Positions 1 to 32,513 of a stretch of DNA of 32,513 nt are shown one piece after another. The translations under genes and the position numbers were made by a program. The stretch spans positions 1-32,513 of the forward strand of contig CAYXST010000004.1 in the NCBI GenBank assembly GCA_964467815.1, in the 5' to 3' direction. The notes beneath the pieces are model-generated. The model was given only the letters and a program-made list of their open reading frames with translations. It was not told the origin of the DNA and made no database searches. Position 1 is the stretch's first letter. Every line of letters begins with the position of its first letter. The stretch is from an uncultured Candidatus Saccharibacteria bacterium. GTDB taxonomy: Bacteria > Patescibacteriota > Minisyncoccia > Portnoybacterales > UBA2143.

Positions 1-96
1 TTTAATAAATTAATTAATCAAAACTGTTGCGTTAAAAGTTAGAAACTAAGTTATTCAATTAAAATAAACGATAACGCAACTTCTACTGATAACCGA

Positions 97-729
97 ATGG
101 TAAAGTTAACTTTAAAGGCAACTAATGCTTCGCAAATGGCTGTTTCTAATGATTCAACTTTTACAGGTTTAAGTTATGAACCCTATGCCACGACCAAAGA
201 CTGGATTTTAAGTGAAAGCGTGGGGCAAAAAACTGTTTATGTTCGCTTTCGAAATTCAAGCGGTGGTACGGTTGGAACGTCAGCATCTATTAATCTGACT
301 ACTTCAGCATTAATTCCTTTAACGCCAAGTAATTCAGAAGGTCAGGTTTTGGGTAAACGAAAATATGCTGAAGGCGCTTTGATTAGGGCTATAGGAGATA
401 TAGATGTCTGGATTGTAAAATATGTTGGAAATAAACAATATAAAAGATTAATTTTAAGTCCATCTGTATTTAATAATTATGGACATCTTAAATGGGAAGA
501 TGTATTGGATATTGATCAAGCTGATGTCAATTCTTTCACAACCTCTGAATTAGTAAGAGCTGTTAATGATAAAAAGGTTTATAAATTATTTCCTGCGGGC
601 GATACCGGAGAAAAAAAATGGATAATGACAGCAGAAGCCTTTAATCGTTTAGAATATGATTGGGATTCGATATATGAAATTAATGAATTTGACGGGAATT
701 CCTATATAACAGCTCAGAACATAGAATAA
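97..729 (+). CDS. hypothetical protein (no catalytic motif recognised; possibly surface-associated)
   Basis: 210-aa ORF. An in-frame stop at 40-42 makes ATG 97 the first start. An intrinsic terminator follows directly. Confidence 0.45.
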   Translation: MVKLTLKATNASQMAVSNDSTFTGLSYEPYATTKDWILSESVGQKTVYVRFRNSSGGTVGTSASINLTTSALIPLTPSNSEGQVLGKRKYAEGALIRAIGDIDVWIVKYVGNKQYKRLILSPSVFNNYGHLKWEDVLDIDQADVNSFTTSELVRAVNDKKVYKLFPAGDTGEKKWIMTAEAFNRLEYDWDSIYEINEFDGNSYITAQNIE

Positions 730-744
730 TTATTTATAAAAAAA

Positions 745-772
745 GCCTGCCTTTACGGCAGGTCTTTTTTAT
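745..772 (+). terminator. rho-independent terminator
   Basis: GCCTGCC-TTTAC-GGCAGGT stem-loop followed by a T-run, just after the stop at 729. Confidence 0.7.
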
Positions 773-786
773 TTTAAAATTAGAGT

Positions 787-1761
787 ATGTATAAAGGTTT
801 TAAGAAATATTTTATTCCTCACGAGAGCAACAACCATAAGCCATATGTCTTAAGATGGGAAGCAGTGTTGGTAATATTAAGTTTTATTTTATTGGTTGAG
901 ATTTATTTTTTAGTTCAGGCCTTTTGGTTTATTCCACAAGGCAATTTTTTTGCTTCAATTGTTCCTATAACTATTGAGAATCTTACTAATAAAAGTCGTC
1001 TGGATAATAATTTAGAATTACTTAAAGTAAATTCTTTACTAGAAAAAGCTGCTCAACTGAAGGCAGAAAATATGGCTACCAAGGGCTATTTTGCTCATAC
1101 TAGTCCTGACGAAGGTTTAACGCCTTGGTATTGGTTGGATAATGTTGGCTATAAATACGTTGTGGCTGGTGAGAATTTAGCAGTTAATTTCGTGGATTCT
1201 CAAGATGCCATTAATGCTTGGATGAATTCACCAATTCACAGGGATAATATTTTAAATAATAACTTTCATGAGATCGGCGTTGGCACAGCCAAGGGAATAT
1301 ATGAGGGTAAGGAAACAACTTTTATCGTTCAGTTTTTCGGTCGCCGGTCAGTAATAACTGCTGAGTCAGCTACTGTAGTAAATGAGGACAAACAGCCAAT
1401 CCCATCTATTGCAGGATCTTCTAACGAATCGTTTACTGAAAATCCGACTATTACTACAGTTAAGGGCGAAGTTAGAAATGTTGTCGCATCTGATAATCCG
1501 AGCCCTACTGAATTAGCCGTTAAAGAAAATCCTACGCTAAGTATAGCTAACCGACTTTTATCAACACCAAGAGCTGTGAGCAATTATCTTTATTTTGTCT
1601 TATTCACTATTTTACTTTTGGCTTTATTACTTAGCATCTTTATTAAAATTAGAATTCAACACAAGGCGCTGATTATTAATGGTGTTATTTTACTTCTTAT
1701 TATTTCTTCAATAATTTGGTTAAATCAATATATTGCTTTAACACAGACGAAGATAATTTGA
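787..1761 (+). CDS. CAP/SCP (YkwD-like) domain protein with N- and C-terminal transmembrane segments
   Basis: CAP-type motifs GYFAHTSPDEG...GENLA...WMNSPIHRDNIL...HEIGVG. Hydrophobic helices lie near residues 25-45 and 265-320. Confidence 0.7.
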   Translation: MYKGFKKYFIPHESNNHKPYVLRWEAVLVILSFILLVEIYFLVQAFWFIPQGNFFASIVPITIENLTNKSRLDNNLELLKVNSLLEKAAQLKAENMATKGYFAHTSPDEGLTPWYWLDNVGYKYVVAGENLAVNFVDSQDAINAWMNSPIHRDNILNNNFHEIGVGTAKGIYEGKETTFIVQFFGRRSVITAESATVVNEDKQPIPSIAGSSNESFTENPTITTVKGEVRNVVASDNPSPTELAVKENPTLSIANRLLSTPRAVSNYLYFVLFTILLLALLLSIFIKIRIQHKALIINGVILLLIISSIIWLNQYIALTQTKII

Positions 1762-1837
1762 GAAAAGAGTTAGAAAATATAATAAGTAATAGGGTAAGGT
1801 AATAATCAATAAATTAAATCTGCCGTTGTTTGAGCAA

Positions 1838-2067
1838 GGGCATGCCCGAAATGTCAAACTAAAGCCGATAATTGCCTAATTTGAATTAAAACTAATCCTG
1901 GAACAGGCAGGGCTTTGCTCCAATCAAAGGTTCGAAAGCTGTCCTGCCAAGCGAGCCAAAAGAAAAGTCCCGATATGATATCGGGACTTTTCTTTTGGCT
2001 CCGAACGGTGAACGAAATCCGAACTTTTTTTAGCGAAAATCCGGATGCTGGATTTTGATGTTCCACC
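1838..2067. ncRNA. candidate structured RNA / repeat element, copy A (class unknown)
   Basis: The 72-nt core 1887-1958 matches 12008-12079 at 69/72 positions. It is flanked by helices that differ in sequence but keep pairing, including a perfect 20-bp hairpin at 1956-1998. A 3' module runs CCGAACGGTGAACGAAATCCGAAC-T7. Confidence 0.45.
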
Positions 2068-2251
2068 TTGCCGCCACTTGCTGACGCTTACCACCTCGCA
2101 AAAAGGTTTCTCTACATTTTTTATTTTGCGCGCGCCCTAATTTTTTTCAATTAAGGAAAAGCAAGCTTTTCTGCTCGGCTCTGCGCTAACGCGCGGGCGG
2201 CGGGCTTCCATGCTCATTTACGGAGCGGTTTTTCTTTGTTAAAATTAAAAT

Positions 2252-3034
2252 ATGCAATTTCTCTCAATTCTTGAACAACCTACAAAAGAAGCGGCAAGGG
2301 TCTTTACAGAAAAAAGAAATCTCATTAATTACCTGCCAGAAAATTATCAACATTCTCAAGAGGATTACCTCATTGCGTTAGATTCTCCTCCAGTTTTCGT
2401 CGTTTCCGACGGCGTTACTTTAGATTTTAAAAAATTAGTTGAAAATAATGTGAAATACCCGAATCCTTCTCCCGCGGGGGAAGTCGCCAAAATATTTTGT
2501 GAATCTGTGGTGAAAAGTGTCCGAAATAAATATGAAATTTTTGACGAAGAAAAAAACAGAGAGGTTTTCAAAGAAGCAAATAATGAAGTTGGGCAATACA
2601 ATCAAAAAATAGGCAAAAGCGACATTTCGGGAAACATTACCGGGTTTTATTCTGCCACGGGAGCATTTGTTGTTATTAAGGAAAACAAAGCATATTGGGT
2701 ATCGATTTGTGATGCCTTTGTCGCCCATTTTGATAAAAAAATGAATATGAAGTTTATTTCATCGGGCCTATGTACTCCATACGCTGTCATAAATGGCGAA
2801 GAAAAAATGGCGGAGCATTTAGAAGGCGGGGTATTGAGTCTTGAAAAAGATGATCGCATTTTTGTCTTTACAGATGGTTTTGAGCACTATGTTAAAAATC
2901 CTGACTTTCTTACACTTTTCAACGAATGGAGCGATAATCTTGAAGAACGCATCGCAGAATTTTCCAAAGAAATGAATATAAGAGATCCAGAAAAATATGG
3001 TCACGAACGCTCCCTTATCGCAATTTTATTTTGA
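2252..3034 (+). CDS. PP2C/SpoIIE-like phosphatase-fold protein (divergent)
   Basis: Asp-containing motifs VFVVSDGVT and RIFVFTDGF, plus a C-terminal HERSLIAILF, spaced as in the PP2C fold. The canonical DGxGG motif is absent. Confidence 0.4.
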   Translation: MQFLSILEQPTKEAARVFTEKRNLINYLPENYQHSQEDYLIALDSPPVFVVSDGVTLDFKKLVENNVKYPNPSPAGEVAKIFCESVVKSVRNKYEIFDEEKNREVFKEANNEVGQYNQKIGKSDISGNITGFYSATGAFVVIKENKAYWVSICDAFVAHFDKKMNMKFISSGLCTPYAVINGEEKMAEHLEGGVLSLEKDDRIFVFTDGFEHYVKNPDFLTLFNEWSDNLEERIAEFSKEMNIRDPEKYGHERSLIAILF

Positions 3035-3774
3035 ATATGAAAATTTTTATAACCGGCGCATCCGGAACAATTGGAAGAGTCCTAATGAAATGCTTATCAG
3101 AAAAGTATGAAGTTGTTGGTATTGATAAAATACCGTCGGATAATGTCGTAACCCTCAATATCGTCGACGAACAAGAAAAACTCCGGAAGCTATTAAAAAG
3201 CGTTGATGTTATCATTCATCTCGCGTGGGATACCAAAGAAGCAGGAACAGCTTTAGAATCGTCTGTGGTGGAAAATAAAACTATGGGAGAGATTATGTAT
3301 GCGCTCTCTTTGGAACAGAAAATCAAAAAATTTATCCTCGCTAGCTCCGTTCACGTATCCCTCGGTCATATTAGTTATAGACATCCTGGGATTGTTGAAG
3401 ATCATAAAGTGTTGCATACAAAAAAGATAACAACTCAAGGGGAGCTTTTTCCACTGGGAATTTATGGCGCTTCAAAAGTATATCTTGAAGCGCTTGGAAA
3501 AGCATATAGCGAAAAAGGGTTGCGGGTTATCTCCGTAAGGTTCGGTAATGTAACTCGTGGTGATAGTTTCGGTGAATATCCTTTCTGGCTGAGTCATCGA
3601 GATTGCTGCAGTTTTATTGATAAATGTATAGAAACAAAAAATCTTCCAGGGTACTCTGTTTTCTTTGCGATTTCGGATAATCCCTGCAACCCTTTTGATT
3701 TATCCGACGCACAGTCACGACTCGGATACGAGTCAAAAGATAAATCGCCATGTCCCGAAGAGAATAATTCTTAA
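3031..3774 (+). CDS. NAD-dependent epimerase/dehydratase (extended SDR family)
   Basis: N-terminal Rossmann motif ITGASGTIG and catalytic YGASK (YxxxK). Overlaps the upstream gene by 4 nt. Confidence 0.75.
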   Translation: MNMKIFITGASGTIGRVLMKCLSEKYEVVGIDKIPSDNVVTLNIVDEQEKLRKLLKSVDVIIHLAWDTKEAGTALESSVVENKTMGEIMYALSLEQKIKKFILASSVHVSLGHISYRHPGIVEDHKVLHTKKITTQGELFPLGIYGASKVYLEALGKAYSEKGLRVISVRFGNVTRGDSFGEYPFWLSHRDCCSFIDKCIETKNLPGYSVFFAISDNPCNPFDLSDAQSRLGYESKDKSPCPEENNS

Positions 3775-3846
3775 AGCAGCCGTCTCGCCGCAAATGAAGC
3801 GAGGACGACGCGGGAACAGGACTCGAACTTTTTCAGATGTTCCATC
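3748..3846. repeat. possible partial/degenerate third copy of the structured element (copy C)
   Basis: CATGTCCCGAAG resembles CATGCCCGAAATG of copy A. A bulged hairpin lies at 3781-3808. GGGAACAGGACTCGAAC-T5-CAGATGTTCCATC resembles the 3' module plus GATGTTCCACC of copy A. The 72-nt core is missing. Confidence 0.25.
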
Positions 3847-3888
3847 GAGTTGGCGTTGTAAGACCGTGTTACTGTAAGATTTTTGGAT

Positions 3889-3920
3889 TTGACAAAGATT
3901 ATAAAGATAGTTATTATAAT
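3889..3920 (+). promoter_or_regulatory. putative sigma70-type promoter of the rSAM cassette
   Basis: TTGACA at 3889-3894. TATTAT follows after 17 nt, or TATAAT after 20 nt. Confidence 0.3.
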
Positions 3921-3987
3921 AGAAGCAAAAATTAGTTTATTCTTTTAAAATAAAATATATTGATTGAGAAAATATAGGAGGATTGAA

Positions 3988-5361
3988 ATGAAAAAAGAGA
4001 GTAAATTCAAATTATCTTCAGATGTTCTTTTGAGGAGGAACGAGAAAGAAATCGCATATAGAACAATAGACGGGCAAGCGGCAATAATACATCTGAAGAA
4101 AAATACCTTTAATATCCTTAACGGGTTAGCTACGCGGATATGGGAATTGATAGACGGTCAAGTCTCGGCAGAGAAAATTACAGAAAGAATCTACCAAGAA
4201 TTTGATGCGGAGCGGTCGGTATTAAATCAAGATTGTTTGGATTTTGTTCAAGAAATGTTGGGAAGGGATTTGCTAAAAACTTCTTTCCCTGTAAAAGGCG
4301 TTTCTGAACAAAGACAACTACCCGAAACAGAAGGCGAGTTATTTGATGCTCTAAGGGAAAAATCAATCGCCAAACAAATTCCCCTTATTGTGCATTTTGA
4401 TTTAACCTATCAGTGCAACCTTAATTGTGTTCATTGCTATATAGTAAACAAGAATCGTTCTGTTCTCGGAGTTGAAGAGGTAAAAAATATCCTTGATCAG
4501 TTAGCGGAGGCAGGCGCGCTTTATCTAATATTGAGCGGCGGTGAAGTGCTGACGAGAAAAGATTTTATTGAAATTGCTCGATATGCCAGAAACCTCCATT
4601 TCGCTTTAAGGATACTAACCAACGGAACATTGATAGATAAAATGATGGCTGATGAAATCGCTTCTTTGAATCCTGAAATGGTGGCTATAAGTATCTATAG
4701 CACAAAGCCCCAAGTTCATGATAAGATAACAAAGGTATCGGGTTCTTTTCAAAAATCAATTTCCGCAGCGGAGACGTTAAGGAACAGGGATACACGATTG
4801 AAGATTTCTACGGTAATAATGAAAGATAATATGGGTGACTATCGCGATGTTTATGAATTTAGCAGACAATTAAAAGCGGCTTTTCAAGCGGATTACAGGA
4901 TTACCCCGAAGACTGATGGTAATAAAATTCCTTTGGCGGTTCACATTGACGAAGAATATCTTCCTAAGTTGTTAGCCGATCCTATTTTTACCGAAAAAAG
5001 CGAGCCAGAACCACAAGAGATTTATTCGGGAATCTTTAACACAATTCCTTGCGGAGCGGGTCATATGTCTTGCTATATCACTCCTTATGGCGATGTCTAT
5101 CCTTGTGTTCAGTTGCCGATAAATTGTGGCAATTTGAGAAAAACCAAATTCATCGAGATTTGGAAGAATTCCCCCAAGTTGTCGGAATTTCGTTCCATTA
5201 TAATTTCAGATTTAACTAGCTGTTCCCAATGCGAGTTCTTTAAATACTGTCGGATCTGCGTAGGGCTAAACTATGTTGAGGAAGGAAGCATGTTTATTCC
5301 ATCTAAAAGGGCCTGTCAGGAGGCCAGAATAATGAAAGAATTAGGCAGAGAAAGGAGGTGA
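3988..5361 (+). CDS. radical SAM/SPASM peptide maturase with N-terminal PqqD-like (RRE) domain, PqqE/MftC-like
   Basis: The N-terminal ~90 aa look PqqD-like (IDGQAAIIHLKKNTFNILNGLATRIWELIDG). CNLNCVHC is the CxxxCxxC motif. The SPASM Cys cluster is CGAGHMSCYITPYGDVYPC...CSQCEFFKYCRIC. ATG 3988 is preferred over TTG 3964 because AGGAGG lies 7 nt upstream. Confidence 0.8.
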   Translation: MKKESKFKLSSDVLLRRNEKEIAYRTIDGQAAIIHLKKNTFNILNGLATRIWELIDGQVSAEKITERIYQEFDAERSVLNQDCLDFVQEMLGRDLLKTSFPVKGVSEQRQLPETEGELFDALREKSIAKQIPLIVHFDLTYQCNLNCVHCYIVNKNRSVLGVEEVKNILDQLAEAGALYLILSGGEVLTRKDFIEIARYARNLHFALRILTNGTLIDKMMADEIASLNPEMVAISIYSTKPQVHDKITKVSGSFQKSISAAETLRNRDTRLKISTVIMKDNMGDYRDVYEFSRQLKAAFQADYRITPKTDGNKIPLAVHIDEEYLPKLLADPIFTEKSEPEPQEIYSGIFNTIPCGAGHMSCYITPYGDVYPCVQLPINCGNLRKTKFIEIWKNSPKLSEFRSIIISDLTSCSQCEFFKYCRICVGLNYVEEGSMFIPSKRACQEARIMKELGRERR

Positions 5362-5362
5362 A

Positions 5363-5494
5363 ATGATGAAAGCTAAGAACCTTAAAAAGTCCTATCAGAG
5401 GCCTGAGGTGAAGTCCGAAAAGGAGAGGCCTGAGAAGGACAACGGGCGTATTTATACCCCTGGGGCAGAATGCGGCCCTGCGCCTGGTCCTTAG
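5363..5494 (+). CDS. candidate RiPP precursor peptide, 43 aa (MMKAKNLKKSYQRPEVKSEKERPEKDNGRIYTPGAECGPAPGP)
   Basis: Hand-translated; too short for the ORF track. It starts 2 nt after the rSAM stop, with AGGAGGTG spanning that stop. A Lys/Glu-rich leader precedes a Gly/Pro-rich C-terminus with one Cys. A strong terminator follows. Confidence 0.55.
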   Translation: MMKAKNLKKSYQRPEVKSEKERPEKDNGRIYTPGAECGPAPGP

Positions 5495-5510
5495 ATAGGA
5501 CTAAATCAAG

Positions 5511-5558
5511 GTGGCGAGAATCAAAAAAGATAATCAACATTTTTCTCGCCACTTTTTT
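5511..5558 (+). terminator. rho-independent terminator
   Basis: GGTGGCGAGAA ... TTCTCGCCAC stem followed by T6. Confidence 0.65.
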
Positions 5559-5559
5559 A

Positions 5560-5588
5560 TTTACACACCTACTCTTTTGTTATATAAT
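5560..5588 (+). promoter_or_regulatory. sigma70-type promoter (TTTACA-N17-TATAAT)
   Basis: TTTACA at 5560-5565 and TATAAT at 5583-5588. The ATG at 5597 is only 8 nt past the -10 element and has no SD, so the transcript is near-leaderless. Confidence 0.5.
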
Positions 5589-5596
5589 CGCTTTAT

Positions 5597-6355
5597 ATGG
5601 CAAAGAAAAATGATAATTGGTGGAAAGATACATTTAATGAAATATATTTCTCATTTTGGGATCCTTCAGATCCGAAATCACAGAGTTGGACCAGAAAGGA
5701 ACTTAAATTGATTGATAGTCTAAATCTTAAAGAAAACGCAAAAGTATTGGATATACCTTGTGGTCAGGGAAGGCATAGCGTAGAACTTGCTAAAAAAGGA
5801 TTCCAGGTTACAGGCGTTGATTATTCGTCAATTGCTTTGAAAACTGCTAAAAAGTGGGCTAGGGGGAATAAGGTTTCGCCAGTTTTTATAAAACAAGATA
5901 TGCGTTTTCTCAAAATAAAAGAAAGATTTGATGCAATTGTGATGTTGGGTAATTCTTTTGGGTATTTTCCCAATATTGAGAACAAAAAAGTGATTATGGG
6001 TATATCAAAATTATTAAAAACTGGCGGTTTTTTTATCGTTCATCAGCTTAATCCCATAGAAATATTGAGACAATTTGGCAACAAAAGTAGTTTTGAGATT
6101 CCTGGCGGATACGTAAAAATGGAGGATATTTTTTTTGACCCATTTAATTTTGTTAAGGGGTCGCGTTGGGTAGTCGTTCGCGGCAAAAATAAAGAAATTT
6201 TAAATGTGAGACTTCGTATTTATACTTTTCCTGAAATCTCTTCTCTATTTTCTTCTCATAAATTAAATATTGTTAAAGTTTATGGTTCTTTTGATATGAA
6301 GTCATACCAATTTAATAGTCCGTCAATGATCACTATCGCGAAAAGAATAAGATAA
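5597..6355 (+). CDS. class I SAM-dependent methyltransferase
   Basis: Motif I VLDIPCGQGRHS, followed by VTGVDYS and IVMLGNSFGY. Confidence 0.75.
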   Translation: MAKKNDNWWKDTFNEIYFSFWDPSDPKSQSWTRKELKLIDSLNLKENAKVLDIPCGQGRHSVELAKKGFQVTGVDYSSIALKTAKKWARGNKVSPVFIKQDMRFLKIKERFDAIVMLGNSFGYFPNIENKKVIMGISKLLKTGGFFIVHQLNPIEILRQFGNKSSFEIPGGYVKMEDIFFDPFNFVKGSRWVVVRGKNKEILNVRLRIYTFPEISSLFSSHKLNIVKVYGSFDMKSYQFNSPSMITIAKRIR

Positions 6356-6386
6356 ATACTAATATTTAACTAGTAGTCCAAGCCAG

Positions 6387-6415
6387 AGCCCAGTTTCTAA
6401 AACTGGGCTTTTTTC
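6387..6415 (+). terminator. rho-independent terminator
   Basis: AGCCCAGTTT-CTAA-AACTGGGCT followed by T6. Confidence 0.75.
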
Positions 6416-6465
6416 TTTGATTTTTGTATGATAAGATAAAATTAGGAATAACATATATTAAAAAT

Positions 6466-7323
6466 ATGCGACAGAAAATCAATTCAACATTAATTTGTCC
6501 AAAATGCGGAGGTTTATTAGATTTAAAAATAGAGAAAAAATCCGGAGACAGAATAAATAAAGGAGATTTAAGCTGTGATAAATGCAATGCGAATTTTAAA
6601 ATAATAGATGATATTGTTCGTTTTAAGCCAATTGCAGAAAGGGGCTTGGATAAGAAAATAAAAAGAGTTCGGGAAATGTTTTTAGATCAGGAATTGAATA
6701 AAAAATGGGCAAAGCATTTTAGCAAAGAAGAGTTCGGCGTCTTAAAAGAAGAATGGAGATGGATGATTAATAAGCTTAATCTAAAAAACAGCCAGATTCA
6801 TTTAGATTGGGCAACTGGCACGGGGCGGTTTCTAAGAAATATACTTAATTTAGTTAAGGGAGAAATTATTGCCATAGAGAGCGACTATGCTACATGTGTG
6901 GCTCTTAGAGATTTTTTAAAAAGGATTAAAAAATATTCAAAAACAACGATTATTTGCGGCGATGCCCGAAATATGCCTTTGGTTGATAATTCGGTTGATA
7001 GTGTAAGCACATGGTCTGGTCTCGATGAGCCAAAGATTAGCAAAGCATTAGATGAATCTAAAAGAGTTCTGAAAAAAGATAGACCATTGGTTGTTAGTGG
7101 TTTATTTTTTGAAGATAATTCAAAAAGTTTGAAGATAGCACTCCGGGAAAAAATTGAATTCGCCAAAAAAGATAAAACTCAACAATATTTTAAGAAATTA
7201 GGATTTAAGGATATTGATTACAAAATATTCTTTGAAGGGAAATGGGCGAGTGGCAAAGATTTTCTGCCGAAAAAAGGAGATTATTATGCTTCATATGCTG
7301 TGGCAGGTAGGAAATCCGATTAG
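6466..7323 (+). CDS. Trm112-like zinc-ribbon fused to class I methyltransferase domain
   Basis: CPKCGG...CDKCNANFKIIDDIVRF is a Trm112/UPF0434-like ribbon. Methyltransferase motifs LDWATGTGRF and CGDARNMPLVDNSVD follow. ATG 6466 is preferred because the TTG at 6424 abuts the upstream terminator. Confidence 0.65.
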   Translation: MRQKINSTLICPKCGGLLDLKIEKKSGDRINKGDLSCDKCNANFKIIDDIVRFKPIAERGLDKKIKRVREMFLDQELNKKWAKHFSKEEFGVLKEEWRWMINKLNLKNSQIHLDWATGTGRFLRNILNLVKGEIIAIESDYATCVALRDFLKRIKKYSKTTIICGDARNMPLVDNSVDSVSTWSGLDEPKISKALDESKRVLKKDRPLVVSGLFFEDNSKSLKIALREKIEFAKKDKTQQYFKKLGFKDIDYKIFFEGKWASGKDFLPKKGDYYASYAVAGRKSD

Positions 7324-7347
7324 AATTTAGTTAAAATTAACAAATAT

Positions 7348-7977
7348 ATGATAAAAAAAGAACAAAAAATCATAAAAAATAAACTCCGAGAATTTTTAGA
7401 AAAAGGGCGGCCAGTAATGGGGGAGTATTATGATATCTTAGAGTCAAGTCATAATACAGAAGATATCCGCATTCTTATTGAACGCGACCCAGATTTCTAT
7501 GATTCGTATTTATATGTGGCCAATGATTTGCGTAAGTCAGGACACGAATCAGAAGCGCGAGAATTAGAAGACAAAGCATTTAAGCGAGCTCGTGCCCGTA
7601 TTGAAGATAAACAAGGCAATTGGCCCGATAGAATGCCGTGGGGCTGGCTTGAAAATAGACATATTATTCGGGCTCTTGGAGTTGGCGCAGATAATCTTTG
7701 GAAAGACGACAAGACAGATGAAGCGCTTGATATTTACCGCAAGTTGTTCCGTTCAAATTTTGACGATAATATTGGCGCTCGATACGCAATTATTGCCCTT
7801 CGCATGGGGCTTAGCTATGATGAGTATATGAAGCAGGTTTGGCCTCAGTCGTCGGTGCCTGCCGAGCGTATTAATAAATGGTTTAAGAAAAACGCGCCAA
7901 AATTTCCAGAAGAATTAAAGGAATGGAAAAAGCATTGTAAAGATGAACTTGACTTAAGTGAAAAAGATTTGAGTTAA
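7348..7977 (+). CDS. hypothetical helical-repeat (TPR-like) protein
   Basis: 209-aa ORF with no catalytic motif. Tightly spaced with the neighbouring genes, so probably in an operon. Confidence 0.4.
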   Translation: MIKKEQKIIKNKLREFLEKGRPVMGEYYDILESSHNTEDIRILIERDPDFYDSYLYVANDLRKSGHESEARELEDKAFKRARARIEDKQGNWPDRMPWGWLENRHIIRALGVGADNLWKDDKTDEALDIYRKLFRSNFDDNIGARYAIIALRMGLSYDEYMKQVWPQSSVPAERINKWFKKNAPKFPEELKEWKKHCKDELDLSEKDLS

Positions 7978-7988
7978 ATCTATGATTT

Positions 7989-8426
7989 ATGGACCATATA
8001 GCCATAATGAGAAAATCTTGGGGGTTGTTGCCTAAGATTTTAACTGGAGAAAAGACAATTGAATCTCGCTGGTATAAAAACAAATGTTCTCCTTGGGGTA
8101 AGATTAAACGAGGAGATGTTGTTTATTTTAAGAATTCGGGCGAGCCAGTAACCATCAAAGCAGAAGTTTCCAAAATTATCCAATATTTGGATTTAACGTC
8201 AGCAAAAGTAAGATGGACTTTGCAGAAATACGGCACAAAAGATGGTCTTGGAATAGATGAGATAGATAAATATTATCAGAGGTTTAAAGACAGAAAATAC
8301 TGCTTGTTGGTTTTTCTGAAAAATCCGCAGAAAATTAAACCATTTGAAATAGATAAAACCGGCTATGGCAATATGGCGGCTTGGATTGCTATTGATGATG
8401 TAAATAAATTAAGAAAAAGAATTTAA
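7989..8426 (+). CDS. ASCH (PUA-like) domain protein
   Basis: KILTGEKTIESRWYKN...GDVVYF pattern typical of ASCH domains. Confidence 0.5.
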   Translation: MDHIAIMRKSWGLLPKILTGEKTIESRWYKNKCSPWGKIKRGDVVYFKNSGEPVTIKAEVSKIIQYLDLTSAKVRWTLQKYGTKDGLGIDEIDKYYQRFKDRKYCLLVFLKNPQKIKPFEIDKTGYGNMAAWIAIDDVNKLRKRI

Positions 8427-8514
8427 TCATGGCTTATCTATATACTCTTAAATTAGATTTGCCACAAAAAGATTTTGACTTGTTTTATCTCGTAGGTATT
8501 GATAATCTTAACTT

Positions 8515-9399
8515 ATGCGTTTACCAATTATAATTTCTCGTTTTTCTAATTTATTATTTTTTATTCAAAAGACAAGCCAGAGCCGTTTGGCTAGTTTTGA
8601 TTTACAAAAGTACTTAGATGAGAATCTTGATATATCTTTTTATGGAGGAAGTGAGAGCGAGATTTGGAAACAAATTAGCAAATCAATTGGAAAGCGAGAC
8701 GCGGAGCAATTTAAAAAGGCGATTATTCCAATAAAGTCTGTTTTTGCTCCACATTGGGAAAAAGCGTCCAAGAATCTAAGCCTATGGGAGAAATATTTTC
8801 AAGATAACAGCGAATTATTTGAACAAATTATTCTTGATATTAAAGTATTAAGCAATGTAAAAGACTTCTTGGTTTCTAAAATTCCAATATATCTTGTTTC
8901 TGATTCTCAGAGCGATGGTAAAGATATTAATGCTTGGTTTTCATGGACGCCAAAACAGAGTTTTGTGGTTGTTGAGATTCCAATTGGTCTTAAAGTAGCA
9001 GATAATCTTTTCCAAATAGGTATTTTAGCTCATGAGTATTTTCACCTTGTCTTAAAGAAAAACAAAAAGCTCGTTTTACAAATTAATCAAATAGCTGAAG
9101 AAAATAATGAGTTACTTGAAAAAATATCAAAAAGAGATGTTTCTAATAAGATGTTTTTTGAAGAATTATTGATCAGCTCTTTCGTTCCAGAGGGTTATTT
9201 AAGCGAGAAGTATTTTGGTTTTAAAGTCGCTACTGATATTTATAACCCTAAAGATTTATTAGATTGGCGAAAACTGGTTGCTTCTGAAATGCGTCGATTA
9301 GCAGAAAAGTATATCAACAATTCTCAGCAAATTGATAAAAAATATCTTGGTCAGCTAATAAAGGTTATTAAGCAGAATATAAAACAAAAGCCCTCTTAG
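8515..9399 (+). CDS. hypothetical protein with HExxH motif (possible zinc metallopeptidase)
   Basis: GILAHEYFHLV contains HExxH. No other family assignment is possible by eye. Confidence 0.4.
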   Translation: MRLPIIISRFSNLLFFIQKTSQSRLASFDLQKYLDENLDISFYGGSESEIWKQISKSIGKRDAEQFKKAIIPIKSVFAPHWEKASKNLSLWEKYFQDNSELFEQIILDIKVLSNVKDFLVSKIPIYLVSDSQSDGKDINAWFSWTPKQSFVVVEIPIGLKVADNLFQIGILAHEYFHLVLKKNKKLVLQINQIAEENNELLEKISKRDVSNKMFFEELLISSFVPEGYLSEKYFGFKVATDIYNPKDLLDWRKLVASEMRRLAEKYINNSQQIDKKYLGQLIKVIKQNIKQKPS

Positions 9400-9418
9400 A
9401 GATTCGTCTCTAAGAGGG
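9391..9418. terminator. bidirectional stem-loop between convergent genes
   Basis: CCCTCTTAGAG-ATTCGT-CTCTAAGAGGG, a perfect 11-bp stem overlapping the stop of 8515..9399. It lies 10 nt from the stop of the minus-strand peptide ORF. Confidence 0.55.
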
Positions 9419-9428
9419 ATTGAAGTGT

Positions 9429-9584
9429 TTATTTCCTGTTTGCCCAGTGACCTTTGTCCCACGGGCCCTTATCCCAGGCTTTGCCCCAAGGTTTGTTTTT
9501 CTTTCCCATGGCTTGGATTGTTGCTTCTTTTTTGGCCTGAAGAAGAACTTTTGGGACAGCCCTTGAAGCGGCGGGATTTGACAT
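9429..9584 (-). CDS. candidate RiPP precursor peptide, 51 aa (MSNPAASRAVPKVLLQAKKEATIQAMGKKNKPWGKAWDKGPWDKGHWANRK)
   Basis: Hand-translated from the minus strand. AGGAGGTG lies 6 nt upstream of the ATG at 9584, and the ORF starts 39 nt downstream of the rSAM stop. The C-terminal core has the repeats WGK/WDK/WDK/WAN. Confidence 0.65.
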   Translation of the reverse strand: MSNPAASRAVPKVLLQAKKEATIQAMGKKNKPWGKAWDKGPWDKGHWANRK

Positions 9585-9623
9585 GGTCTTCACCTCCTTT
9601 TGTTTGGAATTTGCCGCCTTTAA

Positions 9624-10721
9624 TTATGCAAGACCATACGATTTTATCTTGCCTGCAATATGCCCAAAGTACCTTTTGAGGTTTTCACAAACTTCATCGA
9701 TTGGTTTGACGGAATCGAGTTGCACGTAGCAATCCTTGGCACATCCTCCTTTACATATAAAACCCCAATCGCATGTTTGGCAGTTTGCCCTTCTTTTTCT
9801 CAGTGTTTCTTGGAAACTTTTTAGGTGTGGATTAGATCTGACCAAGGCCGAATCATCTATTACGTTGCCAAAGCTTAGGGCATTTGTTTTAGGGAAAGAA
9901 TCGCAGCCGTAAATTGAACCATCGTGGTAAACAGTGACGAATTGATCGCATTCTCCCATATAGATGCATTCGCGCTTGTTGCCGCCGAGAATTAAGCTGA
10001 CAACGCTTTGAATGTCTCGGATTTCAACTTCTGGGTCGTCCAGCTCCAGCCAGAGATCAAAGATGGCAATCATGAAATCGGCGTATTGTCTTGGTGAAAT
10101 GGTGAGTGAAGATACATCGTTGCAATGACCGATATCTCTCACTCTGGCAAATTTCAACTTTTTTATGTCTTTCGTGATAAAAAAGTTGAAAATCTCTTTC
10201 GGGAATTGATGATTGATAGCGCTGACGCCGCAAATAATTCCGTTGAATATCCCAGCTCGCCTCAGCAAATCAATACCTTTCATAACATTGTCGTACGACC
10301 CTCTTTTATCAGGATAGTATCGGACCTGGTCATGAAAATCTTTAGGGCCATCAAGGCTTACGCCGACGAAAAAGTTGTGTTCAAGAAAGAATTCTGTCCA
10401 TTCGGGCGTAACTAGAGTAGCATTAGTTTGGACTGAATTCGTTATTCTTTTGCCTTTTTGTTCCCATGGTCGTTGATATTCTACAGCTTTACGGTAAAAA
10501 TCTATTCCAGCGAGCAAAGGTTCGCCTCCATGCCAGATAAACTCAATGTCGTCTTGATCGCGACAGAAAAAATCAGTCATTGCTTTCAAGGTTTTTGGAA
10601 GCATGCGATCTTGCCTAGTCGATTTTTCATGCCCGGAAACGTAGCAGTAGGAACAGGATAGATTGCATAAGCCATTGACTGGTTTGATAATCGGAGTGGA
10701 AATTGCTTGATAGGTTGCCAT
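9624..10721 (-). CDS. radical SAM/SPASM enzyme, anaerobic sulfatase-maturase-like (peptide-modifying candidate)
   Basis: CNLSCSYC (CxxxCxxC) near the N-terminus. C-terminal Cys clusters are CIYMGEC...YGCDSF...CQTCDWGFICKGGCAKDC. AGGAGGTG lies upstream of the ATG. Confidence 0.8.
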   Translation of the reverse strand: MATYQAISTPIIKPVNGLCNLSCSYCYVSGHEKSTRQDRMLPKTLKAMTDFFCRDQDDIEFIWHGGEPLLAGIDFYRKAVEYQRPWEQKGKRITNSVQTNATLVTPEWTEFFLEHNFFVGVSLDGPKDFHDQVRYYPDKRGSYDNVMKGIDLLRRAGIFNGIICGVSAINHQFPKEIFNFFITKDIKKLKFARVRDIGHCNDVSSLTISPRQYADFMIAIFDLWLELDDPEVEIRDIQSVVSLILGGNKRECIYMGECDQFVTVYHDGSIYGCDSFPKTNALSFGNVIDDSALVRSNPHLKSFQETLRKRRANCQTCDWGFICKGGCAKDCYVQLDSVKPIDEVCENLKRYFGHIAGKIKSYGLA

Positions 10722-10839
10722 CGCACACCTCCTTTCTTTTATGGTTGTAAAAGTGCATTAAAATCTTATTCGTATCTTGTCTAATAGAGTATATATAATT
10801 ATGTATTTTGTCAAGTTTTTGCTAAAATAGCACGAAATT

Positions 10840-11439
10840 ATGAAAAAACAAGTAATACTAATTCATGGAGGTTCAACCTTTGATTCGTACAAGGATTATT
10901 TGGCGTTTCTTAAGGGTTTGAAGATTGATTTGAATAGATACAGGAGAACAAAGTGGAGTAATTCTTTAAGGCAGGATTTAGGCAGTAGATTTGATGTTTT
11001 GTTGCCGAAAATGCCCAACCCAATGAATGCTAAATATGATGAGTGGAGAATTCTATTTAAAAAGATAGCGACTCTTTTAGATAATAACGTTATTTTAATC
11101 GGTCATTCTTTGGGGGCAATATTTTTAGCTAAGTATCTGTCAGAAAATAAGTTTCCTAAAAAGATTTTGGCAACATTACTTGTTTCGCCGCCATACGACG
11201 ATGAAGGCATGGAAGAATCTTTGGGCGATTTTATTTTACCTAAGAGCTTGGATAAATTAAACAAGCAAGGTGGCAAGATTTTTATCTATCAGAGCAAAGA
11301 CGACAAAGTGGTTCCGTATTCTCATCTTGAGAAATATAAAAAAGCATTGCCTAACGCTATTATCAGAGAATTTAAGAAAAGAGGGCATTTTGACCAGCCA
11401 AAGTTTTCTGAATTGATAAAAGATATTAAAGGGTTATAG
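10840..11439 (+). CDS. alpha/beta hydrolase (YdeN/RBBP9-like serine hydrolase)
   Basis: Nucleophile elbow GHSLGA, with downstream KDDKVVP (Asp) and RGHF (His). Confidence 0.65.
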   Translation: MKKQVILIHGGSTFDSYKDYLAFLKGLKIDLNRYRRTKWSNSLRQDLGSRFDVLLPKMPNPMNAKYDEWRILFKKIATLLDNNVILIGHSLGAIFLAKYLSENKFPKKILATLLVSPPYDDEGMEESLGDFILPKSLDKLNKQGGKIFIYQSKDDKVVPYSHLEKYKKALPNAIIREFKKRGHFDQPKFSELIKDIKGL

Positions 11440-11516
11440 TTGGATTTTCTTTGGAATTGTTTATTAGAGAGGTTCTCACCTGCTTCATTCCGCGGAGCCA
11501 AATAGGGTATTATTTG

Positions 11517-11553
11517 AAAATCTGCTATAATTATGCTTAAGGCAGATTTTTTA
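11517..11553 (+). terminator. rho-independent terminator
   Basis: AAAATCTGC...GCAGATTTT stem followed by a T-run. Confidence 0.6.
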
Positions 11554-11570
11554 TTTCCACAGGTCAACTA

Positions 11571-11604
11571 TTGACATATATCATACATATATCATATATG
11601 ATAT
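11571..11604 (+). promoter_or_regulatory. promoter with overlapping palindromic operator
   Basis: TTGACA at 11571-11576 and an A/T -10 at about 11594-11600. A perfect 16-bp palindrome ATATCATATATGATAT lies at 11589-11604. The ATG at 11608 has no SD. Confidence 0.5.
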
Positions 11605-11607
11605 ACA

Positions 11608-11910
11608 ATGAATAAAAATAAAAAACAACTAAAAGCAATTGATTTTCAGGAATATTTAGCTGAGCAATTAAAAAACCCTGAATTTAAAAAGCATTATGAT
11701 GAATATGGCCGGCAATTAGAAATTGCTTACCAAATTTTGCAGTTACGGAAAAAGAGAAAGATGTCTCAGGCAGAATTGGCCAAAAAGATTGGCACTAAGC
11801 AAAGCAATATTGCTCGGATGGAAACAGGCCAGCAGAATTTTACAATTGATATGCTTCAAAAAATTGCTTCTGTATTAGGTAAGAACCTTAAAGTTGAATT
11901 TACAAAATAG
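11608..11910 (+). CDS. XRE-family helix-turn-helix transcriptional regulator (HigA/antitoxin-like architecture)
   Basis: LRKKRKMSQAELAKKIGTKQSNIARMETGQQNFTIDMLQKIA is a canonical XRE HTH. Confidence 0.75.
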   Translation: MNKNKKQLKAIDFQEYLAEQLKNPEFKKHYDEYGRQLEIAYQILQLRKKRKMSQAELAKKIGTKQSNIARMETGQQNFTIDMLQKIASVLGKNLKVEFTK

Positions 11911-11953
11911 GTTCGAAAATCATTCCATCATGAAAAATCCAATTTAAGTCGCA

Positions 11954-12142
11954 GGGTAAGGCATACCCAAAATGTCAGGCCAGAACCAGTAATTGTCTAA
12001 CTTGATTTAAAACTAATCCTGGAACAGGCAGGGCTTTGCTCCAGTCAAAGGTTCGAAAGCTGTCTCGCCAAGCGAGCCACAAAAAATCACCAGTATTCGC
12101 TGGTAATTTTGTGTATATCCGAAGTGGACAGTAAAACTTTTT
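11954..12142. ncRNA. candidate structured RNA / repeat element, copy B
   Basis: The core 12008-12079 matches copy A at 69/72 positions. Compensatory changes occur in flanking helices (GGGTA/TACCC versus GGGCA/TGCCC; TCAGG/CTTGA versus TCAAA/TTTGA). A hairpin of different sequence occupies the equivalent place (12078-12113). Confidence 0.45.
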
Positions 12143-12250
12143 GGTATTAGAATAAAGTTGCAGCGTTGATTTATTGCGGATTTTAAATCGGATGGTTGTC
12201 TGTATTTTTTTATAGCTTGGTCTGTTTACAGAAAGAAGCGATCTAGCAAT

Positions 12251-12940
12251 ATGGACAAAAAGGAATTTTATCTTAAGAAAATAGGCCAAAGAGGAAAAAT
12301 TGCCATTTGGCTGGTTGATGGCAGTAAGATTAGATGTGATTTAGATAAAGAATTTACTAATTTTGGGCAGCATTTCAGATTTTCCTTTATACCTAAATAT
12401 GAATTTTGGCTGGATAAAGAAGCAATGCCCAATGAACGCCGTTTTTTTATAGACCATCTTCTTGTTGAATGGCAGAGCATGAGGGAGGGAAGTTCATATA
12501 TTGAAGCGTTTGATGCGGCTGGCGAGAAAGAGCGTTCCGAAAGGTTTAAGGCGGGCGATTTGAAAAAGGTCTGCGGCAAAGATAATCGCCCTGATATTAA
12601 AAAGATGCGTTGTCGGTTGCTGTACAAAACAGACGGCGGGATTTTGATTTGGCTGGTTTATGGCCGTTTGGTCAGAAGCGCTTTTAATATTGATTTCACC
12701 CAGGGCGGCCATGACTTAGTTTATGATTTTGTGCCCAGGAATAACGTTTGGCTGGATAACGATGTTTTGATTAAAGAACGGCCCTATATTATGTTGCACG
12801 AACTTTACGAACGCTCTTTGATGAAACGAGGGTTTGATTATCCGAAGGCGCACAGAAGGGCAAGCAAAATAGAATGGCAGGCGAGGCATGACAAAAGAAA
12901 GCTCAAAGAAAGTTTGGCGCTTTTAGGCATATATGATTAG
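12251..12940 (+). CDS. hypothetical protein made of two tandem copies of an ~85-aa unknown domain
   Basis: Internal repeat: IWLVDGSKIR..FTNFGQ..FIPKYEFWLD..ERRFFIDHLLVEW aligns with IWLVYGRLVR..FTQGGH..FVPRNNVWLD..ERPYIMLHELYER. Confidence 0.5.
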   Translation: MDKKEFYLKKIGQRGKIAIWLVDGSKIRCDLDKEFTNFGQHFRFSFIPKYEFWLDKEAMPNERRFFIDHLLVEWQSMREGSSYIEAFDAAGEKERSERFKAGDLKKVCGKDNRPDIKKMRCRLLYKTDGGILIWLVYGRLVRSAFNIDFTQGGHDLVYDFVPRNNVWLDNDVLIKERPYIMLHELYERSLMKRGFDYPKAHRRASKIEWQARHDKRKLKESLALLGIYD

Positions 12941-13020
12941 AATAGCCGCGTTCGGGGATAGTTATATGTTGTTTCTCCAGACAAATTAAAACAGGCCCTC
13001 TTATGCAAAACCAAAAAAAT

Positions 13021-13039
13021 CGCCAAAGGGCGTTTTTTT
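13021..13039 (+). terminator. rho-independent terminator
   Basis: CGCC-AAAG-GGCG followed by T7. The stem is short. Confidence 0.45.
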
Positions 13040-13157
13040 ATTATTCACCAATCTGTCTTTGAAGATTAATTTGACATAATCGTCAGAAATGGTATCTTGT
13101 TTTTAGGCTCTTGAACAATTAAATATTTAATTGATTGGAATAACAAAGGAGGAAAAA

Positions 13158-13730
13158 ATGACAGTCAAGACAAAGATACAGGAGGCGATGGAGACGCCTC
13201 AAAGCAAGAAAGAGGTCGAAGCCGGCATTAGGCGAATAGGCGACTTATTATCCGAAATAAGTCAGATGGAAAACAATTTGAGTAAAACTGTTCAGCGGAT
13301 GACCGCGGCTGCCTCAAAAATGGCGAGTCATCGGGAACAGGAAATCGTCAAAATACAGCTGACCATTGAGGCATTTATGGCCAGTCATCGCCAAGAACTG
13401 ACCCAAGGCGGCAAAACCAAATCGATTAAGTTGCCTGCTGGCAGGACCGGCTGGCGTCTTTCTTCTTCTTCGGTGGAAATAATGGGCGAAGAAGAAGAAA
13501 TGGCAAAACAGCTCGAGAAGATGGGATTAAATGGACTAGTCAGGATTAAAAGGACCGTTGATAAAGAGGCGGTTAAAAAGAATCCTGGATTGGTCCAAGA
13601 GGTTAAAGGTCTCATTGTCAGAAAAGGCAAAGAGATTTTCTGGATAGAGCCGGCCAGGATTGGTTTGAAGACGGAGATTGCCGAAGACGGCCGACTGGTC
13701 AGACGCAAGTCAGGGGCAAAAAAAGATTAA
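13158..13730 (+). CDS. gam: phage Mu Gam-like host-nuclease inhibitor / DNA-end-binding protein
   Basis: An N-terminal coiled coil is followed by ELTQGGKTKSIKLPAGRTGWRLSSSSVEI...LGLNGLVRIKRTVDKEAVKK, matching the Mu Gam family pattern. AAGGAGG precedes ATG 13158. Confidence 0.6.
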   Translation: MTVKTKIQEAMETPQSKKEVEAGIRRIGDLLSEISQMENNLSKTVQRMTAAASKMASHREQEIVKIQLTIEAFMASHRQELTQGGKTKSIKLPAGRTGWRLSSSSVEIMGEEEEMAKQLEKMGLNGLVRIKRTVDKEAVKKNPGLVQEVKGLIVRKGKEIFWIEPARIGLKTEIAEDGRLVRRKSGAKKD

Positions 13731-13755
13731 CCCGATTGAACGGACGAATCTTATT

Positions 13756-13787
13756 CTCCCTTCTTTAGAGAAAGAAGGGAGTTTTTA
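13756..13787 (+). terminator. rho-independent terminator
   Basis: CTCCCTTCTTT-AGAG-AAAGAAGGGAG followed by T5. Confidence 0.75.
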
Positions 13788-13860
13788 TTTTCGCAGCGAG
13801 CGAAAGAAATAAAAATTTGTCTTTATTTCCGAACATATTTAAATGTTTTTTTGAGAAAAA

Positions 13861-14775
13861 TTAGTTGTCATCCAAAAATCCGGTAATAATCAGATTAATG
13901 GCTTCTTTTTCAGAAAGGCCTCTCGTTCTCAAATAATTTAGTTCTTCTTCGGAAATTTTGCCGATAGAGGCCTCATGAGTTAGCTGAGCTTTTTTGTTTT
14001 GGCAAACCAATTTGGGGGCTAAAGAAATGACTGAATCTGAACTGACTAATAAACCCTGACAATCTAGATGGCCCTTAGCCGGCGCTTGGGCAAAAATTTC
14101 GCTGACTGCTTCAATTCGGCTCTTTTGGCGGCCGACCAGTCTCAAATTAACTATTCCTTGGGAATTTTTTCCTTTAAGAAAAACGGTATCTTTTAAATTT
14201 ATCTTGGAGTTTAGGGCGTTAATGATAAATTTTAGATTAGCCGAAGCATTATCATCGTTATAGACCGCGGTTTTTAATTGAAGATTTTTGGGCGGGGCTA
14301 AATTTTTGTAATTATAGATAAGTTGGCTGTCCTTGCCCAGGATAAATTGATAATCAGGATTGACTAAATCTTTTTGGCCCCATTGATGGAAATGGTTATA
14401 TTCCAGACTGGCTTTTTCTTTAAGAATCAGTTTGCCTTGGGCCCGGTGAAGGCAGTCGAGATTAGAGCGGACGGCTCGGCAAACAACATTGGCTTTGGCT
14501 TTAATATTTTTTTCAATAACTAACAGGTTGTTTAGATGCTGGGAGACCTTTTTAGAGGCAATAGCAATGCAGGTGGTCAAAGAAAAAAGGGGTTGTTCTT
14601 TAACCCAGATGAAATATCCTTCTTTTGGTTTTTTCTGAAAATATTTTCTGGTCCAGTTTAATTTTTGCCAGGCCTGGGGGCTGGGCAAAATAATAACGCC
14701 TTTTCTTTCAGAAATATTTTCTACTTTATGGTCAACTTGCCCATAATGGGCATTTTTTGCATTTATCATAGCCAT
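13861..14775 (-). CDS. sufD: Fe-S cluster assembly scaffold protein, SufB/SufD family
   Basis: The C-terminal EEELNYLRTRGLSEKEAINLIITGFL is typical of SufB/D. Translationally overlapped with sufC. Confidence 0.7.
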   Translation of the reverse strand: MAMINAKNAHYGQVDHKVENISERKGVIILPSPQAWQKLNWTRKYFQKKPKEGYFIWVKEQPLFSLTTCIAIASKKVSQHLNNLLVIEKNIKAKANVVCRAVRSNLDCLHRAQGKLILKEKASLEYNHFHQWGQKDLVNPDYQFILGKDSQLIYNYKNLAPPKNLQLKTAVYNDDNASANLKFIINALNSKINLKDTVFLKGKNSQGIVNLRLVGRQKSRIEAVSEIFAQAPAKGHLDCQGLLVSSDSVISLAPKLVCQNKKAQLTHEASIGKISEEELNYLRTRGLSEKEAINLIITGFLDDN

Positions 14776-15460
14776 ATTTTTTAATTACCCGGAGGACTTT
14801 TTGATAGTTTTTTTCCCGGCAAATAATTTTTCCGTCAAGCATAACATTGGTCAATTGGGGTTTTAAAAAACGTAAAATAGTCCCCGAATGGGTAATCAAT
14901 AAAAGAGCAATCTTTTTATTAATCAATTCTTTTCTTATTAGGCGGGCCATTTTTTCCAACCTTTTAATATCTAAGCCGGAATCAATTTCGTCTAAAATGA
15001 CTAATTGGGGATTGAGAGATAAAACCTGAAGCAGTTCGGACATTTTTTTCTCGCCGCCGGAAAAATCTAAATTAACTTGGCGGCTTAAGAGATTGCCGTC
15101 AAAATCTAATTTTGACCCAAATTTCCTTTTTGGGCCTTTAAGGCCCAAATTGATTTTTTTCAATAATCGGTCTAGCCTAATTCCCTTGATAGCCGGCGGA
15201 TTCTGCCAAGCCAAAGCGATACCCAGCTTGGTTCTTTTTTCCGGAGGCAATTTAGTAATTTCTTTACCACGGAAAATAATTTTTCCCCGGCTGATTTGGT
15301 ATTTGGGGTTGCCGGCAATGACTTGAACGAAAGTGCTTTTCCCGGAAGCGTTGGGACCCAAAAGAGCTTGGCATTCTCCTTTTTTAATCTTTAGATTAAC
15401 GCCCTTCAATATTTCTTGGCCGTTGCCTTTGACTTTTAAATTTTTGATTTCTAAAAACAT
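14732..15460 (-). CDS. sufC: Fe-S cluster assembly ATPase SufC
   Basis: Walker A GPNASGKST, signature FSGGEKK, Walker B LVILDEIDSGLD and H-loop ITHS. Confidence 0.85.
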   Translation of the reverse strand: MFLEIKNLKVKGNGQEILKGVNLKIKKGECQALLGPNASGKSTFVQVIAGNPKYQISRGKIIFRGKEITKLPPEKRTKLGIALAWQNPPAIKGIRLDRLLKKINLGLKGPKRKFGSKLDFDGNLLSRQVNLDFSGGEKKMSELLQVLSLNPQLVILDEIDSGLDIKRLEKMARLIRKELINKKIALLLITHSGTILRFLKPQLTNVMLDGKIICREKNYQKVLRVIKKYGYDKCKKCPLWAS

Positions 15461-15542
15461 AAAGCAGGTTTATTTTAGCACGTTTTTTTGATATGTCAAA
15501 ATTAACTTTGCTTGACAATCGGAATATGCTATAATTTATTAA

Positions 15543-15968
15543 ATGAAACATTATCCTTTGATTAGAACAATTTATCTTTATCTATTCACCATTGTCGGCT
15601 TGACTCTTTTAACTATTGGCAGCGTTCGTTTCTTGGATATGGGCTTGAAGGCCTTTGTTTTCACCAAAGCCGAAGAAGAACAACGGCTTATCTATCAGCA
15701 GCCTCCCTTGCCTTATTCAATAAAAAGGCTTGAAGAAGTTGACCTGGCGGAAAATGCTTCTCTTTCTTCGGAAGAAAAAGAAGCCATTGCCCATTGGCTG
15801 GTTGATTACAAAAATTGGCAGGAAAAAAGTTCAAAGGTTGATTACGTTACTGCCAAAAGACATCGGGACGCTTCTTTGAATTTGGCTCTTATTCTAATCG
15901 GTTTGCCTCTGTATTTTTACCATTGGCGAGTTATTAAAAAAGAAACCAAGAATAAAAAATTAGATTAA
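15543..15968 (+). CDS. hypothetical membrane protein
   Basis: N- and C-terminal hydrophobic helices with no recognisable motifs. Confidence 0.4.
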   Translation: MKHYPLIRTIYLYLFTIVGLTLLTIGSVRFLDMGLKAFVFTKAEEEQRLIYQQPPLPYSIKRLEEVDLAENASLSSEEKEAIAHWLVDYKNWQEKSSKVDYVTAKRHRDASLNLALILIGLPLYFYHWRVIKKETKNKKLD

Positions 15969-15995
15969 AATAATAGAATGAAATCATAAAAAATA

Positions 15996-16493
15996 ATGCC
16001 TTCCAAGAAAAAATTAGCCAAAGAATTAGAAAAACTTTCCAAGCAATTTCTTATTAAGGACAAGAGAAAGACGCTTTTGGATTCTTTAGAAAACGATAGA
16101 ACCGAATGGTTTAGATGGACGGCTGAAATGAAGGGATTGCTGAAAAATTTAGATAAGGCCGAGGCAATCAAGTTTAGCGGCTTGATTCTTTTATTAGAGC
16201 AAAAACCAAAAAGCAGGTTTTATCAAAATAATCTGAAGAAGTTTTTGGTTGCTAAAGTAGAATTCTATAAATATTATGATTTTTCTTTGGAAAAGAAATT
16301 AGCTCAAAAAGAAAAAACAGAAAAGAAGCTCTGGATTAGCAAAATCTTTCGCCTTTTTATCAGTCGTTCTTTTTTGGGAATTTTGATTCTCGCCCTGATT
16401 ATTGGATTTATTGTCTGGTTTTACGTCGATAGGAAAAGTTGTCTGGAATTTGTTCAAGGAGTAGTCGGCCCATTTTTGAAAGCGATTAAGTAA
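15996..16493 (+). CDS. hypothetical protein with C-terminal transmembrane helix
   Basis: Lys-rich soluble part followed by LGILILALIIGFIVWFYV. Confidence 0.4.
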   Translation: MPSKKKLAKELEKLSKQFLIKDKRKTLLDSLENDRTEWFRWTAEMKGLLKNLDKAEAIKFSGLILLLEQKPKSRFYQNNLKKFLVAKVEFYKYYDFSLEKKLAQKEKTEKKLWISKIFRLFISRSFLGILILALIIGFIVWFYVDRKSCLEFVQGVVGPFLKAIK

Positions 16494-16657
16494 GAAGCGT
16501 GCTTTTGAAAGACGCTCTCGGAATGACGCCATTCGTTTTGAGATTGACAATATTCTTTTTTTTGTTTTTTAATGAATCTGTGAAGAAAGTAACTTAATTG
16601 GAAAGAAATGAACCTGTCCAAAAACGGAGCAAGCGGATTGGGTCTTAATTATAATCT

Positions 16658-18628
16658 ATGTCTCCATCATTATATTTTTGTTTAATAAGCTCTTTTCTGG
16701 CTTTATCAATGGCCGGCTTTTTGTCTTGGCGGATAAAAAGACAAACTGTTACTGATGAAAAAGCCGACCGAATTAGCCAAATCATCAAAAAAGGAGCCAT
16801 GGCTTTTTTGAATCGGGAGTATCAAATTCTTTTTGTTTTCGTTTTGGTCGTCGCCGTTCTCCTCTATTATTTTCTTAATTCTAAAACAGCCATCGCTTTT
16901 GTCAGCGGTGCTTTTCTAAGCGGTTTGGCCGGTCAGATCGGTCTGCGAATAGCCACCTCGGCCAATGTCCGGACGGCCGAAAAGCTTAATCGTGATTTAA
17001 AATCAGGTTTAAACGTTGCTTTTAACAGCGGCAGCGTGATGGCTTTAAGCGTAGTCGGCTTGGGTCTTTTAGGTATTACCGTTCTTTATTTAATTTTCAA
17101 AGAGCCGAGCATTATTTACGGTTTTGGCTTCGGCGCCTCTTCAGTAGCTTTGTTCGCTCGGGTCGGCGGCGGTATTTATACCAAAGCGGCCGATGTCGGA
17201 GCTGATTTGGTTGGTAAGGTTGAAAAGGGGATTCCCGAAGACGACCCGCGCAATCCGGCGACTATTGCTGATAACGTCGGTGATAACGTTGGAGATGTTG
17301 CCGGTATGGGCGCGGACCTTTTTGAAAGTTATGTTGATAGCATCATTGCCGCTATGGTTATCGGAGCGGTGGTGGCCGTCGGCGAACAGGGGATTTTTCT
17401 GCCGATGATTTTAGCGGCCGGCGGAATAATTGTCAGTTTAATCAGCAATTTTTTTGTTAAATTGGGTTCGGCTAAGGCGAAAGCCGGTTCTGGCCAAGGA
17501 ATTTTAAATCGCGGTATTTGGCTGGCCACGATTTTAATGTCTCTTAGCGGTTATGGCTTAATCAAATATCTTGGTTTCGGCATGCCTGTTTTTTATGCTT
17601 TCTTGGTCGGTTTGCTGGCCGGTTTAAGTATCGGTTTAGTGACTGAATATTTTACTTCGCATAAATATCGCTTTACCCAAAGAGTAGCCCAAGCGGCTCA
17701 GACCGGAGCGGGAACTAATATTATTGCCGGCTTTGCTCTTGGTTTAAGCAGTACGATTCTGCCAATTTTAATCATCAGCGCGGCTATTTTTTTGGCCTAT
17801 CAATGGAGCCAGTTATATGGCGTCGCGATTGCGGCCGTCGGCATGCTTTCTACTTTGGGAGTAACTTTAGCCGCTGACACTTTTGGGCCGGTAGCCGATA
17901 ATGCGGCCGGTATCGCTGAAATGGCCGGCCTCGGACAAAAGACCAGGGAGCGGGCCGAAGACTTAGACGCTGTCGGCAATACGACGGCAGCTATTGGCAA
18001 AGGATTTGCCATTGGGGCGGCCGCTTTGACCGCTTTGGCTTTAATGATAAGTTACGGCCAAGCCGTCAAACTGCCTTTTGTTGATTTATTCAATTACAAG
18101 GTCATCGTCGGTCTTTTCTTAGGCGGCTTAATGCCTTTTGTCTTTTCTTCCTTCGCTTTACAGGCAGTTGGCCGGGCAGCCATGGCTATGGTTGAAGAAG
18201 TCCGTCGTCAGTTTAAGAACATTCAGGGAATTATGACCGGGGAGGGCGAACCGGATTATACTAGATGTATTGATATCAGCACTAAGGCGGCCTTGCGGGA
18301 AATGATTTTGCCCAGTGTTTTAAGTATTTTGGCGCCGGTCTTGGTCGGTCTTTTGCTGGGCAAAATGGCTTTAGCCGGTTTATTGGCCGGTTCAATCGTT
18401 TCCGGATTTTTATTGGCCGTAACTATGGCTAATTCCGGCGGCGCTTGGGACAACGCCAAGAAATACATTGAAGCGGGCAATTTAGGCGGTAAGGGCTCGG
18501 AAACACACAAAGCGGCCGTGGTTGGCGACACGGTCGGCGACCCTTTTAAGGACACGGCCGGCCCCTCGTTGAATATCTTGTTGAAGTTAATGGCCATTGT
18601 TGCATTGATTATCGCGCCGTTGCTGTAG
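16658..18628 (+). CDS. hppA: membrane-bound proton/sodium-translocating pyrophosphatase
   Basis: [54 protein letters not shown] and [12 protein letters not shown]...[21 protein letters not shown]. Confidence 0.95.
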
Positions 18629-18644
18629 TAAAAGGCGTATCCTC

Positions 18645-18674
18645 TTGACAGCTTTCTGGTTATGGGTATATACT
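18645..18674 (+). promoter_or_regulatory. sigma70-type promoter (TTGACA-N18-TATACT)
   Basis: TTGACA at 18645-18650 and TATACT at 18669-18674, just after the hppA stop. Confidence 0.45.
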
Positions 18675-18730
18675 CATAATTGGCGGTGAGGGATAAATGG
18701 AAATTTATTTTCATTTAGACCGAGCAACCA

Positions 18731-18756
18731 ATTATATAGATATGTATCTATATAAT
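18731..18756. promoter_or_regulatory. perfect 12-bp inverted repeat (candidate operator)
   Basis: ATTATATAGATA-TG-TATCTATATAAT. Confidence 0.4.
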
Positions 18757-18814
18757 AGAGTATTACTTAATAACGGATGGCTGTTTTTGTTAAAAAGGTC
18801 GCGGTCATCTGACT

Positions 18815-18854
18815 CCTCATCTTTTTTGTCAATAAAAGAAAGATGAGGTATAAT
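18815..18854 (+). promoter_or_regulatory. promoter TTGTCA-N17-TATAAT embedded in a 10-bp inverted repeat
   Basis: -35 at 18826-18831 and -10 at 18849-18854. The arms CCTCATCTTT (18815-18824) and AAAGATGAGG (18839-18848) bracket the -35 element and spacer. Confidence 0.55.
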
Positions 18855-18872
18855 AAAAGAGAAGAAATTACT

Positions 18873-19199
18873 ATGCCTGCTTTCAACGGAACAGGTCCTC
18901 AAGGCCAAGGCTCACGGACTGGCCGCGGTTTAGGTTATTGCCGGCCCACCGGGCAGACGAATCAACCTGGTTATAGGCGCGGTTTAGGCCAAGGTTGGTT
19001 CGGCCGAAGATTGGGTCGTGGCTTTGGTTTTGGCCGCGGCTGGGGATACCCATATGGAGGTTATCCGGATAGACCCGATTATCCCTATGAACCAACGGCC
19101 AAAGAAGAAAAAGAAATACTGGCTGAAGAGCTTCAGGGGTTAAAAGAAGAAACAAAGAGAACGGAAACCCGTCTTGAGGAACTGAAAAATAAAAAATAA
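18873..19199 (+). CDS. DUF5320-family protein (Gly/Arg-rich, C-terminal coiled coil)
   Basis: The N-terminus MPAFNGTGPQGQGSRTGRGLGYC is the family hallmark. ATG 18873 is chosen because the promoter -10 lies inside the longer ORF. Confidence 0.65.
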   Translation: MPAFNGTGPQGQGSRTGRGLGYCRPTGQTNQPGYRRGLGQGWFGRRLGRGFGFGRGWGYPYGGYPDRPDYPYEPTAKEEKEILAEELQGLKEETKRTETRLEELKNKK

Positions 19200-19225
19200 A
19201 ATAATAGGGATAAGGAGAAAAAAAC

Positions 19226-19453
19226 ATGCCATTTAGAGATGGAACCGGTCTTTCTGGCCAGGCGCCAGGCGCCGGCCAAGGCTTCAGGCAGGGTCAGGGC
19301 CGCGGTCGTCAAACAGAAGGTTTCGGTTTAGGACCGGACGGAGAATGTCTCTGTCCAAAATGCGGAACAAAAGTCCCTCATCAGAGAGGAGTGCCTTGTT
19401 ACGAACAAAAATGCCCTAAATGCGGCAGTTTGATGACTCGGACTGGGCAATAA
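19226..19453 (+). CDS. DUF5320-like N-terminus fused to a 4-Cys zinc ribbon
   Basis: MPFRDGTGLSGQ..., then CLCPKCGTKVPHQRGVPCYEQKCPKCGSLMTR. GGAGA SD lies upstream. Confidence 0.6.
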   Translation: MPFRDGTGLSGQAPGAGQGFRQGQGRGRQTEGFGLGPDGECLCPKCGTKVPHQRGVPCYEQKCPKCGSLMTRTGQ

Positions 19454-19465
19454 CTTTAAATTAAT

Positions 19466-19891
19466 ATGAAGATTTGTTTAAGCGCCAGCTTACCTAAGTT
19501 TGATTCGCCGATAGACCCGCGTTTTGGCCGGGCGCCTTATTTTTTAATTACTGACGAAAAAGGAGAAAAATTGGAAGTGATTAAGAATACCGGAGTCGAA
19601 GCAATGGGCGGAGCCGGAGTAACCGCGGCTCAATTAGTTGTTTCAGCCGGTACCCAATTGATCATTACCGGTAATTTAGGACCACGGGCCTTCCAGGTTC
19701 TTCAAAATTCGGGGATAAAAATAATTATTGGCGTTTCCGGAATTTCAGCCAAAGAGGCTTTGGAAAAATATCAAAAAGGAGAACTAAAAGAGATGGCTCG
19801 ACCAAGCGTGCCTGGCCATTTTGGAATAGGTCAAAGATTCGGCGGCAGTCGAGGCGGCTTTGGTGGCGGTCATCGTTCGAGCCATCGATAG
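19466..19891 (+). CDS. NifB/NifX-like (dinitrogenase FeMo-cofactor-binding fold) domain protein with Gly/Arg-rich tail
   Basis: IDPRFGRAPYFLITD...GGAGVTAAQLVVSAGTQLIITGNLGPRAFQVLQNSGIKI, with the tail GGSRGGFGGGHRSSHR. Confidence 0.7.
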   Translation: MKICLSASLPKFDSPIDPRFGRAPYFLITDEKGEKLEVIKNTGVEAMGGAGVTAAQLVVSAGTQLIITGNLGPRAFQVLQNSGIKIIIGVSGISAKEALEKYQKGELKEMARPSVPGHFGIGQRFGGSRGGFGGGHRSSHR

Positions 19892-19923
19892 ATATTACGA
19901 GAACGGTTCTCGGACTTATTTAT

Positions 19924-21162
19924 ATGACCGAAGTATTTAAAAAAGGCCAAAAGGCCACGATGATTTCAGCGTTGTTAACCATTCTTTTGGCCGTAATTAA
20001 GGGGATAGTCGGCTTGGTTTCAGGAAGCGTTGTTTTACTAGCCGATGCGGTTCATAGCGCGGCCGACTCTCTTTCCAGTTTTGCCGCTTGGTTTGGTTTA
20101 AAAATTTCTCAAAAAAAACCGACCGAGAAGTTTTCCTACGGTTTTTATAAAGCGGAGAATTTAACCGCACTTTTGATTTCCGGACTTATTCTTTTAGCCG
20201 GTTTTTTAATTGTTCAAGAAAGCCTTTCCAAGTTTTTTGTAGAATCAAAATTGAATATTCCTTTAGTGGCTATCGGAGCGGCTGTTTTGGACGCCATCGT
20301 TATGTTTTCAATTGGAACCTATGAAGTGAAAGTAGGCCGGAAGATAAACTCTCAAAGCTTGATGGCCGATGGCCGGGAATCGCGCCTTCATTTACTTTCT
20401 TCTTCTTTGGTTTTAATCGGTTTATTCTCCAGCTGGTTAAAAATTCCTTATTTAGAAGGAATTATGGGGATGGCCATTTCTCTTTTTATTTTTCAGGCCG
20501 GCTTAAGTTCTGTCAAAGATTCAATTTTTGCCTTGATGGATGTTTCTCCGGAAAAAGAAAAAGAAGAAAAAGTTAAGAAAATTTTAAATGGTATTTCCGG
20601 AATCAGAGGATTTGAAAACTTAAAATTAAGAAAATCAGGCCCATTTATTTTCGGAGAGGTTAAGATAAAAATCGGCAAAGCTATCAATGTTAAAAAAGCT
20701 TATGAAATCTCGGGAAATATCGAGAAAGAAATTAAGAAAGGGGTAAGGTCAATTGATTCATTTACGGTAATGGTTCTGCCTTATGAAGTCGAAAAACAAA
20801 AAATATGCATTCCTATCGGCAAAGACAAAGGAATCAACTCTTTAATGTCCAATCATTTTGGCCGGGCTAATAAATTTGTTTTTATCAATTTAGATAAGGG
20901 AGAAATTAAAGATTATTACATTAAAGAAAATCCTTATCAAGAAAGAGAAATCAGAGCCGGTTTGAATACGGCTTTATTCGTTATCAGGGAAAAGGTTGAT
21001 TCGGTCATTACCCAAGAAATGGGACCGATTTCTCTTCATACTTTAAGAGATAATATCGTTGATGTTTATTCAAATACAGACGGTCAGGTCAAGGAAATCG
21101 TCAAAAAATTTATTCAGAAGAAACTTAAACCGTTAAAAGAAGCGACTAAAGAAAAGATATGA
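19924..21162 (+). CDS. cation diffusion facilitator (CDF) transporter fused to a C-terminal NifX-like domain
   Basis: The CDF transmembrane core has SVVLLADAVHSAADSLSS and a cytoplasmic domain. The C-terminal ~110 aa (MSNHFGRANKFVFINL...VDSVITQEMGPISLHTLRDNIV) resemble the preceding NifX-like protein. Confidence 0.7.
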   Translation: MTEVFKKGQKATMISALLTILLAVIKGIVGLVSGSVVLLADAVHSAADSLSSFAAWFGLKISQKKPTEKFSYGFYKAENLTALLISGLILLAGFLIVQESLSKFFVESKLNIPLVAIGAAVLDAIVMFSIGTYEVKVGRKINSQSLMADGRESRLHLLSSSLVLIGLFSSWLKIPYLEGIMGMAISLFIFQAGLSSVKDSIFALMDVSPEKEKEEKVKKILNGISGIRGFENLKLRKSGPFIFGEVKIKIGKAINVKKAYEISGNIEKEIKKGVRSIDSFTVMVLPYEVEKQKICIPIGKDKGINSLMSNHFGRANKFVFINLDKGEIKDYYIKENPYQEREIRAGLNTALFVIREKVDSVITQEMGPISLHTLRDNIVDVYSNTDGQVKEIVKKFIQKKLKPLKEATKEKI

Positions 21163-21992
21163 TGACCATAGGCATCACCGGCGGCAAGGGAGGAACGGGC
21201 AAATCTACGGTGGCCATCCTTTTAGCCAATCAATATTTTCAAGAAGGCCAGAAGGTTATTTTGGTTGACTCTGATATAGAATGTCCTAACGACTATTTGC
21301 TTTTGGGCCAGGTTCTGGGAAAGCCGGTGGAAAAAACTTATACCCGTTTTCCTAAATTAGACCGGAGTAAATGCCGGAAATGCGGCGTTTGTGTCAGAAA
21401 TTGCCGGAGCAACGCTATTTTTCAGGCGCCGGGCCAATATCCGATATTCATTAAGGATTTATGCTCCGGTTGCGGGGCTTGCTGGTTAAGCTGTCCCGAG
21501 CAAGCTATCCAGCCGATTAAAGAAGAAACCGGCCGGATTTTTGTTAACCGCCTCAAGGAAAATTACTGGCTAATTACCGGCTTAGCCAAGGCTGGTTTGG
21601 AAGAAACCGGTCCCATTGTCACTCAAACGAAAAAATTTGCCTTAAAGTTCGCTCAAGAGAAAAAAGCCGATATTGTTTTGTTAGATACGGCCGCCGGGAC
21701 CCATTGCCCGGTTATCTCGGCTCTTCTAGACGTTGATTTGGCCAAGGCGGTTACTGAACCAACTCCTATGGGAGCAGTCGATTTGGGTTTAATTTTAGAT
21801 TTGTGCCAGAAAATTAAAGTGCCGGCGGAAGTGATTTTGAATCAAGCTGATTTGGGAGATAAAAAAAGAATTGAGGCGGTTGTTCAAAAATATCAAACCA
21901 AAATTATTCAGGAAATTCCTTATTCCAAGAAAGTTGTTCAGGCCTATTCTCGGGGGAAATTATTAAATTTTAAATTCAAATGGGGAAAATAA
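21159..21992 (+). CDS. MinD/ParA-type P-loop ATPase with inserted 2x[4Fe-4S] ferredoxin domain
   Basis: GGKGGTGKST, CRKCGVCVRNC and CSGCGACWLSC. Overlaps the upstream gene by 4 nt. Confidence 0.75.
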   Translation: MMTIGITGGKGGTGKSTVAILLANQYFQEGQKVILVDSDIECPNDYLLLGQVLGKPVEKTYTRFPKLDRSKCRKCGVCVRNCRSNAIFQAPGQYPIFIKDLCSGCGACWLSCPEQAIQPIKEETGRIFVNRLKENYWLITGLAKAGLEETGPIVTQTKKFALKFAQEKKADIVLLDTAAGTHCPVISALLDVDLAKAVTEPTPMGAVDLGLILDLCQKIKVPAEVILNQADLGDKKRIEAVVQKYQTKIIQEIPYSKKVVQAYSRGKLLNFKFKWGK

Positions 21993-22819
21993 GTAGTTCA
22001 ACAGGACTCACTATAAAAATTATTATTTTTGGGTTAATTTTATCTGTCTTCGGATTTGTCTTTTTTTTGAGTCCGGCCTTGGCGGTTGAAGAAGATTGTT
22101 ATCACTGCCAGAGCATTAGTCCGAATTTTTTACAGGAATTGCCCGATGATTTTACTTTAATTAAAATTGTTTCTTTAGCCGCCGTTGATGCGGTTAATCC
22201 CTGCACCTTGGCTGTTCTCGGTTTAATGCTGGTAACTATTTTAACTTATAACCCAGCCAAGAAAAGAAATGTCATTTTGGCCGGTCTAGCCTTTGTCTTT
22301 TCTGTTTTTGTGATGTATTTCTTTTACGGTTTGATTATTGTCGGTTCTTTCCAGCTGTTAAACGCTTTAAAGGTAATCCAGTTTTGGCTTTATAAAATTG
22401 TCGCTTTGGGCGCCATCGTTTTGGGCTTTTTGAAAATCAGGGACTTTTTTCGGGCTAAAGCGGTCTGTCGGGTTAATCCCGGAGTTGAGCGAATTCTTTT
22501 AAAAATAACCAGCCCAAAAGGAGCTTTCCTGGCTGGTGCTTTAGTAACTATATTTTTACTGCCTTGTACCATCGGCCCCTATATTATCTGCGGCGGAATC
22601 TTGTGCCAGCTGGGCATATTAAAATCCCTGCCTTGGCTGTTGCTTTACAATTTGATATTCGTTTTACCGATGCTGGCCGTTGTTTTCATTGTTTATTTTG
22701 GCTTAAGAAAAATTGAAGATATCCATAGCTGGCAGGCCAGAAATATTAAGTATCTTCATCTAGTATCCGGCATAATTATCCTGCTTTTGGGCCTGGCAAT
22801 GGTCTCTGGACTGCTTTAG
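21980..22819 (+). CDS. CcdA/DsbD-family thiol-disulfide transfer membrane protein
   Basis: Multi-pass membrane protein with conserved transmembrane cysteines (VNPCTLAV and LLPCTIGP). An extracytoplasmic CYHC motif is also present. Confidence 0.6.
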   Translation: MGKISSSTGLTIKIIIFGLILSVFGFVFFLSPALAVEEDCYHCQSISPNFLQELPDDFTLIKIVSLAAVDAVNPCTLAVLGLMLVTILTYNPAKKRNVILAGLAFVFSVFVMYFFYGLIIVGSFQLLNALKVIQFWLYKIVALGAIVLGFLKIRDFFRAKAVCRVNPGVERILLKITSPKGAFLAGALVTIFLLPCTIGPYIICGGILCQLGILKSLPWLLLYNLIFVLPMLAVVFIVYFGLRKIEDIHSWQARNIKYLHLVSGIIILLLGLAMVSGLL

Positions 22820-22932
22820 TTTTTTTAAAAAAGATTGAATTTTATGCAACTTTATATTAGAAAAACTTCTTTGATTAATCCAAATAGGTTTACGAATGGT
22901 TTAGTCGGAATGCGTTTAGAATTATCAAATTT

Positions 22933-23511
22933 TTGTATAATGATTTAAAAAAAGATGATTTGTTTTTACATAAGAAGTATCAAAGGCAATTAGAAGCGAG
23001 GGAAATTTATAAAGAGTCTCTGCGGGGGTCGAAGAAATATAGAGAAGTAGAAAAAAGATATAAATTACCAATGCAGAAACTATTACAAAAGCTATTCATT
23101 GAAGATAGATTCACTGGAGAAGAAATTGCTAAAAAATTAGGGATTCATTCTTCCTCGGTTTATAGATGGCTAGAGAAAACAGGAGTGAAATTTCCTGAGA
23201 AAAAGATTAAGAAAATTATAGTTAAGGAGTGCCCGGTCTGTCATGGGCAATTTGAACAGCAGAAAGGGCGTTTTAAAAAATATTGTTCTGAATATTGCAG
23301 AATTCAGGCAAGACAGACTGGAAAACTTGTAAAGTGTATCGTTTGCGGGAAGAAAGTATATAGGCCAGGATGGTGGTTTAGAATCAATAACACGCCGATT
23401 TGCTCTAAGGGATGTTTAAGAGAATGGCGGCGTATGCGTGTAGGGAAGAATACAATTCATCGTTCTAAGGAAACGGTCCAATTTGTGTCTTTTAAAAGAG
23501 GAGTAATTTAA
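22933..23511 (+). CDS. hypothetical HTH + Cys-rich zinc-ribbon protein (start uncertain)
   Basis: HTH-like EEIAKKLGIHSSSVYRWLEK, then CPVCHG...YCSEYC...CIVCGK...CSKGC. The track start is TTG. An extended -10 (TGTATAAT, 22934-22941) suggests the true start may be the first in-frame ATG at 23071. Confidence 0.45.
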   Translation: MYNDLKKDDLFLHKKYQRQLEAREIYKESLRGSKKYREVEKRYKLPMQKLLQKLFIEDRFTGEEIAKKLGIHSSSVYRWLEKTGVKFPEKKIKKIIVKECPVCHGQFEQQKGRFKKYCSEYCRIQARQTGKLVKCIVCGKKVYRPGWWFRINNTPICSKGCLREWRRMRVGKNTIHRSKETVQFVSFKRGVI

Positions 23512-24101
23512 TGAACAAATTGTCAATTATTGATAAGAAACTTAGGGGAATAAGGGATGAAATTGTTGATTGCCGGAAATGTCCTCTTCACAAAAACAGA
23601 ACTTTGCCGGTTATCGGACAGGGAAGCCATCAGGCGGAAATTATGCTAGTTTCAGAGGCGCCAGGATATTGGGAAGATCAAAAAGGAGAGCCTTTTGTTG
23701 GAGCTGCAGGAGGAGTATTGAATGAACTTTTGGATTTCGTTGGAATTAAAAGAGAAGAAGTATATATTTGTAATATTCTTAAATGCCGGCCCCCTCAAAA
23801 CCGCAACCCGCAAAAAGATGAGATTGCTGCTTGCGTTCCTTACTTAGAAAAACAGATTAGAATTATTCGACCAAAGCTTATTGGTTCGCTAGGCAATTAC
23901 GCGACCGCTTATCTTTTGGAAAAATTCGGTTTATCTGATAAAATTCAAGGCATCAGCAAGATACACGGCCAGGTTTTTGAGGCCAGGGCTGATTTCGGGC
24001 CAATTAAAATTATTCCTTTATATCATCCAGCCGTAGCTGTTTACAATGAAAGGATGAAAGAAACTCTTAAAAATGATTTCCAAATCCTCAATGAAAGATA
24101 A
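23511..24101 (+). CDS. udg: uracil-DNA glycosylase, family 4
   Basis: CRKCPLHKNRT...VSEAPGYWEDQKGEPFVGAAGGVLNELL...CNILKCRPP...HPA. Confidence 0.85.
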   Translation: MNKLSIIDKKLRGIRDEIVDCRKCPLHKNRTLPVIGQGSHQAEIMLVSEAPGYWEDQKGEPFVGAAGGVLNELLDFVGIKREEVYICNILKCRPPQNRNPQKDEIAACVPYLEKQIRIIRPKLIGSLGNYATAYLLEKFGLSDKIQGISKIHGQVFEARADFGPIKIIPLYHPAVAVYNERMKETLKNDFQILNER

Positions 24102-24975
24102 ACAATTTAAATTAGTCATTTCTTCAGGCAAAGGGGGCGTCGGCAAATCAATGCTGGCTTCGGCTTTAGCGATGCTTTTTGCTAAAAAGGAAAAAATCGT
24201 CGCGGTTGACGCCGACGTTGACGCGCCTAATTTAGCTATTTGGCTTAACGAAGTTTCTGATGAAAATGTTCAATTTTCCCAGAAAATTTCCAATTCCTTT
24301 AAAGCGGTTATTGACGAAAATAAATGCAATGGCTGCGGCCAGTGTGTTGAGAAATGTCCTTTTGGGGCTATTAAAATTAAGAACGGCCGGGCTAAAATAA
24401 ATCCATTTCTTTGCGAAGGTTGCGGCGTTTGCCAGATTATCTGTCCTCAAAAGGCGGTTGATTTAAAACCGGTTGAGAATGGCCAAATCAAAGTAATTAA
24501 GACTAATTATGGTTTTCCCTTAGTGATCGGTCAGTTATTCCCCGGCGAAACGGGTTCTGGCAAAATAGTCACTGAGATAAAAAAACAGGCCGAAGAAATC
24601 AGTCAGGCCGAATTAATGCTTATTGACTCGGCGCCAGGAACCGGCTGTCCGGTGATTGCTTCTTTGCGGGATGCTCATTTAGCCGTTTTGATTACTGAAC
24701 CGACTCTCTCCGGTTTCTCTGATTTGAAAAGAATTTTAGAATTGGTCGAACATTTTCAAATTCCTTTTAAAATAGTCGTTAATAAATGGGATATCAACCG
24801 TCCGCTGACTAAAAAGATGGAAAAAGAATTCAAGGATAATTTTTTAGGTAAAATATCTTATGACCAAGGCATTTTTAAGGCCATCGCCAACCTAAAGCCA
24901 ATTTTGAAAACAAAACTTAAGGCCAAAAAAGAGATTAAGGAAATATTTAAACAATTATATGCCCAGACCGTTTAA
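24091..24975 (+). CDS. MinD/ParA-type P-loop ATPase with 2x[4Fe-4S] ferredoxin domain (paralog of 21159..21992)
   Basis: SGKGGVGKSM, CNGCGQCVEKC and CEGCGVCQIIC. ATG 24091 (MKDKQFKLVISSGKGG) is preferred over 24073. Confidence 0.75.
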   Translation: MKDKQFKLVISSGKGGVGKSMLASALAMLFAKKEKIVAVDADVDAPNLAIWLNEVSDENVQFSQKISNSFKAVIDENKCNGCGQCVEKCPFGAIKIKNGRAKINPFLCEGCGVCQIICPQKAVDLKPVENGQIKVIKTNYGFPLVIGQLFPGETGSGKIVTEIKKQAEEISQAELMLIDSAPGTGCPVIASLRDAHLAVLITEPTLSGFSDLKRILELVEHFQIPFKIVVNKWDINRPLTKKMEKEFKDNFLGKISYDQGIFKAIANLKPILKTKLKAKKEIKEIFKQLYAQTV

Positions 24976-25276
24976 AAAAAGAGCAATCGGCTTTGACCCT
25001 CGGGTGACATATTTTAAACCGCGGGCGGTGCCCCTGTCTATTTTAGAAGAAATTGACTTAGGCATGGACGAATTGGAAGCTTTGCGGCTTTGCGAACTAA
25101 AAAAATTAGAGCAGGCCGAAGCGGCCAAAAGAATGAAAATCTCTCAAAGCACTTTACAAAGGATTTTGAGTTCAGCCCATCAAAAAATTGCCGAGGCCTT
25201 AACCGAGGGAAAAGCGATTAGAATTAGTAAAAATAATGGGAAACAAAGATTTAGGAGCAAAGCTCCTAACTTTTAG
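24959..25276 (+). CDS. DUF134/UPF0251 family predicted DNA-binding protein
   Basis: MPRPFKKRAIGFDPRVTYFKP...DELEALRLCELKKLEQAEAAKRMKISQSTLQRIL matches the family hallmark. Confidence 0.75.
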   Translation: MPRPFKKRAIGFDPRVTYFKPRAVPLSILEEIDLGMDELEALRLCELKKLEQAEAAKRMKISQSTLQRILSSAHQKIAEALTEGKAIRISKNNGKQRFRSKAPNF

Positions 25277-25299
25277 GAGCTTTGCTCCTAAAATCTCCT
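25263..25299 (+). terminator. 17-bp perfect stem-loop at the end of the cluster (terminator-like, no clear T-run)
   Basis: AGGAGCAAAGCTCCTAA-CTT-TTAGGAGCTTTGCTCCT. Each arm is itself palindromic. Confidence 0.4.
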
Positions 25300-25316
25300 A
25301 AAATTCTTAGAGTTGA

Positions 25317-26375
25317 ATGGAAAATATAAGACCAAAAGTAGTGGTCGGTCTTTCCGGCGGTCTTGATTCGGCCGTTGCTTTGTTATTACTTAAAAAGCAA
25401 GGCTATCGGCCGCTCGGCCTGACTTTGAAATACAGCCGTTGGTCAAACGGAGAAAATATTTATTCTAATCAGCCAGCCATTCGTTTAGCCAAAAAAGTTT
25501 GTCAGCAATTAAAGGTGCCTCATAAAACCCTTGATTGCCGCCAGGAATTTAAGAAAAAAATAATCGGCTATTTTATCTCTCTTCTGAAAGACAAAAAAAC
25601 GCCTAATCCTTGCATAATCTGCAATCAACAATTGAAATTTGATAAGTTAATCAGTTTTGCCAAGAAAAAAAGAATTGACCTTATCGCTACCGGACATTAT
25701 GCCCGGATAAAAAAAAATAAAGGCGAGTATCAGCTTTTAAAAGGGAAAGACGAGCAGAAAGACCAGAGCTATTTTCTCTGCCTTTTAAACCAGAAGCGGT
25801 TAGCCAAGACGATTTTTCCTCTAGGAGACTTAACCAAGAAAGAAGTTTATCGGCTCGCCAAAAAAGAAGGCCTTGATTTTTTAACCAGGAAGAAACAAAG
25901 CCAAGATTTATGTTTTGTTGCTCAAGAATCAATGTCTCTTTTTTTGGAAAAAGAGATAGGCCGACAACCAGGCCAGATTCTTGATAAAGAAGGAAATATT
26001 TTGGGGCAGCATCAGGGACTCCATTTCTATACTATCGGCCAGCGCCGGAGGATTAAATTGGCCGGCGGCCCTTGGCGGGTCCTTGGCTTTAATCGGGGAA
26101 AAAATCAATTGATTGTCACTAATCAGGAAAACGATCCGGCTCTTTACCAAAGAGAGGTTTTTTTATCTGATGTCCATTTTATTTCTAAAAAAGCGCCGGT
26201 CAGGCCGATTAAGGTTAAAGCCAAAATCCGCTTTAATCAAGGACTGTCCCGGGCGGTTTTTTATCCGGATAAATCTAAATTGATTTTCAATAAAGCGCAG
26301 AAAGCCGTTAGCCCGGGCCAGTGGGCTGTTTTTTACGACGGCCAAGTTTGCCTCGGCGGCGGGATGATAGTATAA
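25317..26375 (+). CDS. mnmA: tRNA-specific 2-thiouridylase
   Basis: PP-loop GLSGGLDSAV, plus PNPCIICNQQLKF and ATGHYAR. Confidence 0.9.
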   Translation: MENIRPKVVVGLSGGLDSAVALLLLKKQGYRPLGLTLKYSRWSNGENIYSNQPAIRLAKKVCQQLKVPHKTLDCRQEFKKKIIGYFISLLKDKKTPNPCIICNQQLKFDKLISFAKKKRIDLIATGHYARIKKNKGEYQLLKGKDEQKDQSYFLCLLNQKRLAKTIFPLGDLTKKEVYRLAKKEGLDFLTRKKQSQDLCFVAQESMSLFLEKEIGRQPGQILDKEGNILGQHQGLHFYTIGQRRRIKLAGGPWRVLGFNRGKNQLIVTNQENDPALYQREVFLSDVHFISKKAPVRPIKVKAKIRFNQGLSRAVFYPDKSKLIFNKAQKAVSPGQWAVFYDGQVCLGGGMIV

Positions 26376-27169
26376 TGGAATATATGAAAAAAATAGAAGA
26401 AATTACTCAAAAAGAATTAAGCGCTTTAAAAGTGGTTGTTTTTGACATTGACGGAGTGATTATTCCGGTTGGCACAGACTTAAGAGAAAACGAAGACGGC
26501 ACGGAGTTATACATGAAGTCCAAACAAATGCTGCCCGAGTTTATTGAAAACCTGAAAAAGCTCAAAAAACATTTAAAAATAGGTTTTTCTTCCGGCCGCA
26601 ATATTTTATATTTGAAAAGTTTGGTTAACGAAATTCTTGATAATCAGGTAATTCTCCAGGCCGAAAACGGCAATATTACTTGGCTGGATAATAAAATTAT
26701 TCATCCGGCTTATCCGGACGAATATTTTGAGCAATTAAGAGATATTAAGGAAAAAATTAAAGAAATGATGGCTCAAAATAAAAAAGTCCGCGGTTTTGAA
26801 CCGAAGATTTTTATTCTGACTGTTCATTGCGACCAGATGGAAAAAATTCCTGATTTGGTTAAACAAATGGCCGGAGATAATTTATATTGCCTTTGGACTA
26901 ATGAAGGTTATGATATCGGCAGCCGGGAAATGTCCAAAGGTCAAGCGATTACCAGTTTAGCCAAACAACTTAATATTGAACCGAAACAAATTATGACCAC
27001 CGGCAATAATTACAACGACGAAGAGATGCTCCAAATCGGCAAAGGCGTTTCGGTCAATCCGGAAAGAGTCAAGGGAGAATATTTTGTTGAAGCCGAAAAA
27101 GGGAAATTAGGCGGTCATTTATTGGTTGATTTTTTACTTGATTATTACGAAAAGCAAAAGGGCGTATAA
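26375..27169 (+). CDS. HAD-superfamily hydrolase (Cof/KdsC-like)
   Basis: VVVFDIDGVI (DxD), SSGR and TTGNNYNDEEM. ATG 26375 overlaps the mnmA stop (TAATG), and the upstream part of the track ORF lies inside mnmA. Confidence 0.7.
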   Translation: MEYMKKIEEITQKELSALKVVVFDIDGVIIPVGTDLRENEDGTELYMKSKQMLPEFIENLKKLKKHLKIGFSSGRNILYLKSLVNEILDNQVILQAENGNITWLDNKIIHPAYPDEYFEQLRDIKEKIKEMMAQNKKVRGFEPKIFILTVHCDQMEKIPDLVKQMAGDNLYCLWTNEGYDIGSREMSKGQAITSLAKQLNIEPKQIMTTGNNYNDEEMLQIGKGVSVNPERVKGEYFVEAEKGKLGGHLLVDFLLDYYEKQKGV

Positions 27170-27214
27170 AAAAGGGCGTCCTTTTAAGGGCGTCCTTCAA
27201 AAGGACACCCTTTT
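27168..27214. terminator. bidirectional terminator between convergent HAD and trpS genes
   Basis: GGGCGTCC occurs twice (27174-27181 and 27188-27195) and GGACACCC once (27203-27210). It is flanked by A6 on the left and T4 on the right. Confidence 0.55.
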
Positions 27215-27219
27215 ATGGG

Positions 27220-28197
27220 TTAGAGCAAGCCCATTTTTTGTTTGGCCAGGCGGAGATTTTTTTGAGCAATGGGTTTGACCGTTTTAGCGCCATCAGCTAA
27301 CACTTGCCTGACATAAGCCGGTTTCTTGTCTAAGGCCGTTTTTTTATCCCGGAATGATTTTAGTCCTTTAATAATAATTTCGGCCAGGTCTTTCTTAAAA
27401 GGAGCGTATCCTTGTCCTTGATATTTCTCCTCAATTTGACTGACCGAAAGTCCGGAAAAAGCAGTATAGATATTGATAAGGTTGACAATAGCCGGTTTTT
27501 TGGGAGAATATTCTATTTCTTTTCCTGAATCGGTCACCGCCTTTTTTATTTTTTGACGGACTTGATTAGGCGAATCAGCCATTGAAAGACATCCCTGGGG
27601 AATACTCTTAGACATCTTTTTAGCCGGATCGGCTAAGGACATTATCCGGGCGCCGCTGGAATAAATTAATGCTTCCGGAATGGTAAAAACCCGACCGTAC
27701 TGCCGATTGAATTTACGGGCAATCATTTTGGCTAATTCAACATGCTGCCTTTGATCTTCGCCGACCGGCACGATATCTGTCTGATAAAGGAGGATATCGG
27801 CGGCCATTAAAACCGGATAATCAAAAAGGCCCATATTGATACTTTTCCTGAAGCGCTTGGCTTTTTCCTTGAATTGGGTCATTCTTTCCAATTCGGCAAT
27901 TGGCGTAACCGTGTTTAAAAGCCAGGTCAGTTCGGTATGTTCCGGAATATGCGACTGGACGAAAAGAACACATTTTTTAGGGTCAAGTCCGGCTGCTAAA
28001 AGCAAAACAGCCAAGTCAAATGTTTTTTCCTTTATTTTCCGGGACGATTCAGAGATAGTTAAAGCATGTAAATCAACAATACAAAAAATAGAGTCATATT
28101 CGTTTTGCAGTTTGACCCAATTTTTAATCGCGCCTAAATAATTACCGATATGGACTAAGCCGGTTGGCTGAATACCGCTGAAAATACGTTTTTTCAT
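27220..28197 (-). CDS. trpS: tryptophan--tRNA ligase
   Basis: GIQPTGLVHIGNYLGA (HIGH-type) and KMSKS. Confidence 0.9.
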   Translation of the reverse strand: MKKRIFSGIQPTGLVHIGNYLGAIKNWVKLQNEYDSIFCIVDLHALTISESSRKIKEKTFDLAVLLLAAGLDPKKCVLFVQSHIPEHTELTWLLNTVTPIAELERMTQFKEKAKRFRKSINMGLFDYPVLMAADILLYQTDIVPVGEDQRQHVELAKMIARKFNRQYGRVFTIPEALIYSSGARIMSLADPAKKMSKSIPQGCLSMADSPNQVRQKIKKAVTDSGKEIEYSPKKPAIVNLINIYTAFSGLSVSQIEEKYQGQGYAPFKKDLAEIIIKGLKSFRDKKTALDKKPAYVRQVLADGAKTVKPIAQKNLRLAKQKMGLL

Positions 28198-28267
28198 GAA
28201 AATTTTTTAAGAAGAAATCTATTAATTCTCGGCCGAAGTGTTTTCGAGAAATGGTTATGACAGGTCT

Positions 28268-28996
28268 CTATTTCTTATAGGTTTTCTCAATGGTTTTAAT
28301 AATCGGCTCTAAGTCGCCGTCAATGATTTTATCTAATCGGTGCCAAGATTTATTAAGGCGGTGGTCAGTAATGCGATTTTGAGGATAATTGTAAGTACGA
28401 ATTTTTTCGGCCCTCATAGCTGCGCCAATTTGTCCTCGTCTTTCGCTTCCCCGCTGAGCTGTTTCTTCGGCTCTTTTTTTAGCCAAGATGCGCGCTCGCA
28501 AAACCTGAAGCGCTTTTTCTCGATTTTGTTGTTGGGTTCGTTCTTCTTGGCAATTAGCGACTAAACCAGTTGGCAGATGAGTTACTCTGACGGCCGATTC
28601 GCGTCGATTAACGTATTGGCCGCCCGGTCCGGAAGCGCGCAGAACATCAATTCTTAAATCTTTTGGACCGATTTTGATTTCCGTTTCGTTTACTTCCGGC
28701 AAAACGGCTACCGAAACGGTTGACGTGTGAACTCGACCGGACTTTTCGGTATTGGGAATGCGTTGGACGCGGTGAACACCGGCCTCATTCTTTAATTTAT
28801 TGTAAACATTTTGGCCTTTAATTTCAAAAATAACCTCTCGATAACCGCCCAAATTGGTTCTACTGACATCAATTAAATTGGCCGACCAGTTTTGCTTTTC
28901 TGCAAAACGAGAATACATCCGGAAAAGGTCGGTTACAAAAAGAGCTGCTTCTTCGCCGCCGGTCCCGGCTCTGATTTCTATAATAGTTCCTTTCAT
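28268..28996 (-). CDS. prfA: class I peptide chain release factor, RF1-like, lacking N-terminal domain 1
   Basis: Starts at the [14 protein letters not shown] region. Has [14 protein letters not shown] (a PxT-type tripeptide, here PNT) and the GGQ motif (SGPGGQYVN). Only 242 aa. An ATGA overlap joins it to rpmE. Confidence 0.75.
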
Positions 28997-29229
28997 TTTT
29001 TTCCTTTAAGTTTCGGGCCAAACCGGGCCGTTTTTTTAGCTAATCGCTTTCTAAACTTTTCTACTTGACCGGTTTCAATAATTTTCTCTTTGCCGGTATA
29101 AAAAGGATGACATTGAGAACAGATTTCTACTTCTATTCCTTGCTTGGTTGAGCCAATTTCAAAAGTGGCGCCACAGGCGCATTTTATTTTGGCATTAGGA
29201 TAGTAAGTTGGATGGATGTCTTTTTTCAT
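28993..29229 (-). CDS. rpmE: 50S ribosomal protein L31 (Cys-containing form)
   Basis: [10 protein letters not shown]...CACG...[11 protein letters not shown]. Confidence 0.9.
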
Positions 29230-29328
29230 TGTTTACATAATAGCAGATTAAAGGGAAATAGGCAAGTTCTTGCCTATTTTTTATAATATGATATACTATT
29301 TCAAGATATTGTTTAAAGACTTAAAACG

Positions 29329-29365
29329 CAAGAACATTATGAGAAACGTTCTCATAATGTTCTTG
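29329..29365 (+). promoter_or_regulatory. perfect 17-bp stem-loop in the rpsB leader
   Basis: CAAGAACATTATGAGAA-ACG-TTCTCATAATGTTCTTG, 20 nt upstream of the annotated rpsB start. Confidence 0.4.
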
Positions 29366-29384
29366 TAATGTCTCAAACTATAAA

Positions 29385-30164
29385 ATGTTGAAGAAAGAAA
29401 CCAAAAAATTGAATAAGGAAATTACGAAGAGCTCGTCTTTGCCAAAAGAAAAGCAGGCTGCTTTCAGCGAGAAGTCAACCGGTAGGGATATTGAAAAATT
29501 GCTCCCTAACTTAAAAGAAATGCTTAAAGCCGGCGTTCATTTTGGCCATCGGACTTCCAAATGGAATGTACGCATGGCTCCCTATATTTTCAATATTCGG
29601 AATAATGTTCATATTATTGATTTGGAAAAAGCGCGTCAAAAATTAGCCGAAGCCCTCAAATTTATTCAGGAAGTTAAAAAGAAAAAAGGAGTCATTCTTT
29701 TTGTCGGGACCAAGGTAAGCGCCAAAGAGATTGTTCGGCAAACAGCCGAAAAGTGCCGGATGCCTTATGTTAACGGAAGGTGGCTGGGCGGCACTCTGAC
29801 TAACTTCAAGGCTATTTCTCAACGCTTGGAATATTTCCGCAATTTGGAAGATAAAAAAAGCAAAGGCGAATTAAAGAAGTATACCAAGAAAGAACAGCAT
29901 GATTTTGATGTGGAATTGCAAAAGCTAAAAAGCCAGTTTGGCGGAATTAAAAAATTAATTAAACTACCAGAAGCTCTCTTGGTCGTTGATGCTCAAAAAG
30001 AAAAATTAGCCGTTAAAGAGGCAAGAATGAAAGAGATTCCGATAATTGGTTTATGCGATACTAACGCTGACCCAACCCTAATTGATTATCCGATTCCGAC
30101 TAATGACGACGCCATCACTTCCTTGAAATTGATTTTAGGAACAGTGATTAAAGCGTTGAAGTAA
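29385..30164 (+). CDS. rpsB: 30S ribosomal protein S2 (with ~45-aa Lys-rich N-terminal extension if ATG 29385 is used)
   Basis: [23 protein letters not shown] and LFVGTK. An internal Met at about 29520 is an alternative start. Confidence 0.9.
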
Positions 30165-30168
30165 AATT

Positions 30169-30618
30169 ATGACTTTAATCAGAAAAATTGAACAACTTCG
30201 TCAAACAACAAATATTTCGGTTATGGAATGCAAAAAAGCGCTGGAAAAAGCCGGTGGCGACGAGATTAAGGCCTTGGAAATTTTGAAGAAAAACGGCCAG
30301 GAAAGCGCCTTAAAAAAAGCGACTCGGGAAGCAAAACAAGGACTAATTGAAGCGTATATTCATAATCAAGGCAAAATAGGGGTAATTTTGGAATTAAATT
30401 GCGAGACCGATTTTGTGGCTAAAAACGAACAATTCAAAGAATTGGCTCACGATTTAGCCATGCATATTGCCGCCATGGATCCAACTAATTCAGACGAGCT
30501 TTTGAGTCAGGCCTTTATCAAAGACGAGCAGAAAAACATCAAGGAGTTGATAAACGAAACTATTTCTAAATTAGGGGAAAATATTAAAATAGGGAAATTT
30601 GTCAGATTGGAAATATAG
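30169..30618 (+). CDS. tsf: elongation factor Ts, short form (149 aa)
   Basis: N-terminal UBA-like ISVMECKKALEKAGGDEIKALEILKKNG, then LELNCETDFVAKNEQF. Located directly after rpsB. Confidence 0.85.
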   Translation: MTLIRKIEQLRQTTNISVMECKKALEKAGGDEIKALEILKKNGQESALKKATREAKQGLIEAYIHNQGKIGVILELNCETDFVAKNEQFKELAHDLAMHIAAMDPTNSDELLSQAFIKDEQKNIKELINETISKLGENIKIGKFVRLEI

Positions 30619-30620
30619 CT

Positions 30621-31304
30621 ATGTTTAATTTAATTCTCTATCTTATTATTGGTTTTAGTTCGGCTGGCTTAGTAGTAATTGTCTATAGAAAAATTCCGGC
30701 GCTGGCTCGTCTATCGGAAGAAGAAATAACTATTTTAGGAAGAAAAAGAGGATTTATTCAGCGAGCCCGAGAGATTAATTATAAGCAATATTGGTTTAAT
30801 CTAATCGTCCGTTTGGAAAAGTTTTTGCGGCGGATAAAAATAGTTTTTTTGAAAACAGAGAATTTATTGAGTAAATGGATTGAAAAATTGAGACGCAGTT
30901 CTCAAACAATGACCCAAAAGTCAAGAGAATGGATTAAGCAGAGAGAATTAAAAAGAAGGAAAACCAAAGATTTATCAACTGGTCAACCTGAAGAAATTCC
31001 TGTTAGAATAAAAAAAGACGAAGAAGTTTCTCAACCAGCCGAAGAAGAAACAGAGGAAATCCCCATTAGCGAATTAGATAAACCGATTAAAGAAGAGCAG
31101 AAATGGATAGATTTGATTGTTGAGAATCCCAAAAATATTACGGCTTATAAATTTCTCGGTTTCTTGTATTGGAAACAACATAACTATGCTGACGCCAAGG
31201 CCTCTTTGGAAATGGCCGTTAAATTTGGCTCTAAAGACAAAAAAGTCAAAGAGATTTTGGAAGAATTAAAGAAGATGGGGATTAAAAACAATAGCGGGAA
31301 ATAG
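30621..31304 (+). CDS. hypothetical membrane-anchored protein with C-terminal TPR-like repeat
   Basis: N-terminal transmembrane helix, charged linker, then AYKFLGFLYWKQHNYADAKASLEMAVKFG. Confidence 0.45.
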   Translation: MFNLILYLIIGFSSAGLVVIVYRKIPALARLSEEEITILGRKRGFIQRAREINYKQYWFNLIVRLEKFLRRIKIVFLKTENLLSKWIEKLRRSSQTMTQKSREWIKQRELKRRKTKDLSTGQPEEIPVRIKKDEEVSQPAEEETEEIPISELDKPIKEEQKWIDLIVENPKNITAYKFLGFLYWKQHNYADAKASLEMAVKFGSKDKKVKEILEELKKMGIKNNSGK

Positions 31305-31309
31305 TTTTG

Positions 31310-31381
31310 GCCAGCGTAGCTCAGGGGTAGAGCAACGGTTTTGTAAACCGTCGGTCGGGGGTCCGAATCCCTTCGCTGGCT
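31310..31381 (+). tRNA. tRNA-Thr (anticodon UGU)
   Basis: Hand-folded cloverleaf: acceptor GCCAGCG/CGCTGGC, anticodon stem ACGGT/ACCGT with loop TTTGTAA, and a T-arm with a TCCGAAT loop. No CCA is encoded. Confidence 0.9.
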
Positions 31382-31414
31382 CAACTGTGACAGCGACCAG
31401 AACAGTTGAGTTTT
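31381..31414 (+). terminator. rho-independent terminator after tRNA-Thr
   Basis: TCAACTGT...ACAGTTGA stem followed by G-TTTT. Confidence 0.55.
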
Positions 31415-31432
31415 GGCTGTTAAAGTGGTAAA

Positions 31433-32077
31433 ATGTTAGTGATGCCAGTAAAGCCAGCCTTATCAGAAAAATATATAAAAGAGGTTAAATATCTTTATTA
31501 TAATAAGGGTTATAGTGCTAGAGAAATAGCCGATAAGATTGGAGTATCACTGGACGCAGTTTTTAGCTTTATGCGGCGGCATAGTCTGGAACGGCGAAGT
31601 TTTGAAGAATCGAATCGTATTCGTTTTAAAAGAAAAGCGCTTTCATATCGTTTGAAGAAAGGACTTACAAGGAGAGAAAAACAGCTAAAGACAGCAGGTG
31701 TTATGTTATATTGGGCAGAAGGATCTAAGTCAAATCCTTCTAAGAGATCGTGGACAGTGGATTTTGCTAATAGTAACCCGGAAATGATAAAGCTGTTTCT
31801 TAGATTTCTTAGGATAATTTGTGGTGTTGACGAAAAGCGAATAAGAATATATTTATATGCTTACGCAGATCAAGATATAGAAACTCTTAAAAGATATTGG
31901 CAGAAAATTACTGATATTTCTTTAAAGCAATTTACTAAGCCTTATATAAGGCAAGATTTCTTGCCAGAGAAAAGTGGTAAAATGAAGCATGGATTAGTCC
32001 ATGTTAGATACGCTGACAAGAAATTGCTTCTCCAAATAGAGGAGTGGATAAAAAAATATTTAGACAACAATTTATAA
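31433..32077 (+). CDS. HTH + LAGLIDADG-like homing-endonuclease-like protein (tentative)
   Basis: N-terminal HTH-like YSAREIADKIGVSLDAVFSFMRRH. Then GVMLYWAEGSKS...VDFANSNPEMIKLFLRFL, which resembles a single LAGLIDADG-type motif and its following helix. The stop codon abuts tRNA-Tyr. Confidence 0.4.
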   Translation: MLVMPVKPALSEKYIKEVKYLYYNKGYSAREIADKIGVSLDAVFSFMRRHSLERRSFEESNRIRFKRKALSYRLKKGLTRREKQLKTAGVMLYWAEGSKSNPSKRSWTVDFANSNPEMIKLFLRFLRIICGVDEKRIRIYLYAYADQDIETLKRYWQKITDISLKQFTKPYIRQDFLPEKSGKMKHGLVHVRYADKKLLLQIEEWIKKYLDNNL

Positions 32078-32160
32078 GGGCAGGTGGCGGAGTGGACAAA
32101 CGCAGCACTCTGTAAAAGTGCCGGCTTCGGCCTACGGGGGTTCGAATCCCTCCCTGCCCA
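32078..32160 (+). tRNA. tRNA-Tyr (anticodon GUA), long variable arm
   Basis: Acceptor GGGCAGG/CCTGCCC, anticodon stem GCACT/AGTGC with loop CTGTAAA, variable arm CGGCTTCGGCCTA and T-loop TTCGAAT. Confidence 0.9.
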
Positions 32161-32221
32161 CACGATTTTTGCCCAAAGTTTTTTGTTAATGAAAACGATG
32201 TCCGTCCCGGGCGGACCAAAA

Positions 32222-32295
32222 GCTGAGGTAGCTCAGGCGGTTAGAGCAACACATTGGTAATGTGTCGGTCGTGGGTTCGAATCCCACCCTCAGCT
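32222..32295 (+). tRNA. tRNA-Thr (anticodon GGU)
   Basis: Acceptor GCTGAGG/CCTCAGC, anticodon stem ACACA/TGTGT with loop TTGGTAA, and T-arm GTGGG-TTCGAAT-CCCAC. Confidence 0.92.
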
Positions 32296-32305
32296 CAGGA
32301 AAACT

Positions 32306-32464
32306 ATGTCTCAAGATAATTTAATCAAATTACAATGTAGCGAGTGTAAAAGAATTAATTATTGGTCGCGCAAAAACAAAAAAAAGATTCAGAAAAAAAT
32401 AGAACTGATGAAGTTTTGTAAATGGTGCCGAAAAAGTACCTTGCATAAAGAAGGGAAGAAATAA
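32306..32464 (+). CDS. rpmG: 50S ribosomal protein L33 (Cys4 zinc form)
   Basis: Hand-translated 52 aa: MSQDNLIKLQCSECKRINYWSRKNKKKIQKKIELMKFCKWCRKSTLHKEGKK. It has the CxxC...CxxC...H.E pattern of L33 and sits in the classical position before tRNA-Trp. Confidence 0.8.
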   Translation: MSQDNLIKLQCSECKRINYWSRKNKKKIQKKIELMKFCKWCRKSTLHKEGKK

Positions 32465-32513
32465 GGGCGCGTAGCTCAGCTGGAAGAGCATCGGTCTCCA
32501 AAACCGAAGGCCG
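32465..32513 (+). tRNA. tRNA-Trp (anticodon CCA), truncated by window end
   Basis: GGGCGCG-TA-GCTCAGCTGGAAGAGC-A-TCGGT-CTCCAAA-ACCGA. The 3' part lies outside the window. Confidence 0.8.

Follow-up and report, generated by a model that had tools for sequence, protein, structure and literature searches.

The closest described relatives of the locus reported here are RiPP systems built around a radical SAM (rSAM) enzyme with a SPASM or twitch region and an RRE. In CteB/thermocellin, SkfB and AlbA/subtilosin, the domains run in the order RRE, rSAM and SPASM/twitch, a leader peptide is encoded adjacent to the enzyme and the core contains Cys; the same features are found at the present locus. Like the cassette described below, the SCIFF/ScfB system of Clostridia pairs a short precursor, near-invariant throughout a lineage, with a single rSAM/SPASM enzyme and has few further dedicated genes, if any. 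The mycofactocin and PQQ systems also share with this cassette an rSAM/SPASM enzyme, a PqqD-type RRE, a small highly conserved peptide and the lack of an exporter. Prochlorosins and cyanobactins are RiPP families in which one conserved leader is joined to interchangeable cores. Candidate-phyla (CPR) bacteria have tiny genomes with very few recognisable biosynthetic clusters.

The stretch of DNA analysed (the window) comprises 32,513 nucleotides of contig CAYXST010000004.1 (assembly GCA_964467815.1) from an uncultured Candidatus Saccharibacteria bacterium; all features given below lie on its + strand. Membership in known systems was assessed with Pfam, NCBIfam equivalog cut-offs, phmmer against the PDB, Foldseek and gene context. 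An rSAM domain, a SPASM domain, an RRE and an adjacent leader/core precursor were all present, and the locus belongs to the class of RRE-dependent radical SAM/SPASM RiPP maturases. With a probability of roughly 0.6, we take it to be a working example of a RiPP-type cassette that is mostly Patescibacterial and has not been described before, here with a swapped-in core.

The maturase gene and its precursor ORF

The gene at 3988..5361 (ATG 3988, TGA 5359-5361) is predicted to encode an RRE(PqqD)-fused radical SAM/SPASM peptide maturase of 457 aa and is preceded by a putative sigma-70-like promoter (3889..3917, TTGACA-17-TATTAT) matching the consensus at 11/12 positions. Pfam placed a PqqD domain at residues 33-96 (~4084-4275, 43.5 bits), a Radical_SAM domain at residues 139-291 (~4402-4860, 80 bits) and a SPASM domain at residues 355-416 (47.7 bits), with the SPASM Cys set at ~5050-5316. 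The N-terminal PqqD-like RRE proposed in a first-pass annotation of this DNA was recovered again by phmmer against the PDB, in which the lasso RRE protein TbiB1 matched residues 25-97. The Cys motifs it had read were also present: CNLNCVHC occupies residues 143-150 and gives CxxxCxxC as C143-x3-C147-x2-C150, and the C-terminal region carries eight Cys (C355, C373, C380, C412, C415, C421, C424 and C443), all of them invariant among 30 homologues except C412, which is nearly so. Judged from these residues, the enzyme has the SPASM Cys set predicted to hold two auxiliary Fe-S clusters.

In an AF2 model of the maturase (pLDDT 82.7), the PqqD/RRE region adopted a three-strand, three-helix winged-helix pattern, and the nearest folds found by Foldseek were TigE, SuiB, CteB and SkfB, all RRE-bearing rSAM peptide maturases, in agreement with the earlier assignment to a peptide-maturase-type architecture. 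The enzyme retains 62/62 family-invariant residues. Against canonical relatives its dN/dS is 0.11-0.13, the same as between pairs of canonical enzymes, and it shows no elevated dN to the outgroup. These values give no sign of relaxed selection; the maturase is intact and under purifying selection.

Among the top NCBIfam matches were AhbD (158 bits) and NirJ2 (140 bits), and JGI gives some of the relatives the label 'AdoMet-dependent heme synthase', which would suit an AhbD/NirJ-type rSAM of a heme cofactor pathway lying next to an incidental short ORF. Both scores fall far under the 500-bit cut-offs, however, and reflect the generic rSAM core only; the RRE domain, the coupled and conserved peptide gene, the RiPP-maturase structural neighbours and a context of peptide and methyltransferases, with no heme-pathway genes nearby, leave this reading with next to no probability.

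The rSAM stop is embedded in AGGAGGTGA and is followed after 2-5 nt by a short ORF whose product is (M)MKAKNLKKSYQRPEVKSEKERPEKDNGRIYTPGAECGPAPGP. Both starts named in the first-pass annotation, ATG 5363 (43 aa) and ATG 5366 (42 aa), exist; ATG 5366 is the likelier, because its spacing from the RBS is 7 nt, orthologues begin M-K-x-K and the public call P0121 has 42 aa. From this start the precursor ORF runs over 5366..5494 (stop TAG 5492-5494) and divides into a leader (5366-5440, MKAKNLKKSYQRPEVKSEKERPEKD) and a variant core (5441-5491, NGRIYTPGAECGPAPGP). Its description as unannotated stands only in part, as the short ORF had already been called by JGI and ENA gene callers. The Shine-Dalgarno sequence AGGAGG (5353..5358, as read from the DNA) lies inside the last rSAM codons and stop, an overlap suggesting translational coupling of the precursor; the AGGAGGTGA/TAA junction is also present in orthologous loci, and the RBS-in-stop arrangement is conserved.

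Folding identified an intrinsic terminator after the precursor ORF at 5508..5561, with a 13-bp stem (5508-5520/5543-5555), a 22-nt loop and U6 (dG -19.4 kcal/mol, z = -5.9; 0/200 shuffles fold equally well). It is also kept in the related locus L062, and an Rfam search of the region returned no match. ORF calls, sequence and folding bear out where the rSAM ORF, the short ORF and the terminator had originally been placed. Three independent assemblies contain this ORF DNA unchanged, which rules out an assembly artefact as its source, and the ORF stands above chance, since a homologous ORF holds the same position in ~50 related loci.

Conservation of the cassette in related loci

Scanning genome contigs with the single maturase protein gave no match; relatives were found once an alignment served as the query. 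In ~50 related loci, mostly Patescibacterial, the enzyme gene is followed by a gene for a 39-56-aa peptide and then by a zinc-ribbon methyltransferase. The search for the peptide beside orthologues that had been proposed earlier thus returned a conserved short ORF directly 3' of the enzyme, always adjoining the family rSAM stop at a distance of 2-5 nt. The precursors conserve the leader motif Y-x-K/R-P-x-V/I/L-K/R-S-E-K-E, of which Y-x-[KR]-P-x-[VIL]-x-[ST]-E is common to 36 distinct precursors, and one leader is joined to several different cores. The core in most relatives is the canonical NCPTTNVKYCGxPYSPKKG; Cys is the sole residue retained in every intact core class (at least one Cys in each). 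PqqD is a separate gene in some family members.

Retention of enzyme, conserved-leader peptide and methyltransferase across these ~50 loci marks the unit as a RiPP-type cassette. NCBIfam holds no model of either precursor type, canonical or variant, and a literature search returned generic BGC surveys only, with no paper or curated model describing the cassette. The cassette is real, uncharacterised and mostly Patescibacterial. No protease or exporter is conserved near it, so an intracellular role of the product is possible.

The third conserved cassette gene, MT285 (6466..7323), encodes a Trm112-like zinc ribbon (CPKCG...CDKC) followed by a class I methyltransferase (Pfam Methyltransf_25, _11); its residues 1-52 matched NCBIfam Trm112_arch at 31.9 bits, under the cut-off. 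The program-made ORF for MT285 begins at TTG 6424. By tblastn, MT285 was found 3' of the precursor in 46 loci at 35-79% identity. Within the short downstream sequence covered, the loci of one core class (L045, L048 and L049) have no MT285, a weak hint that the tailoring enzyme varies with the class of core. The deviant tail of L052 was considered as a new core class and is probably decay, since its rSAM has no SPASM Cys motif and the locus continues without a methyltransferase.

MT252 (5597..6355), a class I SAM-dependent methyltransferase (Pfam Methyltransf_25, _31, _11), accompanies the variant precursor in the window and in two other loci, L062 and L072, whose copies are 87% and 67% identical to it, respectively; it is under purifying selection (pN/pS = 0.21-0.34). 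Neither the zinc-ribbon methyltransferase as third cassette gene nor this extra methyltransferase of the window figured in the first-pass annotation. Between the variant peptide and MT252 lie the strong terminator and a separate promoter-like site (5560..5588, TTTACA-17-TATAAT, 11/12 consensus positions), a candidate promoter for MT252 whose TATAAT region is also kept in L062, L063, L069 and L072. Members of the MT252 family adjoin other rSAM/SPASM genes in L065-L068; a relative in L071 has no rSAM nearby, so the tie between MT252 and the peptide is one of adjacency alone. No similar peptide was found upstream of these distant relatives (L065-L068, L071). Assignment of MT252 as a daptide-type RiPP methyltransferase was rejected, the NF041820 score (48 bits vs a cut-off of 175) reflecting generic class I similarity only.

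The order of ORF, strong terminator and gene has a superficial likeness to an attenuator, in which the short ORF would be a regulatory leader peptide that, together with the 5508-5561 hairpin, attenuates the downstream methyltransferase and is no enzyme substrate. Such a role is very improbable given that leader and core are both strongly conserved at the amino-acid level, that a good promoter-like site separates the terminator from MT252, that neither an alternative antiterminator pairing in the fold nor an Rfam match was found, and that the ORF, which is coupled to an RRE enzyme through that enzyme's stop codon, carries a leader found on several cores.

Replacement of the core and damage to maturases in sister loci

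Blastn homology between the window and L016, L017, L001 and L046 ends at 5433/5434 and restarts at 6387, and identity to L016 is 93-96% over 5288-5434 vs ~80% elsewhere. The ~950-bp segment at 5434..6386, which holds the variant core, terminator, promoter and MT252, replaces the ~98-bp canonical core and terminator of these close relatives. A terminator scan and folding detected a relic of the canonical cassette's terminator at 6385..6420 (AGAGCCCAGTTTCTAAAACTGGGCTTT followed by a T-run; dG -18.8 kcal/mol, z = -4.2), which is homologous to the terminator after the canonical precursor in L016, L001, L063 and L069 and now lies 3' of MT252; L063 and L069 carry relics of the canonical core or of the whole precursor 3' of MT252. 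The recombination junction in L072 is the rSAM stop and RBS. That the core in the window belongs to a minority class, swapped in by recombination at the leader/core junction, is an observation absent from the first-pass annotation. A frameshifted or point-mutated canonical core was ruled out as the origin of the tail, as no other frame reads NCPTT... and the core DNA agrees with its canonical counterpart at 20/60 bases, about chance.

A word-index search with the window's peptide gave only that peptide itself, and an exhaustive phmmer search found P0223; look-ups of gene context also contributed to the recovery of the tail elsewhere. The blank word-index result reflects a limit of gene calling and not absence, because the L016 peptide, with 22 shared leader residues, was missed too. 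The core NGRIYTPGAECGPAPGP recurs in two further lineages, L062 (Ga0366835_1150593) and L072 (P0223; REYS20-1 scaffold_25345), with 15/17 identity between tails and leaders that differ at ~11/24 positions. The core DNAs differ at 8-13/51 bases, mostly by synonymous changes, and over the three sequences and 17 codons available core pN/pS is 0.14-0.30 (randomisation p = 0.006, 0.00015 and 0.002), indicating purifying selection. The position of the stop is conserved (TAG, TAA, TAA), with the other frames closed or unconserved. The leaders are under purifying selection as well (pN/pS = 0.20-0.33), the RRE-type motif being selected in all three variant peptides, and the variant precursor and MT252 ride on rSAM backbones that are 54-72% identical to each other.

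These data bear directly on an accidental origin, in which insertion of the methyltransferase destroyed the canonical core, NGRIYTPGAECGPAPGP is meaningless read-through and the precursor is a pseudogene. The sharp break in homology at the leader/core junction, the 20/60 matching core bases and the single word-index copy would fit such an event; it is effectively refuted by the recurrence of the same tail in two further lineages despite divergent leaders, by the low pN/pS (p down to 0.00015) and by the kept stop position and closed alternative frames. The tail is a second, selected core class and not read-through junk.

The adjacent rSAM is damaged in 2/3 loci with the variant peptide, an observation likewise missing from the first-pass annotation: a 107-nt deletion affects the SPASM region in L062, and the N-terminal ~140 residues, RRE included, are lost in L072. 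Deletion has removed nearly the whole rSAM in L063/L064 and L069, where both methyltransferases persist. The clade is thus clearly in flux. The L062 and L072 remnants are otherwise open, with pN/pS of 0.12-0.16, which suggests that breakage was recent or that the contigs are misassembled, and breakage is not specific to the variant, since ~5/35 canonical lineages also show a broken rSAM.

Taken with the persistence of peptide and/or methyltransferases beside lost enzymes, and with a peptide-MT252 adjacency held across 67-87% MT identity and different rSAM backbones, this damage raises a reading with an orphaned maturase. The real functional pair would then be the variant peptide with MT252, yielding for instance a methylated or unmodified small peptide, and the window rSAM would be a leftover from before the canonical core was lost, intact only because that loss is recent. 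We consider this rather unlikely. The window rSAM keeps every invariant residue and evolves at an unraised rate with an unrelaxed dN/dS, the L062 and L072 remnants were functional until recently or are misassembled, canonical lineages break their enzymes too, and the variant peptides retain a selected RRE-type leader and sit, without exception, immediately 3' of a family rSAM stop.

Under the preferred reading, that of a functional cassette with a swapped-in core, a bicistronic rSAM-peptide message would end at the 5508-5561 hairpin, with translation of the precursor coupled to the rSAM stop. The leader (…Y-Q-R-P-E-V-K-S-E-K-E…) would dock onto the N-terminal PqqD/RRE domain of the maturase, and the radical SAM/SPASM domain would modify the C-terminal core. 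Cys alone is found in all intact core classes, which makes a single thioether derived from Cys, or another radical crosslink, the most likely product; the thioether from C37 and the Tyr/Glu link named in the first-pass annotation are speculation as candidate chemistries. One or both neighbouring methyltransferases may methylate the product. The canonical core would have been displaced when a mobile module, made up of the precursor or its core together with the terminator, promoter and MT252, recombined in. A wider reading is put forward tentatively, as possible but doubtful: enzyme, precursor and zinc-ribbon methyltransferase would form a phylum-wide Patescibacterial rSAM peptide system with a near-invariant, cofactor- or signal-like canonical product, re-programmed by a mobile module of precursor and methyltransferase whose recombination points are the leader/core or RBS junction, and the window would make a new singly crosslinked, methylated Gly/Pro-rich peptide.

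Because a three-gene unit with a near-invariant peptide is kept across many small-genome CPR lineages, it is probably important to their biology; possible roles include host interaction, signalling or a small cofactor. The window offers a natural experiment, in which the same leader and enzyme are joined to a wholly different, selected core that brought its own methyltransferase; it illustrates the rewiring of RiPP specificity by recombination and supplies two substrates with which enzyme tolerance can be probed, and the compact cassette lends itself to heterologous expression. Its practical value is judged moderate, since enzymes of this class are well known and the proposed chemistry is a deduction.

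Comparison with described maturation systems

The profile search proposed in the first-pass annotation found no NCBIfam equivalog at its cut-off, and the view that the locus is neither SCIFF, mycofactocin nor PQQ holds, with every curated model scoring far under threshold. SkfB was the best PDB sequence match to the maturase (E = 1.8e-11), yet identity between the window enzyme and sactipeptide/thioether maturases is only 17-19%, and the NCBIfam scores for StsB (104 bits vs a cut-off of 625) and AlbA (92 vs 850) place it outside those families; the PapB and ScfB models were not among the best 25 families listed for the maturase. Sactipeptide cores contain several Cys, whereas the window's core has one, and unlike sactipeptide systems the cassette has no protease or ABC exporter and has a zinc-ribbon methyltransferase as its conserved partner. 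The SCIFF maturase model TIGR03974 was likewise not within the best 25 families listed, and the cassette differs from SCIFF in lacking the six-Cys motif, in its leader and in its occurrence in Patescibacteria rather than Clostridia.

The separate PqqD gene of some family members resembles MftB and PqqD. MftC (TIGR03962) was the second-best NCBIfam match, at 143 bits against a cut-off of 265, and PqqE (TIGR02109), which is still a structural neighbour, scored 94.7 bits against 381. The cores end in PGP or PKKG and not in the C-terminal GVY of mycofactocin, and the window's core is without the PqqA E-x3-Y motif; the window contains no mftD, mftE or mftF and no pqqB or pqqC, consistent with the earlier statement that mycofactocin and PQQ accessory genes are missing. 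The presence of several core classes on one leader is also unlike cofactor precursors.

The best fold matches, with the RRE included, were SuiB of the streptide system (SuiA/SuiB) and TigE (Foldseek E ~7e-16, TM 0.5-0.6), at 17-18% identity to the window maturase. The Lys-Trp pair of streptide has no counterpart in the window's core, nor do the TIGSVS repeats of the TigE substrate. The architecture of leader and core is closest in kind to that of prochlorosins and cyanobactins, in that one leader and enzyme serve unrelated cores and breakpoints fall at leader/core or gene boundaries; unlike in those families, the swapped module brings its own tailoring methyltransferase and displaces the resident core rather than joining it.

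Anatomy and class of the cassette

The gene for the 457-aa radical SAM (rSAM) enzyme (3988-5361, + strand; TGA stop inside AGGAGGTGA) is followed directly by a precursor ORF of 43 or 42 codons, running on the same strand from either of two in-frame ATGs (5363 or 5366) to the TAG at 5492-5494, and then by an intrinsic terminator (13-bp hairpin and U6, 5508-5555, with the T-run to 5561, + strand; -19.4 kcal/mol, z = -5.9). ORFs, stops and hairpin were thus found where the first-pass annotation had placed them. The start at 5366 is the likelier, since the RBS lies 7 nt away, orthologues open M-K-x-K and the public gene call P0121 is 42 aa long. Promoter-like sites matching 11/12 consensus positions precede the rSAM gene (3889-3917, + strand) and MT252 (5560-5588, + strand), a second class I methyltransferase (5597-6355, + strand) located inside an inserted stretch. 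A surviving canonical terminator (6385-6420, + strand; terminator scan and folding) lies 3' of MT252 and is followed by the family cassette gene MT285 (6466-7323, + strand), which combines a Trm112-like zinc ribbon with a class I methyltransferase domain. Rfam returned no match in the cassette region of the window.

Pfam detects all three enzyme domains read earlier from the sequence: PqqD, the RiPP recognition element (RRE; residues 33-96, 43.5 bits), Radical_SAM (residues 139-291, 80 bits; CNLNCVHC at residues 143-150) and SPASM (residues 355-416, 47.7 bits). In the NCBIfam profile search proposed in the first-pass annotation, no equivalog model scored the enzyme at or above its own cut-off, namely AhbD (158 bits, cut-off 500), MftC (143, cut-off 265), StsB (104, cut-off 625), PqqE (95, cut-off 381) and AlbA (92, cut-off 850); the enzyme therefore lies outside every named family by curated NCBIfam membership, and the MftC and PqqE scores bear out the view that it belongs to neither the mycofactocin nor the PQQ pathway. 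By sequence, SkfB (E = 1.8e-11), CteB, PqqE and SuiB are the closest solved structures; residues 25-97 also align to TbiB1, an RRE protein of a lasso-peptide system. An AlphaFold2 model built with 23 homologues as input (pLDDT 82.7, pTM 0.87) gave TigE, SuiB, CteB and SkfB as top Foldseek matches, then PqqE and anSME. Sequence and Foldseek neighbours together place the enzyme among the RRE-bearing rSAM/SPASM peptide maturases; the fold leaves its chemistry undecided, since the products of these neighbours include C-S links, C-C links and cyclopropanes.

A conserved three-gene family

Among 8,000 candidates scored, at least 1,373 relatives of the enzyme were found at E <= 1e-20, those with names being mostly Paceibacterota, Parcubacteria or Patescibacteria. 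About 60 related loci were retrieved for comparison, and in essentially all with enough sequence a short ORF begins 2-8 nt past the enzyme stop with the same AGGAGG ahead. The conservation of this ORF, the check on orthologous loci proposed earlier, thus held across 36 distinct precursors (39-56 aa) sharing the leader Y-x-[KR]-P-x-[VIL]-[KR]-[ST]-E-[KR]-E. In 28/36 the leader is followed by an almost invariant canonical core, N-C-P-[TS]-T-[NS]-x-K-Y-C-G-x-P-[YF]-[ST]-P-K-K-G(S). The canonical order is precursor, terminator and a ~285-aa MT285-type gene with N-terminal Trm112-like zinc ribbon and class I methyltransferase domain, present in 46 retrieved loci. Around this unit the loci compared hold no other conserved gene, protease or transporter. 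The precursors match no curated NCBIfam model, none existing for them, and a full-text literature search for this rSAM-precursor-methyltransferase system returned no description.

The RRE is fused, split off or undetectable within this one family, yet the precursor leader is unchanged: PqqD is a separate ORF (~100 aa) directly upstream of the rSAM gene in L011, L040, L048 (with an additional HPr-kinase-like P-loop ORF upstream) and L052, and was not detected in L012, L041 and L043. In L005 (5662-6889), L006 and L009, from a Thermodesulfobacteriota MAG, the zinc-ribbon methyltransferase after the canonical precursor is replaced by a 48-aa ORF and a 335-aa rSAM protein that aligns to residues 25-313 of the window enzyme, covering RRE and rSAM parts without SPASM. 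A third core class on the same leader occurs in L045 (2303-2446), L048 (1866-1979) and L049 (1008-1166), with two Cys in tails such as ...EELFEATVLACGKTDMCLTSRLS and ...EKLFETAALQCATKGSAAACSRPFKT, split PqqD and contigs that seemed GC-richer on inspection.

Elsewhere in the window, a second rSAM/SPASM gene (365 aa, 9429-10721, - strand; anSME 280 bits and DynA 264 bits, both under cut-off), presumably the "first cassette" of the first-pass annotation, is followed directly on its own strand by a short ORF, MSNPAASRAVPKVLLQAKKEATIQAMGKKNKPWGKAWDKGPWDKGHWANRK, with an RBS ahead; the W-x-K motif recurs in it, which hints at a precursor of the Trp/Lys-crosslinked (darobactin/dynobactin/WgkB-like) or cyclophane type. 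The window also carries a phage Mu Gam-like gene (13131-13730), SufBD and SufC (13861-15460, minus strand) and a metal/Fe-S related cluster (18843-25276) with DUF5320, a NifX/FeMo-cofactor-like protein, a cation-efflux transporter fused to a FeMo-cofactor-like domain and two MinD/Mrp-like ATPases with 4Fe-4S motifs.

Core replacement and recurrence of the variant core

The enzymes of L016 and L017 are 80% identical to that of the window and their precursors have the same leader (MKAKNLKKSYQRPEVKSEKERPE), after which L016/L017 read ASFNCPTTNVKYCGQAYSPKKG and the window reads KDNGRIYTPGAECGPAPGP. DNA homology to L016, L017, L001 and L046 stops at 5433/5434 and restarts at 6387, with ~950 bp standing in place of ~98 bp; the inserted stretch contains the new core, the 5508-5561 terminator, the promoter-like site at 5560-5588 and MT252. 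Only 20/60 bases match between variant and canonical core, which rules out alteration by mutation and indicates replacement. Identity to L016 climbs from ~80% to 93-96% over 5288-5434 and drops sharply beyond; this delimits a recombination tract whose end falls at the leader/core junction. The identical precursor ORF is present in three independent assemblies.

Further loci were traced via close MT252 relatives, and an exhaustive phmmer search with the precursor (1.84 billion representatives) gave one more copy of the tail. Two lineages carry the tail again, L062 (MKGKNSRKPYQKPEVKSEKERSNKS-NGYIYTPGTECGPAPGP) and L072 (MKDKKSKKPYQKPEIKSEKKKTKM-NGRIYTPGAECGPGPGN); in both, a terminator, a TATAAT box and a gene of the MT252 family (87% and 67% identical, respectively) come next. 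The three cores differ pairwise by 8-13 bases over 17 codons, mostly synonymously, with pN/pS of 0.22 (window-L062, p = 0.006), 0.14 (window-L072, p = 0.00015) and 0.30 (L062-L072, p = 0.002), where p is the chance of equal residue retention without a stop codon under the same number of random substitutions; pN/pS is 0.20-0.33 for the leader and 0.21-0.34 for MT252. All three tails stop at a conserved position, and no other frame is both open and conserved. Recurrence, core pN/pS, conserved stop and closed frames reject the tail as read-through junk, and read-through, attenuator and heme-enzyme readings are jointly very improbable. The variant tail is thus a second core class, and one under selection.

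The rSAM backbones ahead of the three variant peptides diverge strongly. Canonical-core enzymes share 80-82% identity with the window enzyme, the L062 enzyme only 72% and the L072 enzyme only 54%; the last shares ~80% identity with the canonical "PKKGS" group. The L072 partner switch lies at the rSAM stop/peptide RBS, positions 785-1746 matching L026, L023 and L030 and 1734-2742 matching window 5349-6356 at 72% nt. L069 has the order MT252, ~40-codon rSAM 3' fragment, complete canonical precursor, canonical terminator and MT285. This layout is further decayed in L063 and L064, where an 86-bp rSAM 3' fragment and a canonical-core relic (...TTNVKYCGQAYSPKKG) lie between the two methyltransferase genes, and where ~40 N-terminal rSAM codons (part of PqqD) are fused in frame to an MT252 homologue (L063 1436-2350, and L064; protein P0125, 304 aa), a chimeric ORF that arose by deletion. 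In the simplest history, a module of precursor or core, terminator, promoter and MT252 would have entered resident cassettes by recombination at a site 5' of the canonical precursor, and separate lineages would later have deleted different redundant parts, the window losing the canonical core and keeping an intact enzyme.

The window enzyme retains 62/62 residues invariant across 30 homologues. Compared with L016 and L001 it has a dN/dS of 0.11-0.13 (L016 against L001, 0.126), and it shows no elevation in dN to the outgroup (0.252 vs 0.262-0.267); this copy of the cassette shows no sign of decay. In the L062 enzyme gene, 107 nt are missing from the SPASM region (window 5061-5167), and that of L072 has lost everything ahead of the CxxxCxxC motif; their remaining frames are open with pN/pS 0.12-0.16, pointing to lesions that either arose recently or are assembly errors. 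Similar lesions occur in ~5 of ~35 canonical lineages, and the cassette is evidently dispensable and decays often. That peptide and MT252 act without the neighbouring enzyme, a reading to be set beside these lesions and the intact window copy, is considered rather unlikely.

Proposed working and relation to known systems

Gene anatomy, conservation, selection and fold class are established by the results above, whereas the mode of action is inferred. We favour, at a probability of roughly 0.6, a RiPP-type cassette that is functional and carries a swapped core. Transcription from ~3889-3917 would yield an rSAM-precursor message mostly ending at 5508-5561, precursor translation would be coupled to the rSAM stop, the leader would bind the RRE, and the rSAM/SPASM domain would abstract hydrogen in the core and form one crosslink. 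All intact core classes (canonical ...YCG..., window ...ECG..., L045/L049 ...ACG...) have just one residue in common, Cys, and a single Cys-derived thioether is accordingly our first guess; a Tyr-based link is the other candidate. MT285 goes with the canonical core and MT252 with the variant core, and no MT285 lies within the short downstream sequence of L045/L048/L049; this adjacency suggests that the methyltransferases may be core-specific tailoring enzymes. No conserved protease or exporter lies near the cassette in the loci compared, so the product may act inside the cell.

MT252-family genes (67-70% identical) also adjoin unrelated rSAM/SPASM genes in L065 (1489-4786, with a Cys-rich 46-aa ORF, MDAVQKEVFSEIVLFGPQDEEEGGFVTTADCGCFACDGNPCVKVID, and an MA-type peptidase), L066 and L067/L068 (2586-4756; YcaO gene upstream in L067).

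What makes the cassette notable is how widely it is spread among Patescibacteria, its obligate zinc-ribbon methyltransferase partner, and a natural core swap in which a second methyltransferase moves along with the core. The cassette would work in a similar way to RRE-dependent rSAM/SPASM systems (sactipeptides, ranthipeptides, streptide, mycofactocin and PQQ), and its canonical peptide resembles SCIFF in being near-invariant.

Follow-up and report, generated by a model that had tools for sequence, protein, structure and literature searches.

Directly behind a gene for a radical SAM (rSAM)/SPASM enzyme of the anSME-like kind, the stretch of DNA analysed here (32,513 nucleotides in all, hereafter the window) holds a 51-codon open reading frame with four W-x-[KN] triplets. 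Is this a gene, and if so, what is made of its product? The first-pass annotation had proposed a minimal pair of enzyme and peptide yielding cyclophanes, and the sequence features on which it drew (open reading frames, motifs, ribosome-binding site, spacing and peptide) were all present on re-reading. The answer that we favour, with moderate confidence, is a self-contained three-gene peptide-maturation cassette giving a two-ring cyclophane peptide.

The precursor peptide gene occupies 9429..9584 on the minus strand (51 aa plus stop, with the stop codon at 9431..9429), and translation from the ATG at 9584 gives exactly MSNPAASRAVPKVLLQAKKEATIQAMGKKNKPWGKAWDKGPWDKGHWANRK. This ATG lies 39 nt past the stop of the rSAM gene, and a ribosome-binding site, AGGAGGTG (9591..9598, minus strand), is found 6 nt 5' of it. 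The peptide stop is followed by a strong, intrinsic-terminator-like hairpin (9391..9418; 12-bp stem with 6 G-C pairs, loop of 4) with a T-tract (9381..9418 for the whole element, minus strand), which ends the rSAM-peptide operon and overlaps the final codons of a convergent gene. An antisense 84-aa ORF is present at 9425..9679; it stays open over at least 70 aa in only one of nine related loci. With Trp at a frequency of 1.23% in the window's long ORFs, the chance of four or more Trp in 20 aa is about 9e-5, and this peptide alone among the window's 192 small ORFs has three or more W-x-[KN] triplets. A promoter scan returned 4 sites, with 4.1 expected from shuffled sequence; TTGACA-N15-TATACT can be read by eye 5' of the rSAM gene, and we do not claim it as a promoter.

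The decisive evidence that the peptide gene is real, beyond chance, is its conservation in homologues. The enzyme gene is followed by a peptide with the core motif in 33 fetched loci (the pairing loci being 9 close genome loci, L015-L017, 18 metagenome loci and L098-L101). A homologous peptide lies 3' of the enzyme in all nine close genome loci, and the downstream peptide is conserved in every metagenome locus with at least 44% enzyme identity and DNA extending past the enzyme gene. The short ORF and its Trp triplets thus recur beside homologous rSAM genes, and the proposed pairing of peptide and anSME-like enzyme is borne out by the 33 loci and by 81 peptide clusters. The peptide had also been described as unannotated, which holds for NCBI, from which it (P0241) is not listed, whereas its neighbour P0121 is; JGI, ENA and Logan data already contain a gene call for the identical peptide (28 contigs). 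A Pfam and NCBIfam search with the peptide returned no family match. Among 10 distinct loci, nine of the ten non-Trp core codons vary synonymously, and the tenth, Lys -8 (AAA/AAG), shows a synonymous change plus one replacement; read at this codon level, the peptide is under purifying selection for its amino acids. We also considered an RNA element in place of a peptide and ruled it out, because the synonymous codon pattern excludes conservation at the nucleotide level; an Rfam scan of the window found tRNAs only.

Near its N-terminus the peptide carries a leader motif, P11-K-V-L-L-Q-A-K-K-E-A21 (9522..9554, minus strand), which we presume to be the recognition sequence and which is well kept (P 81/81, L 81/81, L 80/81, A 80/81 and K 78/81 clusters). 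At the extreme C-terminus lies the core, G40-P-W42-D-K44-G-H46-W47-A-N49-R-K51 (9432..9467, minus strand). The conserved element is this one C-terminal dodecapeptide, GPWDKGHWANRK, with two triplets, W-D-K and W-A-N. Five of its positions, W at -10, D at -9, W at -5, N at -3 and R at -2, are invariant in 81/81 clusters, Gly45 and His46 are kept in 80/81, and the chain ends directly after NR[KQR] in 80/81 peptides. In the form W-D-[KDNE] and W-[ASV]-N the triplets are invariant across the 81 clusters; locus L008, outside this set, has W-A-R. The i+2 residues are limited to K/R/D/N/E in the first triplet and N/R in the second, all with a C-beta methylene. Even where enzyme identity falls to 45-47% the core is still GPWDKGHWANRK.

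The enzyme gene (9624..10721, minus strand, 365 aa) has its own copy of the ribosome-binding site AGGAGGTG (10726..10733, minus strand) 4 nt 5' of its ATG. The radical SAM cluster motif C19-x3-C23-x2-C26 (CNLSCSYC) is encoded at 10644..10667 (minus strand); among 30 diverse homologues C23 and C26 never change, and conservation of C19 is 90% or higher. The SPASM region (9687..9968, minus strand) comprises C252, C258, G268-x4-C273-D274, C314-x2-C317-x5-C323-x3-C327, D330, C331 and C345, with CQTCDWGFICKGGCAKDC spanning C314-C331. Its residues follow the pattern CX9-15GX4C, CX2CX5CX3C, C (C258...C273, C314...C327, C331, C345), and in the alignment to anSMEcpe its cysteines fall on those of the auxiliary clusters, the CD pair at C276/D277 among them. 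They are conserved across the family. Judged by these motifs the enzyme is a full rSAM/SPASM protein, and the cysteines on which the first-pass annotation had relied (C19/C23/C26 and C314-C331) are confirmed. Pfam Radical_SAM (PF04055) matched with E = 6.7e-19 and 69 bits, the cut-off being 29.5 bits; the Pfam SPASM model was not reported at E <= 0.01. The Pfam scan gave no PqqD match for this enzyme, which has no N-terminal RRE/PqqD domain and begins its cluster motif at residue 19. The window's other rSAM gene (3964..5361) does carry a PqqD match.

The enzyme scores under every curated NCBIfam family cut-off. The full-length matches are anSME (TIGR03942, 280.3 bits, cut-off 349.45) and DynA (NF041298, 263.7 bits, cut-off 450), so that the score is slightly closer to anSME than to DynA. 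The best peptide maturase models are DynA (264 bits), DarW (180) and GrrM/OscB (179), and the score of DynA in six other family members is 226-250 bits. Among the curated cyclophane-synthase models missed (score/cut-off) are GrrM/OscB (179/310), YhhB (153/445), FxsB (140/370), AmcB (130/425) and XyeB (96/450), and DarE (NF038005) reaches 143.6 of the 650 bits of its cut-off. The nearest solved structure is anSMEcpe (4K37, 166 bits across residues 11-355), and the second-ranked is the triceptide synthase domain ChlB.

D330, which adjoins the cluster cysteines, covaries with peptide residue -8: the site is Asp or Glu where -8 is K or R, and Asn or Ser where -8 is D or N, with one exception (P0040/P0300) in a count that leaves out P0070/L101, whose enzyme C-terminus has no SPASM motif and looks frameshifted. 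The Asn/Ser-type enzymes form one clade, and the covariation of D330 with K(-8) thus amounts to a single evolutionary event. We take it as only a hint of contact between enzyme and peptide; as proof of contact it was rejected on account of the one clade and the one exception.

A third gene belongs to the unit. The cassette had been thought minimal, with no dedicated protease; this did not hold, since a convergent gene (8515..9399, plus strand) encoding a 294-aa protein of an uncharacterised HExxH family is co-conserved wherever a locus extends far enough to show it. It is present and convergent in L001-L009, L015 and the metagenome loci. Pfam and NCBIfam searches assigned it to no described family, and its 135 homologues are all unnamed or 'hypothetical'. 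The putative metal site, H173-E174-x-x-H177 (9031..9045, plus strand), is invariant in 34 close and 39 remote relatives (16-34% identity), and the segment E216-E217-x3-S-S-x2-P-E-G227 (9160..9195, plus strand) offers a candidate third metal ligand, with E217, P225 and G227 invariant even in the remote relatives. An AF2 model (pLDDT 90.8) places strands at 125-156, the HExxH helix at 166-181 and then a helix at 211-221 with E216/E217.

HExxH proteins of cyclophane clusters can be Fe/alpha-KG hydroxylases (PMC12636437), and this assignment (IPR026337, ChlH/BpmH/PflC type) found no sequence support for the partner, which may still have such a function: the alpha-KG HExxH family gave no match at E <= 10 in the 34 close members or at E <= 1 in the 39 mostly remote ones, the search having used NCBIfam release 20, which we assume to contain the corresponding TIGRFAM model. 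Foldseek of the partner model against the PDB gave as its best hit a putative Zn metallopeptidase (4l7a) at E = 0.39, and a profile search of PDB sequences gave spurious matches only. The 39 remote relatives show only weak zincin matches, with Pfam SprT-like in nine (best E 0.0017), DUF5700 and M48, and also BSP and HtpX; no peptidase match was significant by sequence or structure. CPR groundwater bacteria are mostly anaerobes, which would disfavour an O2-dependent partner enzyme. For the partner, we consider removal of the leader, by zinc peptidase activity, the most likely role; a role in tailoring the rings instead is less likely.

Enzyme clusters number more than 100 and peptide clusters 81, the partner family has 227 representatives, and the three-gene unit is conserved in many Patescibacteria (Parcubacteria-type CPR bacteria). 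In sister clades, this enzyme and its partner occur with other peptides built of aromatic-x-X repeats, which are W-x-K/R/Q and Y-x-D (WNKG..YPWNKK, WGKG..YPWRKK, WDRQWDRSWPQSWERG and YHDGYGDAGYGDYSDA) and which have leader-like motifs such as VPRVLQK (L041) and VLLAAAKDA (L038). They indicate a broader, unmapped superfamily and, because they carry aromatic-x-X repeats, support triceptide-like cyclophane chemistry.

The data show that the peptide gene is real, that it is paired with the enzyme and co-conserved with the partner, that the motifs are kept and that the enzyme stands apart from sulfatase maturases; how the cassette might work, including the type, sites and number of the cross-links and the role of the partner, we infer as follows. 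The rSAM gene and the 51-aa precursor would be co-transcribed on the minus strand as far as the hairpin terminator, and the convergent gene would supply the metal-binding HExxH protein. The leader PKVLLQAKKEA is probably recognised directly by the enzyme, which has no RRE domain. With a single SAM cluster and a complete SPASM domain of two clusters, the enzyme most likely removes a C-beta hydrogen from the residue that closes each triplet, K44 in W-D-K and N49 in W-A-N, and the radical would then couple to the indole two residues upstream. The product would be two three-residue cyclophanes, each with a loss of 2 Da, like those found in triceptides and in darobactin's ring B. The upstream W-x-K units, of which the window has two, may add optional rings, and the leader is most likely removed by the HExxH partner as a zinc peptidase. 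Several observations count against parts of this scheme. The two-ring model leaves the invariant Asp43 and His46 unexplained, and the enzyme reaches no curated cyclophane-synthase cut-off. A core that hardly varies is not usual in antibiotic-type RiPPs, no exporter is conserved nearby, and the partner has no significant peptidase match.

The constancy of the core also admits a reading in terms of function, which we put forward tentatively: WDKGHWANRK may give rise to one fixed cross-linked molecule common to Parcubacteria-type CPR bacteria, with a conserved physiological or host-interaction role in place of that of an arms-race antibiotic. Its makers would be an unrecognised anSME-like clade of cyclophane synthases together with HExxH enzymes of a new family, and it might act in signalling, in the manner of a cofactor, or by binding a conserved target in the host. 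If true, no conserved modified peptide would have been linked to the biology of these reduced episymbionts before.

Somewhat unlikely, in our estimate, is that the same cassette performs radical chemistry other than a Trp-to-C-beta(i+2) bond: a dynobactin-like His N to C-beta link through His46, a darobactin-type ether, a Trp link to another side-chain carbon, or one larger ring joining both Trp triplets. DynA is the top peptide maturase model, and dynobactin joins Trp-Asn C-C and His-Tyr N-C links (PMC10288494); His46 and Gly45, although kept in nearly all clusters, are not required by a plain two-triplet model; WprB links W-P-R motifs from Trp C5 to Arg C-gamma (PMC11851443); and His-based triceptide rings are known from HtkB and HaaB. 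However, the DynA score lies far under its cut-off (264/450), and the core resembles WNSNVHSYRF in composition only. Moreover, the sister-clade cores have no His yet keep W-x-K and W-x-K/R triplets, which argues that the triplets are the common substrate element.

We hold it improbable that a conserved small molecule or cofactor-like product is made from the peptide by the logic of PQQ or mycofactocin, with the rSAM/SPASM enzyme cross-linking the invariant C-terminal core, the peptidase excising the product, and the product filling a housekeeping or host-interaction role and not that of a variable antibiotic. Such a product would suit a core that stays essentially the same even where enzyme identity has dropped to 45%, and a putative metallopeptidase that is always present. 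It would also suit the surroundings: neither an exporter nor an immunity gene is conserved near the cassette, and in L015 the cassette stands among housekeeping genes. Against it, the variable W-x-K copy number and the sister-clade repeats look more like multi-ring RiPPs, no dependent oxidoreductase is co-conserved, and darobactin-type antibiotics likewise have rather constant cores. PqqE and MftC are not among the top NCBIfam models, and the enzyme is close to neither.

The proposal with which the analysis began, a two-gene cassette forming four cyclophane rings, one per W-x-K/N triplet, with processing by host proteases, likewise has a low probability. The window's peptide does have four triplets, four Trp occur in 31/81 clusters, and darobactin is freed by host proteases (PMC9055067). 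The upstream units W33-G-K-A-W37-D-K (9468..9488, minus strand), however, are optional and vary in copy number: at the aligned positions the third Trp is found in 60/81 and the fourth in 33/81 clusters, and elsewhere R, L, Y, H or another residue stands in its place. Peptides have 2 to 6 Trp; 18/81 clusters have two only and no upstream W-x-K unit, and the shortest peptides end '...GPWDKGHWANRK' with no repeat-like sequence ahead of the core. A fourfold core is thus not what is conserved, as the last two triplets alone are invariant, and the co-conservation extends to a third gene, whose HExxH is invariant.

The sulfatase question bears on the enzyme itself. All seven family members tested miss the anSME cut-off, the six homologues scoring 257-296 bits. 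We searched for the PROSITE-type sulfatase signature (C/S-x-P/A-x-R) in flanks of 1.5-5 kb, and in the entire 32.5-kb contig for the window; it occurs in 0/33 core-peptide loci and in six loci whose enzymes share 30-36% identity. In an NJ tree (without support values) the enzymes form a clade apart from the sulfatase-linked maturases; clustering with maturases that adjoin sulfatases, which would have undone the first-pass annotation, was thus not found. GPWDKGHWANRK, moreover, has neither Cys nor Ser, the target residues for formylglycine. An ordinary anaerobic sulfatase maturase beside a small ORF that is unrelated or has no function is therefore a highly improbable reading, even though anSME tops the NCBIfam and PDB matches and the anSME catalytic Asp beside a cluster Cys is retained (C273-D274), given the sub-cut-off scores, the lack of the signature in the window and the other 32 core-motif loci, the distinct clade, and a peptide that is always adjacent and under purifying selection.

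For the favoured three-gene cassette, the literature searched gave no prior description, in line with the earlier remark that no characterised CPR example was known. 'WDKGHW' occurs in no paper that we found, we found no characterised modified peptide from Patescibacteria, and surveys of BGCs have recorded few biosynthetic clusters there, or none; a link of Patescibacteria, Parcubacteria or CPR bacteria to rSAM cyclophane peptides was likewise absent from a coverage that is mainly open-access, so that a prior mention is possible. The cassette is compact and widely distributed, and its substrate is clearly defined and small enough for direct synthesis and assay. If the chemistry holds, it would add a new clade between sulfatase maturases and the darobactin/dynobactin enzymes and give a new HExxH family a function, as leader peptidase or tailoring enzyme. 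A near-invariant peptide across a phylum-level group would then suggest a conserved target, which would bear on the interaction of episymbiont and host.

Among known systems, what defines triceptides is a link from an aromatic residue to a C-beta within an aromatic-X-X motif (PMC11499958), and we compared the cassette with their 3-CyFE rSAM/SPASM enzymes XyeB, GrrM/OscB, FxsB, YhhB, HtkB and ChlB. There as here, an rSAM/SPASM enzyme adjoins a short precursor with conserved, sometimes repeated aromatic-X-X motifs, the i+2 residues K/R/N/D match known motifs (HTK, HNR, YDR), and an HExxH protein accompanies the cluster, as with FxsB and ChlBH. Unlike triceptide synthases, the enzyme lies under all curated cyclophane-synthase cut-offs and closer to anSME, and the precursor and partner families are undescribed. 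Nor can the partner be related to the alpha-KG HExxH hydroxylases by the searches made, and the cassette further differs in its nearly invariant core and its CPR host. With anSMEcpe (4K37) the enzyme shares the three cluster motifs and the C-D pair, the lack of an RRE domain and, presumably, abstraction of a C-beta hydrogen; it differs in having no sulfatase neighbour, a core without Cys or Ser and a separate clade.

Darobactin contains a bond from Trp C6 to Lys C-beta on W-S-K (PMC10125368), and AnSME is the nearest sequence relative of DarE-type cyclophane synthases (PMC10288494). Dynobactin and darobactin, too, have short C-terminal cores that begin with Trp, theirs with Trp to Lys/Asn C-beta bonds; W-D-K resembles the W-S-K of darobactin ring B, and both the 356-position DynA model and the 365-aa enzyme are without an N-terminal extension. 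The enzyme is nevertheless far under the 450- and 650-bit cut-offs and the core sequence is unrelated: WNSNVHSYRF and WDKGHWANRK agree only in their length of 10 residues, in starting with Trp and in having a penultimate Arg. The hosts of those systems are Gammaproteobacteria; the cassette here has no DarBCD-type transporter and has a dedicated HExxH partner where darobactin relies on host proteases. StrB/SuiB, WgkB and WprB form Lys-Trp or Arg-Trp C-C cross-links on short conserved motifs, and the window's first triplet happens to be WGK, as in WGK-type RaS-RiPPs. StrB/SuiB-type enzymes carry an N-terminal RRE/PqqD domain; the present enzyme has no PqqD match. It is of a different rSAM lineage, and the PDB search did not turn up SuiB at E <= 1e-5. 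In ChlBH and FxsB, finally, an rSAM enzyme is fused to an alpha-KG HExxH beta-hydroxylase, whereas the partner here is a separate convergent gene with no PDB structural match and with weak matches that are all to zinc proteases. The combination of a cyclophane synthase, here a probable one, with an HExxH protein is common to both, and ChlH hydroxylates Asp and His in a preformed cyclophane, residues that the core here also has, in its invariant Asp (W-D-K) and its His.

The window's minus strand carries a 365-aa radical SAM ORF (10721..9624) whose N-terminal part holds CNLSCSYC and whose C-terminus is rich in Cys. An ATG at 9584, 39 nt past its stop, opens a precursor peptide ORF of 51 codons encoding MSNPAASRAVPKVLLQAKKEATIQAMGKKNKPWGKAWDKGPWDKGHWANRK. 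The element AGGAGGTG lies 6 nt ahead of this ATG, and a hairpin with a T-tract (9418..9391, minus strand; 12-bp stem with 6 G-C pairs) lies 3' of the peptide stop. On re-reading, all sequence details of the first-pass annotation were correct; the antisense 84-aa ORF that it named exists in the window, yet is open in one of nine related loci. Trp accounts for 1.23% of the residues in the window's long ORFs, the probability of four Trp in 20 residues is approximately 9e-5, and the precursor peptide alone among the window's 192 small ORFs has at least three W-x-[KN] triplets. An Rfam scan of the window found tRNAs alone. Convergent to the two genes lies an ORF of 294 aa (8515..9399) with an HExxH motif, here called the partner. 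The terminator hairpin (9391..9418) covers its last three codons, so that the two transcription units abut directly.

Scanning a genome collection with the enzyme, we found nine close relatives (56-85% identity), nearly all in Patescibacteria MAGs. The proposal that a short ORF is conserved beside homologous radical SAM genes was borne out: it lies directly downstream in 9/9 of these relatives, with the same leader and C-terminus. The partner is the only flanking gene common to all nine genome loci and also occurs in L015, a more distant relative locus, and in metagenome loci; the minimal two-gene cassette initially described thus has to be extended by a third gene. Together these data establish that enzyme and precursor are co-transcribed and that the HExxH partner is conserved along with them; the three very probably form a precursor/maturase/partner cassette of the RiPP type.

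A protein search with the peptide yielded 81 cluster representatives. One of them is identical to the window peptide and occurs on 28 contigs, showing that other gene callers do call it, and a metagenome scan added 18 further loci carrying the core motif. We anchored the 81 peptides at the C-terminus and counted residues back from position -1. W-10, D-9, W-5, N-3, and R-2 are present in 81/81 each, G-7 and H-6 in 80/81 each, P-11 in 79/81, G-12 and A-4 in 78/81 each, K-1 in 74/81, and K-8 in 68/81, with D, N, or E in the remainder. The peptide ends immediately after NR[KQR] in 80/81, and the leader motif P-K-V-L-L-Q-A-K-K-E-A is nearly as constant as the core. The non-Trp core codons of ten distinct loci differ synonymously at nine of ten positions, and the tenth, Lys -8 (AAA/AAG), also shows one replacement; selection thus acts on the amino-acid sequence rather than on DNA or RNA.

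The fourfold W-x-K/N core claimed earlier held for its last two triplets, which are invariant, but not for the others: 60/81 clusters have the third Trp (-15) and 9 more have Tyr there, and the fourth Trp (-19) occurs in 33/81, with R, L, and H among the replacements at these positions. The clusters have two (18), three (29), four (31), five (2), or six (1) Trp, and the shortest peptides end in '...GGGPWDKGHWANRK', '...IPGPWDKGHWANRK', and '...VAGPWDKGHWANRK'. Because the upstream Trp vary while two triplets are constant, the invariant unit is one dodecapeptide, GPWDKGHWANRK, comprising W-D-K and W-A-N. It is unchanged in L015 and L017 even though enzyme identity there falls to 45-47%. Upstream of it, the (P)W-D-K-(A/G) units resemble duplicates of the first triplet that vary in copy number.

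For the ring chemistry itself, we infer, with the balance tipping somewhat in its favor, two three-residue cyclophanes at W42-D43-K44 and W47-A48-N49. The enzyme would bind the precursor leader and take the C-beta hydrogen from K44 and N49, and each radical would join the indole two residues upstream to close a three-residue cyclophane; upstream units could give optional extra rings, and the partner would afterwards remove the leader. Radical chemistry of another kind, via other carbons or via His46, the near-constant residue at -6, is unlikely but the best of the alternatives. A conserved cofactor-like product, another way to account for a near-constant core, appears improbable. Similarly doubtful is the literal reading of four rings made by two genes: the window peptide has the four triplets, whereas the upstream Trp vary among relatives and the partner is a third gene.

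The enzyme has the radical SAM cysteines C19, C23, and C26 and a full SPASM pattern (C258...G268-x4-C273, C314-x2-C317-x5-C323-x3-C327, then C331 and C345). Its closest solved structure is the anaerobic sulfatase maturase anSMEcpe (166 bits over residues 11-355, with all cluster cysteines and the C-D pair aligned), and the second closest is the radical SAM domain of the triceptide synthase ChlB. Against NCBIfam models it scored below every cut-off, also for the best-scoring ones: anSME (TIGR03942) 280 bits (cut-off 349), DynA 264 (450), DarW 180 (650), and GrrM/OscB 179 (310); six other family members behaved likewise. No RRE/PqqD domain was detected in the enzyme by Pfam scan. DarE-type cyclophane synthases are nearest to AnSME in sequence but have a different active site (PMC10288494). 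A PROSITE-type sulfatase signature occurs in 0/33 core-peptide loci, the window included, and in six loci with enzymes 30-36% identical. In a neighbor-joining tree of 66 enzymes, computed without bootstrap values, the peptide-linked enzymes all fall into one clade and the sulfatase-linked ones elsewhere; the sole unlabelled enzyme in the peptide-linked clade, L035, is on a contig too short for context. The enzyme clade is related to cyclophane-forming SPASM enzymes and separate from sulfatase maturases, as had been anticipated. That the enzyme is a true sulfatase maturase is highly improbable given these loci, its separate clade, and a conserved core without Cys or Ser to oxidise.

Two further kinds of locus were observed. 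The L101 enzyme (1501..2700; P0070, 399 aa, on 12 contigs) is without CX2CX5CX3C and has an unrelated C-terminal tail overlapping the peptide ORF; it is probably an assembly frameshift or a decaying copy. Behind anSME-like enzymes at 28-33% identity lies an ORF of 55-75 aa (L010 4106..4333, L011 4728..4895, L012 5107..5274, L014 4060..4242) whose N-terminus, M..MA.ELR...PPANVM, is conserved and whose C-terminus bears a metal-binding motif of the SEC-C type, CPCGSG[RK]KFKKC; this ORF may be a gene in its own right or a C-terminal extension put out of frame.

The partner has 135 close homologues, every one unnamed or 'hypothetical', and an exhaustive profile search of 1.84 billion proteins returned no more than 227 representatives. 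H173-E174-x-x-H177, E217, P225, and G227 are invariant even in relatives at 16-34% identity. In its confident AF2 model (pLDDT 90.8), three strands lead into the HExxH helix and then a helix with E216/E217, a predicted topology that is the minimal zincin layout. The partner had no significant structure or sequence match in the PDB and none among Pfam and NCBIfam models; its remote relatives matched, weakly, zinc-protease families only (SprT-like in 9/39; also DUF5700, BSP, M48, DUF2268, and HtpX). When fused to cyclophane synthases, HExxH proteins can instead be Fe/alpha-KG hydroxylases of ring Asp and His (PMC12636437), and in the core here one Asp and one His are invariant. No relation of the partner to that family was detectable, although the partner may still have such a function. 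One partner homologue, P0198, is labelled 'Candidatus Pacearchaeota archaeon', and a 2.6-kb contig with the full cassette (L002, JAHJDF010000114.1) 'Gammaproteobacteria bacterium'. As all other relatives are Patescibacteria, these labels are probably binning errors, not transfers.

Elsewhere on the contig, a second radical SAM enzyme (465 aa, 3964..5361, plus strand) has PqqD/RRE, Radical_SAM, and SPASM domains, and its top NCBIfam scores (AhbD 158 bits, mycofactocin maturase 143) are far below cut-off. A 43-aa ORF, MMKAKNLKKSYQRPEVKSEKERPEKDNGRIYTPGAECGPAPGP, starts 2 nt after it (5363..5494, plus strand), and the flanking genes encode a PP2C (2252..3034), an epimerase (3031..3774), and two SAM methyltransferases (5597..6355, 6424..7323). 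Enzyme and ORF may be a second peptide-maturation cassette. Genes for a phage Mu Gam-like protein (13131..13730; Pfam E = 1e-26) and a Cro/C1-type HTH protein (11608..11910), both on the plus strand, may be a mobile-element remnant a few kb from the cassette. In L015 (GCA_964618955.1, CAZUBO010000005.1; genes at 65..9386, 30% GC), TGA serves as a sense codon: MurJ, LepA, DivIC, ThrRS, a Pyr_redox gene, and the HExxH partner together have 18 TGA in frame versus 2 TGG. The three TGA codons of its partner gene align with the invariant W81, W91, and W141, suggesting that TGA encodes Trp and not Gly; its radical SAM and peptide genes use TGG only (6 TGG, 0 TGA).

Enzymes at 32-44% identity that retain the partner gene have candidate precursors upstream: L038 (2425..2757, '...VLLAAAKDASGNIPVSWNKGPGDPYPWNKK', with WNKG..YPWNKK), L041 (1752..1895, '...VPRVLQKISESKRGEGPSLWGKGSGGGYPWRKK', with WGKG..YPWRKK), L052 (264..482, '...NWDRQWDRSWPQSWERG', with WDRQWDRSWPQSWERG, and a second copy at 2666..2875 with WNQ/WPN/WGQ units), and L058 (2767..2937, '...YHDGYGDAGYGDYSDA'). 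L045, whose enzyme is 37% identical and for which no partner was detected, has a downstream 'DWPDWDNDWDNSWDNS...' peptide (4162..4365). L038 and L041, the nearest sisters in the tree, share with the main family W-x-K-G, a spacer, and W-x-X-[KR]-K-COOH. Main and sister precursors have in common an aromatic residue with K, R, Q, N, or D two positions after it, the motif that defines triceptide substrates (PMC11499958). Together, the sister clades look like a broader, unmapped superfamily.

In the enzyme, the cluster cysteines C327 and C331 flank D330. Residue 330 is Asp in 26/26 fetched loci with K/R at peptide position -8 and Asn in both with Asp at -8. Among putative enzyme-peptide pairs, inferred from contigs of matching length, and further look-ups, Asn/Ser330 goes with D/N at -8 in 6/6 cases; Asp/Glu330 goes with K in 13/14 inferred pairs, plus L100 (Glu with Lys), and the single exception retains Asp330 with Glu at -8. 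As the Asn-type enzymes form a single clade, the covariation goes back to a single evolutionary event and does no more than hint at a contact. In HtkB, a triceptide synthase, an Asp is reported to have a role in Lys specificity (PMC11499958), a parallel to the pairing of D330 with Lys -8.

Searches of a literature set with few subscription-journal papers turned up no article with the core sequence and none linking Patescibacteria, Parcubacteria, or CPR to radical SAM cyclophane peptides; an earlier mention may exist in a large-scale mining supplement. Surveys of biosynthetic gene clusters report few or none in Patescibacteria. Radical SAM/SPASM-modified aromatic-x-X peptides are already known as a kind of system; the novelty lies in the enzyme clade, the precursor family with its near-invariant core, the HExxH partner family, and the host group.

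Follow-up and report, generated by a model that had tools for sequence, protein, structure and literature searches.

A DUF134-linked operon in a Patescibacteria genome with likeness to the ORP and IssA iron-sulfur systems

The window, which is the whole stretch of DNA that was analysed, comprises 32,513 nucleotides from an uncultured Candidatus Saccharibacteria bacterium. The list of open reading frames showed ten ORFs between positions 18843 and 25276, all co-directional; the intergenic gaps span -29 to +113 nt, and for several of the genes the start overlaps the stop of the upstream gene. This agrees with an earlier, sequence-only reading, which described co-directional, tightly packed or overlapping genes. 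Its count of eight to ten holds in that ten ORFs are present, although two are bystanders (an HTH insertion and, possibly, UDG4). Families were assigned by Pfam and NCBIfam profile matches, which supported DUF5320, a standalone NifX-like protein, a CDF transporter with an additional NifX-like domain, a pair of MinD-type ATPases each holding a 2x[4Fe-4S] insert, and DUF134. The cluster was thereby upheld as real, with two family calls amended and two missed genes added. The features of the locus are as follows.

18645-18674, forward strand: sigma-70-type promoter P1, TTGACA-18-TATACT, the best promoter-like site of the region (11/12)
18660-18679, no strand: 20-bp palindrome TTATGGGTATATACTCATAA, candidate DUF134 operator, overlapping the P1 -10 box
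18776-18809, forward strand: leader hairpin GATGGCTG ... CGGTCATC, its loop containing the AAAGGTCG box (18794-18801)
18826-18854, forward strand: second promoter-like site, TTGTCA-17-TATAAT (11/12), inside a 9-bp inverted repeat
18873-19199 (ORF from 18843), forward strand: DUF5320 (PF17253, 79.8 bits with the cut-off at 27, E 3.7e-22)
19226-19453, forward strand: 'GRZn', a small Gly/Arg-rich protein whose C-terminus resembles a zinc ribbon (6 Cys + His)
19466-19891, forward strand: NifX-like protein (Nitro_FeMo-Co, PF02579/IPR003731, 75 bits, E 6e-21)
19924-21162, forward strand: CDF transporter (TIGR01297, 208 bits) carrying ZT_dimer plus, at its C-terminus, a NifX-like PF02579 domain (49.6 bits)
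21159-21992, forward strand: MinD-type P-loop ATPase 1 with a 2x[4Fe-4S] ferredoxin insert (CbiA/ParA and two 4Fe-4S motifs), Orp3/Orp4-like in architecture
21980-22819, forward strand: membrane protein with a signal/anchor helix, CYHC and about six TM helices, DsbD/CcdA-like by logic only
22933-23511, forward strand: HTH and Cys-rich/zinc-ribbon protein (HTH_23, E 6e-6)
23511-24101, forward strand: family-4 uracil-DNA glycosylase, UDG4 (TIGR00758, 225 bits)
24073-24975, forward strand: MinD-type P-loop ATPase 2 with a 2x[4Fe-4S] ferredoxin insert (CbiA/ParA and two 4Fe-4S motifs)
24959-25276, forward strand: DUF134/UPF0251 helix-turn-helix protein, the last gene of the operon (PF02001, 74 bits, E 1.5e-20)
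25250-25292, no strand: nested perfect palindrome with a 20-pair stem, spanning the DUF134 stop codon

The true start of DUF5320 is a conserved ATG at 18873. Its N-terminus carries the conserved motif MP..dGTGP.G.GP.TGRG.G.C with one invariant Cys (invariant columns, 42 and 13 sequences), which is followed by a disordered Gly/Arg/aromatic middle (G 30%, R+K+H 16%, F+W+Y 19%, P 11%, pI 10.3) and a C-terminal coiled coil. The GRZn family was found at 17 loci, with invariant C41, C43, C46, H52, C58, C63 and C66, and its likeness to DUF5320 is limited to the N-terminal ~19 residues (hhalign 91%, E 1e-6). Both proteins had been called DUF5320-type, one with a zinc ribbon; the first call and the ribbon stand, but GRZn lies below the PF17253 cut-off, and only 2 of its 13 homologues match that profile.

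The closest solved structures to the NifX-like protein are MTH1175 (1EO1, E 1.9e-19) and the D. gigas orange protein (2WFB, E 3.1e-19), which are equally near. Pyrococcus IssA belongs to IPR003731 and serves as a store of Fe and S in the form of thioferrate; its tail is characterised by Gly, cationic, aromatic and Pro residues and a pI of about 10.7 (PMC5524996). The composition of this published tail is matched by the DUF5320 middle and by the cationic, Gly-rich NifX-like tail (G 30%, R+K+H 24%, pI 11.8), and comparable tails were seen in about 25 NifX-like homologues. As in IssA (P. furiosus PF2025) and the 'IssX' clade, the IPR003731/PF02579 domain is followed by a disordered cationic Gly/aromatic tail with Pro residues before it; the organism likewise has a minimal SufBC-type system, and MTH1175, a closest solved relative here, also served to model IssA. 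The tail has 37 residues here as against 70 in IssA, and the bulk of the IssA-tail-like sequence sits instead on the separate DUF5320, with its N-terminal Cys motif and coiled coil. In one archaeal locus (L121), the NifX-like protein is fused to a Gly/Arg tail and a DUF5320-like coiled coil. Domain and tail composition suggest that the NifX-like and DUF5320 proteins are akin to IssA, a likeness that carries no clade assignment.

The best equivalog models for the CDF transporter were MamB/MamM/FieF, i.e. iron transporters, and its closest structure was FieF/YiiP. Site A is formed by H44/D48 with E152/H156; its TM2 half is the Zn-type H...D in every homologue, while its TM5 half is E/H here versus H/D in 19 of 31 homologues. 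Metal specificity is not readable from the sequence. The three-domain fusion of CDF, dimerisation and NifX-like domains was present in at least 120 protein clusters. A CDF whose C-terminal domain is MTH1175-like, with a candidate Fur box, was described in Acidithiobacillus in 2007 (PMC1874648). Cdf1/CdfB of Acidithiobacillus ferrooxidans shares the Cation_efflux fusion to a NifX/MTH1175-like C-terminus and the linkage to iron regulation, but it belongs to another phylum, its neighbours are a ModA-like binding protein and an RND factor, and a predicted Fur box takes the place of the DUF134 candidate operator.

ATPase 1 retains GKGGxGKS, DxD..PN, two Cys4 motifs, D176-x6-C183-P-V and TEPT as invariants, and ATPase 2 is 33% identical to it. 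The AF2 model of ATPase 2 (pLDDT 94.6) gave MinD/FleN/FlhG as top PDB folds, followed by HypB, BchL, ApbC and Cfd1, and the ferredoxin insert was absent from all of these best matches. The Desulfovibrio ORP complex, the function of which is itself unsolved (PMC8359166), likewise combines a paralogous pair of MinD-type ATPases, each of which bears two [4Fe-4S] motifs, with NifX-fold proteins (PMC6345978, PMC8359166). We compared the locus with the D. vulgaris Hildenborough system (Orp3, Orp4, Orp5, Orp8, Orp9 = MrpORP and the regulator OrpR) by described architecture. Both have the ATPase pair with two ferredoxin motifs each, single-domain PF02579 protein(s) (2WFB, E 3e-19) and a small dedicated regulon under palindrome control, and both belong to anaerobes not fixing nitrogen. 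In contrast, MrpORP (Mrp/NBP35 + Di-Nase) has no gene in the genome here; sigma-54 and OrpR are replaced by a sigma-70-type promoter, another palindrome and DUF134; and DUF5320, GRZn, the CDF-NifX fusion and the Cys-relay membrane protein are extras. A role in cell division or positioning, as first suggested for the ORP complex from the MinD-like Orp3/Orp4, would agree with the core fold shared with MinD, FleN and FlhG and with the morphological defects of Desulfovibrio orpR mutants (PMC8359166). We consider it very improbable, as the system is accessory and patchy among close relatives, is set among transporters and cofactor-binding domains, and has no MinC/MinE-type partner among the recurrent neighbours of DUF134 loci.

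The membrane protein had been called a CcdA/DsbD-like transporter. It has no Pfam or NCBIfam match, DsbD_TM was matched by 1 of 17 homologues, and its AF2 model (pLDDT 75) found no PDB fold match; the likeness rests on the invariants C40/C43, D70/N73/C75 and C196, two invariant Cys being intramembrane. In common with CcdA/DsbD-beta and its Trx-like partners (ScsB/ScsC type), it has about six TM helices and an invariant Cys that neighbours Pro, both in an early helix and in a later one (NPC; LPC..GP). Its long homologues carry an outward-facing CxxC, as CPHC, within an extracytoplasmic N-terminal Trx/Grx-like domain, as in DsbD-type relays, and these domains resemble ScsC-type copper-resistance proteins. 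The window protein differs in that it reaches no DsbD family score and that its thioredoxin fold is lost, with CYHC alone retained. As judged from these residues, CcdA/DsbD is a resemblance and not a family membership. SfLAP (PF11139) scored higher for some homologues, and the protein may take part in metal transport.

Two further genes within the span were missing from the sequence-only reading. The HTH/Cys-rich gene had no positional homologue in ~100 related loci, with one distant match elsewhere in L071, and is a species-specific insertion outside the system. UDG4 occupies the same spot in relatives and is retained beside DUF134 in minimal loci; with five Cys, C21-x2-C24 among them, it is possibly an Fe-S client or a syntenic bystander.

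Upstream inverted repeats had also been proposed, and the one conserved among related loci is the 20-bp palindrome at 18660-18679, inside P1. The 12-bp palindrome at 18731-18756 is not the conserved repeat. The arrangement of TTGACA, spacer and palindrome was found at 55 sites upstream of the first cluster gene in related loci. Within the 576-kb genome, only two sites occurred at up to 3 mismatches, the second (G000:C52:1413-1432) ahead of another DUF5320/NifX-like pair, so that both copies precede DUF5320 genes. At up to 1 mismatch, the palindrome was present in 22 of 24 DUF134-positive relatives versus 3 of 37 DUF134-negative ones. Additional sites in relatives were ahead of NifX-like/MinD-Fd, DUF5320 or DUF5320-NifX-CDF sets only, and in archaeal loci the palindrome adjoins the DUF134 start.

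Residue 63 of DUF134 (Gln/Arg), a protein 70-85% identical among Patescibacteria, covaries with base 8 of the operator half-site (T/C): C at this position was seen at 8/8 Arg63 loci and 0/66 Gln63 loci, with about 5 independent changes on the tree. The matching changes point to DUF134 as very probably the switch of the operon, acting through the 20-bp palindrome and most likely as a repressor rather than an activator.

At 35 of 55 sites, the 75 nt downstream of the operator contained an AAGGYC box, compared to 1.3 in shuffles. The flanking stems of the leader hairpin diverge in sequence and keep their complementarity in several loci, and the hairpin had no match in Rfam. Apart from this locus, the second promoter-like site was seen only in the closest relative (L049) and is thus lineage-specific. 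The palindrome at 25250-25292 is unique within the window (chance expectation 0) and accounts for the C-terminal extension of the DUF134 copy here; ahead of mnmA, it could serve as a terminator or attenuator.

Gene neighbourhoods were compared for about 100 DUF134 loci from Patescibacteria and DPANN archaea, and the families of this cluster were met there repeatedly, on a single strand. Within 8 kb of DUF134 (n=79 loci), we observed MinD-ferredoxin at 43, DUF5320 at 38, NifX-like at 29 and CDF at 26 loci, nearly always on the same strand. Co-occurrence with DUF134 is far above chance, and the earlier description of recurrent neighbours is clearly borne out by these counts. The system is accessory: among close relatives only about 40% have NifX-like genes, and in the class 8%. 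Proximity to sufCD and hppA, previously offered as fitting a metal role, was rejected as functional evidence: the locus always lies between hppA and mnmA in the family, whatever its content, and the placement is lineage synteny only. The flanking mnmA belongs to the Fe-S-dependent CxxC...C type (PMC7025502).

ABC-3, ZIP, Trx-FTR and AhpD-like genes also join related loci. The three kinds of metal transporter (CDF 26-31, ABC-3 importer 15, ZIP 6) would suit a general Zn/Fe/Mn homeostasis or detoxification regulon, in which DUF134, perhaps with DUF5320, senses free metal, CDF exports the excess, and the NifX-like and Gly/Arg proteins act as buffers or chaperones without Fe-S chemistry. The Zn-type TM2 site, the ScsC-like domains of the long membrane-protein homologues and a genome with no Fur or DtxR match point the same way. 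We regard this as rather unlikely, as it leaves unexplained the IssA-like tails and the eight-Cys ferredoxin inserts of the two ATPases (43/79 loci), and the DUF134 alignment has no conserved Cys or His and no conserved metal ligand. A redox or oxidative-stress response, with an OrpR-like switch-on at low redox potential and the thiol-redox parts (the membrane Cys relay; Trx-FTR and AhpD-like proteins of relatives) as its core, appears improbable. Redox potential does switch orp operons (PMC8359166), and thiol-redox genes are recurrent, but they are confined to a minority, 5 to 22 of the 79 loci, whereas DUF5320, NifX-like, MinD-Fd and CDF are the constant parts. Nor does the AAAGGTCG leader box show a visible tie to genes of this kind in the genome here.

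The genome search gave no match to cysteine desulfurase or ferritin either, and its only FeoB matches were weak ones of the GTPase type; the genome holds one SufB/D gene and five radical-SAM genes, the latter requiring clusters. Loss of cysteine desulfurase was strongly linked to the system among close relatives (7/13 vs 1/48) and weakly at class level, where the gene was absent from 5 of 16 NifX-positive genomes (p 0.003; p 0.05 with one genome per genus) and SufS was kept in the other 11. Assembly or carriage of a Mo/W heterometallic cluster, by analogy to the Mo-Cu of orange protein, or of a nitrogenase-type cofactor seems extremely improbable: FeMo-co precursors bind to the PF02579 fold and a Mo-Cu-S cluster to orange protein (PMC6345978), but the genome has no MoCF_biosynth or molybdopterin oxidoreductase family match, and the surroundings of the gene cluster showed no nitrogenase genes.

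We favour, as fairly likely, the reading of the operon, most likely repressed by DUF134, as the Patescibacteria version of an ORP/IssA-type iron-sulfur (metal-sulfide) handling set. It builds on what was observed, namely gene content, conservation, a candidate operator restricted to these gene sets and regulator-operator covariation; the cargo and all biochemical steps are proposed from there. The genes would be transcribed as one operon from the promoter at 18645-18674, and a DUF134 dimer on the palindrome over the -10 box would repress it. The NifX-like, DUF5320 and GRZn proteins would form a cytoplasmic store or carrier that binds and buffers anionic Fe-S material, comparable to IssA and thioferrate. 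The CDF may be a membrane transporter of Fe(II) or Zn(II), with its NifX-like domain docking the same cargo. The MinD-ferredoxin pair, ATP-driven and Orp3/Orp4-like, could receive clusters and reduce them or hand them on, and the membrane Cys protein could relay reducing equivalents to a CxxC that faces outwards.

A role in the handling of metals or metalloclusters, the core of the earlier interpretation, is compatible with everything found, and it survives together with the recurrent neighbourhood; the CcdA membership and the sufCD/hppA argument do not. The statement that no physiological role had been established was too strong in view of the ORP complex, IssA and CDF-MTH1175 precedents (PMC6345978, PMC8359166, PMC5524996, PMC1874648). 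The operon would represent a system related to the ORP complex and the IssA iron-sulfur store of anaerobes, here in tiny-genome Patescibacteria.

Ten co-directional open reading frames were identified on the forward strand between hppA (16658-18628) and mnmA (25317-26375), separated by small gaps, with several start codons overlapping the preceding stop. The genes were assigned by Pfam and NCBIfam profile searches, as listed below.

Genes of the cluster
18873-19199 (ORF 18843-19199), + strand: DUF5320 protein (PF17253, 79.8 bits against a cut-off of 27)
19226-19453, + strand: second small protein, with a six-cysteine zinc ribbon at its C-terminus (below the PF17253 score)
19466-19891, + strand: NifX-like protein (PF02579, 75 bits)
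19924-21162, + strand: CDF transporter with a dimerisation domain and a second PF02579 domain (Pfam/NCBIfam)
21159-21992, + strand: ATPase 1, a CbiA/ParA P-loop protein with two 4Fe-4S (Fer4) motifs (Pfam/NCBIfam)
21980-22819, + strand: membrane protein ("CcdA-like"), matched by no curated family in Pfam or NCBIfam
22933-23511, + strand: HTH/Cys-rich protein of 192 aa, with an HTH_23 motif and four CxxC pairs
23511-24101, + strand: family-4 uracil-DNA glycosylase (UDG4)
24073-24975, + strand: ATPase 2, a CbiA/ParA P-loop protein with two 4Fe-4S (Fer4) motifs (Pfam/NCBIfam)
24959-25276, + strand: DUF134 (UPF0251) protein (PF02001, 74 bits against a cut-off of 27)

The start of DUF5320 was placed at 18873 rather than 18843 because an ATGCC start is conserved. 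The sequence-only reading had counted two DUF5320-type small proteins, one of them with a zinc ribbon. The first exceeds the PF17253 cut-off and the second does carry the ribbon, but the latter falls below the cut-off, and its N-terminal ∼19 residues are the sole part that it has in common with DUF5320. The other families named in that reading (NifX-like, CDF with a second NifX-like domain, two MinD-ferredoxin ATPases and DUF134) were borne out by the Pfam/NCBIfam matches, although the HTH/Cys-rich gene and UDG4 had been left out of the gene set. The genome itself (576 kb) is 98.9% complete, and the nearest homologues of its DUF134 and CDF proteins are from Patescibacteria, as judged by source names. 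A nested perfect palindrome (25250-25292), formed by two 19-nt hairpins that are mutually inverted copies, spans the DUF134 stop codon and gives this DUF134 a C-terminal extension that is missing in the relatives. A function as terminator or attenuator ahead of mnmA is one possibility, a small inserted element another.

DUF134 was found in 24 of 61 close relatives. The flanks of 20 of these 24 copies were compared over up to 10 kb on each side, contig ends permitting, and the window's proteins were mapped onto them. The position of the cluster was constant, always hppA, the locus and then mnmA, while its gene content formed a graded series. The full version, seen at six loci, comprises DUF5320, in some cases the zinc-ribbon protein, NifX-like, CDF-NifX, ATPase 1, the membrane protein, UDG4, ATPase 2 and DUF134. 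A shorter version holds DUF5320, two NifX-like genes, one ATPase, CDF and DUF134, and the minimal version is reduced to DUF5320 and DUF134, accompanied by UDG4 in some cases. The locus is thus bracketed by two constant genes, DUF5320 and DUF134, and the cargo between them is variable. The position of UDG4 is maintained in the relatives. The HTH gene lies between the membrane protein and UDG4 in the window's genome alone and is taken as an insertion, because no relative has a counterpart at that position; a single distant homologue was seen near a DUF5320-DUF134 pair at a related locus (L071).

In a wider scan, limited to a single genome for each species, 588 DUF134 loci came up; 80 were retained and 79 counted. 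The kept loci were mostly from Patescibacteria, with several DPANN archaea, one Thermodesulfobacteriota and one spirochaete. The open reading frames of the 79 loci were clustered without prior labels.

Gene families at the 79 DUF134 loci (counts over loci and genomes, here and elsewhere, include kin and are hence non-independent)
MinD-ferredoxin ATPases: 43 of 79 loci, 70 copies
DUF5320: 42 of 79 loci, 38 within 8 kb
NifX-like: 32 of 79 loci, 29 within 8 kb
CDF: 31 of 79 loci, 26 within 8 kb
ABC ATPase: 27 of 79 loci, 24 within 8 kb
Membrane protein family: 22 of 79 loci
Zinc-ribbon protein: 17 of 79 loci
ABC-3 permease: 15 of 79 loci
UDG4: 15 of 79 loci

The recurrent neighbours share the strand of DUF134 in nearly all cases. 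That these families recur together had been put forward in the sequence-only reading, and the outcome that would have refuted it, an absence of co-occurrence, is clearly not seen across the 79 loci.

At nearly all loci the first cluster gene is preceded by a TTGACA box and, after a spacer of 9-10 nt, by the palindrome TTATGGGTATATACTCATAA or a near variant. In its perfect form the palindrome reads TTATGAATATATATTCATAA, and the -10 box sits within it. In the window, 18645-18679 is the best promoter-like site of the region, with a sigma-70-like TTGACA-18-TATACT arrangement, and the palindrome occupies 18660-18679. An earlier candidate, a 12-bp palindrome at 18731-18756, was rejected as the operator; it lies within an insert of ∼90 nt seen only in the window and in L049, its closest relative.

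The regulon defined by this operator is narrow. Only two sites were found in the genome at up to three mismatches, one in the window and one on another contig (C52). The latter is a perfect TTATGAATATATATTCATAA, located 82 nt ahead of a second DUF5320/NifX-like pair, in which a 91-aa DUF5320 gene is followed by a NifX-like gene reaching the contig end; site and genes together span G000:C52:1413-2093. A palindrome site with at most one mismatch was present in 22 of the 24 DUF134-positive relatives as against 3 of the 37 DUF134-negative ones, and these three genomes are each 83-87% complete. Extra sites in the relatives precede only NifX-like/ATPase, DUF5320 or DUF5320-NifX-CDF sets. At the DPANN loci a related palindrome adjoins the DUF134 start or is repeated ahead of DUF5320, and at the Thermodesulfobacteriota locus TTGACA is followed by TTATGAGCATATGCTTAAAA.

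DUF134 is the sole DNA-binding protein present in every case at these loci. The recognition helix of each DUF134 was paired with the operator of its own locus, and residue 63 was found to covary with half-site position 8. Of the loci compared, 66 have Gln at residue 63 and eight have Arg. A C at position 8 of one or both half-sites (TTATGrGCAT) occurs in all eight Arg63 loci, as against none of the 66 Gln63 loci. On a maximum-likelihood DUF134 tree the Arg63 state required five changes, and well-supported branches force three or more of them. These changes include the Thermodesulfobacteriota and one archaeal locus. Such repeated co-change is the expectation for a direct contact, and a contact between residue 63 and base 8 is thus predicted. 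Repression is the likelier mode of action, because the palindrome covers the -10 box, and DUF134 would then act as a repressor rather than an activator. Against the PDB, DUF134 gave only a weak helix-turn-helix match to the DeoR N-terminal domain (E 3e-4), and no solved relative was found.

A AAAGGTCG box occurs 2-70 nt downstream of the operator at 35 of 55 sites, compared with 1.3 in shuffles. In the window it lies at 18794-18801 and forms part of a hairpin loop (hairpin at 18776-18809). The related sites often place it likewise in a loop, with a stem that varies in sequence among loci while its complementarity is kept. Other relatives have this leader hairpin directly after the operator; the insert of the window and L049 (18687-18773) falls between the two. 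An Rfam search of the leader (18600-18900) returned nothing near any gathering score. The box was also considered as a genome-wide regulon, which was not confirmed for this genome: 30 copies were found against 15 expected, 13 of the 30 being intergenic, but the downstream genes, among them a rpsM-like gene, a YchF-like GTPase and unknowns, have no common theme.

The two ATPases are 33% identical to each other. Both retain a deviant Walker A motif with the signature lysine, switch I, and an invariant cysteine seven residues past the switch II aspartate, the same spacing as between Asp125 and Cys132 in NifH. The high-confidence predicted structure folds like MinD, FleN and FlhG, then HypB, BchL, ApbC and Cfd1, and the ferredoxin insert was not found in any solved structure. 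A role in cell division, the setting that the MinD-like fold would suggest, appears very improbable to us.

The closest described system is the orange protein (ORP) complex, which includes MrpORP, proteins of the NifX fold and a pair of MinD-like proteins that each have two [4Fe-4S] motifs (PMC6345978, PMC3897727, PMC8359166), and whose role is "still unclear" (PMC6345978, PMC8359166). The paired paralogous ATPases here, each with two [4Fe-4S] motifs, resemble Orp3 and Orp4 as compared by description (PMC6345978). The single-domain PF02579 protein resembles Orp8: it is equally close to MTH1175 (1EO1, E 1.9e-19) and to the D. gigas orange protein (2WFB, E 3.1e-19), the latter match covering residues 2-113. 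Unlike the ORP complex, however, MrpORP (an Mrp/NBP35 P-loop with Di-Nase) is absent from this genome by the searches run. NF041136 gave only partial matches (30-52 bits against a cut-off of 450), and PF10609, which covers Mrp/NBP35, found genome-wide only the two MinD-ferredoxin genes and a 255-aa ParA-like frame. The regulation differs as well. ORP promoters are of the sigma-54 type, and OrpR, an Fe-S PAS regulator, activates them through GGGCGYRTTTTGCGCCC (PMC8359166), whereas here the promoter is sigma-70-like, the palindrome is TTATGGGTATATACTCATAA and the candidate regulator is DUF134.

A second likeness is to IssA of Pyrococcus, an IPR003731 domain followed by a disordered cationic tail that is rich in Gly and aromatics and for which a wrapping of anionic thioferrate has been proposed; Gly-rich, high-pI tails also occur in the uncharacterised "IssX" clade of mesophiles (PMC5524996). 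The NifX-like protein here has the same IPR003731/PF02579 globular domain and a cationic, Gly-rich tail of 37 residues (G 30%, R+K+H 24%, pI 11.8), and similar tails were seen in ∼25 related loci. The middle of DUF5320 (G 30%, cationic residues R+K+H 16%, F+W+Y 19%, P 11%, pI 10.3) approximates the composition of the IssA tail (G 21%, cationic 10%, aromatic 20%, P 16%, pI 10.7; PMC5524996). In contrast to IssA, the tail on the NifX-like protein is shorter, and part of the IssA-like sequence is supplied in trans by DUF5320, which has a strictly conserved N-terminal motif and one invariant cysteine. In an archaeal MAG, a 189-aa protein (L121:12069-12638) combines a NifX-like domain with a tail rich in Gly, Arg and Met and with a C-terminal coiled coil that is DUF5320-like. 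This single-chain fusion links the two families.

The CDF transporter (TIGR01297, 208 bits against a cut-off of 82; PF01545 and PF16916) was best matched by MamB, MamM and FieF models and aligns to YiiP. Its site A combines H44 and D48 of TM2, which are invariant, with E152 and H156 of TM5; at the TM5 positions 19 of 31 homologues have H/D, the window protein E/H. The three-domain fusion of CDF, dimerisation and NifX-like domains is common, and a candidate Fur box accompanies an Acidithiobacillus CDF whose C-terminal domain is of this kind (PMC1874648). Other repeated neighbours of DUF134 were ZIP transporters, thioredoxin-FTR fusions, AhpD-like proteins and metallo-beta-lactamase-fold proteins. 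With metal transporters at related DUF134 loci, a plain metal-homeostasis regulon is a possible if unlikely account. A redox-stress regulon, to which the thioredoxin-type neighbours and the cysteines of the membrane protein might be referred, is distinctly unlikely.

That membrane protein had been read as a CcdA/DsbD-like transporter. It gave no match to the DsbD/CcdA families (PF02683, PF13386), even at E ≤ 1; among 17 homologues, one matched DsbD_TM (7e-7), one DsbD_2 and four SfLAP. Four cysteines are invariant, namely C75 (NPC), C196 (LPC..GP) and the pair C40-x2-C43. The likeness to DsbD/CcdA lies in two intramembrane cysteines beside proline and an outward CxxC partner. In the longer homologues a signal peptide is present together with a CPHC domain of Trx/Grx/ScsC-like type, and the window protein has a truncated thioredoxin domain. 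A PDB profile search matched only the thioredoxin-like domain of the longer homologues, and an AF2 model (pLDDT 75) gave a best Foldseek match to the PDB at E 0.55. The cysteine pattern and the Trx-like domain of the long homologues follow DsbD-type logic, but neither family score nor fold match backs the CcdA assignment, which stands as a resemblance.

Whole-genome searches did not detect Fur, DtxR, ferritin or cysteine desulfurase, and FeoB gave only weak GTPase-type matches (29.8 and 20.5 bits). The genome encodes one SufC, one SufB/D-type gene adjoining sufC, and five radical-SAM genes. A molybdenum-cluster role was also weighed. No MoCF_biosynth or molybdopterin oxidoreductase match was found in the genome, which argues against a Mo/W role; a Mo/W cofactor function was accordingly rejected, and a Mo-cluster role is scarcely credible.

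The product of mnmA contains a C99-x2-C102 ... C199 motif, and MnmA enzymes of this CxxC...C type ("C-type") are Fe-S-dependent (PMC7025502). Several relatives have an mnmA that overlaps the DUF134 stop, and the two may be co-transcribed there. A true cysteine desulfurase is absent from seven of the eight full-cluster genomes among the 61 relatives. In a class-wide sample of 201 genomes at least 90% complete, SufS was absent from 5 of 16 NifX-positive genomes and from 10 of 185 others (p 0.003; p 0.05 with one genome per genus). The proposal that the cluster replaces cysteine desulfurase was demoted to the more speculative split-IssA reading given below: the link is strong in close relatives, but SufS is kept in 11 of the 16 NifX-positive genomes class-wide. 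A tie between the cluster and loss of the enzyme is a lead rather than a result.

The results establish that the operon exists and is conserved, that its operator serves a narrow regulon and that DUF134 is tied to this operator. We infer that the cargo of the operon is iron-sulfur, or iron and sulfide. The NifX-like protein would bind it in an IssA-like manner with the Gly/Arg proteins, the CDF-NifX fusion would transport it, the Orp3/Orp4-like ATPase pair would drive its transfer or reduction with ATP, and the membrane cysteine relay would pass electrons outward. A more specific proposal, rather unlikely as a whole, is that DUF5320 and the tailed NifX-like protein form a split IssA, a thioferrate-like iron-sulfide store built from environmental Fe(II) and sulfide in ultra-small anaerobes. 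CDF-NifX would load or drain this store and the MinD-ferredoxin pair would mobilise it, with no cysteine desulfurase needed. The single invariant cysteine of DUF5320 would offer the route by which the filling state is reported to the DUF134 repressor.

The analysis adds the residue-base covariation, the two-site regulon, the full-to-minimal series, the truncated thioredoxin domain, the E/H site A of the CDF and the qualified SufS link. The ORP complex and the MinD-ferredoxin/NifX-like/DUF134 gene set are widespread in anaerobes, and the split and fused IssA-type tails connect the ORP and IssA literatures. Regulation is now testable, given a defined operator, a regulon confined to these genes and the predicted contact of residue 63 with position 8. 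For genomes with no ferritin or Fur match, and here no cysteine desulfurase either, the locus suggests a route to buffer and supply iron and sulfide, which would serve the few Fe-S enzymes of minimal cells. If the split-IssA proposal is true, lineages like that of the window could live without any cysteine desulfurase.
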